A stretch of DNA of 61,520 bases, counting the filler. It is 7 parts of 7 records of this genome, joined end to end, with 100 filler letters (N's around TTAATTAATTAA, not from the genome) between each part and the next. Parts side by side here need not be neighbours in the genome. Positions count along the whole stretch, not along the records: positions 47,755 to 54,410 come from SRR2962707_5318; 6 more parts are not named here. One strand, 5' to 3'. The notes beneath the pieces are model-generated. The model worked only from the letters and a program-made list of their open reading frames with translations, was not told the DNA's origin and searched no databases. Below, in pieces: positions 1-61,520 of the stretch. Within the stretch, counting starts at the first letter, position 1, and every line of letters begins with the position of its first letter. A program made the position numbers and the translations under genes.

Positions 1-26
1 AACAACAACAACAACAACAACAACAA
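1..26. repeat. (AAC)n microsatellite at contig start
   Basis: Tandem aac units seen directly. Confidence 0.95.
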
Positions 27-154
27 AACGTTTTGATTTTCGCTGCAGTTTGTAGTGCTTAACGACACCGATTCGATTCAACTCAACACCAGCGAACCCG
101 CGAAAGGTGACGAGAAAAAAACGCGACGACGAAGAGCGCGCCAACGGTCGTCGG

Positions 155-3100
155 ATGTCGGACGTCGAGCCCACGAAGGCTGTCGACGAAGGCCGTGGCT
201 CTGAAGAGGAAACCGAGACTTCAGCAATGAGCAACAGCGAGCCGAAGGTGCACCCTGGTGACGGCGCCGCCGCTGCTGCTGCTGCCGTCAACGAGGACAA
301 CGTTGACACCAAGCGTGACCCCGACGTCGACACCAAGCGTGACCAGCCGGAGACGGAGCAGCAGCAAGAGAAGCTGGAAGCACCAGCTGCTGCAGAAGTC
401 GAAAGCGGCGGCGACGGAAAGGAAAAGAAGAAGAAAGGCGGGAAAAAGGGCGCACCGGCAAAGGACATGGCCCCGCTCTCGGCCCTTTTCCGCTTTGGCG
501 ATCCGTGTGACGCGTTCATGATCTTCATCGGAATCATCGGCGCCATCGGCAGCGGAGGAGTGCTTCCCGCTTTCTCGCTGCTGTTTGGCGACCTGATCAA
601 CAGCATCAACGATCCTGACCCATCTGTTGCGGCGGACGCTGTGCGTGACATCGCCCTCAAGTATCTCTGGGTCGGCCTCGGCATGTTTGCGGCGGGGTAC
701 TTCCGCGTGTTCGGGTTTACAGCGTCGGCGAAGCGCCAAGCCCACCGGTTTCGCATGAGATACTTCAAAGAAATGCTGCGCCAAGATGTGGGCTGGCACG
801 ACCTGACACCAGGCAAGGAGTTCACCTCCAAGCTCAGTGACGCGACTGAAAAGTTCGAGGACGCGATCAGCACCAAGCTTGCGGATGTCATTTCGTACAT
901 CGCAGCGTTCGTTGTCGGGCTTGTCATCGGGTTCGTGACCAACTGGAAGCTGACGCTCGTCATAGTTGCGCTCTTTCCGATCGCGGGCGGCCTTGGAGCC
1001 GGCTTCGGGCGCGTTATGGCAAGCGCTTCGGCCGCAGGTGCCAGAGCTTACGCGACCGCCGGCGGAATCGCTGAGGAAGCTATTGGGTCCATTCGCACCG
1101 TCACTGCACTCAATGCTCAGGCTGACACGTACCACCTCTATGCCAGTCATTTGGACGATGCGCAGAAAATGTCTGCCAAGTCTGCCCTCAACGGCGGTCT
1201 TGTCTTCAGTAGCTTCAACCTGTTCCTGTACTGCTCGTACGCGCTTGCGTTCTGGTACGGGACAACACTTCTCATCGACCCCAACGAAGACCTTCAGGGT
1301 GGTGACATTCTCACGGTGTTCTTCTGCGTGCTGTTTGGTGCCGTCAACATCGGTCAGGCGGGGCCCTCCATTTCGGCCATTCAGGAAGCACAGGGTGTGG
1401 CTTTCGAGGCGTTCAAAGTCATCGACCGCGTCCCCGACATCGACATCGAGTCCGAAGAAGGAACTAAGGTGGCCGCCGAATCAACTGTCGGAACGCTGGA
1501 GCTTCGTGATGTGGAGTTCACCTATCCATCTCGTCCCGACACCAAAATCCTCAAGGGAGTCAGCTTTAACGTGCCAGCTGGGACCTCCCTTGCTTTGGTC
1601 GGCGGCAGCGGCTGCGGAAAAAGCACCTGCATGGCTTTGATCCAGCGATTTTACACCCCGACTGCAGGCCAGGTGCTGCTGGACGGCGTCGACATCAACA
1701 CCATCAATGTCACGTCCTTGCGAAGCCTCATTGGGATTGTCTCTCAAGAGCCGACCCTCTTTGCAACCACCATCATGGAGAATATCAAGCTTGGCGCTGG
1801 GGCTCAGCGCATGCCTACGGATGAGGAAGTGATCGCTGCAGCCAAAGACGCAAACATTCACGACTTCATTTGCTCTCTCCCGGAAGGTTATGCCACGAGT
1901 GTCGGAGATCAGGGCATCCAGCTCTCCGGCGGCCAGAAACAGCGCGTTGCGATTGCACGGGCCTTGCTGCGCAACCCTAAAATTCTCCTTCTCGACGAGG
2001 CAACCTCTGCACTCGATACCCAAAGTGAACGCATCGTGCAAGCTGCTCTGGACAACTTGATGGCTGATCGCACGACGATCATGATCGCGCACCGCCTGTC
2101 CACCGTGAAGAAGGCCACCCACATCATCGTCATGGACCAGGGCACAATTCTCGAACAAGGCTCTCACGAGGAATTGGCTGCCAAAGAAGGTGGCGTCTAC
2201 GCTGAAATGGCCCAATTGCAAGCCCTTCACGAGTCCGAGGGCAAGGGCATTCAGAACCTCCCCACCGAGGTTCACGAGGAGCAGCTGCTCGCTGATAAAA
2301 TCGAGCCGACTGACACTGTCACGAGTGCAGCGCGCAAGGAATCCGAAAGTGGGGCAGCTGTTCTTTCGCCAGAGGCGGCCAAAGCTGCAAAGATCGCAGA
2401 AATGCAGAAGAACAAGCGCCGCCAGGGCAAGCTCATGAAAATGGCATTTTCCAACTGCGGCGAAGTCGCACAACTTTTAGTTGCTTGTTTGATGGTTCGT
2501 TTGGGCCAGCATTTGCGCCGTTTTCTGAAACTTGACCGTGTGGCGAATGTGTTTCCCCTCTTTTCGTCTTCACTCACTCCGTCCCTTGTATTTTTGCCAG
2601 GCTGCGGTCGCCGGTTCTATTCAGCCCATATTCTCAATCGTCTTCACGGACATTCTGGCAGTTTTTTTCAAATGTACTCCCATCGTCATCCCATACCCAG
2701 ATGTTCGTGATTTGCTGTTCACACGATATTTGGGGCGAATTGAACTTCTATGAATGCATCTCAACACCCGACTGCTGGCGTGCTTTTCCGCTAGGTGTCC
2801 GACCCCTCCACGTACTATGGGTGCGACACAGACTTTCTTTCGCAGCTGTTCGAAAATTCCTCCAGCGTTGACTTGACGCAGCTGACAGACCCGACATCAT
2901 CCTGCACTACCGATTTGGACACGTGCAATTCAGAATTGCAATCCGATGCCACATTGTTCTCCCTGTACTTTTTGGCCATCGGAGTGTCTGCCGCCGTTGG
3001 TTCGTTCACGGATGCTGCTTGTACTGTCACTCTCAGTGAAATGCCCACGTATTTCAAAGTTCGCCCAAAGTGACGTTGTTTTTTTGCAAATGATTTCCTA

Positions 3101-6057
3101 CTTTGCAGCCATTTTCCTCCAAAGCTACTTTTTTGGAGTGATTGGTGCCATGCTCACCAAGCGTCTTCGCCAAGCCAGCTTTGAGGTGAGCGCGTGGTTC
3201 CGCTGGGGACGCTGCCAACCAATTGACAAATTTGGCCGCTGTGCCTGGTTTCTAGTCTGACCTTGCTGAATTTGCTTCCGTCACACCCTCATAGTCCATT
3301 TTGAAACAAGACATTGCGTTTTTTGATGACGAAAAGAACTCAACAGGTGGGTTGTCGCACTTCTCGCAACGCTTGCGATTTGCCCGTGCCCCACATTCCT
3401 TTATGTAGCTTTGTGTGCTTTTGTCAAAGGTGCTCTCACAACTAGGCTGGCCACTGATGCGGCCATTGTGGAGGCAGCAGTTGGAAAGAACATTGGCATG
3501 TATGTGCAGAACACGTGCACGATCATTGTCGCTCTCATCATCGCCTTCGTGGCAGGATGGGAGCTCACTTTGCTGATGCTGGGGCTCCTTCCGTTCATGA
3601 TCATCGGCAACGTAATCCGGACCAAAGTAAGTGCAGACTTACAATCAGTGTGTCGTGAATTGCTGGTTGCTGGTTGGCGTTCTGCTGAATCGTGCTCATG
3701 TACGACATCCAATGAACTCACAAATGCAGACGCGAATCGGGCCAACGTCGCTGAAAGAAGAAACCGAACATGAAGCCCTGGCAGGCCAGATCGTCAGCGA
3801 GGTTTGCTCGCAATAGTCCTTCTTCACTCGTTTTCTTGCTTCCTGCGAGGGCTTGTCGCGTGACCGATGTATATTTTGGTTGCTTGGTCCCGCAGTCTGT
3901 TCGCGGAGTACGCACGGTTGCAGCGTTTGGAATTCAGCCCAACGTTCTGAAGATGTACGATGACCTCGTCGGAAACACTTACAGAACGGTCAGCCTGAGT
4001 TATGCGTGTGCCTCCGACTTGTGGCTGCTGCGGCATTGCTTGCCCGGAACTTTTTCGGCATGGTTCTTATTTGGTTTTGCATGACACGCACACTGATTAA
4101 AGGCTTTGGGCAATGGCGCGTGCGCTGGACTTGCTTACGGATACTCACAATTCAGCATGTTTGTGATCTTCACAGCAGCATTCACATTTGCCGGTTAGTT
4201 TGCATTCACGTGTCGTGCCGCATGCACCTTGCTCAGCAGCAGACTTGTTCGTCAATGTCCTTTTGTTGGTATTCGTGAACGTAGCTTTCCTCATCGACGA
4301 AGGCATTCAGACTGCGCCCGATGTCATGCGCGTATTTTTCGTGCTTCTGCTTTCTGCGTTTTCCATCGGACAAGCCGTTGCACTAAACTCGGAGGTTCGT
4401 GGTGATTCGATGCCTTTGCCAAGCGTTTGGTGCTTCGCCAAGTCAGTTCGTCAATGCTTGGTACTTTACAATGTCCATTTGGCTGCGACGCAGGTGGCAC
4501 GTGGGCAGCAAGCCATCCCACGAATTTTCGACATTGTTGAACGTGAAAGCCAATGCGATCCTACATGCCCCGATGGAGTCGTCATCGCTGAGCCTGTCTC
4601 AACAGGCATCCAGGGGCGCATCGAGTTCAAGAATGTGCACTTTTCCTACCCATCGCGCAAGGGTTCCGTGTTGAAGGGCATTTCCTTCGTTGTTGAGCCA
4701 GGGCAGACAGTGGCTTTGGTGGGCAGCTCAGGGTGCGTTGGCGCCGTCAGCTTGGGGCCTTGAGTAGTTTCCGGCATCCCTGTGCTGATGGCAAGTTTGT
4801 TGGAACGTGTGCCCAGGTCTGGAAAGTCAACCATCTTCAGCCTTATCGAACGATTCTACAATCTCGACCCGGAAACCGGGGGAGAAATCCTCCTTGACGG
4901 GCGCCCAATCACAGATTACAACATCGCTACGCTGCGTCGAATTTTTGGGGTTGTCGAACAGGAGCCGCGGTTATTCGGTATGAATGGGACCGGTTGTTCG
5001 TTCGCACGTTCAGCCTCTTGCCGTGGTGCCTTGAGCTCGCATGATGGTATTGGCGCGCTACTGCAATGCAGGTACAACCATTCGCAAGAATCTGTTGTTG
5101 GGGTCTGAGGCTAGCACGTTTAGTGAAAAAGACAATGGTGAGGACGATGCGGATGGAGAGGGAGACGTTGAGATGCCTTCCACGAACGCCGTTGTGGAAG
5201 CTAATATCAATAAGGTATGCGCTGTCGCAGCTACCTCGAGAGCCATGTCGCTTGCGCAACTGACACTGAGTCTCACTTCATGTTGTTGTGCTCTGTTTTC
5301 CCGTGACCTCAGTGCCTTGAAGCTTCATCAGCTGCCAAGTTTGTGGAGCAACTGGACAATGGGCTAGAGACGCACGTAGGAGAGAACGGCAAAAGCCAAA
5401 TGTCTGGCGGTACGTGGTGTAGTATTTGCTTGAAACGAATCGCTCCCTTTGGTATCGTTTTGAGTTCAACGTGTGTAGAATGCTAATGCAGACGCTTTTG
5501 TTTTCTTTTGGTCCAGGCCAAAAGCAGCGAATTGCCATTGCCCGAGCGCTTTATCGCGACGCACCCATCATGTTGCTGGACGAGGTGGGTATTGGTGATT
5601 GTTGCGGTGCTGCAACTGAAACGATGCGCGTTTTTTGCTGGATGTGCAAGGCCCGCAGCCGCGCTTACGAGCAATGCTTTGCAAATTCGTTGTTGTATAT
5701 AAACAGGCTACGTCTGCCCTGGACAGTGAAAGCGAGAAACTGGTCCAAGAAGCTCTCAACCGCATCATGGCCGAGCGCACCACGCTGGTGATTGCGCACC
5801 GTTTGTCCACAATTCAGGCAAGTCTATTGGCGTCGATCTTCGTGACGTGTGGTGTTTGTGTTGTTGGTCCTTTCCTTTTGAGTGTTCTAACGTGAGCGAG
5901 TGTTTGCCTCTTCCCTCGTTTTTTGTCGCAGGACGCTGACAAGATCATTGTTATGCACAAGGGCGTGATTGTGGAGACAGGCACACACCAGAGCCTGTTG
6001 GCATTGGGAGGCAAGTACGCAGACTTATGCCGCGAGCAAAGTATGGCGACTGCTTGA
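155..6057 (+). CDS. Full-length ABCB/MDR (P-glycoprotein-like) transporter, spliced (~15 introns, all after 2494)
   Basis: TMD1-NBD1 in the first exon (Walker [35 protein letters not shown]). TMD2-NBD2 reconstructed across introns, e.g. 2495-2600, 4733-4817, 5585-5706, 5818-5931, giving [26 protein letters not shown]. Stop TGA at 6055-6057. First in-frame ATG is 155. One or two junctions near 2990-3110 are uncertain. Confidence 0.92.
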
Positions 6058-6319
6058 GTCGAGAGGCCGTTCACACTCGCAGGACCTTTGGACATCGACG
6101 CGGCCCTTCGTTATTCACGCGCATGCATGCATGCAATTGCAAGTAGTCCGGGTCCTTTTTTTTTTTTTCCTTCATTTCTGAAATTCGTTTCTTCTAACTT
6201 TAAAAGCCATAGTGTGCCTTCCACTTTATTGTACAAGTCAATTCACACGGTTCGCGTCTTTCCTGGTCGTGAGGACCCCTGCGCCAGAACTTGCGGAGCA
6301 AGTCAAAAAGTTTGGGGTC

Positions 6320-7525
6320 TCAGTACGCTCCACCCTGCGCCTGGATGTTTCCTGCCGCCCCGACAGAGCCGCAAGATCCTTCCACGTAGACTCCGTTCAC
6401 AGCCTCGCCGTTGGCGCGGGCGCGGGCCAGGAGAGCTGCCTGTGCACGCGGCACATTTTCCTGCTTCGCCATCCACGTGACAATGCAGGTCTTTTGCAGG
6501 GCCTTTCCAAACGAGAAGGAGAGCGTCCACGGCAAGCCCTTGTGCCGGCGGTTCATGTTGTTGAGGTTGCGCGTCGCCGTCTCCTCGTTGTCTTCTTCAA
6601 TGCGCGTTTCACCAGAGAGGAAGAAGATTCCGGGCATGGCCGGTGGCACCGTCCGCCGCAGCGTCTGCACCGTCAAGTCCGCGATCTCCTCCGGCGACGC
6701 TGGCGGGCCTTCCAGCCCGTTCTTAACCATGTTGGGCTTGAGCACCATGCCTTCGAGGTACACCCCATGCAGCTGGAGCGCCGCGAACTGCGCCTGCAGC
6801 ACCCGCTCCGTAACTTCCGCGCACACGTACACGTCGTGGGCGCCGTTGGGCACGATCTCCGGCTCGACAATGGGCACAAGCCGCTGGCGCTGGCAAATGG
6901 CGGCGTACCGAGCCAGCGAGTGCACGCACTCCGAAACTGCCGCACGCGACGGCAGCCCCTTCTCTGGGTCGATCTGCAGCACGTTGCGCCACTTGGCGAA
7001 CCGGGCACCCTGCTTGTACGCCGCGGCGCAGCGCGCCTCGAGCGTGTCCAGGCCGCGGCAGAAGGTCTCCGGGTGGCCTAGCGGGCCGACTGCCGTGTTG
7101 ACCATGCCGGCCTTGTCGTAGCCCTCGTCGACTTTGAGCCCGGGGATCATGCCGTTGGCGGTGATCAAGTCGACCATGCGGTTGCCGCGCGCGTCTTTCT
7201 GGAAGAGCGTCTCCTTGTGCAGGATCACGCCCGAGATGTGCTCCGAGAGCCCGGGCGTCACGTAGAGCATCGAGCGGTAGCTGGCGCGCGCCTCGATGGT
7301 GTCTGGGATCTTCGTGGCCTCCGAGTGGCCGCAGCGACCCCACGGACCGGCGGACTCGTCAGAGGCGAGGAAGCCCTTGCCTGGCTGGCAGAGGAACTTC
7401 GCGGTCTCGCGAAGCTCCGCGAGCACGTCATCGGGGAGCAGCGAGTGGCTCCCTCCACGCGCGATTTTGGCAGCGGCAGCAGCATGAGAACGAGGAGAGG
7501 AGGAGGAGGAGGAGGAGGAACTCAT
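6320..7525 (-). CDS. Fructose-bisphosphate aldolase, class I (divergent, intronless)
   Basis: GKGFLASDES, GLKVD, FAKWR, PIVEPEI, LKPNMV (Schiff-base Lys), FLSG and a C-terminal Tyr. Confidence 0.93.
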   Translation of the reverse strand: MSSSSSSSSSPRSHAAAAAKIARGGSHSLLPDDVLAELRETAKFLCQPGKGFLASDESAGPWGRCGHSEATKIPDTIEARASYRSMLYVTPGLSEHISGVILHKETLFQKDARGNRMVDLITANGMIPGLKVDEGYDKAGMVNTAVGPLGHPETFCRGLDTLEARCAAAYKQGARFAKWRNVLQIDPEKGLPSRAAVSECVHSLARYAAICQRQRLVPIVEPEIVPNGAHDVYVCAEVTERVLQAQFAALQLHGVYLEGMVLKPNMVKNGLEGPPASPEEIADLTVQTLRRTVPPAMPGIFFLSGETRIEEDNEETATRNLNNMNRRHKGLPWTLSFSFGKALQKTCIVTWMAKQENVPRAQAALLARARANGEAVNGVYVEGSCGSVGAAGNIQAQGGAY

Positions 7526-7621
7526 GTTGAGAGAGGGTTGGGTGAGGCAGCGAGCTGGGTGACACAGAAAGAGTTGGGAACGGCTGCACGGAAAACGCGG
7601 AAAAAAAAAAAAAAAAAAAAA

Positions 7622-7720
7622 NNNNNNNNNNNNNNNNNNNNNNNNNNNNNNNNNNNNNNNNNNNNTTAATTAATTAANNNNNNNNNNNNNNNNNNNNNNN
7701 NNNNNNNNNNNNNNNNNNNN
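7622..7720. other. Artificial contig spacer
   Basis: N-run + TTAATTAATTAA + N-run. Confidence 0.99.
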
Positions 7721-7929
7721 NAATCACGACAAGTTTCTCTGACAACGCCCAGACAGTACCTCGGGGTATCCCGGCGGCGGTCCCTTTCGATCATCATCAC
7801 TCACTTCTGCCCTTGCAAAACCGGGGCCGTCCACACATGATAGCACCCTTGTGATGCGGCAAGGCGGTCTCGGCGCTTTGAAACATAGCTAACCAACACC
7901 GCCCCCGACAAAGCTCTTTTGAGTAAATA

Positions 7930-9447
7930 TTAAGCGTCTTTTCCGGATGTGAAATTAAATTCCGCACCGGTCCTAATGCCCGATGGCCAGCGGGTAGTCA
8001 TCGTTTTTAAGCGCGTATAAAAACGAACACCTTCCATGCCATGAATATGGTGATCACCAAACAGCGAACGTTTCCATCCACCAAAGCTATGATAGGCAAC
8101 CGGCACTGGAATTGGCACATTGATCCCGATCATGCCAATTCTTGCTCTTGACCAGAAATCACGGGCAGCATCGCCGTCACGCGTGAAGATTGCTGCTCCA
8201 TTGCCATATTCATGATCGTTGACCATTTTGACAGCATCATCGTAACTTTTGCCGCGAACTACAGATAAAACAGGCCCGAATATCTCTTCTTGATAAATCG
8301 ACATGTCAGTTGTGACATTGTCGAATAAGCATCCGCCGATAAAATAGCCGCCCTCGTAGCCTTGGAGTTTTAGACCACGGCCATCGACAACCAAATTGGC
8401 GCCCTTTTCCAAACCTTGATCTATAAAGTTATTGATCTTGTCGAAACTCTGCTTTGAAATAACAGGGCCTAACTCTGAGTTTGGATCTGTGTACGGCGCC
8501 ACTTTGAGCGCACGGATACGAGGGGCCAATGACTCAATAAGTCTATCTGCAGTGCCCTCTCCGACAGGGACCGCCACAGAAATCGCCATGCAACGCTCGC
8601 CAGCAGAGCCGTAGGCCGAGCCGATAAGAGCATCGGTTACCTGATCCATATCGGCATCTGGCATAATGATCATGTGATTTTTAGCACCGCACAAAGCCTG
8701 CACGCGTTTTCCGGACGCCGTGCCACGCTTATAGATATATTCGCCAATCGCAGTTGATCCGACAAAACTGACGGCCTCTACCTTTGGATGGTCTAGCAAA
8801 GCATCAACAGCCTCTTTGTCGCCGTTTACAACGTTGAACACGCCTTCTGGCAACCCCGCTTCTGCGAGCAATTGGGCAATGCGCTGAACAACGGACGGAT
8901 CTTTCTCAGATGGTTTAAGAATAAACGTATTTCCGCATGCAATAGCCACTGGATACATCCATAGAGGCACCATTGCTGGAAAGTTAAAGGGCGTAATACC
9001 CGCTACGACACCAACCGGCTGACGTACCGAAAAGCTATCCACATTTGCACCAACTTGCTCTGAATAGTCGCCTTTTAGCGCTTGCGGAATACCCGAAGCG
9101 AATTCAACAACCTCAATGCCGCGGGCAATTTCGCCTTTTGCATCTGGCAGCGTCTTACCATGCTCAGCCGAAAGCAGTACGGCGAGTTCATCAATATTTT
9201 GTTTTAACAGATCGCGAAAATTAAACATCACTGTTGCGCGTTTTGCAGGCGGTGTTGCCGCCCAACCTGGAAGCGCTTTTGCAGCCACCTCAACAACAGC
9301 ATCAACATCATCCGCTGAAGCCAGCAGGACTTTACCGCTTACTTCACCTGTCGCCGGATTTATAATGTCGGATGTGCGTTTAGATGTACCCGTCCATGAT
9401 TTATTTGAAAGAAAGTGCGCAACTGTACCCATTATTTTTTTCCTCAT
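7930..9447 (-). CDS. mmsA: CoA-acylating methylmalonate/malonate-semialdehyde dehydrogenase
   Basis: GITPFNFPAMVPLWM, LKPSEKDP, FVGST, GAKNH, GSAGERCMA (catalytic Cys), EEIFGPV, GINVPIPVP. Confidence 0.95.
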   Translation of the reverse strand: MRKKIMGTVAHFLSNKSWTGTSKRTSDIINPATGEVSGKVLLASADDVDAVVEVAAKALPGWAATPPAKRATVMFNFRDLLKQNIDELAVLLSAEHGKTLPDAKGEIARGIEVVEFASGIPQALKGDYSEQVGANVDSFSVRQPVGVVAGITPFNFPAMVPLWMYPVAIACGNTFILKPSEKDPSVVQRIAQLLAEAGLPEGVFNVVNGDKEAVDALLDHPKVEAVSFVGSTAIGEYIYKRGTASGKRVQALCGAKNHMIIMPDADMDQVTDALIGSAYGSAGERCMAISVAVPVGEGTADRLIESLAPRIRALKVAPYTDPNSELGPVISKQSFDKINNFIDQGLEKGANLVVDGRGLKLQGYEGGYFIGGCLFDNVTTDMSIYQEEIFGPVLSVVRGKSYDDAVKMVNDHEYGNGAAIFTRDGDAARDFWSRARIGMIGINVPIPVPVAYHSFGGWKRSLFGDHHIHGMEGVRFYTRLKTMTTRWPSGIRTGAEFNFTSGKDA

Positions 9448-9504
9448 TAATTTTTCAAAATTCGCCCAAAGCCTGCCCTGTTCATAAAGGACAGATTGCT
9501 GCCA

Positions 9505-10863
9505 TCACCCGTAAGCGACAGCTGGCAACCATGTCGCAAGTTTGGGAAAGAAGAAGATCATCGTCACAACGATCAACTGAATGATCGCAAATGGTATGAT
9601 GCCTTTGTAGATCGTCATTGTATCAATGCCCTTAGGCGCAACACCCTTCATGTAAAAGAGCGCGAAACCGACAGGCGGGGTGATGAATGACGTTTGCAGG
9701 GTGACTGCAAACAGGATCGCAAACCAAACCAGATCAACATCCATACCCAGCAAGACCGGCGCGACGAGAGGCAACATAATGAGTGTGATTTCAATCCAAT
9801 CGAGCACAAATCCGAGAAGGAATGCGATAAAGAGGATGAAAAGAACAACACCATTTGGGCCAAATGGTAACGCAAGCAGCGAGTTCTCAATAAGCTCGTC
9901 ACCGCCAAAGCCTCGCAGCACAAGCGCGAAGGCTGTCGCACCCACGAAGAGTGCAAAAATATAGGATGTCGTTTTCATTGTGCCTTGCAAGACATCATTC
10001 AACGCACGAAACGAAAGACGCCCACGCATCAATGCTAAAAGCGTAGCGCCTAGAGCGCCCACACCCGATGCTTCCGTCGGTGTCGCGATGCCAAAGAAGA
10101 TACTACCCAGAACAGCAACGATTAGAATGATCGGCGGGATTGTTGACTTAATAACCCGAAATATCAAATCGAACGAGACCGGTTCTGCGTCCTTTGGTGC
10201 AGGCGCAACTGAAGGCCGAAACCAAGCGTAGACAAGAATAAAAATGGCATAGAGGGCACCGAGCAAAACACCTGGAACCATTGCGCCCATGAATAGGTCG
10301 CCAACTGATACCCGAATTTGATCGGCCATAAGCACCAACATGATAGATGGCGGTATCAAAATTCCCAATGTGCCTGTTGCGCAGACAACGCCGCACGCAA
10401 GGGCTGCATCATAATTGTGCTTGAGCATTAAGGGCACGCCAAGAATTGCAAGTAGTACAACGGCAGCGCCAATAATGCCGGTAGATGCCGCCAACAGGAC
10501 GCCAATAATCACGACAGTGACTGCAAGGCCGCCGCGCACACGGCCAAAGAGCTTGGCAAGATCCGTCATCAGATCTTCAGCGATACCAGACTTGTCCATC
10601 ATGATACCCATGAACACAAACATCGGCAGCGCAACCAATACCCAGTTGTTCATAACAGCGTAAATTCGTTCGACAACGATTGATGTGTATCCCCAATCGA
10701 CACCGAAGAAAGTGTCTAAATAATTATCTGATAGAACCGAAATCGCGGTGAATAAAATTGCTAGGCCACCCATCAACCATGCGACCGGAAAACCAGTAAA
10801 AATCATAACAACGAAGGTTACAAATAACGCAATCGCCATATATTGAGCTGGATCTGTAATCAT
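9505..10863 (-). CDS. dctM: TRAP transporter large permease
   Basis: Highly hydrophobic; GTLGILIPPS, GIATPTEA, TSFITPPVG motifs. Confidence 0.95.
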   Translation of the reverse strand: MITDPAQYMAIALFVTFVVMIFTGFPVAWLMGGLAILFTAISVLSDNYLDTFFGVDWGYTSIVVERIYAVMNNWVLVALPMFVFMGIMMDKSGIAEDLMTDLAKLFGRVRGGLAVTVVIIGVLLAASTGIIGAAVVLLAILGVPLMLKHNYDAALACGVVCATGTLGILIPPSIMLVLMADQIRVSVGDLFMGAMVPGVLLGALYAIFILVYAWFRPSVAPAPKDAEPVSFDLIFRVIKSTIPPIILIVAVLGSIFFGIATPTEASGVGALGATLLALMRGRLSFRALNDVLQGTMKTTSYIFALFVGATAFALVLRGFGGDELIENSLLALPFGPNGVVLFILFIAFLLGFVLDWIEITLIMLPLVAPVLLGMDVDLVWFAILFAVTLQTSFITPPVGFALFYMKGVAPKGIDTMTIYKGIIPFAIIQLIVVTMIFFFPKLATWLPAVAYG

Positions 10864-11465
10864 TGCTGCACGCCCTCATTTGTATTTAGCGGCCCATATA
10901 TCAACGTCGCGATGACCTTGATTAAACGTGAAACTCCGACCAGCAGCAGCAATGAAAAACCCAGACCTAGGCATCCTTTAATTGCCCATCGCGCTGACAA
11001 ACCATTCGCTGATGTGGACGTTTCGCCGGTTACCCAGGACAGATGAAAGAAACCCCATGAATGGTACAATACGAAACAAACGAAGGGTAAGAAGAGGACA
11101 AGAAGTCCAAACATTTCCAGCCAAAGCTGAATGCGTAAAGACAGGTTTTCGGAAACTACATCAACGCGCACATGTCCGTCCGCAATGAATGTATAAGACA
11201 AACCAATGAGCCAAGCTGCTGCGTAGATATACCATTGCAACTCTTCAAGCTCGATCATTCCTTGATTAAACGCGTAGCGCAAAACCACATTACCAATAAT
11301 CACAACCAAGAGAAACATCCACATCCAGCTTGCAATGGCACCAATTAGACCAACGAAGCCGTCAATCGCTTTGGTAAAACTGTTTTCTCTCATGCGGGGG
11401 ATATCATGATGCGCTGCGTCATCAACTGCATCTATAATGTTTTCAACATTCTCACTCTGGCTCAT
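10860..11465 (-). CDS. dctQ: TRAP transporter small permease
   Basis: Four TM segments, VVLRY, ELQWY, GHVRVD; 4-nt overlap with dctM. Confidence 0.93.
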   Translation of the reverse strand: MSQSENVENIIDAVDDAAHHDIPRMRENSFTKAIDGFVGLIGAIASWMWMFLLVVIIGNVVLRYAFNQGMIELEELQWYIYAAAWLIGLSYTFIADGHVRVDVVSENLSLRIQLWLEMFGLLVLFLPFVCFVLYHSWGFFHLSWVTGETSTSANGLSARWAIKGCLGLGFSLLLLVGVSRLIKVIATLIYGPLNTNEGVQQ

Positions 11466-11496
11466 TCGTCCCTCGCAATGTTTTGTTATTTAAATA

Positions 11497-11526
11497 GTCT
11501 GCCCCAACATTAGCGTTGGGACAGAC
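11497..11526 (-). terminator. Stem-loop between dctP and dctQ (partial terminator or mRNA stabiliser)
   Basis: GTCTGCCCCAAC-6nt-GTTGGGACAGAC inverted repeat just downstream of the dctP stop. Confidence 0.6.
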
Positions 11527-11549
11527 AATAAGGTTCTAAAAATTGCAGG

Positions 11550-12641
11550 TTAATCGAAGTCACGTGGGAAATAGCCAAGTTCTTTCCACACCTGATAGTT
11601 TGCGTGAAACGCTTCCTGAGAAGCCCAAACTTTGGCGAACATCGCATCCTTGGCAGATTCTTCAGCCATCACTTCGTCAGCCGTTGATTTCAGCTTCGCG
11701 ATAACTTCGTCCGGCAATTTTGCTGCTGTTACGCCCTTAGCTTCAAAATCTTTAATCTGAGCGCCTTGCAACGCTTCGCCCTCTGCAAAGGCACGCGCCG
11801 TTGCGGCTGTGCAAGCCATTTCAAATAGCGCCTTATCGGAATCTGCGAGTGCATTCCAGATATCAAGATTGATCATCAAGTGCGTCGAGGTTGACGGCTG
11901 ATGCCAACCTGGAAACAGATTGTATTTTGCGATTTTGTAAAAGCCGAGAATATTATCAATGGCTGGCATTGAGTATTCTGTGGCATCCAAAGTGCCTTTT
12001 TCCAGCGCTGCAAAAATTTCGCCGCCTGCCATCAAAGTCGCAGAAGCACCGATTTTATCGAGCACCTGACCACCAAGACCAGAGAAGCGAATTTTCAGAC
12101 CTTTCATATCGTCCAAAGTGTTAATCGGCTTGCGGAACCAGCCAGCGGTTTCCGGTCCAATTGTTGAACAAAGCAATGGATGAATATTTTCTGCATGATA
12201 GACTTCTTCAGCAAGCTGATGACCGCCGCCCTCAAACCACCATGAAATATATTCTTGCGGTTCAAGACCAAAAGGAACAGCAGCAAAAAGAACAGAGGCA
12301 GGAATTCGGCCCTGATCATAGGCTGTGTAGTTATAAGCTGCAGGCAGACTTCCGTTGCTGATGGATGGCGTAATTTCCAACGGCGGAACGATTTTTCCTG
12401 GCTCATAAATTTTTAAATTGATGCGTCCGTCTGTTGCACGTTTCAGCATATCTGCGGCATTTGCAATAGCATCACCAAGACCTGGCCAACCGGTGTTAAA
12501 AGTCGCTTGAACTTTCCAATTGATTTTTTCCTGAGCACTCGCTGGCATCGTTGAAAGCGGCGCCAATGAAACCGCCGATAATGCTGCGATGCCCAACGCA
12601 CGTCGCGTAAACTTAGTCATTCTGTTTTTGACCGTTTTCAT
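11550..12641 (-). CDS. dctP: TRAP substrate-binding protein (TakP-like subfamily)
   Basis: N-terminal export signal (TRRALG...ASA), GWFRKPI, GLKIRFSGLG, PGWHQP; AGGGAGG RBS before the ATG at 12641. Confidence 0.92.
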   Translation of the reverse strand: MKTVKNRMTKFTRRALGIAALSAVSLAPLSTMPASAQEKINWKVQATFNTGWPGLGDAIANAADMLKRATDGRINLKIYEPGKIVPPLEITPSISNGSLPAAYNYTAYDQGRIPASVLFAAVPFGLEPQEYISWWFEGGGHQLAEEVYHAENIHPLLCSTIGPETAGWFRKPINTLDDMKGLKIRFSGLGGQVLDKIGASATLMAGGEIFAALEKGTLDATEYSMPAIDNILGFYKIAKYNLFPGWHQPSTSTHLMINLDIWNALADSDKALFEMACTAATARAFAEGEALQGAQIKDFEAKGVTAAKLPDEVIAKLKSTADEVMAEESAKDAMFAKVWASQEAFHANYQVWKELGYFPRDFD

Positions 12642-12715
12642 GTTCGTTTCCTCCCTGGTTTGAACATAACTTCTTTTAAGAATTCCGCCTCCCGCGAAAT
12701 GCTCTCTGCTTTGTG

Positions 12716-13885
12716 TTAACTCCAAGCTTTCGCGTAGAGGTCGATAATTTCCTCCAAAGTCCCAACACGTGGATTGTTATTTGGTGCACCTGAACGAATG
12801 GCATCCTCTGCCATTTGATGCGCCGCAGCGTGATAGGCTGCCTTGTCAATTCCAAAAGCAGACAAGCTCGGTACATCGAGGCGTTCATTGTAACTATAAA
12901 GGCCTTCTACCAATGCAGCGGCGGCCACGGCATCTGACTGATTGTCATCTGCAACATTTATAACGCGCGCGCAGTCTGCATAACGCTTCAGGGCATCGCC
13001 TTTTGAAAAATCGGTCACCGTTGGCAGTAACATCGCATTACTCATACCATGCGGCACATGAAAAAGGCTGCCTAGCGGCCTACTCATGGCATGGACTAGG
13101 GCAATCGACGCGTTAGAAAATGCGAAGCCTCCAAATGTAGCAGCAAGCATCAGCGCTTCGCGAGCCTCTAGGTCATCGGGATCCTGATAAGCGCGATCTA
13201 AATTAGCAGCGACCAAACGCATACAATCCAGCGCCAATCTGTCTGAAAAGAGGGTCGCTTTTCTGCTCACATACGCTTCTATCGCGTGGGTAAGCGTGTC
13301 TAACGCATTATCGGCAATTAGTCGCTTTGGTTTTGACAGCGACAACTCATAATCAACAATAGCTGCGCTCGGCACAAACCCTTCACCGCGGCAGGAAATT
13401 TTCTCGCGGCTCTCATTATGGATAATAACAGTATGGTGCGTCACCTCAGATCCGGTTCCAGCCGTTGTGGGAATTGCCATCATAGGCAATCCCTTACCGT
13501 TAAACTGGTTTGGCGGCCTGTAATCTTGGATATTTGTGCTGTTGATAGACATAACTGCAATTGCTTTTCCAGCATCAATAGGACTACCACCGCCTAAGCC
13601 AATTACCGCATCATGACCTTGATCTATGACAAGCCCAACACCTTCTAAAACCATTTCGTCGGTTGGGTCTGGCAAAATACCGTCAAAAACACCGGAAGCT
13701 ATTCCAGCATCACTCAACAATTTTTGGAGACGCTCCACGACGCCCGATGAGCTCATAAATTTGTCGGTTACGATCAGCGGATTTTTGACGTTGCCAATTT
13801 TTTCCAGAATAGTGGTGGCGTCGTTAAATGCACCCTTCCCCACAAGCATATAACGCGGTGCGCATACGACTACCTTGTCCACCAT
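12716..13885 (-). CDS. Iron-containing (group III) alcohol dehydrogenase
   Basis: GGGSPIDAGK, PTTAGTGSEVT, DTLTHAIEAY, HAMS...HVPHG metal ligands; GGAGG RBS before the ATG at 13885. Confidence 0.93.
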   Translation of the reverse strand: MVDKVVVCAPRYMLVGKGAFNDATTILEKIGNVKNPLIVTDKFMSSSGVVERLQKLLSDAGIASGVFDGILPDPTDEMVLEGVGLVIDQGHDAVIGLGGGSPIDAGKAIAVMSINSTNIQDYRPPNQFNGKGLPMMAIPTTAGTGSEVTHHTVIIHNESREKISCRGEGFVPSAAIVDYELSLSKPKRLIADNALDTLTHAIEAYVSRKATLFSDRLALDCMRLVAANLDRAYQDPDDLEAREALMLAATFGGFAFSNASIALVHAMSRPLGSLFHVPHGMSNAMLLPTVTDFSKGDALKRYADCARVINVADDNQSDAVAAAALVEGLYSYNERLDVPSLSAFGIDKAAYHAAAHQMAEDAIRSGAPNNNPRVGTLEEIIDLYAKAWS

Positions 13886-13982
13886 TGCTAGCCTCCCAAC
13901 TAAGCGTCTCAATCTGGCTAAGCCGCTTGTTCATGCGCCTCAACTGTCAAAAGTTAAACGCATAAAAAATCATCTGTCAATT

Positions 13983-14009
13983 TTAAATGATAATATAATT
14001 CTCATTTAA
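13983..14009. promoter_or_regulatory. Palindromic operator candidate in the divergent promoter region
   Basis: TTAAATGATAAT-ATA-ATTCTCATTTAA (12-bp arms, 1 mismatch), next to a minus-strand TTGACA at 13975-13980. Confidence 0.6.
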
Positions 14010-14207
14010 CGCGAACAGACTTGCATTTACTAATGCGTTTAATTTAAATTGGAACACGAGAATATTCTGTATCGCGCCATGGCTCGATCAAAAATAAATA
14101 AGTATATTGGGCATTTGAGCGGTTTAATTATGCGGCAGGTTCCAAAAAACTCTGCCGTGAATTGACGCCAAATCTGATTTTGGAAATTTCGAATTTGAGG
14201 TAAGATT

Positions 14208-14972
14208 GTGGATAGTGAAAAAACAAAGAGGAACTCACCACGGCGAATTCTGGAGATTATGGAAGCGATTTGCGTCAATCCGGAATCGGCGACAGCTGCA
14301 GGCCTCTCGCAGTCATTGGACATTCCAGTTCCAACGATTTATCGATGGTTAGAAGCTTTATGTGACGAGCGATTTATTGCCGCGCACCCATCTGGTTTTT
14401 ATGTTCCAGGTGACCGCTTCCGCGATATGACCCTTAACAGCCTGCAGTATGAGCCTAATGTTACACACCGCCGCTCCATATTGCGAAGTCTGTCTGAACA
14501 AATAGGTGAGACCGTTAGTTTAGCCGTACCCAATGGCACTAAGCTCATTTATTTTGATCGCTTAGAATCGCATTGGCCGTTTCAAGTTAACTTGAAAATT
14601 GGAGACGTTTTACCTCTTCACTGCTGTGCATCTGGCAAGCTCTATCTGTCGACAATAAAGAGCGAGACCGCAGCAGAAATTTATAAAAGCATATCAACGC
14701 CTAAGTCATCTCGTAACACGATTACAAATCCATCTGCGTTTATGAAGGAGTTGGTAAAAATCAAAAAAGCTGGATATGCCATCGACAACGAGGAATGGTT
14801 TGACGACATGGTTGGGGCTTCGGTACCAATCTTCGCTAATAATGGCGCCTTGGTCGCGTGCCTATCAACTCATGCGCTTGTAACCCGAAAGTCACTTGAC
14901 CTACTAGCCGCTCAAATTCCATTGATGCAGGCCGCAGCGAAGAAATTACGCAAATGCCTCATAAATGAATGA
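14208..14972 (+). CDS. IclR-family transcriptional regulator
   Basis: N-terminal HTH (LSQSLDIPVPTIYRWL), GETVSL, PLHCCASGK, GYAIDNEE. Confidence 0.92.
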   Translation: MDSEKTKRNSPRRILEIMEAICVNPESATAAGLSQSLDIPVPTIYRWLEALCDERFIAAHPSGFYVPGDRFRDMTLNSLQYEPNVTHRRSILRSLSEQIGETVSLAVPNGTKLIYFDRLESHWPFQVNLKIGDVLPLHCCASGKLYLSTIKSETAAEIYKSISTPKSSRNTITNPSAFMKELVKIKKAGYAIDNEEWFDDMVGASVPIFANNGALVACLSTHALVTRKSLDLLAAQIPLMQAAAKKLRKCLINE

Positions 14973-15212
14973 TCGGCTTTCCGCTCATTCAGGAGGGGAG
15001 GAGTTGTGTGCGGAAGGGTCTTGTCAGAGGAACTTTAAACAGACGCTAAACCGCACACAAGCAATCGTTATGCCGCGCACAAAATACGCCAGTCGTTTAG
15101 AGACTGGCCGCGTAAATGTTTAAAATTGGGGCGGCTTAGAAAATGATGTTGATGGCTAAACTGGTTGAAAATGGCGGCATAGATCGACGAGAACTTTTGC
15201 AAACTTGCCATT

Positions 15213-15312
15213 NNNNNNNNNNNNNNNNNNNNNNNNNNNNNNNNNNNNNNNNNNNNTTAATTAATTAANNNNNNNNNNNNNNNNNNNNNNNNNNNNNNNN
15301 NNNNNNNNNNNN
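15213..15312. other. Artificial contig spacer
   Basis: N-run + TTAATTAATTAA + N-run. Confidence 0.99.
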
Positions 15313-15335
15313 AGAACGCTCGCCCCGTCCCAACG

Positions 15336-15368
15336 CCCTCAGCCTTCGCGGCTGGGGGTTTTTCTTTT
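15336..15368 (+). terminator. Rho-independent terminator upstream of the large ORF
   Basis: CCCTCAGCC-TTCGC-GGCTGGGGG followed by TTTTTCTTTT. Confidence 0.8.
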
Positions 15369-15391
15369 GACCAACTGAAAGTAACGATCCC

Positions 15392-18300
15392 ATGAGCGAT
15401 AGACCACAGTTGCCCCTCCTCTCTCCTGCGCTACTCGATGCCGTGGACCAAAGGATCGCCTCCGAGAAAGGCATTCCGTTGCCCAGCCGCCCAGCCCAAC
15501 CCCAAGCTGCACAACCCCAAGTCCAGCAGCCCCAGGTGGCCGGGAGCGCCCAACCCCATGCCCCCGCAATCGGAACCGAGGGTCTCTCCGGCTTCACGAA
15601 CGCCATTGCGTCGGGCATTGTCGAGGCTGGCTTCCAGACCAAGGACTTCTTCTTTGGGGAGCCCGCCGACGAGGACAAGAGCTGGCTACGTCAACAGCAT
15701 GAAGGCTTTACCGAGCAGCTCGACCAATCGGGACCCGTCAACGCGATCACTCAGGACATCGCCCAGTTTGGTGCCGGTCTGGTGGGAGCGGGGAAGCTCA
15801 TGGCACCCATCAAAGTTCTCCAGGACGTGAAGAACGCGGGAGCCGTGGGCCGTGGTGCCTACGAGGTGGCCCGTGGTGCCGTTGCCGGTTTCTTCGCCCT
15901 GGACCCGCACGAAGAGCGCCTCTCCAATCTCATCGAGCAGTACGAACCGCTCCGCAACCCGATCACCGAATACTTGGCGGCAGACCCCGATGATACCGCC
16001 GTGGAGGGCCGCTTCAAGAACGCACTCGAAGGCATCGGCATGGACCTCGCCTTGGCGGGCATACTCGAAGGCAGCCTCAAGGCCATCCGCGCATTCCGCC
16101 ATGGCGACACCGAGGCTGGCGAGGCGGCCCTACGCGAGGTCGAGGAGCTTCAGGCTCAGCGTGAAGTAGACGACGCCGCCATGGCTGAAATCGAGGGCCG
16201 CCCCCAAGCGCCTGAGGAGTCCGTCCAGCCCGGTGATGGCGAACCCGCACTATCGGCCCCAGACGTTGAGCAGCCCAGCCCTACGGCCACCGAGAGCGCA
16301 ACGAGAAACGCTCCCGAGGTCGATCTGCCTGAAGGCGCTGAGCCATCCGGCGACATTCCGCACATCTACGTCCGGCGAGACCCCGAGTTGGCTGGGGGAG
16401 CGGCTCCCTCTGCTCGTTCTGGTGATGAAGGGGCCACCGCCTCCTCCACCTCACCCGATGCCACCACCGCACGTCCCGCCCCAACGGAGACACCCGATGT
16501 AGCTTCCATCCTGGACAGCGCCCGAACTGATCTTGCCGCCATTCGCGTTTATGGCAGCCGTGGGGAAGCCTCCATGAACGGCCACAAGTTTGCCGACCGG
16601 CAGCCTCTCCCGTGGAATACCTTGCGGGGGACGGATGAGGTCCAGGCTTTCGTGGAGCAAGCCGCCGCGACCGTGAGGCAGCGCCTTGATGCCGCCAAGG
16701 GTGGAGACGTTCTGTCCGACCTCCAGGTACAGGAGATGGTCCGCCAGCGGGCCGACGCCTTCAGCGAAGACCCCTCAGAGATCATGGCCGAGCTGGTAAA
16801 GGCGGGCGACAATGCCAAGGACTTGGTGGCGAACATGGAGGCCAGCTTCCTGCTCTCCCAGCGCTTCCTCCAAGAGACCTATGAAATGGCGACCCGCTAC
16901 CGGATGGGCAACTTGAAGGAGTGGGGAGGCAACGCCGAGCGGGCTGGGGCCGAACTCAAGAGCCGTATGGCTGCCGCCAGTGATCTTCTTGGAGCAGCGA
17001 TGTCCATGCGGGCTGCCTCTGGTCGGGCCATGCGCCGTCTTCGCATTCAGTTCCAGATCAAACCGGAGGACATCGAGGGGCTCAAGGACGTGCCAGCCGA
17101 CAAGCTGGCTGAACTCCTGTACGCGACCCAGGGTCAGCCCAAGAAGCTGGTTCAGGCGGCAAATCCAAGTTTCCTGCGGCGGGCGATGGATGAGACGATC
17201 TTCTCCCTCACCAACTCCCTCCTCTGGATGTGGCCCACTCATGCCGTCAACCTGACGAGTAACCTGTACATGCTTGCTGCAAGGCCCACCGAGAAGATGC
17301 TGGGGTCTCTGGCAATGGGCTCGGCTGGGTCCGCAGTTCGGAAACAGGCCGCCAAAGAGTATGCCTATACGGTAGCCAGCATTGGCGATGGATGGTCAGC
17401 CATGGTCGAAGCCTTCAAGCGGGGGGATAGCGTCCTGAGTCCGTACAGTGATGAATACTTCGGGACCAATCTCCGTATCCCGCAGAAGCCCCTCCAGTGG
17501 AAGCCAGTTCGCTCGGTCAACGACTTGGTAGAGAATGGCTGGAAGGCCCTTAACTACCGGACGCTGGTGGGTCTCCCCACCCGAGCACTCGGTGCGGTTG
17601 ATGAGTTCATGAAAAACCTCCGGTATCGAGCCATGGTGCAAGCCAAAGCAAACGTGGAGGGTGCCGAACGCGGTCTTCAGGGTGAGCAGCTCGAAGCCTT
17701 TATTGCAGAGCGCCTCGCCAAAGCGTTCGACTCCGATGGCAGGGCGATAAACGCTGAGGCTCTACAGGAAGCTCAGACGACCACCTTCCAGCAGGAGTTG
17801 CTGCCAGACACTCTGGGCAGAGGCATCCAGAACCTCCGGTCCAACGTACCGCCGCTGACACTGGTCCTGCCATTCGTGAAGACCCCGATCAACGTCCTCC
17901 GGTACGCTTGGAAGATGACGCCGGGGCTCAACATGGCCCAGAAGGAGTACCGCCAGATGCTGAGCGGCAAGATGGGCCCGGAGCAACAAGCCCACGCCTT
18001 TGGGCAAATGGCACTCGGTGCGTCCTTCATGAGCGTTGCGGGCCTCCTCGCCGCAAACGGTCGCCTCACAGGGAGTGGGCCCAAGGACCCTCAACTCCTC
18101 TCGGAGCTTCGTGCAGCAGGATGGCAGCCCTACAGCCTGACGTGGGAAGATGGCGGGGGGAAACGCCACTACTTCGCACTGGGCCGCTTCGACCCTATCA
18201 CCCTCTCTATGAGCATGGTGGCCGACTTGGTGGAGCTACAGCGGGCCGGAGCCAAGGAGCGGGACATAATTGCGGCATCGAGTGCCGTAGCCCTTGCGCT

Positions 18301-19045
18301 GGCCAAGAGCTTCCAAGACCGCACGTTCCTTCAGAACCTCAATCTGGCCCTTCAGGCCGCGTCGGACCCTGAGGACCGCAGCATGCGGTTTCTCGGTCAA
18401 ACGGCTGGCAATGCCATCCCCTTCTCTTCACTGATGAGGGGCACCAACCCTGACCCCTACCTGAGGGATGCTCGTGGCTTCTTGGACAGCATCATGTCCA
18501 AGCTGCCTGGGTTCTCCGAGACCCTGCCGCCTCGCCGGGATGCCTTCGGGGAGCCAGTCTGGGTACGCATTGGCCTTGCCACCTCCACGGAGTCCGACAT
18601 CGTGGAAGCGGAGCACAACCGGATTATGCTAGAGACCGAGCATGGCATCCGGCCTCCGTCGCCTCACCACAGTGGTGTGGATTTACGGAAGGTCACCCTC
18701 TCGGACGGACGCAATGCTTACGATGTGTATCAGCAACTCGTGGCCCAGCCGGGAAATGGCCCTAGCCTGAAGGAAAGCCTGGCGCGGCTCATCCAGTCGG
18801 ACGGTTACCAGCGGTTGGTCGATGGAGAACCCAGCCTTCGCGGCACGAAGATTGGAGCCCTGATGGATATTGTGGGGCGGTACCGGACAGCGGGGCGTCA
18901 AGCTCTCCTCGCCGAGTACCCCGAGCTTCGCCAACAGTTGGCCCAGAGCCAGATGGACGTGAGGTCCGAGCTTGAAGCCAAACGTGAGCAGCCCGCCCGC
19001 AGTAGCGGCGACTTAGAGGAGTTGCTCAGGTCGATGGGATACTAG
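15392..19045 (+). CDS. Large phage internal-virion (DNA ejection)-like protein
   Basis: 1217 aa, largely helical with a Pro/Gln-rich N-terminus. Motifs EGRFKNALEG, PFVKTPINV, GWQPYS, GRFDP and RRDAFGEP resemble podovirus internal virion proteins (recognised by eye only). Confidence 0.65.
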   Translation: MSDRPQLPLLSPALLDAVDQRIASEKGIPLPSRPAQPQAAQPQVQQPQVAGSAQPHAPAIGTEGLSGFTNAIASGIVEAGFQTKDFFFGEPADEDKSWLRQQHEGFTEQLDQSGPVNAITQDIAQFGAGLVGAGKLMAPIKVLQDVKNAGAVGRGAYEVARGAVAGFFALDPHEERLSNLIEQYEPLRNPITEYLAADPDDTAVEGRFKNALEGIGMDLALAGILEGSLKAIRAFRHGDTEAGEAALREVEELQAQREVDDAAMAEIEGRPQAPEESVQPGDGEPALSAPDVEQPSPTATESATRNAPEVDLPEGAEPSGDIPHIYVRRDPELAGGAAPSARSGDEGATASSTSPDATTARPAPTETPDVASILDSARTDLAAIRVYGSRGEASMNGHKFADRQPLPWNTLRGTDEVQAFVEQAAATVRQRLDAAKGGDVLSDLQVQEMVRQRADAFSEDPSEIMAELVKAGDNAKDLVANMEASFLLSQRFLQETYEMATRYRMGNLKEWGGNAERAGAELKSRMAAASDLLGAAMSMRAASGRAMRRLRIQFQIKPEDIEGLKDVPADKLAELLYATQGQPKKLVQAANPSFLRRAMDETIFSLTNSLLWMWPTHAVNLTSNLYMLAARPTEKMLGSLAMGSAGSAVRKQAAKEYAYTVASIGDGWSAMVEAFKRGDSVLSPYSDEYFGTNLRIPQKPLQWKPVRSVNDLVENGWKALNYRTLVGLPTRALGAVDEFMKNLRYRAMVQAKANVEGAERGLQGEQLEAFIAERLAKAFDSDGRAINAEALQEAQTTTFQQELLPDTLGRGIQNLRSNVPPLTLVLPFVKTPINVLRYAWKMTPGLNMAQKEYRQMLSGKMGPEQQAHAFGQMALGASFMSVAGLLAANGRLTGSGPKDPQLLSELRAAGWQPYSLTWEDGGGKRHYFALGRFDPITLSMSMVADLVELQRAGAKERDIIAASSAVALALAKSFQDRTFLQNLNLALQAASDPEDRSMRFLGQTAGNAIPFSSLMRGTNPDPYLRDARGFLDSIMSKLPGFSETLPPRRDAFGEPVWVRIGLATSTESDIVEAEHNRIMLETEHGIRPPSPHHSGVDLRKVTLSDGRNAYDVYQQLVAQPGNGPSLKESLARLIQSDGYQRLVDGEPSLRGTKIGALMDIVGRYRTAGRQALLAEYPELRQQLAQSQMDVRSELEAKREQPARSSGDLEELLRSMGY

Positions 19046-19121
19046 AATAATGGGCGGGCTACAGGCCCGCTCAACCGCCTCTCACCGGGTGGCCAGACAC
19101 TGTGATAACCAAGGGGGAAGC

Positions 19122-20039
19122 GTGAATATCGATGAGGAGTTGCCGGAACTACCGGCGAATTGGACCTCCACGCGGAGGTATTTCTTCAAGTACATGCGCC
19201 GTGAGGTAGCCGAAATTGTATTGACGAACGGGACACTTCGCTGGTCCACCCCGGCCACCTTAAATGATCCCTATGATGTTCAGTTTCACCTTGGCGCAAT
19301 TGATCTCACCGAGCAGACCATCGCACTGGCAACAGAACGACTCTGGCAGGTGTATAATGGAGATATTCCACCGCAGCCCACCGATACACCGTTCGCGGCG
19401 ATGATAAGGGGCCTACGTTCAGTGACGGACCTTCCCAAAGAGGAGTTTCTTGCTGAGTTCTCCCCCGCCATAAAAGAGGGCTTCGAGAATATGCTTAGGG
19501 CGTTGCCAGCGTTGAACGCCGAGGTAGCCTCACTGATGGCCGACTCGAAGCTGCTATGCCTGACGGGCACACCTACCAACACTGCGATGTGGACGCACTA
19601 CGCCGAGCAGGGACAGGGGGTGGTCCTGTGCCTTCAATCCATGCCCGCAATCGATAGTCCTTACGGTATGGCGCGGAAGGTCAACTATGTAGATGAAGTC
19701 CCGGCCTGGCTTGATGAAAAACTTCTAGTGGATATGGCGTCCGGCCTCACACACCTCGAACCGGCCCACGCAATGAATATGCTCATCACCACCAAAGGCA
19801 TCGATTGGGCGTACGAGCGTGAATGGAGAGTGTCCTCAGGGGCGGGGAGAAATCCCGATGCACCCCATGAGGATATACCTTTTCACAAGTCGGAACTCGC
19901 TGGAGTCATATTCGGACCCCTGACCCCTCCCGAGGACCAAGCCCGCCTTGCCTCCATCGCTGAACGCTATCCCGAAGCGAAGCTTTACACAGCGGCGAAA
20001 CTCCCAGGCAGTTTACGGCACCAAATCCTGCCCCTTTAG
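19122..20039 (+). CDS. DUF2971-domain protein
   Basis: FFKY, LNDPYD, MWTHYA, KVNY, TK..W.YEREWR, VIFG pattern; GTG at 19122 follows an AGGGGGAAG RBS (the ORF can extend to 19050). Confidence 0.8.
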   Translation: MNIDEELPELPANWTSTRRYFFKYMRREVAEIVLTNGTLRWSTPATLNDPYDVQFHLGAIDLTEQTIALATERLWQVYNGDIPPQPTDTPFAAMIRGLRSVTDLPKEEFLAEFSPAIKEGFENMLRALPALNAEVASLMADSKLLCLTGTPTNTAMWTHYAEQGQGVVLCLQSMPAIDSPYGMARKVNYVDEVPAWLDEKLLVDMASGLTHLEPAHAMNMLITTKGIDWAYEREWRVSSGAGRNPDAPHEDIPFHKSELAGVIFGPLTPPEDQARLASIAERYPEAKLYTAAKLPGSLRHQILPL

Positions 20040-20063
20040 CCGGACGGCAATTTAGGGTCGATC

Positions 20064-20330
20064 ACGTTCCATCTAGTATATACACGGGAACGTTTGCGTT
20101 TCCCCCCGGTGGGGGTAGTGCGGTCACAAAAAATAGACGATGTGACCAGTCCTTAGACGCATAGACCCCCGCCCCTTCTCCCAATCAAAGCCTAGCCCAC
20201 CCAGCGTTGCGGACGTGCTGGGTAGGTTCTATAAGGTATACCTCAATCGAACTTTCTTAATGTTGGTGCGATAAATACCCTTGACCAACTTAAATCGCAC
20301 CATTATATATCGAACTGCCCTAAGCGAACC
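20064..20330. promoter_or_regulatory. Inverted-repeat cluster: candidate resolvase res site and promoter
   Basis: ACGTTCC/GGAACGT (20064-20093), C6-GGT-G5 (20102-20115), GGTCACA/TGTGACC (20122-20147), TGGTGCGAT/ATCGCACCA (20264-20302) flanking TTGACC. Confidence 0.5.
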
Positions 20331-20362
20331 GACGGGCAAACGCACCAACCTGGAGAACCGAA

Positions 20363-20572
20363 ATGCTTATTGCACTTGAGACCATCGCCAACGCACTTGG
20401 CCGCCCCTTCCGCCTCGACTTCTACTTTGAGCGGACATGTGGCCTGAGCGACCACCGCAACCATGTATGGGCCTTTGAGCGGTCCATCAGCGCTGGGGAG
20501 CCATCCAAGGTCTTTGCTGGCCCCTTTGCGTTCCACATGTGTGTGTTGCCCAAGGTCTCCGCTCCTGCCTGA
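20363..20572 (+). CDS. Small hypothetical protein
   Basis: 69-aa ORF with a GGAG RBS, downstream of the putative promoter. Confidence 0.45.
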   Translation: MLIALETIANALGRPFRLDFYFERTCGLSDHRNHVWAFERSISAGEPSKVFAGPFAFHMCVLPKVSAPA

Positions 20573-20638
20573 GACCCAAAGAGCGCGGGAGGCGGGCCAC
20601 CAACCTGCCTCACGCCGCTATCAATTTGTTTTCGTGCT

Positions 20639-20971
20639 TTGAGGAGACCTACAGTGGCCGATGACCTAATGAGACTTAACGGACTGGCCCCTAAGAATGT
20701 CGAGGAGGCCGCGCTATTCGCTAAGCGATACCTAGAGCCTCAGAAACGCGAAGCCTACTTGGAGCACCACCGGCAAGGCGGGACCTTGTGGGATTGGTAC
20801 GTTAAGGCGGACGACACGTGGCAAGAGTCCATCTTCAACGACAACCTGTGTGTGCCATCCGGTTGTTATGGAATGCCCTATAGCGAACGCTTGGAGGCAA
20901 TCGCCAAGGAGCGCATGAGGTTTGACGCTTGGCGCAACGAACGGGAGGCGGGAGACAGCCATGTTTGTTAG
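20639..20971 (+). CDS. Hypothetical protein overlapping the resolvase start
   Basis: 110-aa ORF, stop overlaps the resolvase 5' end; true start uncertain. Confidence 0.55.
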   Translation: MRRPTVADDLMRLNGLAPKNVEEAALFAKRYLEPQKREAYLEHHRQGGTLWDWYVKADDTWQESIFNDNLCVPSGCYGMPYSERLEAIAKERMRFDAWRNEREAGDSHVC

Positions 20972-21647
20972 AGCCTACCTTAGAGCCTCCACCGAGGAGC
21001 AGGACGCGACACGCGCCAAGGCGGACCTGGAGCGGTTCGCAAAGGAGCACGGCCTAAGGATCGCCGCTACCTATATCGAGCATGAGAGCGGCGCGTGGAA
21101 GGATCGCCCCGAGTTGCGGCGACTACTGGCCGACTGCCAGCCGGGAGACCTCATTCTCGTTGAGCAGGTGGACCGCCTGAGCCGTCTCAATGCTGACGAT
21201 TGGGAAGCGCTGAAGGCCGAGATAAGAGACTGCAAGGCAAAGGTAGTCGCATTGGACCTCCCCACCTCCCACCAGTTCGCCAAGGTCAACGGCGACGATG
21301 TGACAGCAAGGATGCTGGAGGCGGTCAACAACATGATGCTCGACATGCTGGCCGCAATTGCCCGCAAAGACTACGAGGATAGGCGAAGACGCCAGGCCCA
21401 GGGCATCGCCACCGCAAAGGCCGAAGGACGCTATAAGGGTCGCCCAGAGGACGAGGAGCGAAACGAGCACATAATGCAGCTACTTCGCGATGGCTGGAGC
21501 TGGAACAAGATTCAGAAGCACTTCGCCACGCCCATGGTCCGCGACGGCAAGCCGGTGATGGAGAACGGCAAGCGCAAGATGACCACAGTGTCCCGCTCCA
21601 CGTTATCCCGCCTCAAGAAGCGGCTCGACGCGGAGGCCAGCGGATAG
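20961..21647 (+). CDS. Small serine recombinase (resolvase family)
   Basis: RAYLRAST (catalytic Ser), DRPEL, VDRLSR, RQAQGI..AK..G.YKGRP, C-terminal HTH. Confidence 0.93.
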   Translation: MFVRAYLRASTEEQDATRAKADLERFAKEHGLRIAATYIEHESGAWKDRPELRRLLADCQPGDLILVEQVDRLSRLNADDWEALKAEIRDCKAKVVALDLPTSHQFAKVNGDDVTARMLEAVNNMMLDMLAAIARKDYEDRRRRQAQGIATAKAEGRYKGRPEDEERNEHIMQLLRDGWSWNKIQKHFATPMVRDGKPVMENGKRKMTTVSRSTLSRLKKRLDAEASG

Positions 21648-21672
21648 GCTCAAATGCTATGCAGACTTTGTA

Positions 21673-21700
21673 GACCCCAGGTTCGCGCTTGGGGTCTTTT
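21673..21700 (+). terminator. Terminator between convergent genes
   Basis: AGACCCCAG-GTTCGCG-CTTGGGGTCT followed by TTT. Confidence 0.75.
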
Positions 21701-21723
21701 CGTGTGGTATCATTATACCGCTT

Positions 21724-22110
21724 CTAGATGACCAGCAACACACGAGCCAAAAGGGCTTCGCCATCTCGGGTCAGCTTCACCATTTTGCGTCGACCATCTT
21801 CCGGCGAGGTATACAACTCCAGCAGGCCCATGCCGGGAACGCCCTTTCGTATGCCAGGCCCCAGGTAACGGAGATGCCGCGACACCGTGGTGGGCTTGAG
21901 GTCCAAGCGCTGAGCCAGTTCCGAAAGGGATAGCGGCTCCCGGAATTGCGTCTCTTGGCACCAGATGGCGACCCCAAGATAGGTGTTCATCAGAGCGGCA
22001 TTAATCTCGCGTTGGTTGGAAATGAATAGTCGGTTTACGCTGAGGAGCCGCAACAAAGCGGAAAGGTCCGACATCTGCAATGCCTTGAATGTGGTAAAAT
22101 AATACCGCAT
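21724..22110 (-). CDS. Winged-HTH (MarR-like) DNA-binding protein
   Basis: LSLSELAQRLDLKPTTVSRHL...D.RRKMVKLT.DG. Confidence 0.8.
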   Translation of the reverse strand: MRYYFTTFKALQMSDLSALLRLLSVNRLFISNQREINAALMNTYLGVAIWCQETQFREPLSLSELAQRLDLKPTTVSRHLRYLGPGIRKGVPGMGLLELYTSPEDGRRKMVKLTRDGEALLARVLLVI

Positions 22111-22156
22111 ATATGAGCTAACAAGGAGTCGGCATCAAGTAGAATTTGGGGGAAGA

Positions 22157-22354
22157 ATGTTAGACCTAGCGCTTTTTCTGCTCATCCAGTGTCCGATTGT
22201 GGGCTTTGCGGTGGTGATCGGTGGCCACGTGGTGGGGAACATGATGGAGGACCGGACGGGGGCCGTTGGAACACTCCACAAGTACGGGCTTCTGGTTGGC
22301 TTGGGGTTCGCTACCACCACGGTTCAGTCGCTCTTGTCGGGTGGAGTCTACTGA
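22157..22354 (+). CDS. Small two-TM membrane protein
   Basis: 65 aa, two hydrophobic segments, GGGGGAAG RBS. Confidence 0.45.
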   Translation: MLDLALFLLIQCPIVGFAVVIGGHVVGNMMEDRTGAVGTLHKYGLLVGLGFATTTVQSLLSGGVY

Positions 22355-22356
22355 CC

Positions 22357-22701
22357 TCAAAAAGGCCTCAAGTGCTTCAGTTGGTCGGCAATTTCGTCGA
22401 GCACCTTATCCAACCCCAAGGCGCTCCTTCTTGCAGTCATATAGAGCTCCGAAGCCCTCGGATATTTTGCGGAGAACTGGTCCACCACGAGATGATCGAT
22501 CATCTCTTCCTTGTCATTGAGAATGCCTATCGTCACGCCTTCGGTATCGTCGTTGGGGTCCTTCCACTCCCAGACGCTCACACCATTCGACCCTATTTTC
22601 GTACTGTATCCTGACTTGGGTGTCTCGTTCGCTTTCCAGCTCAACGACCCATCAGCGGACTTTTCAATTAGCATAGGGAACAGGGCTTCAATCGTTCTCA
22701 T
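22357..22701 (-). CDS. Hypothetical protein
   Basis: 114-aa globular-looking ORF starting 2 nt after the upstream stop. Confidence 0.7.
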   Translation of the reverse strand: MRTIEALFPMLIEKSADGSLSWKANETPKSGYSTKIGSNGVSVWEWKDPNDDTEGVTIGILNDKEEMIDHLVVDQFSAKYPRASELYMTARRSALGLDKVLDEIADQLKHLRPF

Positions 22702-22703
22702 TC

Positions 22704-23219
22704 TTACTTCTCGCTTTTTGCAGCACTTTCCAGGTCCCCTTCCCAGCCAGTAACGATGTCCAACAACTCGTCTAATGATCGATGCATTACGCTATGGCTA
22801 AACTTCGGGCCGCCCGACCTTCCCCATTCGAGATGACGGTCTACCGACGCGATCATACGATTTATGACACCCAAGTCGATCAACCCATCCTGCATCACAC
22901 GCACTTGTAGACGCAGCGAACGCTTGATGGGCGAGAAGAGAGACTGGGCCAAGGCGAATTCATTCGAGCGCGTAGCTACGATAATCGTGTTCAGTTGGCC
23001 ACTTACGTACGCGAGATTTACACCGTCCAAGTGGACCTTCAAGCCGGAAACGGCTGCGTTAGCGGCCTCCGCTGCCGAACGAGCCTTGGCGATCTGAACC
23101 AACGCTATGCTGAGTCCGAGAATTGTAACGATGAGACCGAACCAGGTTGCAGCCACCGTCCCTTCGACCGATGCGAGGTAACAAAAGAATTCCCACTCCG
23201 AACAATCCGCCCAGCTCAA
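22704..23219 (-). CDS. Hypothetical protein with an N-terminal TM helix
   Basis: WFGLIVTILGLSIALVQI followed by a helical domain; GAGG upstream of a TTG start. Confidence 0.7.
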   Translation of the reverse strand: MSWADCSEWEFFCYLASVEGTVAATWFGLIVTILGLSIALVQIAKARSAAEAANAAVSGLKVHLDGVNLAYVSGQLNTIIVATRSNEFALAQSLFSPIKRSLRLQVRVMQDGLIDLGVINRMIASVDRHLEWGRSGGPKFSHSVMHRSLDELLDIVTGWEGDLESAAKSEK

Positions 23220-23318
23220 ATCTTCTATACCTCACCCTCAACGCTGAAAGGCTACACCGTTCATGCTCAGCGACTCAAGGTTAAAGCGACCAGCGATACG
23301 AAGGAGAAATGCCACGCA

Positions 23319-23342
23319 ATGGGGCACCGCCATGGGGCACCG
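23319..23342. repeat. Tandem direct repeat ATGGGGCACCG x2 (candidate integrase arm-type sites)
   Basis: 11-bp copies at 23319 and 23332, ~60 bp inside the tRNA end. Confidence 0.6.
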
Positions 23343-23400
23343 GCCAGAACGTGCCTTCTAAAAACGTCTGCAAAACCAACTGGATAGATAGACACCAAAG

Positions 23401-23431
<31 letters not shown>

Positions 23432-23531
23432 NNNNNNNNNNNNNNNNNNNNNNNNNNNNNNNNNNNNNNNNNNNNTTAATTAATTAANNNNNNNNNNNNN
23501 NNNNNNNNNNNNNNNNNNNNNNNNNNNNNNN
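23432..23531. other. Artificial contig spacer
   Basis: N-run + TTAATTAATTAA + N-run. Confidence 0.99.
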
Positions 23532-23593
23532 TGCTTACACTAAAAAAGCAGACAACGTGATAATCCAACAAGCTGTTTAAAAGTCTGCTTGTT

Positions 23594-23624
23594 ACAAAAA
23601 ACCCACATTGCGTGGGTTTTTTGT
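23594..23624. terminator. Bidirectional rho-independent terminator
   Basis: ACAAAAAACCCAC-ATTGC-GTGGGTTTTTTGT. Confidence 0.85.
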
Positions 23625-24018
23625 TAAGTTTGTGTTCATTTTCACTTGACGAAAACTTTTCTTCGTCTAAAATCCTACCGATAACAATAATTAACATATG
23701 TTATTTGTTGCCAAGGAAGAGGCGATAATTTTCTTTTCGACATGCTATTAAAATAATTAAGTAGTACTGTAAAAGACCATCGTAAACTCCTCGGCTAACT
23801 TCAATTTCACATTATACATCAAATTATGCGGCATCAACTTCTCTATCGAGCTAGTGATTAGAGCCTGAGGTTCACAAGTATAATTTTAATAATCTATCTA
23901 AAAATTATAAGAGTCAGAAACAATATCTTAGGGCCGTATTAAACTATGGCTTTTTAATCACTAAAGGGAATGATTTAAACAGTTCCCCTTAATTGCATCC
24001 ATTTAAAAGGGGAATGAA

Positions 24019-27000
24019 ATGGGTTTTTTTGAAACAAAGCTACGCATAGGCTTGCTAGCCAGTGCATTATTTTTAACTGGCTGTGGAGGCACAGGTGATG
24101 AGGAAGGTGGTACAACGCCAACACCTGTTGAACCAGTAAACCAAAGCCCAACAGTTACAATAACGGCTGCAGATGAACAAATAGAACAAGAAAAATTCAC
24201 GCTTAATGCGACTGCAAACGATACGGATGGTGAAATTTCGTCATATAGTTGGAGCCACGATGCGAGCTTTGATTTTATCAGTGATGGTCTTTCCAGTGCT
24301 GAAGCGAGCTTTACTACCCCAGATATCAGTGAAGACATTACTGTTAACTTTACTGTAACGGTTACTGATAATGATGGCGCCTCGACATCATCTTCTCAAG
24401 CAGTGCTCATCAAGCGTAAAGTAACCAATGTAACCATAACAGGGCTGGTTACTGATGAGCCAATTGCCAATGCTGAACTTGAAATTGTTGTTGGTGGTGA
24501 ATCTTTTCAGGTTCAAGCAAATGATAGTGGTCGTTATACCGCGGTTTTAAATATCGATGAGTCATCAACTAAAAAGTTGGTCAGAGTCAAAGCGAAAGGG
24601 TTAGATACCTTAAACCCAGGGGTTGAATTTGTATCGCAGCTAAGCTCAGTCGAAAAACTTCTCGCACAAGCGGGTGAGGATAAAACCCTCGATAGCAATG
24701 ATAATTTTGGTGTAAACATCACTAATGTAACAACTGCAGAGTTCGCTCTTTTAACTCGTGATGGTGTTGAGCTAAGTAGTGACGAAGATCTAAATACAGC
24801 ATTGTTAAATGTTGATGCAGATGAAAAAATTCAACTTGCGACATTAATTAAAATTGTAGTTGATAATCCAGACTATTCGTTACCAGAAGGCGTTAATAGT
24901 ACACTAGAGCTTGTTGCAAACGAGCAGGTAGCAAAACAGTTTGAAGAAGAAGTAACAGAGAAAGACCCTGAGATCATCGAAAAAACTAAAAAAGAAATTA
25001 AAGAAGATGATGATCTTGTAACAGGTGCAAAAGGCACGCTTGAGGGAGAGTATATTATTAACTCACCTCGTTATCACACCAATACAGCGTTTCACTTAAG
25101 CCTAATGGCAGATGGTAACGGTGAGTTTAGCGCTAATACCAGTAGCGCTATCACTTGGTCTGAAAGTGAGGGTGTGTATACATTAGAGTTTGATAAACAG
25201 GTTACGATTTATCAAAATTCAGATGCTGAAAGTTCAGAGTCTTTATTTTTAACAGGGCTTAGTTTTATAGTATTAGCTGAAAACGATGTATTTAGAACCA
25301 TCGAGATCACGCGTTCAACAGAGCGAATGATAGTTGATAGAAATTCCGCCTCAGTCACAATGACGACTGAAGAAGATGAAACATATACGACGAATCTAAT
25401 ATATAAAAATAAATCCATTTCATTATTAGCTGAGCAGCTTTTAGGTGAGTGGGTGTTTGATGCGTATGAGAATGATTACGATACTAGTGACGATCCTGAC
25501 CTACCTGAAACCCTGCAATTCTATGCTGATGGTACAGGCGATGTTGGTGGTAACAGCAGCGAAGCATTTACTTGGCAGCTAAACAGCCACAGCTTAACTG
25601 TTAACTATGATGAAGATGGTGAAATAGGGCAGCTTGAGCTTTGGTTTACAAAAGCATTAAGTGGCGGTTATCAATTAGTTGGTCTTGATACGAGCTTCGA
25701 TGAGCCGAGCGACACCCTAACAGGGTTGTTAATCAAAAAACAAGCCGTTACCACAACAAATGAAGACGTAATAGGTCGCTGGCATGGGTTTATAGGCACG
25801 TCTCAATCATATGATTTAAATATTTATAGCGATGGCACAACCATGATTGGTTTGGGCATTACTGATTGGCAAGGGCATTTAGAGGATGGTCAGTTTACAC
25901 GTAAGCGCTTCATTTATAACAATGAAGTTGTTACATCATGTGAAGGCTTTGATGCAAGTTGTTACCTTGAAAGTGAAATGATTCATGAGTTCATCAGTAT
26001 TGTTGGAAACCTGTATTACATTGAGCGCACTCTAAATTACTACTTACCAAACGGTGAGATTAGCTCTCAAGACGGCGCGATATTAGTTTATGAATACAGC
26101 AAAGATTTAAGCTACAGCGCATTTACCGAAGAATTATTAGAAAATTACACTGAGTTTTATTCAGCAGATGGCCAAACAGATAGAATTTATACTGAATATG
26201 ACGAAAACGGTAACGTAATATACGTTGTTGAATTAGAGGGGCAGACTTACACTGGCGCAACCTTTAATGACGGTGTGTTAAGTTATGACAGAGATGGTGA
26301 GAAATGGCACTTTGAACTTGTTTCATCAGATACCGGCAGCATTGTAGTTTGCCATTATAAAGATGGCGGCGCGTGTAATGCTGCCTCACAAATTACTTAC
26401 TTATCAAAGCGCCCTAAAGTTACCCTTACTGCTAACTCAAGTGGCAATGGTGAAATTTCGCCCGCATCACAAGCGTCATTTTTGTATCAAAAAGTTGGAT
26501 TTGAAATCATTCCTGGCGACGGTTTCGTTTTAGACGCAATTGAAGGTTGTGATGGTTATGTTGAGGGTAATCACTACATTGCATTTGCTGGCAATATGGA
26601 TTGTGAAATTAATGCGACCTTTAAAGATAAGCAGGAGACTGTTGGTACCTTTATGATTGGTAATCAAGACCTTTATTATGCGAGCACTTATACGGTAGAG
26701 CTAAGTGAAGATAATACAGGTTCTTTAACCTACGAGGGTAAAGTTGATGTGGTTTGGACTGAAAACTCTGAAGGGGTAGTTGAAATCACTCCACAGCAAG
26801 TGTTGATTCTTAGTGAATTCCAAAATATAGAGTACCCAGAAGGTTCACCGATTGAAGTAACTGTCAAAAATATAGCTAGCAGCCTGAGATTAATCCCATT
26901 ACCGGTTGAAGGAAGTAACTGGTATGAGTTAGAGCAGACTATCGAACAATATAAAAATGATGTATTTGTTGAAGAGACTAAAAGCTCATATAAAGTGACC

Positions 27001-30000
27001 AAAACGTATCTTGAGCAACGTTTGGCAATTACAACTGATGACATCGTTGGTGATTGGTCTGTAGATCTAGTAAATGAACAAACAGTTTACAATGTCGCTT
27101 TCAATCCAGATGGTACGGGTACAGCTCATGATATAAGTGATTTATCAGTAGAAAATTTTACGTGGCAAGTCCTTAATAATTCAATAGTGCTTGATTTAAC
27201 AGGCTCTGATACAGAGACATTTTTTGTCGTTAAAGATTTAAATGTGGGCTACCAGTTAGTCACACAAGGTACATTTGAAGATGAGCAATACACCGATGCT
27301 GGTATTATGGTACGTCGTAATGAGCAAGCAATCTCAGCTGATAACTTTGCCGGGCGCCATCAGTTCAGGGATGGTCATGATACCAACTCTTATTGGGGGG
27401 AGATTCAAGTCTACGAAGATGGAGAGCTTTTCTTTACTACAGGGACCAGTTCGTATCAAAAGGGGTTTGAGGACGGACATTTAAAGCGTGACGCTTATTA
27501 CAATACTGATACATGGGAGCTGGTTGATTGGTGTGATACCTCTGAGCCTAACTGTGAGTTTGTTGGTGGGATGGAATATACTCTAGTGGCAGTCGATAAT
27601 AATCGCTACTATGTTGAGCGTGTTAGCCATTTTTATAGCAATAATGAATTAACAGACTCGTATGCACATTTATACATTCATGATTATAACCCTTCAACAA
27701 AGGTCGATCAATTTAATGAGTATGATTTAAACTATACCAGTCTTTATCAAAATGATAGTAATGGCATTACTCGCTGGTTTATTACTTCTGGTGATTACGA
27801 TGAAGATCAAGATAAACAATATTACACTCTTAAACTGGATGATGCTGAGCCGGTAAATGTTGAGTTGGTTGACGGTAAATTAGAGTTAATACTGAATGGT
27901 CAAGATACGGTTATTGAGCTTATTGATAACAATCGCCGTAATGTTACTTTCTGTAAGCACTTAAAAGGCAATAGCTGCCAGGAAGAAGATAAAGTTTACT
28001 TATCGTTTGATGCACCGCAGCATACCATTTCGGTAAACTCGGGCAGTAACGGTCAGCTAGGCATTACCGATGGATATCAAGTCACGCATGGTACAAAAAA
28101 GTATATCGATATTATTCCTGATAACGGCTATCAATTAGATACTATATCAGGGTGCGGTGGTGCTGTTAATGAGTATGGTACTTATGTAACAAGCGAGATA
28201 TTTGCTAGTTGCCAAATTGATGTGACTTTTAAAGAGTTCATTCCATTATCTACTCAGGCAAATATTACAGATCCTGCGCTTGCTATGTGTGTTGATAGCT
28301 CAGAGCAAGAAAATTTGGAGAGTGTTACTGAGTTAGATTGTCGATGGGATAATTATGGTGAAGTAACATCACTGGAAGGGTTAGGTTCTTTTCCTAATCT
28401 TAATGTATTAGAGCTTGGGAATGTAAAAGTAGGTGCACACGCCGATTTAAGTCACTTACAAAGTTTGAATGAAATAGTACTTAATGGGGGAGGTGATATA
28501 GAGACTGTCTCTGTAATTGACCCCCAAAAAATTACAAAGTTAGAACTAATAGCACAGAACATAAGCACCATTGATCTAGCGCCTTACTCTAACCTTGAGT
28601 ATTTGGGGCTAAGAGATAACCCGCTAACAGATATTAATCTTAATGCGCAAAATAAGCTCCTACACCTAGACTTACAAGCGACTCAAATTACTGATTTGGA
28701 TTTACATAACAACGAGCTCATAGAAACGATTTCGCTAAATAATAGTGAACTAACCAATTTAGATATTGGGCACTTAACGAACCTTAAAGATGCTTGGCTA
28801 TTTGGCTTAGTTAATGTGAAAGAGTTAGATTTACAAAATAAAATTAATCTTACTAGCCTACAAATTAATTCGATTGGCGCTAAACATATTGATTTTAGTG
28901 GCCTTTCTTCTCTACAAACATTATTAATTGGAAATACGGAATTTGATAGCCTCGACTTCACTTCTTTAGCACAGCTGAGGCACCTTGATATCGTCGGTGT
29001 GGATCATTCGTTGATAACTTGGTCTCAATTAGGTCAAGTATCAGAATTGGTAATGGGCGGCAAAAATGTTACCTCTGTTGATACCTCAGTACTTACTCAA
29101 TTGAGGTCATTGGAAATCATTGACTCTAATATCACTGACCTATCAATTCCAGCAGGTAATATGTTAGAGCACTTAAATCTCTATTATAATAAAAACTTAG
29201 CCGGTCTTGATATATCAGCGTTGAGCTTATTACGCTACTTTTACTTGCAAGGTAGTTCTGTTGAATCTCTCGATTTTTCTAACAACAACCAATTATTAGG
29301 AGCAACTGTATGGGAAGCACCACTAAAGAGCGTTTCGGGCTTAGAGTTTGTTTCTGATAAAAATGCGGAATTAGGTTTTAGTGGCTTACCATTAACAGAC
29401 GAAACGACCATGTACCTGGATGATTTGCGGGATAATCAAGGTTATATCAACCTTTATTACTCAGTGAGTTATCAAGTTGGTGTGTCAATTCTGGGTAATG
29501 GTAACGTAAGCGACAGTAGTTTTTTACTTAGTGATAATGAAACGCGAGGTATTAGTTTATATCCAGATGATGGCTATGAAGTGGGGAATATTGAGGGTTG
29601 TAATGGTACTTGGCACTCAGCTGACTATTATGAAGTAGGTCCAATCACAGAGTCTTGCGAGATTAATGTAGAATTTGTTGAGGCAATCCCACTAGCGGAA
29701 AAAGCGGGGATTACTGATCCAGTACTTGCGCAATGTGCTAATAACTCTGGTTATACACGATTAGAAGAAACAACTTCATTGTATTGTGCATGGAGTGGTA
29801 ATGGTGAAGTAACATCGCTGGAAGGGTTAGGTTCTTTTCCTAATTTGGAAGCATTTCATATTAGTGAGTTGAATTTGGGTGGAGGTGATATTGATATGTC
29901 TCAGTACCCTAGTCTTAAAATTATTGGCATTCACAACTCAGGTGTGACATCACTTTTAGTTGATGACCCTAGTATGATTACTGAGCTTTATTTAACTTCA

Positions 30001-31155
30001 AACCAACTTACCAATATCGATGTGTCTGGGTATATAAACTTGGAACGTTTAGATCTATCCCAGAATGCGTTAACAGCTATTGATTTAAGTCATAATACAT
30101 CCCTTAATGATTTAAGGGTGAATAACAATCAATTAGCGGAGCTTGATGTAAGTGGTAATCATGACTTAATGTTTTTATCTGCTGAATCAAATTTACTCAC
30201 ATTTATAAACGTGGCTCATTTAAGTCAATTAGAAAGTTTATTTGTAGGTCATAACCAATTAACGTCATTAGAAGTTTCGCAGTTAAGTGAGTTAAGGAGG
30301 CTAGACGCTGGAAGAAATATGATAACCGAGCTAAACGTTACTATGAGCCCTAAGCTAACGCAATTGTCGATCTGGGGTAATAAGTTAGTAGCCATAGATT
30401 TAAGCAATAATGCTCAACTAACCTCTTTAGATTTAGGCAATAATCAACTTACTTCACTTGACTTTAATACCAACAATCTTATTGAGTATTTAGGTATAGA
30501 ACACAACCAATTAGCTTTGGTCGATTTAACAGAGTTAACGAATCTTCATCACCTAAATGCTTTTCATAACTTATTTAATGAAATCGACTTAAGTAATAAT
30601 CCACTACTGCAACACGTATATCTATCTGATAACCAGTTGACGAATTTAGATTTAACTCAAAACTCAATGCTTGTGTATTTGGGGGTTAGCGGTAACTTTT
30701 TGGAAAGCCTTAATTTAACTGGTAATAAAAACTTGTTAAGTTTGTATGCTAATCATAATAATTTTAGCCATCTCGATGTGTCAGCTAATACAGAGCTTGA
30801 ATATTTAGAGGTTAACAATAATCAGCTCAACAGCATTGATTTATCGGAAAATATCAAGCTAACCCAGCTCTACCTAGGTAGTAACCAACTGGCTAGCGTT
30901 AATATTGATAATAACCTTGCACTGACATTTTTTAGTGCAGAGTATAACGAGTTGACTGATATTGATACGAGCAACAACAGTTTGCTTGAAAATTTGTGGT
31001 TGAACAATAATGAAATAGCAGCTGTAAGTGGCTTAGAGTCGATTGTAAATAAAGCTGCCTATATTAACTTATGGGAAAACAACTTATCGGCTGATACGGT
31101 GAGTTATTTAGAAGTACTACGAGATAGCCAAGGGTATACTAATTTAAGTTTTTAA
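24019..31155 (+). CDS. Giant surface lipoprotein: PKD/Ig domain, duplicated beta-rich modules, three InlB B-repeat-like domains, two LRR blocks
   Basis: Lipobox FLTG-C; NQSP...DTDG.I.SY.W...VTDNDG PKD-like domain; three G.G...P..G(F/Y).....GC.G...C.I...F units; many LxxLxLxxNxLxxxDL repeats. Confidence 0.88.
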   Translation: MGFFETKLRIGLLASALFLTGCGGTGDEEGGTTPTPVEPVNQSPTVTITAADEQIEQEKFTLNATANDTDGEISSYSWSHDASFDFISDGLSSAEASFTTPDISEDITVNFTVTVTDNDGASTSSSQAVLIKRKVTNVTITGLVTDEPIANAELEIVVGGESFQVQANDSGRYTAVLNIDESSTKKLVRVKAKGLDTLNPGVEFVSQLSSVEKLLAQAGEDKTLDSNDNFGVNITNVTTAEFALLTRDGVELSSDEDLNTALLNVDADEKIQLATLIKIVVDNPDYSLPEGVNSTLELVANEQVAKQFEEEVTEKDPEIIEKTKKEIKEDDDLVTGAKGTLEGEYIINSPRYHTNTAFHLSLMADGNGEFSANTSSAITWSESEGVYTLEFDKQVTIYQNSDAESSESLFLTGLSFIVLAENDVFRTIEITRSTERMIVDRNSASVTMTTEEDETYTTNLIYKNKSISLLAEQLLGEWVFDAYENDYDTSDDPDLPETLQFYADGTGDVGGNSSEAFTWQLNSHSLTVNYDEDGEIGQLELWFTKALSGGYQLVGLDTSFDEPSDTLTGLLIKKQAVTTTNEDVIGRWHGFIGTSQSYDLNIYSDGTTMIGLGITDWQGHLEDGQFTRKRFIYNNEVVTSCEGFDASCYLESEMIHEFISIVGNLYYIERTLNYYLPNGEISSQDGAILVYEYSKDLSYSAFTEELLENYTEFYSADGQTDRIYTEYDENGNVIYVVELEGQTYTGATFNDGVLSYDRDGEKWHFELVSSDTGSIVVCHYKDGGACNAASQITYLSKRPKVTLTANSSGNGEISPASQASFLYQKVGFEIIPGDGFVLDAIEGCDGYVEGNHYIAFAGNMDCEINATFKDKQETVGTFMIGNQDLYYASTYTVELSEDNTGSLTYEGKVDVVWTENSEGVVEITPQQVLILSEFQNIEYPEGSPIEVTVKNIASSLRLIPLPVEGSNWYELEQTIEQYKNDVFVEETKSSYKVTKTYLEQRLAITTDDIVGDWSVDLVNEQTVYNVAFNPDGTGTAHDISDLSVENFTWQVLNNSIVLDLTGSDTETFFVVKDLNVGYQLVTQGTFEDEQYTDAGIMVRRNEQAISADNFAGRHQFRDGHDTNSYWGEIQVYEDGELFFTTGTSSYQKGFEDGHLKRDAYYNTDTWELVDWCDTSEPNCEFVGGMEYTLVAVDNNRYYVERVSHFYSNNELTDSYAHLYIHDYNPSTKVDQFNEYDLNYTSLYQNDSNGITRWFITSGDYDEDQDKQYYTLKLDDAEPVNVELVDGKLELILNGQDTVIELIDNNRRNVTFCKHLKGNSCQEEDKVYLSFDAPQHTISVNSGSNGQLGITDGYQVTHGTKKYIDIIPDNGYQLDTISGCGGAVNEYGTYVTSEIFASCQIDVTFKEFIPLSTQANITDPALAMCVDSSEQENLESVTELDCRWDNYGEVTSLEGLGSFPNLNVLELGNVKVGAHADLSHLQSLNEIVLNGGGDIETVSVIDPQKITKLELIAQNISTIDLAPYSNLEYLGLRDNPLTDINLNAQNKLLHLDLQATQITDLDLHNNELIETISLNNSELTNLDIGHLTNLKDAWLFGLVNVKELDLQNKINLTSLQINSIGAKHIDFSGLSSLQTLLIGNTEFDSLDFTSLAQLRHLDIVGVDHSLITWSQLGQVSELVMGGKNVTSVDTSVLTQLRSLEIIDSNITDLSIPAGNMLEHLNLYYNKNLAGLDISALSLLRYFYLQGSSVESLDFSNNNQLLGATVWEAPLKSVSGLEFVSDKNAELGFSGLPLTDETTMYLDDLRDNQGYINLYYSVSYQVGVSILGNGNVSDSSFLLSDNETRGISLYPDDGYEVGNIEGCNGTWHSADYYEVGPITESCEINVEFVEAIPLAEKAGITDPVLAQCANNSGYTRLEETTSLYCAWSGNGEVTSLEGLGSFPNLEAFHISELNLGGGDIDMSQYPSLKIIGIHNSGVTSLLVDDPSMITELYLTSNQLTNIDVSGYINLERLDLSQNALTAIDLSHNTSLNDLRVNNNQLAELDVSGNHDLMFLSAESNLLTFINVAHLSQLESLFVGHNQLTSLEVSQLSELRRLDAGRNMITELNVTMSPKLTQLSIWGNKLVAIDLSNNAQLTSLDLGNNQLTSLDFNTNNLIEYLGIEHNQLALVDLTELTNLHHLNAFHNLFNEIDLSNNPLLQHVYLSDNQLTNLDLTQNSMLVYLGVSGNFLESLNLTGNKNLLSLYANHNNFSHLDVSANTELEYLEVNNNQLNSIDLSENIKLTQLYLGSNQLASVNIDNNLALTFFSAEYNELTDIDTSNNSLLENLWLNNNEIAAVSGLESIVNKAAYINLWENNLSADTVSYLEVLRDSQGYTNLSF

Positions 31156-31171
31156 ACTTTATCTAGGCTAT

Positions 31172-31199
31172 AAAACGGCCACCTTGAGTGGCTGTTTTT
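31172..31199 (+). terminator. Rho-independent terminator
   Basis: AAAACGGCCAC-CTTGA-GTGGCTGTTTTT after the stop codon. Confidence 0.8.
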
Positions 31200-31344
31200 G
31201 TTTTTGAATTGAAAATCCTATAAAGTTCAACTTACGATCTTAAATTTACACTTTTTATAATCTTTCACTTAATAAAGACGCAAAAATTTCTATTCATTTG
31301 CATTAAAATTCTCGCCATACTTTTAGACTATAGGCGAGATCTTT

Positions 31345-31883
31345 ATGACAGCATTAAACAACCAGAACCTATTACAACTTCGCTTTGTAAACCAAGCTCA
31401 TATTGAGGCTGTTAAGCCATCATTTGCTAATCTTCCGGCTAACCCGTATGCCGACGGTGCGTTTCGTAAACGCCGCTATTCAGTAATTAAAGTGCAAAAT
31501 GATGAACTTGTTTTACAAGCCACGAAAGCCTTTGTACAAGATGATTCAATTAATACCTTTCAAGGTAATGTTGAGCGTACTTACGAGAACTTAGAGTCAA
31601 GCTTACTGCAAAGTGAAGGCATGAAAAGTATCGTTAATGAGTTTCGTGCTATCACAGGTATAGACGAAGACCGTGATATTGAGATCCACCAGTTTAGAAT
31701 GCTAGCAATTGAAAGCGACACGCCACCGGCGCCAGAAGGTATTCACCAAGACGGCTTTGATCATGTATGTATTTGTGGTGTATCACATGAAAATCTAGAA
31801 GGTGGTGAATTACTTGTTTATGAAAACAAACAAGCTGAGCCGTGTTTTAAAATGGAAATTAAAGACGGTATGTTTGCATTAAT
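31345..31883 (+). CDS. 2OG-Fe(II) dioxygenase family protein (3' truncated)
   Basis: R.RRYS, HQFR, PEGIHQDG (HxD), GG motif; runs into the spacer. Confidence 0.85.
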
Positions 31884-31983
31884 NNNNNNNNNNNNNNNNN
31901 NNNNNNNNNNNNNNNNNNNNNNNNNNNTTAATTAATTAANNNNNNNNNNNNNNNNNNNNNNNNNNNNNNNNNNNNNNNNNNNN
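31884..31983. other. Artificial contig spacer
   Basis: N-run + TTAATTAATTAA + N-run. Confidence 0.99.
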
Positions 31984-33443
31984 TCGCTTCGCGCCCTCAA
32001 CCTCGCTGCGGTGCCCAATGGTCTCCTCCTCACCCTCCCTGCTATCGCTTGTGGTCGTGACGTCATTGCTTTTCTACAGGGTACCGTTTTCCACCGGTCA
32101 AAATGACCATAACATTATAACATTCATCTTCATTTGGATTTTACCGGTATTAACCGGTGAATTTGCATGCAGGACGTCCAGCTGCTGGTGCTGGTGGTCC
32201 CGAGAGCGTAAGACCAATGCACTATCACCCGCGTCGCGTGGGGCTGGCGCCTTCAACTAAGCGGCTGTCCTTCCATTCTCTGGCTGTTCAGTCAGCTCAG
32301 CTTCATCACCACGCAGAATGGGAGCTGCTGGTTCCAACAACGGCCGCGCACTCACGCGCACACACGCACGCCCTCACAGTCAGTCACAGTTGCAGAGAGT
32401 GTAGAAGTTCATCATTCGTACTCAGCACTCAGACGCGCGTTGCTGCAGTGCTGTTGCTCTTCCGAGCCGTGCGACTGGCGTGAAGCGTTCCTCCTTTCGT
32501 CGGCGTGCTCCTGGAACTTACGTGGCTTGCTCGGAAGGCTCCTCGTAAGAGTCGTGCTTGGTGGCGCTCGATGCGCTACAATGGAGTAAGAGGGACTTGT
32601 TCATACCCTGAAAGAGACCCGAGTTCCTTCCTGAGGGCAGGCGGGAGCTACCTGTTCCTCGTCTTAGGGAGAGACAGACAGAGAAAGCGACAGAAGGAGA
32701 TCGGGAGAGATCGAGATCGAGACACAAAAGAGTCGTCCTGACTGGCTGACGACCGTCCAGCTCCAGCAGTCAGCGTTGGCGTCCTGTGAAAGCGAGATTG
32801 TTCCCGTTGCGTGGCGTTGCGAAGGAGTTCGCCTTCCTGAGCCAGCCTCTCGTTCTGTCGCGTCGCTGCAGCTTCTGTGGGTTTCGAACCTCCTTTTTGG
32901 CTCCGAGTTCCTGCCAACCCTTGAGCTCACTGAAGTTCCGTCCTCTAGACCTTCCGACCTCTTGTGGTTGCGACAACAACAGCTCTTTCAACACACGTCG
33001 TTCGTCGACCTGTCATCCCGTCCTCTCCCAACCATGGAGACTGTGCGAAGTTGGTGAACAACCGGTATCACTGCGAAGTTTCGGCTTCTTACACTTGTCC
33101 TGGCCTATATTACATTGTTGAAAGCTTTGACTCGTGATCTGGCAAACAACATAGAAAGGTGGCGGTGCATCGCTTGTGCAACACACTTGAGGTGTTGCAA
33201 CACCGACAGCGCTGACTTGTGCGCCAACCCACTCAAAGAAGCGGTGAATGAATCCGCCACCACAAGGTATCCTTCTCTGTGTTTCAGTTTAGGCAAAGAA
33301 AAAGAAAAAGGCGACTGGTGGACTTGCAGGCGAATTGCCTTGCCTGTGTCTTGGTCTTGAAGCGGAAGAACGCAAGCCGTCAAGCCGTCAAGCGGCAAAG
33401 AGCAAAACAATCTGATGGATCAGTAAATAAGGTGGACCGAACA

Positions 33444-36400
33444 ATGACTCTCCAGGCAATGGTCGTCCTTGTTGCCTGCTGTGCAAGCGCAGCCGCGGCG
33501 GGGTCCCTATTTGTCGACACTGTGCCTAAGGTTGACACCTGTGGCGTTTGTGATGGGATGGACATGAGCTGTGTCGAGTGCACGTCATTCATTGACTGCA
33601 ACGGTGCGTGCGGTGGCTCCGCACTCGTCGACGACTGTGGCATTTGTGGGGGAGACAGTGCCTCCTGCACAGGGTGTCTCGATCCCGAAGCTTGCAATTT
33701 GAATGTTTATGCAACGATTGACGACCGAAGTGTCTGCACGTACGGAAGTTTGGACAGCAAGTGCGTACTTCTTTCGTTCCTGCCGCGCCGCTTTTGAAAA
33801 GTTGAAAAAGTGCCATTGTGGGAATATGACATAACCACCGTTTTATGCACATTGCCAGGTTATTTGACTGCTGGGGGAACTGCATTGACGGGTATGACTG
33901 CAACGGAGACTGCGGTGGAACAGCAGTGGTGGATGAATGCGGCGTCTGCGGCGCCGATGGAGCCAGCTGCGTTTCGGGTTTTTGCAGTACTGGAGCAGTT
34001 GACTGCGCAGGAACCTGCGGGGGAACGCTTGAGCTTGACGATTGCGGAGTTTGTGGCGGAGATCGCAGCACGTGCACGGGGTGCAAGGATTCGCGTGCGT
34101 GCAACTACTTTCCCACTGCGAGTTTCTACGGACCATGTGTCTATCCGATTGCAGACGGCCAATCCTGCACGGGCGGGTGCATCCTTGGGTATGAGGCTGA
34201 CTGCACGGGGACATGCGGAGGCTCCAAAACTGTCGACGCGTGTGGCGTCTGCGGTGGAGTTGGCGATACTTGCTTCTCGTGCCCGGATTCAACAGCTTGC
34301 AATTTTGATGCACAAATGTACAATCCGCCAAAGAGTAGCATTTGCACTTTCCCTACAAACAATTTCGATTGTAATGGGAATTGCGTCGCTGGAACTGACT
34401 GCCGAGGAAAATGTGGCGGGTCTCTGGTGGACGACGCGTGCGGTGTTTGTGGTGGAGACAGCGCGGATTGCTCAGGTTGCCACGATCCGGATGCTTGTAA
34501 CTACGCTCCACTGACACTTGTGTCCGATGAATCTCTGTGCACTTATGGCCGCGCTTCAACGCCGGCTTGCCTTGAGAATGACTCCTGCCTCGAATACTGT
34601 GATGGAGATGGCACTTGTGAATATTACTTTGTGTCCCTAGCAGCCGCCACGGAAAATAGTGTGCTTGACTGCTGGGGTAACTGCAACTTGGAGTTCGATT
34701 GCGCCGGAATTTGTGGTGGCAGTACCGTCATGGATGTATGTGGGGTGTGCGGTGGCACAGGAGGGTTTGATTGTGCTGGCGCGTGTGGAGGGTCGGCCGT
34801 ACTTGACGCTTGTGGCATTTGCAATGGTGACAGCACCAAGTGTGTGGGGTGCATGGACACAGCTGCTTGTAATTTCATGGAGGCAGCCCTCATCCACGAC
34901 GAAGACGAGTGCATTTTCTCGTTATTGTTCAAGACTTGCGAAGAATTTTGCAGCAAAGTCACAGACTACGAATACCCTTACGATTGCTATGGGACATGTG
35001 TTGCAGACCTTGACTGTCTCGGAGCGTGTGGTGGGCCTGCACTGTATGATTGGTGTGGCATCTGTGATGGAAAGAACAAGTTTATCGATTGCAACGGTGA
35101 TTGCGCGGGCATTGCCGTGTACGATGAGTGTGGTGTGTGTGGAGGAGACGGCAGCATATGTGCTGGATGCCCAGACAGCCAGGCGTGCAACTACAACGCC
35201 CTTTCAACGCAAGATGGGACCACTGGTTGCGAATACGTCGAAACAGGCTTCGACTGCTTTGGAACGTGCCAAACAACCTTAGACTGCAATGCAACCTGTG
35301 GGGGGAAACTGGAATTGAATAGCTGCGGAGTGTGTGCTGCCTCAGAAGACTCGTGTGCTGACGACTACTGTGACCGTGGTTTTCCTGATTGTGAGGGCAC
35401 GTGTGGTGGCTCAACAAAAGTCGACGACTGCGGCGTATGCGGGGGCGACTCGAGCTCCTGCATCGGTTGCACCGACAGCAATGCGTGCAACTTTAACGCA
35501 GACGCTATTCTAGACGCAAAATGCTGGTATGCAACAGACCACTACGATTGCTATGGGGAATGTTTGGCCTACGACTGCACCGGCGAGTGTGGGGGCATCG
35601 TTAAAGTTGATGGCTGTGGGATTTGTGGGGGCAAAGGCAAGTTCCGTGACTGTGCCGGCACCTGCCTCGGCACGGCTGTCGAGGACGTGTGCGGCGTGTG
35701 CGGAGGCGATGAGTCCTCGTGCGTTGGGTGCAAAGACAGCGGCGCATGCAACTACTTCAAGGAAGCCACGATTAGTAATCCACTGTTGTGTTGGTATCCT
35801 TCATCTTCCCTTTACAACTGTTTCGGCAACTGCGCTGTGGAAAAGGACTGCAAAGGAAATTGCGGCGGAACCCAAACGAACGATTTATGTGGAGTTTGTG
35901 GTGGGGACAACACGGCGTGTCTTGGGTGCACGGACACCAATGCGTGCAACTACGAGAAGGCTGCTGTAATTTTGGACGACTCATGCACTTACCGCGAATC
36001 CGACATTGTTGATTGCTTTGGGAATTGTGCATTTGACAACGATTGCTTGGGCGTTTGTGCAGGCACTACTACGGCCGACGAGTGCGGTATTTGTGGTGGC
36101 GATGGAAGCTGCTGTCGCGGCCAGTCAAGCCCCGGCACGTTCTACGGTCTTTCAGCAAGCAAAGACTCCTTGTGTGACTACACTGACGACCTTGGTGTCT
36201 GCTATAGCTATCAGAAAACTCCGGCCACGGCCGAAGTAGCCCAGGCAATCTGCGCCAAGAAGGGCGGAAACGTCGCAACTCCATCAAATCAGTTGACACT
36301 CCTCCAGCTAAACACCATAGCTCGCACAAAGTATAGCCTGCCGTCCAAGAGCGGACTCTGGGTTGGCTTGACTGCTACAGGAAATTGCAAGTGGTCTGCC

Positions 36401-39400
36401 CAAGATGGCGAATCGTTTAGTCTGATTTGGACGGCAACCGAACCTAATGGCTGCGCTTTCTGCACAACTGAATACCAGACAACTGGCGAATGCTGTGCTG
36501 AAATCATTGGAACTCACACGTTAAATGACATCAGTTGCGGGAAGGAGTTCAACTACTATTGCGAAACATACCCATTTGACGACGAATGCGACTACATTGC
36601 TGATGGCGTTTGTTACACGTATATGAAGGCCGACACGTCGATTGCCCTCGCACAAACAGCTTGTGAAGCAATGGGCGGAGATGTTGCGTACACCAATGAT
36701 CCAGATGTTTTGACAGAGTTAAACAGTGTGGTCCTCAAAACTTATGGGCACGACGCGACGTGGTGGCTTGGCATCAATGCGCAAGCTAACGACTGCGCTT
36801 GGGCGGCGCTGGATGGAAACCCGATCACACGCTACAATTGGAACTCGGGTGAGCCAAACGGCTGCAGCTCATGCGAAGGAGTGTTCATGGAAGATGGCGA
36901 GTGTTGTGCCCATGTGTACACTTCCGGTGCATGGAACGATGCAACCTGCGGCAACTCGTACACATACTTTTGTGAACGCACGTTTTTCGTCGAGGATGAC
37001 TTTTGCGAACCAGCTCCCAAGTCTTGCGATCTCTACCTTGATGGCATGTGCTACACACTGGTTCCCGAAAAAGCGACAATGGATGGTGCCGAGGCACACT
37101 GCGAAGCCATGGGAGGTCATGTTGCATACTCGGCTGACTCAAGTGTATTGGGCGCACTCAATGACTTTGCTGTGGCGGAAGGTGTCACGGGCACGTGGTG
37201 GCTCGGAATTGATGGAGAAGGAAATTGTGGATGGAATCCGCTTGACGGCCAGATGTATGCCTACTCGGCTTGGAAGTCTGGCGAGCCGAACGGTTGTTCA
37301 TCTTGCTCTGGATCTTTTCAAACATCGGGCGAGTGTTGCGCACACGTCTACACGACGGGTTTGTGGAACGACGTTACCTGTGGCAACAAATATGCATACT
37401 TTTGTTCGGTGAAGGTCTGCGATGCGGTCAAGGACTGTGACTATGTCGATGCAGATGGAACGTGCTATGTGTTTCACACGCAGCGGCATACTCTCCAAGA
37501 AGCAGAAGCCATTTGCAACGTAGAGGGTGGATCCGTTGCCCTGCCATCGTCGGAACAAGACTCTTTGTTGCTCAATGACGTGGCAGTTGATGACTACTCT
37601 GTCACCAGCACATGGTGGCTTGGAATCAATGCACGCAAGGCAGACTGTGGGTTTTACACGCTGAATAGCAATCAACAAGAATTTTCGTACGAAAATTGGA
37701 ACACCGGCGAGCCGAACGGATGTTCAAGCTGTTATGGTGCGTTTAACACTGCTGGCGAATGCTGTTCTCATGTGTACACCACCGGCACATGGAACGATAT
37801 TAGTTGTGGAGGGCAATATTCCTTCTTCTGCGAATACCCCGATGCTCTTGCTGCTGCGAGCTGTGATATTGAAGATGGTGACTTGTGCTATAAGTTTCGA
37901 AACGAACCGAAAACACTGCAAGAAGCCGTGGCCGATTGCCGCTCCATGAATGGAGTTGTAGCAACTCCTGCAGACAAAGGCGAATTGGCAACCCTGAACG
38001 CTGTTGTATCGTTCTTGAAGTACAACAAGACGTGGTGGCTCGGAATAAATGCGCGTGCCCAAGAGTGTGGCTTCACTGTGTTGGATGGCAGTGACCTGGC
38101 TTTTGCTAACTGGGCCAATGGGCAACCGTCCGGGTGCGACGAATGCGCCGGCGAATATAATACTGACGGCCAATGCTGTGCTCGGGTCAATGCCGACGAT
38201 ACATATGATGATGTTTCGTGCGGAAAAGAGCTTGCCTACTTTTGCGTCATTGACCAAGTTGCCACATCATGTGAGGATTCGTGCGGCGAAGTTTCACCCA
38301 GTGGGTTGTGTGGATGTGATTCTGCCTGCTACTCGCTCGGCGATTGTTGTCCTGATGTCAACCTTTACTGCGATTACGCCGACTCCTGCTATCTTCCTGA
38401 CGGAACACGAACAGACAGTTGCTGCTTCGACGGCATTTTGAATGGCCAAGAAACGGGCGTGGACTGTGGAGGCACTTGTGGCCAAGCGTGCGACGATTGC
38501 TTCTCGTGCGAAGTTTTGGACTGCTTTGGGGTGTGCTATTCAGCAGATGATGCAGCAAGTGCTGCGGTGAAGGATGACTGCGGTGTCTGTGGCGGTGATA
38601 GTACCTCCTGCATAGGCTGTATGGACACAAGCGCATGCAACTACAACAAGTACGCTCTCCTCAGCGACGAGGGAAATTGTACATATGTGGAAAATGAGTT
38701 GTATGACTGCTTCGGAAACTGTGCTGACCTCGATTGCCTCGGCGAATGTGGAGGAAATGCTGTCAAGGATGCCTGCGGGATATGCGAAGGTTACTCCAAC
38801 ACGTGCGACGGCTGTACCGATGAAGTTGCCTGCAACTTCGATGACTCGGCGTTTTTCGACGATGGTACGTGCACTTACCCGAAATCAAAAATCGTTGATT
38901 GCTTCGGCAACTGCTTAGTGGATCTTGATTGTGCCGGGAAATGTGGAGGAACCCTGGAAATTGATTCCTGCAATATTTGCGGTGGTTTGGATGAGTCTAT
39001 CGACTGCAACGGCTTGTGCAGCGGAACAGCCGAGGTCGACTTGTGCGGGGTTTGCGGGGGCGACACTTCGTCCTGCGTTGGCTGCATGAAGACTGGCGCC
39101 TGCAACTACGATAAGTCTGCAACATACAGCGATGGCTCATGTTTCTTTGCTGGAGACTTTGATTGCAACGGGTTGTGTCAAGTTGGCAAAGATTGCGATG
39201 GACTTTGTGGGGGCTGGAAAGTCGTTGATGAGTGTGGTGTTTGCGGAGGCTTTGGTGCTTCCTGCACAAACTGCACCGGAACGCTGGATTGTGCCGGCGA
39301 GTGCGATGGTTCTCACGTAGTTGATGACTGCGGCGTGTGCGGTAAGACCGGGTTTGACAATTGGGGCCTGAAAAACTGCGACACTTTGTGCTCTGATGCC

Positions 39401-42400
39401 GATTGCTTTGGCGTTTGTGGCGGCTCCGATGCAGTTGACTCTTGCGACGTTTGCAGCGGCAACGGCGCTACTTGCGCAACCGCTCCGTTTTGCGACGACA
39501 CAGGCGACGTTGTCGGTTGTGATGGGAAATGCAACAGTGGCCTTGACTACGATGCTTGCTCTGTTTGCGGTGGAGACAGTACGTCTTGTGCAGGTTGCTC
39601 TGACACCTCCGCGTGCAATTACGACGCAGACCGCCTACTTGATGATGATGACGTCTGCACGTTCTCTAAAACCAATTACAACTGCGCTGGCGTGTGCGCG
39701 GTAACGATTGACTGCGCTGGCAAGTGCGGTGGTTCTGCAAAAAAAGATAACTGTGGTGTTTGTGGTGGTGGTGGTGCTTCAATGGATTGTAATGGTCTAT
39801 GCAGCGGTAGCGCCGAAGAAGACGAGTGCGGAGTCTGTGACGGAACGGGAGCTTCTTGCACCGTGTACGGTTGCACAGACTCAAGCGCCTGCAATTTTGA
39901 TGCAGACGCTGAAAAGCTCGATGACAGCTGTTGGTATGCAGTAGATGAATATGGACCGAATACAGATTGCTTTGGCAATTGCGACAGCAGTCTCGATTGC
40001 GCCGGAGTTTGTGGAGGCTCTGCAGTGAAAGACATTTGCGGCGTTTGCGCTGGTAATAGCGCCAATGTCGATTGTGCTGGAAACTGTTTTGGAACCGCTG
40101 AGACTGATGCGTGTGATGTTTGTGGCGGAGACAGTTCAGCATGCGTCGACTGCTCAACTGCAGACTGTGCTGGGGTGTGCGACGGAACGCACGTTTGGGA
40201 CGAGTCCTGCACGCCGGCTGTGTGTGTTGATTCAAGCAGCTCGGCAAAAGACTGCCTTGGCGTTTGTTTTGGCAAAGCAAAAGAGGATATCTGCGGGGTT
40301 TGCGAAGGAGATACGTCCACGTGTATCGGATGCTTGGACACCAGTGCATGCAACTACAACGTCAACATGACCACGCAGGGAGGCTTCCCGACCGATGCAG
40401 ACGATGACCTTGTTTTTTACGTGGATGCGTGGGGAGCAACTGGCATGCCTGCAATTGGGGATATTTGGCCCAACATTGCCAAACCTAATTTAGGCAAATT
40501 TATGAAATGGACCCAGGTTAATGGCGAGGATATTGGCACGCTGGTCGTCCAGGAAGAACCTGGGGCTGACTCATACGTGACTTTGGGTGATTTTACCTTC
40601 GGCAAGATTGGCGATGGAGTTGACAACGTGGATTTTGCATACATGGTGTCTGATGTGACATCATTCCCAACGGGTGATAGCGCCTTTACTTGGGAATTTG
40701 CGTATGCGCATGGCATGAGTTCGGGCGAGACGGAGTACCTGTTTTCGTACGGAAATGGTTACGCAGGCAAAGATAACAGTGTGTACATATCAAACACAAG
40801 CTATCTATGCCACTCGTTTGGATGCTCAGACGTAAGTACGGTGCTATCTACTTCTGCTTTGGCCGTCAATGTGTGGGTTGTGACGTACGATGCGGCTTCA
40901 ACGCTTGAATTTTATCTTAATGGCCAACTGGTGGACACAGTGTCGACTTATGCAACGTGGGATGTAACTCATCTTGACGGCAAACAGTTCGTGATTGGGG
41001 GTGGAACAACAGACGTCACTAATGCCTGCCGCCGATCGTTTACAGGAGCACTGTACTATGTCCGCTTGTATGCAGAATACATGGATGAGGATACTGTTGC
41101 GGCACATTATTTAATGAGTGATTCGAGCGGCGACTTTAAGTACAGACAATCTCCACCTTGTGTGTACAAGTTTCCAACCCAGAGTTGCGCTGGGCGGTGT
41201 GCCGATGACGTTGAGCAAGACTGTGCGGGCGTTTGCGGCGGCTCGACTCGTGTTGATGGATGTGGAGTATGCGGCGGGGATGCTTTTACGTGCAGTGGCT
41301 GCACCAACCGCAAGGCTTGCAACTACGATAAGAATGCCATTGTAAGGGACGACACCCTTTGCACATTCCCGGAAACCAACTATGACTGTTTCGGTGCCTG
41401 CATCGCAGTGGACTGTTTCGGAATTTGCGGAGGATATGCGGTGGTCGATGAATGCGACGTTTGCAATGGATGGGGAGCGACGTGTTCAGAAGCGGAGTTT
41501 TGCCTGGATGGGACTGTTGATTGCGCTGGTGAATGTGACGGCAGTCACGTCAACGACGCATGCAAGGTGTGCGGCGGCGACAGCAGCGCGTGCAATTCCG
41601 ACTGCAAGAAATGGGATTGTTTTGGTGTGTGCGGTGGAAGCGCAGTAGTCGACGATTGCGGTGTTTGTGGTGGAAGTAGTGCAAGCTGCACGTTCCCATT
41701 TTGCCCTGACGGATCGGTGGACTGTGCGGGCGTTTGCGAGGGAAGCGCGGTCTTTGATGATTGTGAAGTGTGCGGAGGAGACAGTTTGAGTTGTGTGTAT
41801 CCGTACTGTGGCGATGGAACCGACGCGGACTGCTTTGGCTACTGTGGTGGATCCGCAGTTGAAGATGCTTGTGGTGTTTGTGACGGTGGAAGCCAAAGTT
41901 GTGGAGGCTGCATGGTGCCAACAGCGTGCGACTTTGATCCGGATGCTGACTTACAAGCTTCGTACCTTGTCGAAGAAACCTGCGAGGGTGACTTTGAAAG
42001 TTTTGGGGTGTGCTACACATTCCACCCCGAAGCTCGGAACGGAGCACAAGCTCAAGCCACTTGCGAAAGCCTTGGAGGAAATCTTGCTTATCCAAGCCGG
42101 GCCAAGCTCCAAGCTACTCTATTGGCCATTGCAGTCGATACGTACGGAGCGCAGGACTACTGGATTGGTCTATTTGATCGTGCTAAGTGTGCTTTTGAAG
42201 CCGCGAATATGGCCCCAGTTGTGTATACAAACTGGGCATCGAATTCACCAGGAGGCTGCAGTAAGTGTGCCAAGCGATTTCAATTGACACAACAGTGTTG
42301 CACTGTGGTGGACTCAGGTGGCGAGTGGGACGACGCCTCTTGCGAAGAGGAACGTCCATTTTTCTGCGAGAGAGGCCCTCGTGCTTTCTATTGCGATTAC

Positions 42401-45400
42401 CCAGAGCTTGGGCGAGATTGTAATGACAACTGCATCTGGGACTTTGACTGTGCTGGCACGTGTGGAGGATCAGCAGTGGAAGACAGCTGCGGTATTTGTG
42501 GAGGATCTGGTGTTTGCCCTGATTGTGACTTTGATTGCTTCGGCGAATGCGACGGTACAGCATACGCTGATGTATGCGGTATTTGCAACGGTGCTGGCGC
42601 GTCTTTAGACTGCAAAGGTTTATGTGGGGGCTCCACATTTTTTGATGCTTGTGGCGTTTGTGCGGGCGACAGCAGCGGTTGTTCGGGTTGCATGGATTCT
42701 TCCGCGTGCAATTTCGATGATACTGCCGTCGTTGATGATGAATCATGCACTTGGCCAATAAACGACGATACTGACTGCTTTGGAAACTGCATTGGCAACT
42801 ACGATTGCGACGGTGTATGTGGAGGAGGCGCAGTTCTTGACAACTGTGACGTTTGCGATGGAAAAGATAAATCTCTTGCTTGTGATGGCACTTGTTTTGG
42901 ATCGCTGAAAAATGATGCGTGTGGTGTATGCGGAGGGGATAGCAGTGACTGCACCGCGTGCACAAACACTGACGCTTGCAACTACGATGCGGATGCCATT
43001 ATCAACGATGACGATCTGTGCTCATACCCGCTGTCTGAAAACCACGACTGTTTTGACAACTGTCTTGGCGAAGTGGACTGTGACAATGAGTGCATGGGGT
43101 CTGCCAGTCTTGATGCATGTGATGTATGCGGCGGAGATTCGTCCAGTTGTGTGGGATGCATGGACTCTGCGGCGTGCAACTACGACAAGACAGCCACTTT
43201 GTCCAGCAACGCTTGCACATTTGCAAAGAAAAACTACAATTGCAAAGGCGTGTGCACAACAACCAAGGACTGCAAAGGCGTTTGTGGGGGTGTTTCGGCC
43301 GTGGACTCGTGCAATGTATGTGGCGGGTATGGTGCTTCGTGTGCGATAGACTTTTGCGCCACAGGAACTATCGATTGCGACGGGGAATGCGACGGCAGCG
43401 CAGTGGAGGACAGTTGCGGTGTTTGCGGAGGGGACAGTAGTGCATGCTCAGGCTGTGTTGACACAAGTGCATGCAACTTTGACAAGAGCGCTTCGGTATC
43501 GTCCGATACTTGCAGCTATGAGAACACCTTGTTCGACTGCGCTGGTGAATGCAAAGTTGATGTTGATTGTAAGAGTGTGTGCGGAGGTTCAAAAGCAATC
43601 GACTCCTGCGATATTTGCGGAGGAAACGGCGCAACTTGCGCCGAGGCTTTTTGTGCCGATGGTGTCATTGACTGCGATGGCTTTTGCGACGGTGGGCGTG
43701 TCGAAGACGACTGCGGTGTTTGTGACGGCGATTCCAGCACATGTTTGGGCTGCATGAGCAACGCTGCTTGCAACTACGATAAAAACGCTTTGATTCCAAA
43801 TTTCGCTTGCACGTACGCAGCCACCGGCTACAATTGTGCTGGGGTGTGCGTTGCTGGCCTTGATTGTGATGGTGCGTGTGGTGGAACCGCCGTAATTGAC
43901 GAATGCGATGTATGCGGTGGATTTGGGAGCTCTTGCGCAGAAGAGTTCTGTAGTGATGGAATCGTCGATTGCGCAGGTGAATGCGATGGGCCGAAAATGG
44001 TTGATGCATGTGGTGTTTGTGGAGGAGAGTCATCAATATGTACAGGTTGTCGCATCTCCTACGCGTGTAACTTTGATGACCAAGCAACGATTGCTGACAA
44101 CGACCTGTGCACTTTTCCTCCATCTGCTGGGGAAGCGTCAGAAGACTGTTACGGCAACTGCATTTGGAATCTTCAAACTCAAGAGAAGCTCGATGCATAC
44201 CACAGCGCTGACTTCACTCATAGCCCACCGAATGGATATGTGCCAGGCGACTGGAACGCTAGCGTCTTCACAACATGGTATCGCGACTGTGCTGGTACTT
44301 GCCGTGGAACGGCAGCAATTGACTCGTGCGATGTATGCGGCGGAAACGGCGCTACCTGCGCGACTGACTTTTGCAATAATGGCACTGTCGATTGCGCCGG
44401 AGTCTGCGACGGTGGGGCAGAATACGATACATGCGATGTCTGTGGCGGGAGTGGAACTGCATGTAATTGCTTATCAGGCAAATACGACTGTGATGGGCGC
44501 TGCGACGGTGATAGTGTCATTGATGAGTGCGGTGTGTGTGGTGGGTACGGCGCTTCATGCTACGCAGGCTTTTGTAAAACCGGCACTGTTGACTGCGCTG
44601 GTGAATGCGACGGAGGCGCGTCGGTTGATGTTTGCCAAGTCTGTGGAGGCACGGTTTCGGAGGCGAGTGATTGTAATTCAACATACTTCTGTATTGACTT
44701 CGACTCTGATGGTTCGTCGTATCATGATTGTTGGGGAGTTTGCTACGGCAATGCAACGACAGATAACTGCGGTGTTTGCGACGGTGATGGAAACACATGC
44801 AAATTTTGTGGAAATGTTGTGGATTGCAACAGCGTCTGTGGTGGCACTGCTGTCATTGACGTTTGCGGAGTATGCGACGGTGGGGTTTCAATGACTATGC
44901 TTGGCCAAGGAAATTGCACGGACTATTATTGTGATGATGTCGATTGCAGTGGTGAGTGTGGTGGTTCTGCACTCGTCGACACGTGCAACGTTTGCGGTGG
45001 TGACGGAAGCACGTGCATCTACTGCCCTGAAACTGTTGATTGCAAGGGTACTTGTGGTGGAACCGTCGAGGAGGATGCCTGCGGTGTCTGTGGTGGTTCG
45101 GTGGCTGACGAGGTCGATTGTGATTCCTATTCGTGCTCCAGTACGCTGGACTGCAACGGCGAATGTGATGGTTCAGCACTTGTCGACGATTGTGGAGTAT
45201 GCAATGGTGACACTGCATCATGCACCGTGGAGGCGTTTTGCGCAAGCGGTACAATTGATTGCGACGGTCAATGCAATGGTTCACACGAGGAAGATGCATG
45301 TGGTGTTTGCGGAGGGTCGGCAAGCTCCGACCTTGGCTGCAGCTTTGACTGCTGCTCATTTTTCGTGTTGGCTAATGACCATACTTTTGGCGATTCGGCT

Positions 45401-47654
45401 CTTGGAAAGTACTTTCACGTGAGTGCCGCTTCGATTGAAGCTTGCGTCGGCTACAGCACAGACTGGCACAATGATAACGGCTACCAGATTCTTTTGTACC
45501 GTGACGATGCGTTGGCATGGCAAGGGTCAGTTATTTTGTGGGACGGCGCTAACGGGGGAAGCTCTGGAGACGCACACGGCCGCAAAAGCAGCGGAGCTGC
45601 AGTTGGTGATTGGAAAATCGGGGATGAAATTATTCTTGTTGATTTCCCATCCGGAGATGAAATAAAGGCAATTGACTGCCAAGGTACTTGCAACGAAGTT
45701 TCTTACGATGAATGTGGTGTTTGCGGTGGCAACGGTAACACTTGCGTGCAGACTGCTTGTCCGTCTGACGAGTACGACTGCGCTGGAACGTGTGATGGCT
45801 CCGAAATCTTCGATGCCTGTGGCATCTGCTCAGGAAACTCCATCAATTGTCCCGCGCCTTTTTGTTTAGGCGGAACAGTCGATTGCGAGGGCGTCTGTGA
45901 CGGAGGCAAAGACTACGATTCATGCGAAGTGTGTGGAGGCTACGGTGCAACATGTGCCGAAGACTTCTGCGCAAATGGTGTCGTGGATTGCAAAGGCGAA
46001 TGTGATGGAACTGTGGAAGTGGATGAGTGCAGTGTGTGTGGAGGGGACTCCTCTCAATGTCTCGATTGTGATTCGTTTGATTGCTTTGGAGAATGCGACG
46101 GAACTGCGGTAATCGATGAGTGTGGTGTGTGCAACGGGTACGGCAGCAGCTGCACTCAGGACTTTTGCGTCAATGGTTCTGTTGACTGTGCTGGCGAGTG
46201 CGATGGCTCACACACAGAAGATCTTTGTGGCACTTGCGATGGTAGTGCTACCAAGGTTGCTCATTGTCTATGCACTGTCGGAAAGATTGATTGTGCAGGC
46301 GAGTGCCAAGGGTCTGCTGTGGAAGACTCGTGCGGTATCTGTGGTGGCAATGGAGCCACTTGCGCTGTGGCATTTTGCGCCGGCAAAAAGGTTGACTGTG
46401 CTGGCGTGTGCAGTGGAACAAGCGTTTTCGATGCCTGTGATGTATGTGCTGGCGATGGGAGCACATGCTGCGACGATGCCGACCTTGATTGTGCTGGCGA
46501 GTGTTTGGGTGGGCTTGAGTATGATGGATGTGGAGTCTGTGGGGGCGACTCAGAGACGTGCAACGGGGCATACTGCTCCAACGGGAAGGTAGACTGTGCT
46601 GGAGCATGTGACGGCTCGGCAGTCAAAGACCAATGCGGTGTTTGTAAAGGCGACAGCACGTCGTGCCTCTGCAATGAAGTTGACTGTGAGGGTACTTGCA
46701 ACGGCGAGGCAGTTCTTGACTCGTGTGATGTATGTGATGGAAATGGAGCAAGCTGCGTCGACGGCGAGTTCTGCCCGGAAGGCACCATCGATTGCGAGGG
46801 TACATGTGATGGGTCTGCTGACTATGACGAGTGCAATATCTGCGGCGGATCCGGTGACGTCACGACGTGCACGGGGTGCAAAAACACAGACGCTTGCAAC
46901 TACTACCCTGGAGCATTTATCGTGCATGAAGTGTGCGTCTACAAGGAGGATGGCTATAAGTGTAATGGTCAATGCGTAAAGTACGACTGCAACGGACTAT
47001 GCGGGGGCTCGGCGGTTCTCGACACCTGTGACGTGTGTGGAGGCAATGGACTGTCTTGCTCGCCAAAAAAGGTCAATCCATGCCCAGCTGGCTTTGACTG
47101 CGAGGGTACATGTGGAGGCTCATTAGAAAACGATTCCTGCGACGTGTGTGGGGGAAACGGCGCCTCGTGCGTAGAAGGACCTTTCTGCGAAGATGGCACA
47201 ATTGATTGTGCAGGATTTTGTGACGGAAGCGCCCTTAAAGACGCTTGTGGGGTGTGCGGTGGCGATGGTTCAACATGTTGCCTAAACGATGTTGATTGCG
47301 CTGGAAAATGTGGCGGAAAAGCGTATGTTGACTCCTGCAATGTGTGTGGCGGGTATGGGTCATCATGCCAGGCTAGCGAAGATTGTGCAGGAAAGAAGGG
47401 CGGGTCAAAGATTTTCGATTCTTGTGATGTGTGCGGTGGCAACGGCGCATCATGTGCCGAGGAAGAGTTTTGTGCTGATGGAACAGTGGACTGTGCCGGA
47501 AAGTGCGATGGTAGCAGCAGCGTTGATGCTTGCAGTGTGTGCGGCGGGGACAGTTCCACATGCTGCTTGAACGATGTTGACTGTAAAGGAAAATGTGGCG
47601 GCAGTGCAGCGGTTGACTCTTGCAATGTGTGCGGCGGCAACGGAGCCACCTGTG
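33444..47654 (+). CDS. Giant secreted Cys-rich repeat protein with 6 C-type lectin, somatomedin-B-like and LamG-like domains (3' truncated)
   Basis: Signal peptide [19 protein letters not shown]. One frame-preserving GT-AG intron at 33761-33858, then a 13.8-kb open exon. Dozens of DCxGxCxG...DxCxVCGG and GCxDxxACN(Y/F) repeats. CTLDs with WLG, EPN and WND motifs. Confidence 0.9.
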
Positions 47655-47754
47655 NNNNNNNNNNNNNNNNNNNNNNNNNNNNNNNNNNNNNNNNNNNNTT
47701 AATTAATTAANNNNNNNNNNNNNNNNNNNNNNNNNNNNNNNNNNNNNNNNNNNN
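47655..47754. other. Artificial contig spacer
   Basis: N-run + TTAATTAATTAA + N-run. Confidence 0.99.
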
Positions 47755-47784
47755 TCGTTCTTTCGTTCTTTCGTTCTTTCGTTC
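47755..47784. repeat. (TCGTTCTT)n simple repeat at contig start
   Basis: Tandem 8-nt units seen directly. Confidence 0.85.
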
Positions 47785-47925
47785 CTTCTTTCTTCTCGAA
47801 GTCGGCGTTTTCTGTTGAACCGCAGGCCGGGAGAATGGGCAGCGAGGGCGTTGTGGCCGCCTGCCTTTGAGAGAACTGCACACACTGCGTAGCACTTCAC
47901 AGCCCTGCAGGACCTTCCTCTCGCC

Positions 47926-50900
47926 ATGCCTTCGTCAAACGCACGCGGAAGGCGAGAGTCGAAGCGACCAGGTGGAGACATCTTGAACCACTCTGGCAGT
48001 GACGCAGAGGCATCCTCACGTTGCACCAAAAAAGAACTCTTCCGATACTTGCCGTTGATATTCATTGTCCTGGTGATCTCCAACGTGTACCTCGTGTACC
48101 ACCGCGGTCTGTTGGCCAGTGTTGACCCGCACAGACGCGGGCCTCCAGGTCGGCGCACACTCGACCAGCAGATTCAAGAACTGCTGGCGGACGATCCCGC
48201 GCAGGCGGTTGACTCTCCCAACGTTCACCCGTACCACAAGGCCGCCATTCATGATCATATGTCGGCGGACCACCTTGCAGAAAAGCAAAGGCAAGACGCC
48301 AACAGTGAGGCATCGCCTCCGAAAAGGCGACCGATCTTGGCGCCAAATCCCATTCATGACCCCGTGGCAGAGCGCGTTGCAGGTGGCAATGATGCCGCCA
48401 GCGACGAAGACAACAAGATTGATTTCCGGGCTCGTGGCGATGGAGAGCTCAAGAAGGACAGGGCTGTTGGTGCTTTCAGTGTTCATGGTGCACCATACTG
48501 TTTGGACACACTCCAACATCGTGAAGGGCAGAAGCCGGGCACCTACGCTTGTCATGGCCAAGGCGGATCACAAAATTGGGCTCACCAGATTGACGGAACC
48601 ATCAGCAACCCAGCTTCGGGCCTATGCCTTGGTACAAAGGGTACTGACACGGCCTTGAACACACTTGTGCTCCTGTCATGTACGGACCCAAACACGGCCG
48701 TGCGAATGCACTGGCAGAGGGTGGTGGTACCTTCCGATCATAACTCCGCGCAATTCCGACTGATTGGCTCAGGAGAGGTCGCCGTTACTCAACAAGGCGG
48801 TCTTTGTTTGACAAAAGATGGTGCAGAAGTTGTGCTCAGCCTTTGTGACTTCACAGCTGGAACCATTTCTCACGAAAGGCAGCGGTGGCAAATTGACACT
48901 GCCGAAAGCTATGCCCAGCGCAAACGCGACGCTCAAAAACACATGCAGAGGTTTGACTTCAACGAAGAGGCAAGCCGAGAAATCGGAATCCGTCGAGAGC
49001 GGCCGGACTTGCGCCATGCCAACTGCAAAAACCGCGACTTTGGTACGCGTCTTGGCTTAAAGCTCAAGCCAACAGCTGTAATTTTCTGCTTCGTCAATGA
49101 AGAATGGTGCGTGCCCGCTTGTGCTGCGCAACAGTGGGCAGGCTGCAACCGTCAGCTGGCGATCTGCTTGCCTCAAAATTCTCACCACGCGACAGCTGTC
49201 AAACTGTGCTTGCCATTTCTGTCCTCTGCCCAGTCTGACGCGCTGCTGTGCTGACCCATCTAGGTATGCCCTCCTTCGTAGTGTGCACAGTGTCATTGAT
49301 GGTTCACCGCCAGAGCTTTTGCAGGAAATCATCCTTGTCGATGATGGCAGTGATGCAGAGTGGCTACAACAGCCGTTGGAAGACTATATTCGTGACCATC
49401 TCCCACCATTCGTGCGTCTCGTACGGCATGGAGCACGGCTTGGACTTATCCGTGCTCGATTGACGGGAGCTCGCGAGGCGAAAGCACCGATTTTGACTTT
49501 TCTTGACTCACACATTGAAGTCAACGAAGGCTGGTTGCCTCCTTTGCTGGAACGTGTGACGGCCGACCCTAAAGTTGCTGCTTGTCCCATCATCACGGTC
49601 ATCGGGCAGGAGTTTTTGGAGCATCAAACGTCCATTGATCATGTAAACACAGCCTATGGTGTTTTTGATTGGGCCCTAACGTTTCGTTGGGCATACTCTC
49701 GCACGAACCCTCCAGTCGGCGCAAGAAGAACGGACTTGGCGGATCCCATCAAGTCACCGACGATGGCGGGGGGTCTATTCACAATCGATCGGCAGTGGTT
49801 CTGGGACAGCGGTAGCTATGACGATCAGATGGAAGGCTGGGGTGGAGAAAACATTGAAATGTCCTTCCGCTTGTGGCAGTGCGGTGGGAGCATTGAAATT
49901 GTTCCCTGCTCGGTGGTCGGACATATTTTTCGCAAGAAGAATCCGTCCCCGTTTAAGAAGAACGTCATTTTTATTCTCCGCCACAACCTAAAGCGCCTGG
50001 CAGCGGTGTGGATGGATGAGTACGCCGAATTGTTTTACTCAATGAACCCCGGGGCGCGAAACGAGCCCACGGGCAACATATCTAGCAGACTTGCCGTCCG
50101 CGAGACCTGCAAATCGTTTAAGTGGTACCTGGACAACGTCTATCCTTCACTGTCGGCGCCACTTCCTGGAACGGTGCGAGGTAAGGGTGCTTTCCGCACC
50201 GCCGATGGTGCGCACTGCCTTGACTTCCAGAGTGGCAGCCCGAACGCAGGAGGGGCTTTGATCGCACCCGCGTGTTCCAGCAACCGCCAGCAGCAACAGG
50301 TCCAGCACCTGGAAACGTATGTCTATCAAAACCGCTTGCTGAGCTTGAGTTGGAAAACCTGGTTTGTTCTTGATTGGATAGTCTTTCTTCTCCTTTGTAT
50401 AATTTTTGCACACAACTGTGCTCCAAACCAATTTGAACAGGTATCAAATCACAGGCACCGCCTGGCCTGCGTCAGTCCTTTGTATTGAAACACGTGGCGA
50501 AGGCGTGCGTCCGCTTTGGGCACCGTGTGACCGGGATTCCGAAAAACAACGTTGGGAACTGGACGAGCAAAATTCTGAATCTGGCTCACTTGTGCGCTTG
50601 CAATCAGATCGCAATCAATGCCTTGGCCTGAAATCTAAGTCTCAAGTGTGGGTCCTGCAGTGCAACGACCCGGCCGTGCAGAAATGGCTATTCGACGACA
50701 ACAGTTGGGGAGGGCGTCGCAATGCCCCGAGTGGATCGCGACCAGCTAATGAGCGCATTCGTATCCAGTCCGCAGAGGATCGGGTGAAGAAAGACGAGGC
50801 TCTTGTGGTGGTTCCCAAAAGTGTCCGGGCAGTGGGGACAGCGTATGTCGCTTTGTCGCGAGAGAGTCTCGCATGCGCAGAAGGGGCTCATGTGGATTGG

Positions 50901-52938
50901 CCGTTAGGCTCAGAGGGCTCTGAAGTCGCTGCATCTCTGCAAGAATGTGCAGAGGCATGTGAGAGCGCAAAAAATTGCGACAGCTTCTCGCGGTCTGTGG
51001 ACATCGGCGATTGCTGGCTGAAGAACTCCGGTGGGCGACTCTGTGGTGTCGCCAAGCCTGGACTACCAAAATCTGCTGGAGCCGCCGCAGTGTCCATTGT
51101 GTCAGAGAGCAACGCTGCTCTTTTCAGTCCGAAGGGGTGCAGGCCCAAGCCGGGATATGTTTCATACACGCGAACGCTATGTCGAAGCTCAGCAGGGCGG
51201 GTGCTGAATCTCGCGCAGAGGGTTGAGCAAAAGGAAGCTGGCGTTGTCACTTTACCATACACTGGATCACGATTTCATGGCGCGCTGGGTCTTGATAAGG
51301 AAACCGGTGAGCCTCTGTGGGTTCCAAAGTGAGTGTTTGACATTTGTAGCCTTGTTTTTTTCTGCACAATTTCGTCTCTTGCTGCTTCCTTGACCTGGTT
51401 TCCAAATTGCGCGTAGACCGGTACCATCACACGCAGAGCAGCGCACGCTTAACTCACAGCACGGGTTTAACGCCTCGCTGAGCCAGAGCTTGCCTCTTGA
51501 CCGAGACGTTCGCAGTAAAGCCGGGGCACAATGCGCTGCCATCGACTACGGTGATCTGTCAAAGCTACCAGACACCAGCGTTGTGTTTGTGTTTTGCAAT
51601 GAAGAGCAAAGTGTCCTGCTTCGGTCCGTGCACTCAGTGCTTAACCGTTCACCCCCGCAGCTGCTAAAAGAAATCATCCTGGTTGATGATGGCAGTGACG
51701 CTCCTCATTTGGGGGCGCCATTACAAGAGTACGTGGACGCACTTGGTCCCAAGGTGCGTCTCATTCGGCAAGGTAGCCGCACAGGTCTGGTCCAAGCCCG
51801 CCTTGCCGGCATGCGTGCCGCGACTGCCGAGACTGTAACGGTTCTCGACAGCCACATTGAGGTTCAAGAGCGCTGGCTTGAACCGTTGATGTCACGGATG
51901 CGCGGCGACGAGACACGAGTGGTGATCCCAATTATTGATGGAATGAATGCTAAAACTTTTCACGACGACGCGGGAGGCATTCAGCTGTGTGGATTCCTTT
52001 GGAGCATGGTAGAGCATGGCATCCCACTGCAGCGCAAGGACGCTGCTGCCAACCATAATCGGTGCTGTGATCCACAGCCCAGCCCAGTTATGGCTGGGGG
52101 GTTGTTTTCCATCAATCGGCACTGGTTCCTGGACACCCTTGGGGGTTACGATACTGGGATATCGTTTTGGGGGACAGAAAATCTCGAGATGAGTTTCCGT
52201 GTTTGGATGTGTGGCGGGACGCTTGAGATGATGCCGTGCTCTCGCGTGTACCATATTTTCCGCACGATGGGCGGCAAGCCATACCACGTCCCGGGCAACA
52301 CAGGCACTGTGAACAAACTGCGTACCATCCACGGGTGGCTCGGACCAAAGTATGCCAAATACGCACTTTCCCAGCTTGGCACACATGCATTGGATGCAGA
52401 CTATGGCGACATGACAGAAGTGCGGGCTGTTCAGGATCGACTTCAGTGCAAAGATTTTGACTGGTTCATGCACAATGTCTACCCCGATAACGTGCTGATT
52501 CGAGACCTCGAGCACGCGCCCTTTCACGGTCAAATTCGGTTGTCATCGAATGGCCTCAACTCCGACGGTGATCGTTGCCTATCCGTCGCCTCCCGTTCGA
52601 AGTTCATGCTAGCTCCATGCGCATCAAAAGACACGGCCATCTACGCATCACAAGAATTTTTCCTGGCTGCAAGCGGACAACTTCGGCTGGCTTCGAAACT
52701 TGACTCATGTCTTGAATACAGTTCTGCACGAGGTACCATCTCAATGCCAGAATGTGGATCTGCTGGAACGTCTCGCCGTGCAAACACCAATCAGTTGTGG
52801 CAGTTTTCGCTGGCCGATGGCGTTTTAAAACATAGAGGAAGCAATCTCTGTGTGTCTGGCTCACAAAATGCTTTGATGGAAGCGTGCGACAGCCCGGGAG
52901 TAGTGAACTCAAATTTTCAGTGGGACGCAATTGAATGA
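47926..52938 (+). CDS. Polypeptide N-acetylgalactosaminyltransferase (GT27) with two catalytic domains, 4 exons, predicted 1547 aa
   Basis: Type II TM anchor. Exons 47926-49106, 49264-50316, 50441-51328 and 51417-52938 join in frame via GT-AG introns. Two sets of EIILVDDGS / DSHIE / MAGGLF / WGxENxE / HIFR plus ricin domains. Confidence 0.85.
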
Positions 52939-53121
52939 GAATTTGCACCAACTACTACACATTAAATCAGGAGCTTTTCATTCAGGCAGCAAAATATCTT
53001 GACGAAGCCAAGCTCCCGACCAGCACTGTTTTCGAGTTGTAAAGTTTAAAAAAAAACAGAAATCACCTTCGCACATCGGCAGCCGGTGTGGTCGATGCGT
53101 TCCTGTGTCGCCGCGTTCCTT

Positions 53122-54306
53122 TCACCCAACTTTCTTTGTGATCGCAGCAATGCGTTCATCAACAGCTGAAATGTTTCCAAGGACTGTCTCAATATTCTCA
53201 GAAATGCTTTTTTGCACGTTCGACAACGCCTTTTCGTCTGCTTGCAGCATCTTTTGCAAACCGTCCTGCATGGTCTCTAAACTGAACAGGCGCTGAGAGA
53301 AAAGAGCACTCTCTTCGTGCAGTGTCTTGAGGGTTTGCATACGCCCAATCAGCGTGGGGATTGTATCAGCGACGGGAGCCCACTGTTGCACGGTGGAGAA
53401 CAGCTTGTCTACACGCTCACGAAGAATGTCCTCTCCCAATTCCACGCGCCCACCCTTTATACCGGCGGCTTGGGCAGTAAAGTTCTCAAACTCTTTGTTC
53501 AGCAACTCCATCTTTTGCTGCAATCGAGCCAGTGTTTTGGGATCGAGCAAACGAACGCGGTCTTCAAGCTTCGTAATCACAGCCGAGAGCGGGGCCGGCT
53601 GGCCTGCTGCTCCAAGGGTGTCGAGCGATTTTAAGCCCACAACCTGCTCCAGCTCGTACAGTCGATTCTCCAGTGCATTGAGCGAGCTGTGAGCAGCTTC
53701 TTTCTGAAGAGCTTTGTTGAAGAATAGTTCATATGTGATGCCGCCAGCACCGGCCTCTTTGCCTGTCTTGCCCGAAGAACCACCGCCACCAGCTTCGCCG
53801 TCACCGGCTTGCAGCTCCTTGATCTTCTGCAATAGTTGCTGAGAAGCAATAGTCGACTGGCCGTCAAACGTCGGCGCCAAAAAGGATTGAAACGCTTGTG
53901 TTTTGCCGAGCTGTTCAAGCTGCGTTTGCAGCACTCGCGCCCCAGCCGAGAGCTCCGTAGCCTCCTGCGCCTTGATCACAGTGAAAATATCCTTGGACTG
54001 GGTGTCCTGGCTTGCAAGCCCTTCCAGCTCCGTGCGCAAGTCTGCCAGCTCGGCCTGCAAGCGGTTGTACTTCGAAAGCGGATCCTCCGGAGCAGCTTCT
54101 TGCGGCCCCTGCCGCGCGTTGAGAGCATGAGTGCGATGGAAAAAGCGGCTTCGATCTTCGTCTTCATCAAGAGCATCCCGCTGAAACTTGAGGAAAGCCT
54201 CCCGCGCTGGGACCGTCGACGAGTCCAGGGTAGAGTTGTCCGTGTGCACTTCAGTGGGCTTCTTGGCGTTGAAGACCTGTCCGAGGGCTGCGGGTTCTTC
54301 GACATC
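53122..54306 (-). CDS. DCTN2: Dynactin subunit 2 (dynamitin, p50), last exon; 5' end missing
   Basis: KYNRLQAELADL, YEL, LENRLYELEQVVG, PTLIGRMQTLKTLH coiled-coil pattern; TTGCAG acceptor before 54306. Confidence 0.8.
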   Translation of the reverse strand, partial: DVEEPAALGQVFNAKKPTEVHTDNSTLDSSTVPAREAFLKFQRDALDEDEDRSRFFHRTHALNARQGPQEAAPEDPLSKYNRLQAELADLRTELEGLASQDTQSKDIFTVIKAQEATELSAGARVLQTQLEQLGKTQAFQSFLAPTFDGQSTIASQQLLQKIKELQAGDGEAGGGGSSGKTGKEAGAGGITYELFFNKALQKEAAHSSLNALENRLYELEQVVGLKSLDTLGAAGQPAPLSAVITKLEDRVRLLDPKTLARLQQKMELLNKEFENFTAQAAGIKGGRVELGEDILRERVDKLFSTVQQWAPVADTIPTLIGRMQTLKTLHEESALFSQRLFSLETMQDGLQKMLQADEKALSNVQKSISENIETVLGNISAVDERIAAITKKVG

Positions 54307-54385
54307 CTGCAACAGGCACAGCACAGACACGGCACACGGTGGTGAACATCGATAGATACACGCATACGCACACCCGACCGCATAG

Positions 54386-54410
54386 ACACACACACACACA
54401 CACACACACA
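54386..54410. repeat. (CA)n microsatellite at contig end
   Basis: Seen directly. Confidence 0.95.
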
Positions 54411-54510
54411 NNNNNNNNNNNNNNNNNNNNNNNNNNNNNNNNNNNNNNNNNNNNTTAATTAATTAANNNNNNNNNNNNNNNNNNNNNNNNNNNNNNNNNN
54501 NNNNNNNNNN
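54411..54510. other. Artificial contig spacer
   Basis: N-run + TTAATTAATTAA + N-run. Confidence 0.99.
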
Positions 54511-54540
54511 ACATACATACATACATACATTACATACATA
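54511..54540. repeat. (ACAT)n microsatellite at contig start
   Basis: Seen directly. Confidence 0.92.
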
Positions 54541-54583
54541 AATAAAGCACTTTTTCCAATCTGGAATTGGTTCAATCGGCACA

Positions 54584-57500
54584 ATGGACTTTCTGCAACG
54601 AAGAAGTCCACAGAGGTCCACTTCTTGCTTTGCGGTGGCCATCATGCTTGGTTTGGGTGTTGGCAGAGTTGAAGGCAAGTTCGCAGCAGAGAATGGGCTC
54701 ACACTCAAGGTGTATGACAACATGGCTCTCTTTGGGCAGCCGGTTTTGACTGAAGTCGTGGATGCAGCCTCGATCGTACTTCCTGGCTCGCAACACAACG
54801 GTGCATGGAGTGCAGAGTTGCTCGGGACTGTTGACTTCCCGGGTGGGTTTGTGGACGGGGGTCTGTACGAGTTCAACTGCAACTTCTTCAACACTACATT
54901 GGGCTTCGTTTGGGTCGATGGGCACCTCGTTTGCCAGGACGGCAACGCCTACACGAACAGTGACGATGAGATTGACAACCCACTACCCATTAACATGTTC
55001 CACGACTCCCTTCTGGGGCCAACAGACTCACTTCCCTTTCGTGTACACGTTTACTACAATGCCAACGCCAGTGTCGGTGTCGATCCGAATTCGGTTGCAA
55101 GCGCGGGGGTGTTCAATGACACTGGTCATCACTGTGGGTTTGAACAGCGTGGGCAAATGGAAAGTAATGACTGGTTTTCGGCAGCGCAAGTATGTGCAAA
55201 CAGTGGCTTTTCAGTTGCCGGTGCTGAAGCCAGCCATGGCGAGCAGGTATGGTGTGGCAACACCGTCTCACCGAACTGCTCATCCTTGGACAAATATCCT
55301 CATTTGAAACCCTGCCCCGGAAATGCATCCCAAACATGCGGTGACGCATGGGTTCTTGAAACTATCTCGTTTCGCACAAGAGATGAGCCAACGGCGCCAG
55401 CTTCATATGTTGGAGTTTCGGTTGCCTGGTCAACTCAGCATTCAGTATCCGCCGTGCCAATCCCCACCAGACAGCTTTCCCCGACCCTCCCTGTGCCCGA
55501 AGCCACGCGCGATTCTATGCAACGGTCTCTTGCATCCGGTTGGGGACCTTGGCTCCACAATAATATGCTGTCGATCGTAAAGCTCCCTGAGGCAGCATCC
55601 ATAACCACCGAATTGTGTCATATCCCCACTGGAAAATGCTTGACTGTCGCTCGGCCCGATGGATCAACCCAGGGGCAAGGAATGCCTGATGTGCGAGTTG
55701 GATTGCATGCATTCGACCGATCCTATGTGCAGTTTTTTTTCGGTTCGTCGACTTTCCCGAAAGTGAATGTGTCGGTCGAATATTCAGTGAGTGGCACAAA
55801 TTCCTCAGAGCTTGACCTGTTGGTGACGCCAATATCTTGTGGTGATCTTCCACCCAACAACGAGAGTTGCCATGATTTTGAAATTCGAACCGCTAGCAGC
55901 TACTTTTGGTTCAAGGCTGGCAAGGTATGACGAGTTCTGATGGACTGTGCAGATGGAAATGAACTAGTTATTGCCCTTTGTTAAGAATTTTGGCAATTGT
56001 TTCTTGCAGGTTACCACGAAAGCTGCTAGTCTTGAGTTTGCTTCACCAGGGTTTGGGTCAATCTCAATTTTCGGGTCGGCTAATACGACCTCCACTGCTT
56101 CTACTGGCAGTACCCCTGCTGCACTCCATCAGTCCCTGTCGGGTGGACCTGTCGCGCTGTCAACTGCCATGAGTCCAGTTCCAAGCGAGGTGAAAGGCAA
56201 GCTACTGGCGGCTGCAGAGGTAGAGACTGCTCTTTTGCGCGATACTTTTGGCGCAAACCGTATGAGAGAAGGACAGGCTGTTAAGGCAGCGGCAATGTGG
56301 ACTCTTGTGTCAACCCCTATTGAAAATGCAGGGGCCCCTTTGCACCCTGTTTCGCGTTCTTGGAATTTTGCTCACGTCAAAAGGGATGATTTTTCTTACG
56401 CCAAGTTTGACTGGGACAACTTGTTTGCGAGTTTGATCGCCGCATGTGGTGCGCAGCGGCCTCAATCTCATGCGCAACAAGCAGGCGCGAATCCAATTAC
56501 AGTCACAAGTTCTTCCCCTGTTCGTGGGTTTGGTTTTGCCATTAGCAATTTGATACAGATTATCAAATCGAAAGTTGCAGCTGGATTTGTGCCAAACTTT
56601 GCTGCTGGCGGTGCCAAAAGTCAAGATCGAAGTGAGCCTCCGGTTGGGGCAAAGGTTTGTCGAAATACACGTTGATATTGTTTGGACGATCAACAGGCAT
56701 ACTGGAATTCAATCATGCTCTGATTATTTCTGCGTGTAGGTCACTCAGCAGCTAGTTGAAAAGTTCGGAACCGACACTATGCAATGGGTCGTGGAAGTGG
56801 TATTTGACGATTTGGTGGACTGGTCGGACTGGTTTATCCGCAAACGTTTACACCCAACTTTAAATCTTGTCGCACTTGGCTCGTATAATGACCAAACTGC
56901 TCAAGCAGGCAACATGCAAGGTGCACGTTTCGAAAGTGGGCTGGACAACAGTCCAATGTATGACGAAGAGGTTCGCGAATGATATCATGACGCACGTTGC
57001 ATTGGTTGAAGTTTTGTCACATAACATCGTTCTGTGTTGATTGAACACTGCGCAGTTTTTCAATGCCACGAATGGGTGCTCTTCGACAGAGTCAGGGTGC
57101 GGGCTCATGGGACTATATGACGTAGGTTTCTCATCGATGTTTGTCCAAGAGTGCTATGCCCTGGTAAGTTGCCTGCCTCGGAAATAACGCGGTGAGAATT
57201 TGAATTTTGTCTTTCTTGGTTTCAAGCTCTGACAAGTTTGTCATGTGCAGGCAAATCTCTCTTTGTTGATTGGTCGACCAGCATCATTGACAAATGCTCT
57301 GCGTGAGCGTGGTGATGATATGGCAAAATTGATCCGTAATCATTTGTGGAGTGAATCAGACGGCATTTTTGTCAACAAATTTTCAGCAAATGGAACGTTT
57401 TACCCTCGGATTACGCCGACATCATTCTATGCCCTGCAAGCTCTGGCTGCGAATGATACCCAAGCCGACCTCATGGCAACAAGGTGGCTTATGAATGCTT

Positions 57501-58335
57501 CCCACTTTTGCATCACACACGATGGATCCTATGCTGGAAACACTCGTAGCTGCTATTGGGGTCTTCCTTCCATCCAAGCTTCGGACCCTGCTTTTCCACC
57601 CATGGGTTACTGGCGTGGCTATATCTGGGGGTTTGTCGCGCTTTGTCTGCTGATCAGATTTTCATAAACACCGAACTTGCAAACATGCGGCAAGCACGTT
57701 GTATCTGACCCCAAATTGCGGATTCCATTTTTTCTGCTACAGCCCGATGGCGCAGCTGACATTTTGGTCGCTCCAGAACTATGATCACGTGCCTAGCGTT
57801 CGACAGGCGCGCAAGTCAATGTGTAAACAGCTTGCAGGTTGGCTAACTTTTGGTTGGCTAACTTTTGGGACACTCATGGTTGCAGCGATTGCAGTTTATC
57901 AGAAAACGTCAACTTTTGTTACTCACCTGTTTGTTCCGGCTTGGTTGGGTAGGTCTCATGATGTCGCAGTTTGATCAGCATCGGCATATTTGTGAGAATT
58001 ATAATCCCCACCAGGTTTGAGCATCTCTTTCACTTGTCCGCTGCTTTTCTGTGCAAGTGGTTGGCGTTTCGACGTAGCGGATGCCTTGCTGAATTTATTG
58101 CCTCTTTTGCCCAACTGGCGGCGCACATAGGACGCAGACACTTCACAAGGCGACTGCTCTGGTATGTGTCCCGTGCGACGAACGGGTAATGTTTGTATGC
58201 TCAGTACTCACTCGGTAAAGCACAATTTTGAGAACCATGCACATGCTTCGATTTGTACGGTTTGTAGGAACAAAATTTTACCACTGGGGAGCCTTGACGG
58301 GTCTTATTGGCCTTCAAGAGGATGGAATCTGGTGA
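54584..58335 (+). CDS. Secreted GH63/MGH1-like (alpha/alpha)6 glycoside hydrolase with N-terminal PA14-like and WSC-like modules, ~8 introns
   Basis: Hydrophobic N-terminus; FDWDNLF, RSEPPVG, ESGLDNSPMYD, YWRGYIWGP, CENY, FYHWGALTG across exons; first intron 55925-56009; stop at 58333-58335. Confidence 0.8.
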
Positions 58336-58451
58336 AAGCCGATCATCGTCGAGTGCACGCGCGAACATAGGTTACCCGCTGCGGTGTAGATGAATTACCG
58401 CATTGCGCTCTGCACTAGTATGCGCACGAAACAAGAAAAACAGTGTAAATT

Positions 58452-61450
58452 TCACTTGAGTTTGAGAAACAAAGCTCGCAGCACAGATCCTTCGGTCATA
58501 TTTTCGATCGCTGAGCCACAAGGTTCAGGTGATGCAGGTTGCCATATAACTTCAAATTTTTGAAGAGAAACTGGATTTGTATTTCTTGCGTCGCTGGACT
58601 GATGTGGGAGTCGACTTCTGGGTGCTTGATCACGGAAGTGAATCTTGCCAGTTGAAAGTGCAATTAGAGCACCATGAAACGTATTGTCAATGGGAAACAC
58701 CGATCCAGGAGAGGTGCTCTGTGACAACGTCGGTGTCAGAGTGATCAAATATCTATCAACCACGAACGTCAAGCAATGGAGTAAGGTAGCAACGATCACA
58801 ATCGTACATGCATCATCCAGTCAATGGAGTGGAGTGACAAACTGGGAGACGGTACTAACAAGCTTGCAAACTCGTTGTCCAAAAGTTTTCGCGAAACTTG
58901 TGACTGAGCCCCGTACAGAGCTTCTGACGATGAAGTATCAGTAGAGGCAGCCACAGCACCCTAGCACGCGAGTGGCACATAAGATCCCAAAGCAGGGAAA
59001 CAACGAGAAACGCAGAACGGGCGGTGAGATTGGCACGAACTTGATGTTGTGGAGGTCGAAGCACGCTGAATTCAAGCTCCCTTCGACAAGTGTCGATACC
59101 AACTCCGCCACAGCGAATATGATCGGGTGGCACTTTCGAGCCACTGCTAAAAAACTGGCAGAAGTCGGCCAATCAAGACGAAAACAACAATTTATAGCTA
59201 GAACAAAGAGCAGCTTAAAATTGGTGACGACACGAGATGCCAACAGAGCACGGACGGTAGCTGGAGCATCAAATCGAAGGGTGACAGGCCATCGAAACGT
59301 TGCAGAACGGTGGTGTGTATGTGTTGGAAATCGTGTTGTAGGATCCCTTGGGGGCGGTGGGAGAAAAGCGCCTGGCATGGCAGTGTACCTGCCAAGAAAT
59401 CCGGCATAGGGTGATTACGTCTTCACTTTGCCTTTGAAGCCCAACTCGCGATGTAATGCTTGAGCTGATTACAAAAGACGTACTCCATGACACGCAAGTA
59501 ATCGTTGCAAAATAGGACCCGGCACGCTTGGTCTCTGGGCAAAACGTTCTGAAGGACAAATCTGCAAAATTAGACGACGCAGTCAAGTGACAAAAGTGAA
59601 CGAAGTTGTGCCAACAGAAATAGTGGAGGCGGTAGGGACCAGCTCACTCAGTGTACCAACAGAATGTCATAGTCGAACTCGTACCGAACGGATGATGCTG
59701 GCAAGAACATGCCAATCTGACTCTGCGAGTGAAGGAGCACAAAAAACAAAAAAACAAAGTCGGACTGAAGCAATGTCCCAAGAAACAGCGACATGCAACC
59801 AAATTTGAGAACAAGATGACCAACCGCGGATCGACAAATCAAGTCCGCTCGGTCAGCGCAGAAAGCTGTTTGTTTTGCCACCGCTGCGTCAATTGGAGAG
59901 TCAATGGACTGTTGTATTTTCTTTGGCACTTTCACCTTACGTGTACGTTTTTTCTTGGGTTTCATGTTCTTTCAAAAGACACAATTTCACAATTTCACTT
60001 CCTTCGAAAAACAAGCGCGACAGATCACAGGGCACTGGTCTTTCCACCCACCTGCGGGGCCTTTTCATCGCAGCTACGAGATTTTCGAGTCCTAGTCTGT
60101 ATTAATTACCAGCAACAAAGTTCAGCCATGTATTGTTGTGACATCGCACATGCAATATGTTCCGACACAGACCTTTTTCCGAAGAGATCCTTCCAAGAAC
60201 TGTGCGGCTGAGTGATTAAACACAGAGGCTCCGAAAAGTACCACCTAAGTAATGAGTTTTATTGGATACATGAAATTTTTCTTGCGTTTCAAATAAGCCA
60301 GACATCACAAACAGTGCCATCAAGTGCAAACCTCAGAGGCATTGCCGAGGGCATACAAAACGGGCACAGGATGGCACCTTCGTAGCAGCCGTTGCATCTG
60401 TGCATTTGTTGGTCTGAAAGACCACACGTTCCACAAGAAAATCATGAACTGATAGTACTTGAAAACAGCTGGCCAAATTAGCACGGGCCTCAAGAACACT
60501 GCAAATTCATCGTACCGTGGATCAAGCAAAAAATCACTGACACAGACGTAGTAAACTGGGGGACCTATGTTAGGAACCCAAAGAGTTTGCAATCAAACCA
60601 AACACTTGATGAAGAACCGAGAGCTATGAGAAAAGGGCTAGCATGGCAAGATCAACTGACCTGGGGCAGAAAGCTTGAACCGCGACGTCGGCTGGTAGAC
60701 ATTGAAGCTAATTAAGTCGTGGTAACAATTGCACCTACATTTAGTTGACCAACATACCCGGGAAAATCACATTTGCGCACAGCCATAGATGCGCGGGCTT
60801 TTGAATTCAATTAACTTTGGAAAAAACGCTCGCTGAATAATGGAATCAAACCTGTTTGGGACATTATTTGGATGAGGGTGGTGAAAAGGACGCTTCTTGC
60901 TTTGCTGTGCCAAACTTCTATCATGCGCGTTGCCGCTGGAACGTGCAGCTGCGAAGTCAGACTTCAAACCGGCTTGGCTGCTGAAACCAGCTTCCTCCCC
61001 TTTTGAAGTCAACGTTGCGGATATCGCGACCGCGACATCGTCATCGTCATCGTCACTGTCTCCTGCATGTTTCGAGCACTGATCAAGCCTTTTCCACGCC
61101 ATGGCTCGACGTACTGGAGTTAATACGGTAGCTAGGGCAGGGATTACACACCGATCTTCTTCAAATGTATCACGATTTTCGTGGCGCAACACCACATAAT
61201 TGAGAGATCTCAAATGTGCGTATGCAAGAAAAAGCGGCCAAAAGAATGGACGGGGTCCTGTAAACAGTCGCTGCAGAATGTCTTTTTCCAGTAGAAGCGT
61301 TAAACGAAGTGTTGGAGCCGGTGCCTGTGCACATTCCGATGTTGGGCCCAGTGCAGCAGCCAACCCTGCACTCCTCGGCTCTGTAGTGTTGCGCTCTACC
61401 CGCAGCTTCTTGGTGCCTGGAGGTAGGTCGTCCAAGTCCGCCTCAGACAT
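58452..61450 (-). CDS. Uncharacterised multi-exon eukaryotic gene (exon structure unresolved; may be more than one gene)
   Basis: 227-aa ORF 60767-61450 plus a chain of minus-strand ORF segments ending at a stop at 58452, convergent with the glycosidase. Confidence 0.4.
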
Positions 61451-61490
61451 GCACGAGCCTGGAAGCTGAGGTTCCAGCTGAACTGCACTC

Positions 61491-61520
61491 GATGATGATG
61501 ATGATGACGACGACGACGAC
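61491..61520. repeat. (GAT)n(GAC)n microsatellite at window end
   Basis: Seen directly. Confidence 0.92.

Follow-up and report, generated by a model that had tools for sequence, protein, structure and literature searches.

A predicted type II membrane protein with two GT27 units of different subfamilies and three ricin lectin domains

A gene in the window, by which we mean the whole 61,520-nt stretch of DNA analysed here, is predicted to encode a polypeptide of 1547 aa with two near-complete GT27 (polypeptide GalNAc-transferase) units, at aa 332-706 and aa 1045-1416, as compared to one catalytic unit in each characterised GT27 enzyme known to us. The predicted architecture of two units and three ricin lectins is confirmed and is conserved in other proteins. 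On balance, we read the product as a type II, Golgi-type protein in which two probably active GT27 units of different subfamilies, an initiator and a follower, are joined in one chain. The organism is plausibly a protist.

The window consists of seven unrelated pieces with spacers of the form N44-TTAATTAATTAA-N44 between them, and the double-GT27 gene lies entirely within the piece at 47755-54410 (Table 1). The preliminary description had joined four open reading frame fragments through three phase-2 introns into 4644 nt, and this gene model was upheld: the fragments are located at 47893-49254, 49082-50488, 50403-51332 and 51394-52938, and the joined coding sequence is a clean reading frame for 1547 aa plus stop, with canonical GT..AG sites and no internal stop codons, and it starts at the ATG at 47926, the first ATG after an in-frame stop at 47890-47892. 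All three introns have a length of 1 mod 3, and in each of them two or all three frames are interrupted by stop codons, so that read-through into the following exon is impossible for each of them. The GC3 value is 0.556 in either half of the coding sequence. Exon 1 was defined from the open reading frame and its ATG, a Pfam Ricin_B_lectin match of 55.5 bits and collinearity with a close relative, P0369. The junction at intron 1 is crossed without a gap by P0369, P0003 and P0005, which have the split Trp codon in common with the window protein, and the junction at intron 2 is crossed without a gap by P0369, with a split Thr codon in common.

Table 1. Positions along the window of the features predicted for the double-GT27 gene and its product.
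Feature	Position	Strand	Description
Exon 1	47926..49106	+	Cytoplasmic tail of 37-40 aa, signal-anchor TM, stem, R1, first ~60 aa of unit 1
TM anchor	48037..48117	+	aa ~38-64; type II, sole hydrophobic segment
Ricin R1	48484..48900	+	aa ~187-325; upstream of unit 1; Pfam and sub-repeats
GT27 unit 1	48919..50200	+	aa 332-706 (own GT27 HMM envelope); spans intron 1; Pfam; PDB 1xhb
Intron 1	49107..49263	+	157 nt, GTGCGT..AG, phase 2
Exon 2	49264..50316	+	Core of unit 1, R2 alpha repeat
Ricin R2	50207..50702	+	aa ~709-832; spans intron 2; C-terminal lectin of unit 1
Intron 2	50317..50440	+	124 nt, GTATGT..AG, phase 2
Exon 3	50441..51328	+	R2 beta and gamma repeats, PAN/apple, linker, first ~20-28 conserved residues of unit 2
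PAN/apple-like Cys domain	50871..51041	+	aa ~889-945
GT27 unit 2	51243..52542	+	Homology from aa ~1013, HMM envelope aa 1045-1416; spans intron 3
Intron 3	51329..51416	+	88 nt, GTGAGT..AG, phase 2, GC 0.43; joins the two enzymes
Exon 4	51417..52938	+	Remainder of unit 2, R3, TGA stop
Ricin R3	52567..52935	+	aa ~1425-1547; Pfam 35.1 bits

Pfam domains were identified in all four exons, with ricin in exon 1, Glycos_transf_2 and Glyco_transf_7C in exon 2, ricin and PAN in exon 3, and Glycos_transf_2, Glyco_transf_7C and ricin in exon 4. The resulting order is TM anchor, ricin R1, GT27 unit 1, ricin R2, PAN/apple-like domain, GT27 unit 2 and ricin R3. This order and the presence of DSH, WGxENxE and the HIFR His in both units, as described earlier, were confirmed by Pfam and by the motif positions, and the "small Cys domain" of that description was borne out and can be refined to a probable PAN/apple domain. 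Membrane segments were called from 19-aa windows with a Kyte-Doolittle mean above 1.6, that is, by hydropathy alone and not with a topology predictor, and no such window was found outside aa ~38-64 in the 1547-aa protein; a separate anchor for unit 2 is thus absent. By hydropathy, the protein fits the type II topology of the GT27 kind, with a short tail, one N-terminal anchor and a stem, and a location in the Golgi is predicted.

In unit 1, the motifs DSH (49505-49513, aa 475), WGGENIE (49838-49858, aa 586) and HIFR (aa 614) were identified, and the Pfam scores were 87 bits for Glycos_transf_2 and 36.1 bits for Glyco_transf_7C. The top solved structure was mouse GalNAc-T1 (1xhb; 2.8e-91, 310 bits), in a tightly bunched series of scores for T1, pgant9, T4, T10 and T2 (310-284 bits), and the lowest match was TgT3 (216 bits). 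There is moderate support for placing unit 1, as judged from its sequence, with the "initiating" enzymes.

The ricin lectins R1, R2 and R3 each show three C-L-x...Q-x-W sub-repeats, and a C-terminal ricin lectin, which is a GT27 feature, is present for both units. Since R2 is broken by intron 2, its exon-3 portion by itself reaches just 26 bits in Pfam (cutoff 29); in the ortholog P0369, three ricin stretches were recovered with 89.4 bits in total. When compared to the GalNAc-site residues, as far as these are given for human T2 in PMC4432651, the alpha repeat of R1 has kept Asp, Tyr and His, with Ser in place of Asn, and the alpha site of R2 has retained Asp alone. The sub-repeat listing shows that the sugar-site Asp is missing from all three repeats of R3. 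With the PAN/apple families of Pfam (PF00024/PF14295), the PAN/apple-like domain of the window protein scored 22.7 bits for PAN_1 (cutoff 21.4) and 22.9 bits for PAN_4 (cutoff 27), and its homologues scored higher (PAN_4 33.3 bits in P0005; PAN_4 35.7 and PAN_1 25.3 bits in P0385). Seven weak matches were obtained for this region in the PDB, all of them to apple domains of MIC4 or factor XI (best E-value 0.043), and the mean pLDDT of its structure model is 44, too low for use.

In unit 2, the corresponding motifs are DSH (51847-51855, aa 1185), WGTENLE (52168-52188, aa 1292) and HIFR (aa 1320), with Pfam scores of 97.5 bits for Glycos_transf_2 and 30.1 bits for Glyco_transf_7C. Here the top PDB match was GalNAc-T3 from Toxoplasma (8uhv; 1.9e-95, 324 bits). 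At the positions of Glu332/His333 in T3, of which Glu332 is part of the active site and His333 of the GalNAc pocket, unit 2 has the same Glu-His pair (52012-52017, aa 1240-1241). P0003, P0004, P0005 and P0019 likewise have this pair in their second unit, and it is also present in P0263 and P0264. This signature has been described as confined to apicomplexan homologues (PMC11074326); it was identified in 88 of the 501 GT27 units collected in this study, choanoflagellate ones included. The second-metal ligand Glu336 and the C-terminal tail are needed for the activity or stability of T3 (PMC11074326). The position of Glu336 is occupied by Pro in unit 2, as it is in the homologues from Vitrella, Cryptosporidium and choanoflagellates, and the extended tail of T3 (Tyr617-Val628), which packs against the catalytic domain, is absent from unit 2/R3 in the comparison with orthologues, in that four residues follow the last Q-x-W in the window protein, as compared to about 22 in the T3 orthologues of Hammondia and Neospora. 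The lectin-domain residue Glu554, which completes the +1 GalNAc pocket in T3, is aligned with an Asp in R3 (codon 52702-52704), in a lectin-domain alignment that is less certain than the catalytic one.

The two units are 39.9% identical over 371 aa and share a single matching stretch of 55 nt (80%) at the nucleotide level. In a careful tree of 69 GT27 units, the unit-1 clade includes 11 rows with a support of 100/100 and is joined to a T13-like enzyme of Salpingoeca at 97/91. The six unit-2 rows form a clade (99/75) nested in a clade of 32 rows (100/99), which includes the T3 orthologues of Neospora, Hammondia and Eimeria and also takes in chromerids, choanoflagellates and several further eukaryotes. 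The branching of both units is congruent across the fused family. An origin of the units as sisters in a recent duplication was rejected by the AU test (p 7.1e-74). The test, the tree and the low nucleotide match thus bear out the earlier claim that the units are clearly diverged and not an assembly duplicate, and by sequence the units belong to different GT27 subfamilies, one canonical and T1/T13-like and the other in the TgGalNAc-T3 "follow-on" clade.

We also collected 469 database proteins of the GT27 family, a set that is biased by length and in which units were called with our own HMM. At least two near-complete units were identified in 26 of them, and four or more of these 26 share the heterologous fusion of the window protein, so that the architecture is not unique. 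It is already contained in public protein sets, uncharacterised in every case, and literature searches retrieved no published description of a double-GT27 fusion protein. The catalytic motifs that were checked are intact in both units of P0003, P0004 and P0005. The second unit is degenerate in P0019, in which E-P-H replaces D-S-H and WGxEN is missing, and in P0374, which has no DxH, indicating that some of these fusions dispense with a second active site. In the transcriptome-derived EukProt set "INCI", the two types occur as separate open reading frames, P0384 (809 aa) for the type of unit 1 and P0277 (616 aa) for that of unit 2, each with its own N-terminal anchor, which lends Rosetta-stone support to the fusion.

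The comparison supports the view that the window gene encodes one polypeptide across the junction of exons 3 and 4, and for this claim, too, which was part of the preliminary description, the comparative evidence covers all three junctions. It is very improbable that the gene model is an artefact in which the TGA (51330-51332) closes a first gene, with exon 4 in a separate downstream gene or transcript. The TGA directly continues the frame of exon 3, but it is generated by the phase-2 GTGAGT donor and belongs to the donor consensus of intron 3. Five independent database open reading frames (P0003, P0005, P0004, P0307 and P0019) are unbroken at the junction, and for two of them, P0003 (1322 aa, including a TM of its own) and P0005 (1211 aa), the alignment to the spliced protein is one HSP of ~41% identity that extends over the two units as well as the linker and is free of gaps at all junctions. 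In 12 of 13 comparisons with ordinary single-unit enzymes, the homology starts at aa 1013-1023, which is 18-28 residues upstream of the junction at aa 1041, and crosses it. The first in-frame ATG in the exon-4 open reading frame is residue 140 (window 51811), within the catalytic fold, and no usable ATG, hydrophobic segment, anchor or signal was found in exon 4. A point in favour of two genes comes from the close relative: P0369, with 86% identity over exon 2 and an unbroken frame that is free of gaps at junctions 1 and 2, terminates exactly at the end of exon 3, and the open reading frame downstream of it, P0263, starts from an ATG in frame that precedes the position equivalent to the acceptor by 16-17 codons. 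The extra N-terminal residues in P0263 are not an anchor; in this relative, P0369 and P0263 may be expressed separately.

For the single polypeptide, we infer catalytic activity, donor sugar and order of action of the units from the intact DSH, WGxENxE, Mn-binding His and following Arg in both units and from their subfamilies; acceptor preference is not reliably readable from sequence. Unit 1 would most likely add the first GalNAc to Ser/Thr of unmodified mucin-like substrates, and unit 2 would most likely add GalNAc beside already glycosylated residues, with initiation and filling-in kept together at 1:1 by the common anchor and the PAN/apple-like module positioned between the units. The proposal of an "initiate then follow-up" enzyme, made from the window alone, stands in so far as unit 2 falls in the T3 clade with the equivalents of Glu332/His333 and unit 1 is T1/T13-like, but not with respect to Glu336 and the tail, which are missing. 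The absence of these two T3-specific features would also suit units that act side by side, each on substrates or sites of its own, with a fusion that shares anchor and location and imposes no order. Both units being intact agrees with this reading, and since homotypic doubles and triples exist (P0007 in Chromera, P0368 with three units, P0008 in a tardigrade, P0014 in Anopheles), fusion is possible without a division of labour. We regard parallel action as rather unlikely, given that the protein pairs two anciently separate subfamilies in a conserved combination with congruent branching, and that unit 2 has the Glu-His pair of T3, the sole characterised member of its clade and a strict follow-on enzyme. 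It is less probable still that one unit is a non-catalytic pseudo-enzyme for substrate binding or regulation, or that cleavage of the linker releases unit 2 as a soluble luminal enzyme. The degenerate second units of P0019 and P0374 are precedents for the former, and the linker of ~200 aa between R2 and unit 2, with a low-confidence model and one dibasic site (aa 837), would allow the latter; yet neither unit of the window protein has lost any of the catalytic motifs that were checked, which is also true for P0003, P0004 and P0005, and no evidence of cleavage was obtained.

Returning to the initiator and follower reading, we tentatively propose a deep protist group in which a T1/T13-like initiator and a T3-like filler fused once and were co-inherited, with a hierarchy older than the Apicomplexa and with GT27 native to many protists. 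If so, two-step dense mucin-type O-glycosylation would be hard-wired into one enzyme, with separate genes persisting in at least one relative, the initiator-follower hierarchy of Toxoplasma and animals would antedate the Apicomplexa, and GT27 enzymes would be an original possession of many lineages of protists and not a gain from animal hosts. The results suggest that the animal and parasite enzymes studied so far understate both the age and the spread of "start, then fill in" protein glycosylation. To our knowledge, the cooperation of isoenzymes on dense O-GalNAc arrays has been worked out solely by mixing separate enzymes, and a fusion that unites an initiator-type with a follower-type unit and is conserved in nature would be a direct test bed for it. 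In a 2021 review, polypeptide GalNAc-transferases are described as absent from protists other than Apicomplexa and as probably acquired by lateral transfer (PMC8724618); the T3-type clade with chromerids and choanoflagellates bears on that statement.

Among known systems, unit 1 resembles the animal GalNAc-T1/T13 and Drosophila pgant5 type, which provides its best solved-structure match (1xhb), and it is 48-51% identical to insect T5-type enzymes and T13-like enzymes of Salpingoeca. It has WGGENxE, a C-terminal ricin lectin and an aromatic/basic pattern at the T3 Glu-His position in common with the animal T1/T13 type, from which it differs in the additional ricin domain upstream of the catalytic unit, in a downstream lectin without most sugar-site residues, and in the PAN/apple-like domain and the second enzyme that come after it. 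Initiation in Toxoplasma is carried out by T2, and T3 acts subsequently at the +1 GalNAc (PMC11074326). Unit 2 and R3 share DSH, WGTENLE and C-S-R-V-Y-H-I-F-R with T. gondii GalNAc-T3 (8uhv; PMC11074326), and neither T3 nor R3 has the classical Asp-His-Asn lectin site; the differences are Pro for Glu336, an Asp in alignment with Glu554, the loss of the C-terminal tail, the lack of an own anchor and the fusion behind another GT27 unit.

At least two near-complete GT27 units with ricin are also present in the A0A-type protein P0007 of Chromera velia (1488 aa), in P0368 (three units), in Anopheles P0011-P0017 (~1020-1090 aa) and in the tardigrade P0008. Five of these were placed in a tree, namely P0007, P0368, P0014, P0008 and the four-unit Anopheles protein P0001, the last of which is not represented in the tree of 69 units. 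In all five, the units of each protein are mutually closest, which points either to tandem duplication within single lineages or to gene models that were merged, whereas the window family joins two old subfamilies. Glycosyltransferases with two activities that perform successive steps on one chain include LARGE1, EXT1/2 and the chondroitin synthases. PgtA (GT2 and GT74) of Dictyostelium, Toxoplasma and Pythium likewise has two catalytic domains in one chain, which are thought to act sequentially on one acceptor (PMC8724618). These proteins join different CAZy families and different sugars, whereas the window protein contains GT27 twice, with presumably the same sugar and a differing state of the acceptor.

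The coordinates given for the double-GT27 gene in the preliminary description were all correct on recheck. The start codon at position 47926 is the earliest ATG located 3' of an in-frame stop, and joining the four fragments through three phase-2 introns gives, as described, 4644 nt, a reading frame free of internal stops that comprises 1547 codons and the terminal stop. The introns begin with GTGCGT, GTATGT and GTGAGT, respectively, and all end with AG. They are 157, 124 and 88 nt long, each length being 1 mod 3, and each is interrupted by stops in two or more of the three frames, which rules out intron read-through. The Pfam domains were assigned by exon as follows: a ricin domain in exon 1, Glycos_transf_2 and Glyco_transf_7C in exon 2, a ricin and a PAN domain in exon 3, and Glycos_transf_2, Glyco_transf_7C and a ricin domain in exon 4. 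The catalytic motifs DSH, WGxENxE and HIFR were each recovered twice, confirming their presence in both units. The sole hydrophobic segment of the 1547-aa protein covers approximately residues 38-64, and each of the ricin domains R1, R2 and R3 contains three C-L-x...Q-x-W sub-repeats.

The presence of a small cysteine-containing domain was also borne out, and its identity could be refined to a probable PAN/apple domain. The PAN_1 score is a marginal pass (22.7 bits vs. a cutoff of 21.4), with higher scores in homologues, and the seven weak matches in the PDB are all to apple domains (Toxoplasma MIC4 or factor XI). The AlphaFold2 model of the exon-3 product, built on an 8-row alignment, was too poor for use (mean pLDDT 44.2, pTM 0.37); it displays a helix-plus-strands arrangement at local residues 133-195 that is compatible with a PAN domain and is no proof of one.

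Whether the two units belong to a single polypeptide was assessed by comparison with homologous ORFs. The counterpart of the first three exons in a close relative, P0369 (1019 aa, 86% identity over exon 2), is a single unbroken ORF that aligns without gaps across junctions 1 and 2 and has the same split Trp and Thr codons as the window gene. This ORF ends at the same residue as exon 3, and P0263, the relative's counterpart of exon 4, opens with an ATG that is in frame and located a few codons upstream, so that by ORFs alone separate expression would be possible in that species. A corresponding arrangement of two genes in the window, with the first ending at the TGA at 51330-51332 and exon 4 expressed apart, is nevertheless very improbable. 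The TGA is a direct product of the phase-2 GTGAGT donor, and five database ORFs are unbroken across junction 3. For P0003 (1322 aa), which has an N-terminal anchor of its own, and P0005 (1211 aa), the match to the spliced protein consists of one HSP of approximately 41% identity that extends over the linker and the two catalytic units and is ungapped at the junction. P0004, P0307 and P0019 are likewise uninterrupted. Furthermore, homology to single-unit GalNAc-transferases starts at residues 1013-1023 in 12 of 13 comparisons, which is 18-28 residues before the junction at residue 1041, so that exons 3 and 4 each encode a part of the conserved lead-in of unit 2. As previously claimed, unit 2 has neither an anchor nor a start of its own: the first ATG of the exon-4 ORF is at residue 140, inside the GT-A fold, which rules out an alternative start for this unit.

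The two units of this single polypeptide belong to different subfamilies. They are 39.9% identical, and nucleotide similarity is limited to one 55-nt stretch. Among solved structures, the best match of unit 1 was mouse GalNAc-T1 (310 bits) and the poorest was Toxoplasma GalNAc-T3 (216 bits), while the top match of unit 2 was GalNAc-T3 (324 bits). With a GT27 HMM built for this analysis, 501 near-complete units were identified in 467 proteins. The first tree was inferred from 76 hand-picked units, comprising all units of non-animal multi-unit proteins, a few animal units and named single-unit enzymes. For a more careful tree of 69 rows, seven rows were removed: three with long branches (Prorocentrum and unit 2 of both P0019 and P0374) and the four that represent Anopheles christyi P0001. 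In the 69-row tree, the unit-1 sequences of the fusion family formed a clade of 11 rows (100/100) joined to a Salpingoeca T13-like enzyme (97/91), while the six unit-2 sequences formed a clade (99/75) nested within a 32-row clade (100/99) that also contains apicomplexan T3 orthologues and chromerid and choanoflagellate enzymes. A topology with the two units as sisters was rejected by the AU test (delta lnL 230, p 7.1e-74), in which the group was defined with prior knowledge of the tree. Together with the divergence of the units, this rules out a recent tandem or assembly duplication, in agreement with the preliminary description.

The branching order is congruent in the unit-1 and unit-2 clades, with the query and its close relative beside P0004, and P0003 with P0005, a pattern that fits one old fusion followed by vertical inheritance. 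In contrast, the units of other multi-unit proteins in the 76-unit tree were sisters or near-sisters within the same protein: Chromera P0007, the three-unit P0368, P0373, tardigrade P0008, Trichostrongylus P0009, Anopheles P0014 and P0001, and Polypedilum P0018.

At least two near-complete GT27 units were identified in 26 of the 469 collected database proteins, a collection selected largely by length and hence biased toward long proteins; 18 of them bear animal names and the other eight include Chromera. Of the top 150 representatives in the 50%-identity library, at least two matched stretches were seen in 12 proteins, seven of which are at least 987 aa long, with room for two units. The heterologous T1-like and T3-like fusion is common to P0003, P0004, P0005 and P0019, is present by orthology in the close relative as P0369 plus P0263, and is probably also carried by the truncated P0101. 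In P0201 and P0374, a first unit of the unit-1 type is followed by a partial or divergent second unit. The architecture sought in the protein sets thus proved not to be unique. No description of two GT27 units in one protein was retrieved in a full-text literature search, the coverage of which excluded most subscription journals. The double-unit fusion is real, conserved and, within the literature searched, undescribed, but it is not unique and does not constitute a new category.

Several other multi-unit proteins were observed. P0368 (1703 aa, ena) combines, in a single ORF, three ricin stretches with three near-complete GT27 units that are mutual closest relatives. Multi-GT27 proteins are also predicted in Anopheles (P0011-P0017, plus P0001, P0002 and P0370), representing true fusions or merged tandem genes; the two-unit predictions (950-1091 aa) come from seven species records and other models have up to four or five units. 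Only P0014 and the four-unit P0001 were placed in the tree, where the units within each protein were sisters. P0334 is a 483-aa ORF of the unit-2 type with 52% identity to unit 2, and the window's own exon-4 ORF was recovered as P0121. The source genome probably contains at least one further T3-type paralogue (P0334), on the same contig as the window's exon-4 ORF.

In the mechanism that we consider most likely, the single N-terminal segment would anchor the protein in the Golgi membrane, unit 1, aided by R1, would initiate the glycosylation of Ser/Thr-rich substrates, and unit 2 would next add GalNAc beside the GalNAc already present, with the fusion fixing both activities together. For the window protein, we infer the Golgi location, the catalytic activity, the donor sugar and the order of action. 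In the EukProt set INCI, the unit-1 type (P0384) and the unit-2 type (P0277) occur as two separate ORFs that both have an anchor of their own, which by the Rosetta-stone argument supports a functional link. Alternatively, both units may act in parallel and independently, the protein may be cut within the linker, or one unit may be silent. A silent unit has precedent in P0019 and P0374, the second units of which have lost catalytic motifs: unit 2 of P0019 (residues 869-1271) has E-P-H instead of D-S-H and lacks WGxEN, and unit 2 of P0374 (residues 713-1070) lacks DxH. These degenerate units, located behind the same type of first unit, are possible pseudo-enzyme domains.

The window consists of seven pieces rather than one locus, and each spacer between them is made up of TTAATTAATTAA flanked on either side by 44 N. 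Both composition (GC 0.34 to 0.62) and gene content vary among the pieces, with bacterial genes in some and eukaryotic genes in others. Since the double-GT27 gene lies wholly within one piece, its genomic context comes from that piece alone; the other six are unrelated DNA, partly bacterial, and provide no context. The second gene of the piece, for dynamitin, is convergent with the GT27 gene at its 3' end, the stop codons of the two genes lying only approximately 185 nt apart. It lacks its first exon, which falls past the end of the piece, and matches vertebrate dynactin-2 weakly (94 bits), as would be compatible with a eukaryote outside the animals. Other open frames and a simple repeat were also noted.

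Features of the seven joined pieces
Feature	Position	Strand	Remark
ABC transporter	56-2710	+	bacterial piece
Spacer	7622-7721		N44-TTAATTAATTAA-N44
Aldehyde dehydrogenase	7930-9504	-	bacterial piece
TRAP transporter DctM	9505-10875	-	bacterial piece
Spacer	15213-15312		N44-TTAATTAATTAA-N44
Spacer	23432-23531		N44-TTAATTAATTAA-N44
Open frame	24007-31155	+	2382 codons; leucine-rich repeats and PKD-like domain; AT-rich piece, GC ~0.38
Spacer	31884-31983		N44-TTAATTAATTAA-N44
Open frame	33830-47654	+	single, >4600 codons; dozens of Cys-rich modules; at least 5 C-type lectin domains within first 1600 residues (141.9 bits); truncated, because it continues into the spacer
Spacer	47655-47754		N44-TTAATTAATTAA-N44
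Double-GT27 gene	47926-52938	+	piece 47755-54410
Dynamitin (dynactin subunit 2)	53125-54306	-	Pfam 203.6 bits; piece 47755-54410
Simple repeat	54307-54410		TG/CA-rich; upstream of dynamitin acceptor
Spacer	54411-54510		N44-TTAATTAATTAA-N44
Open frame	54542-55930	+	462 codons; adjoining piece; weak WSC-domain match (25.2 bits, cutoff 27.8)

According to a 2021 review (PMC8724618), no protists outside the Apicomplexa have polypeptide GalNAc-transferases, and the enzymes were probably gained by lateral transfer. Our homologue lists and trees contain T3-type and T1-type GT27 enzymes from chromerids, choanoflagellates and several further eukaryotes, and the chromerid and choanoflagellate enzymes bear on this claim of absence. 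The Glu-His pair of the active site is described, in the study on Toxoplasma GalNAc-T3 (PMC11074326), as specific to apicomplexan homologues of that enzyme. In our alignment, the pair also occurs in units of Salpingoeca P0268, Monosiga P0269, Vitrella P0127, Cryptosporidium P0135 and INCI P0277, which include choanoflagellate, chromerid and other enzymes from outside the Apicomplexa. The count of 88 among the 501 units refers to rows having the pair, the columns being insert columns for most rows, and is not a clean table of presence and absence.

The same study reports that in GalNAc-T3 Glu332 lies in the active site, that the +1 GalNAc pocket consists of His333, Ser334 (in contact with the sugar via its main chain) and the lectin residue Glu554, that His333 and Glu336 bind a second metal, that the lectin domain lacks the Asp-His-Asn site, and that a C-terminal tail is stabilising. 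Because the Glu336 position is Pro or Ala in all five homologues listed above, the second metal site looks, from residue conservation, confined to coccidian T3. In the lectin domains of the window protein, compared with the alpha-site residues given in PMC4432651, R1 (upstream of unit 1) keeps Asp, Tyr and His with Ser in place of Asn, and R2 (downstream of unit 1) keeps Asp alone. Unit 1 resembles the animal enzymes in its aromatic/basic pattern at the Glu-His position. Unit 2 resembles GalNAc-T3 in having Glu and His at the positions of Glu332 and His333 and a lectin without the classical sugar site, but differs from it in having Pro at the position of Glu336 and in lacking the C-terminal tail. 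Gly aligns with Ser334 and, in the less securely aligned lectin domain, Asp with Glu554. The proposed order of action, from unit 1 to unit 2, would resemble the T2-then-T3 hierarchy of Toxoplasma.
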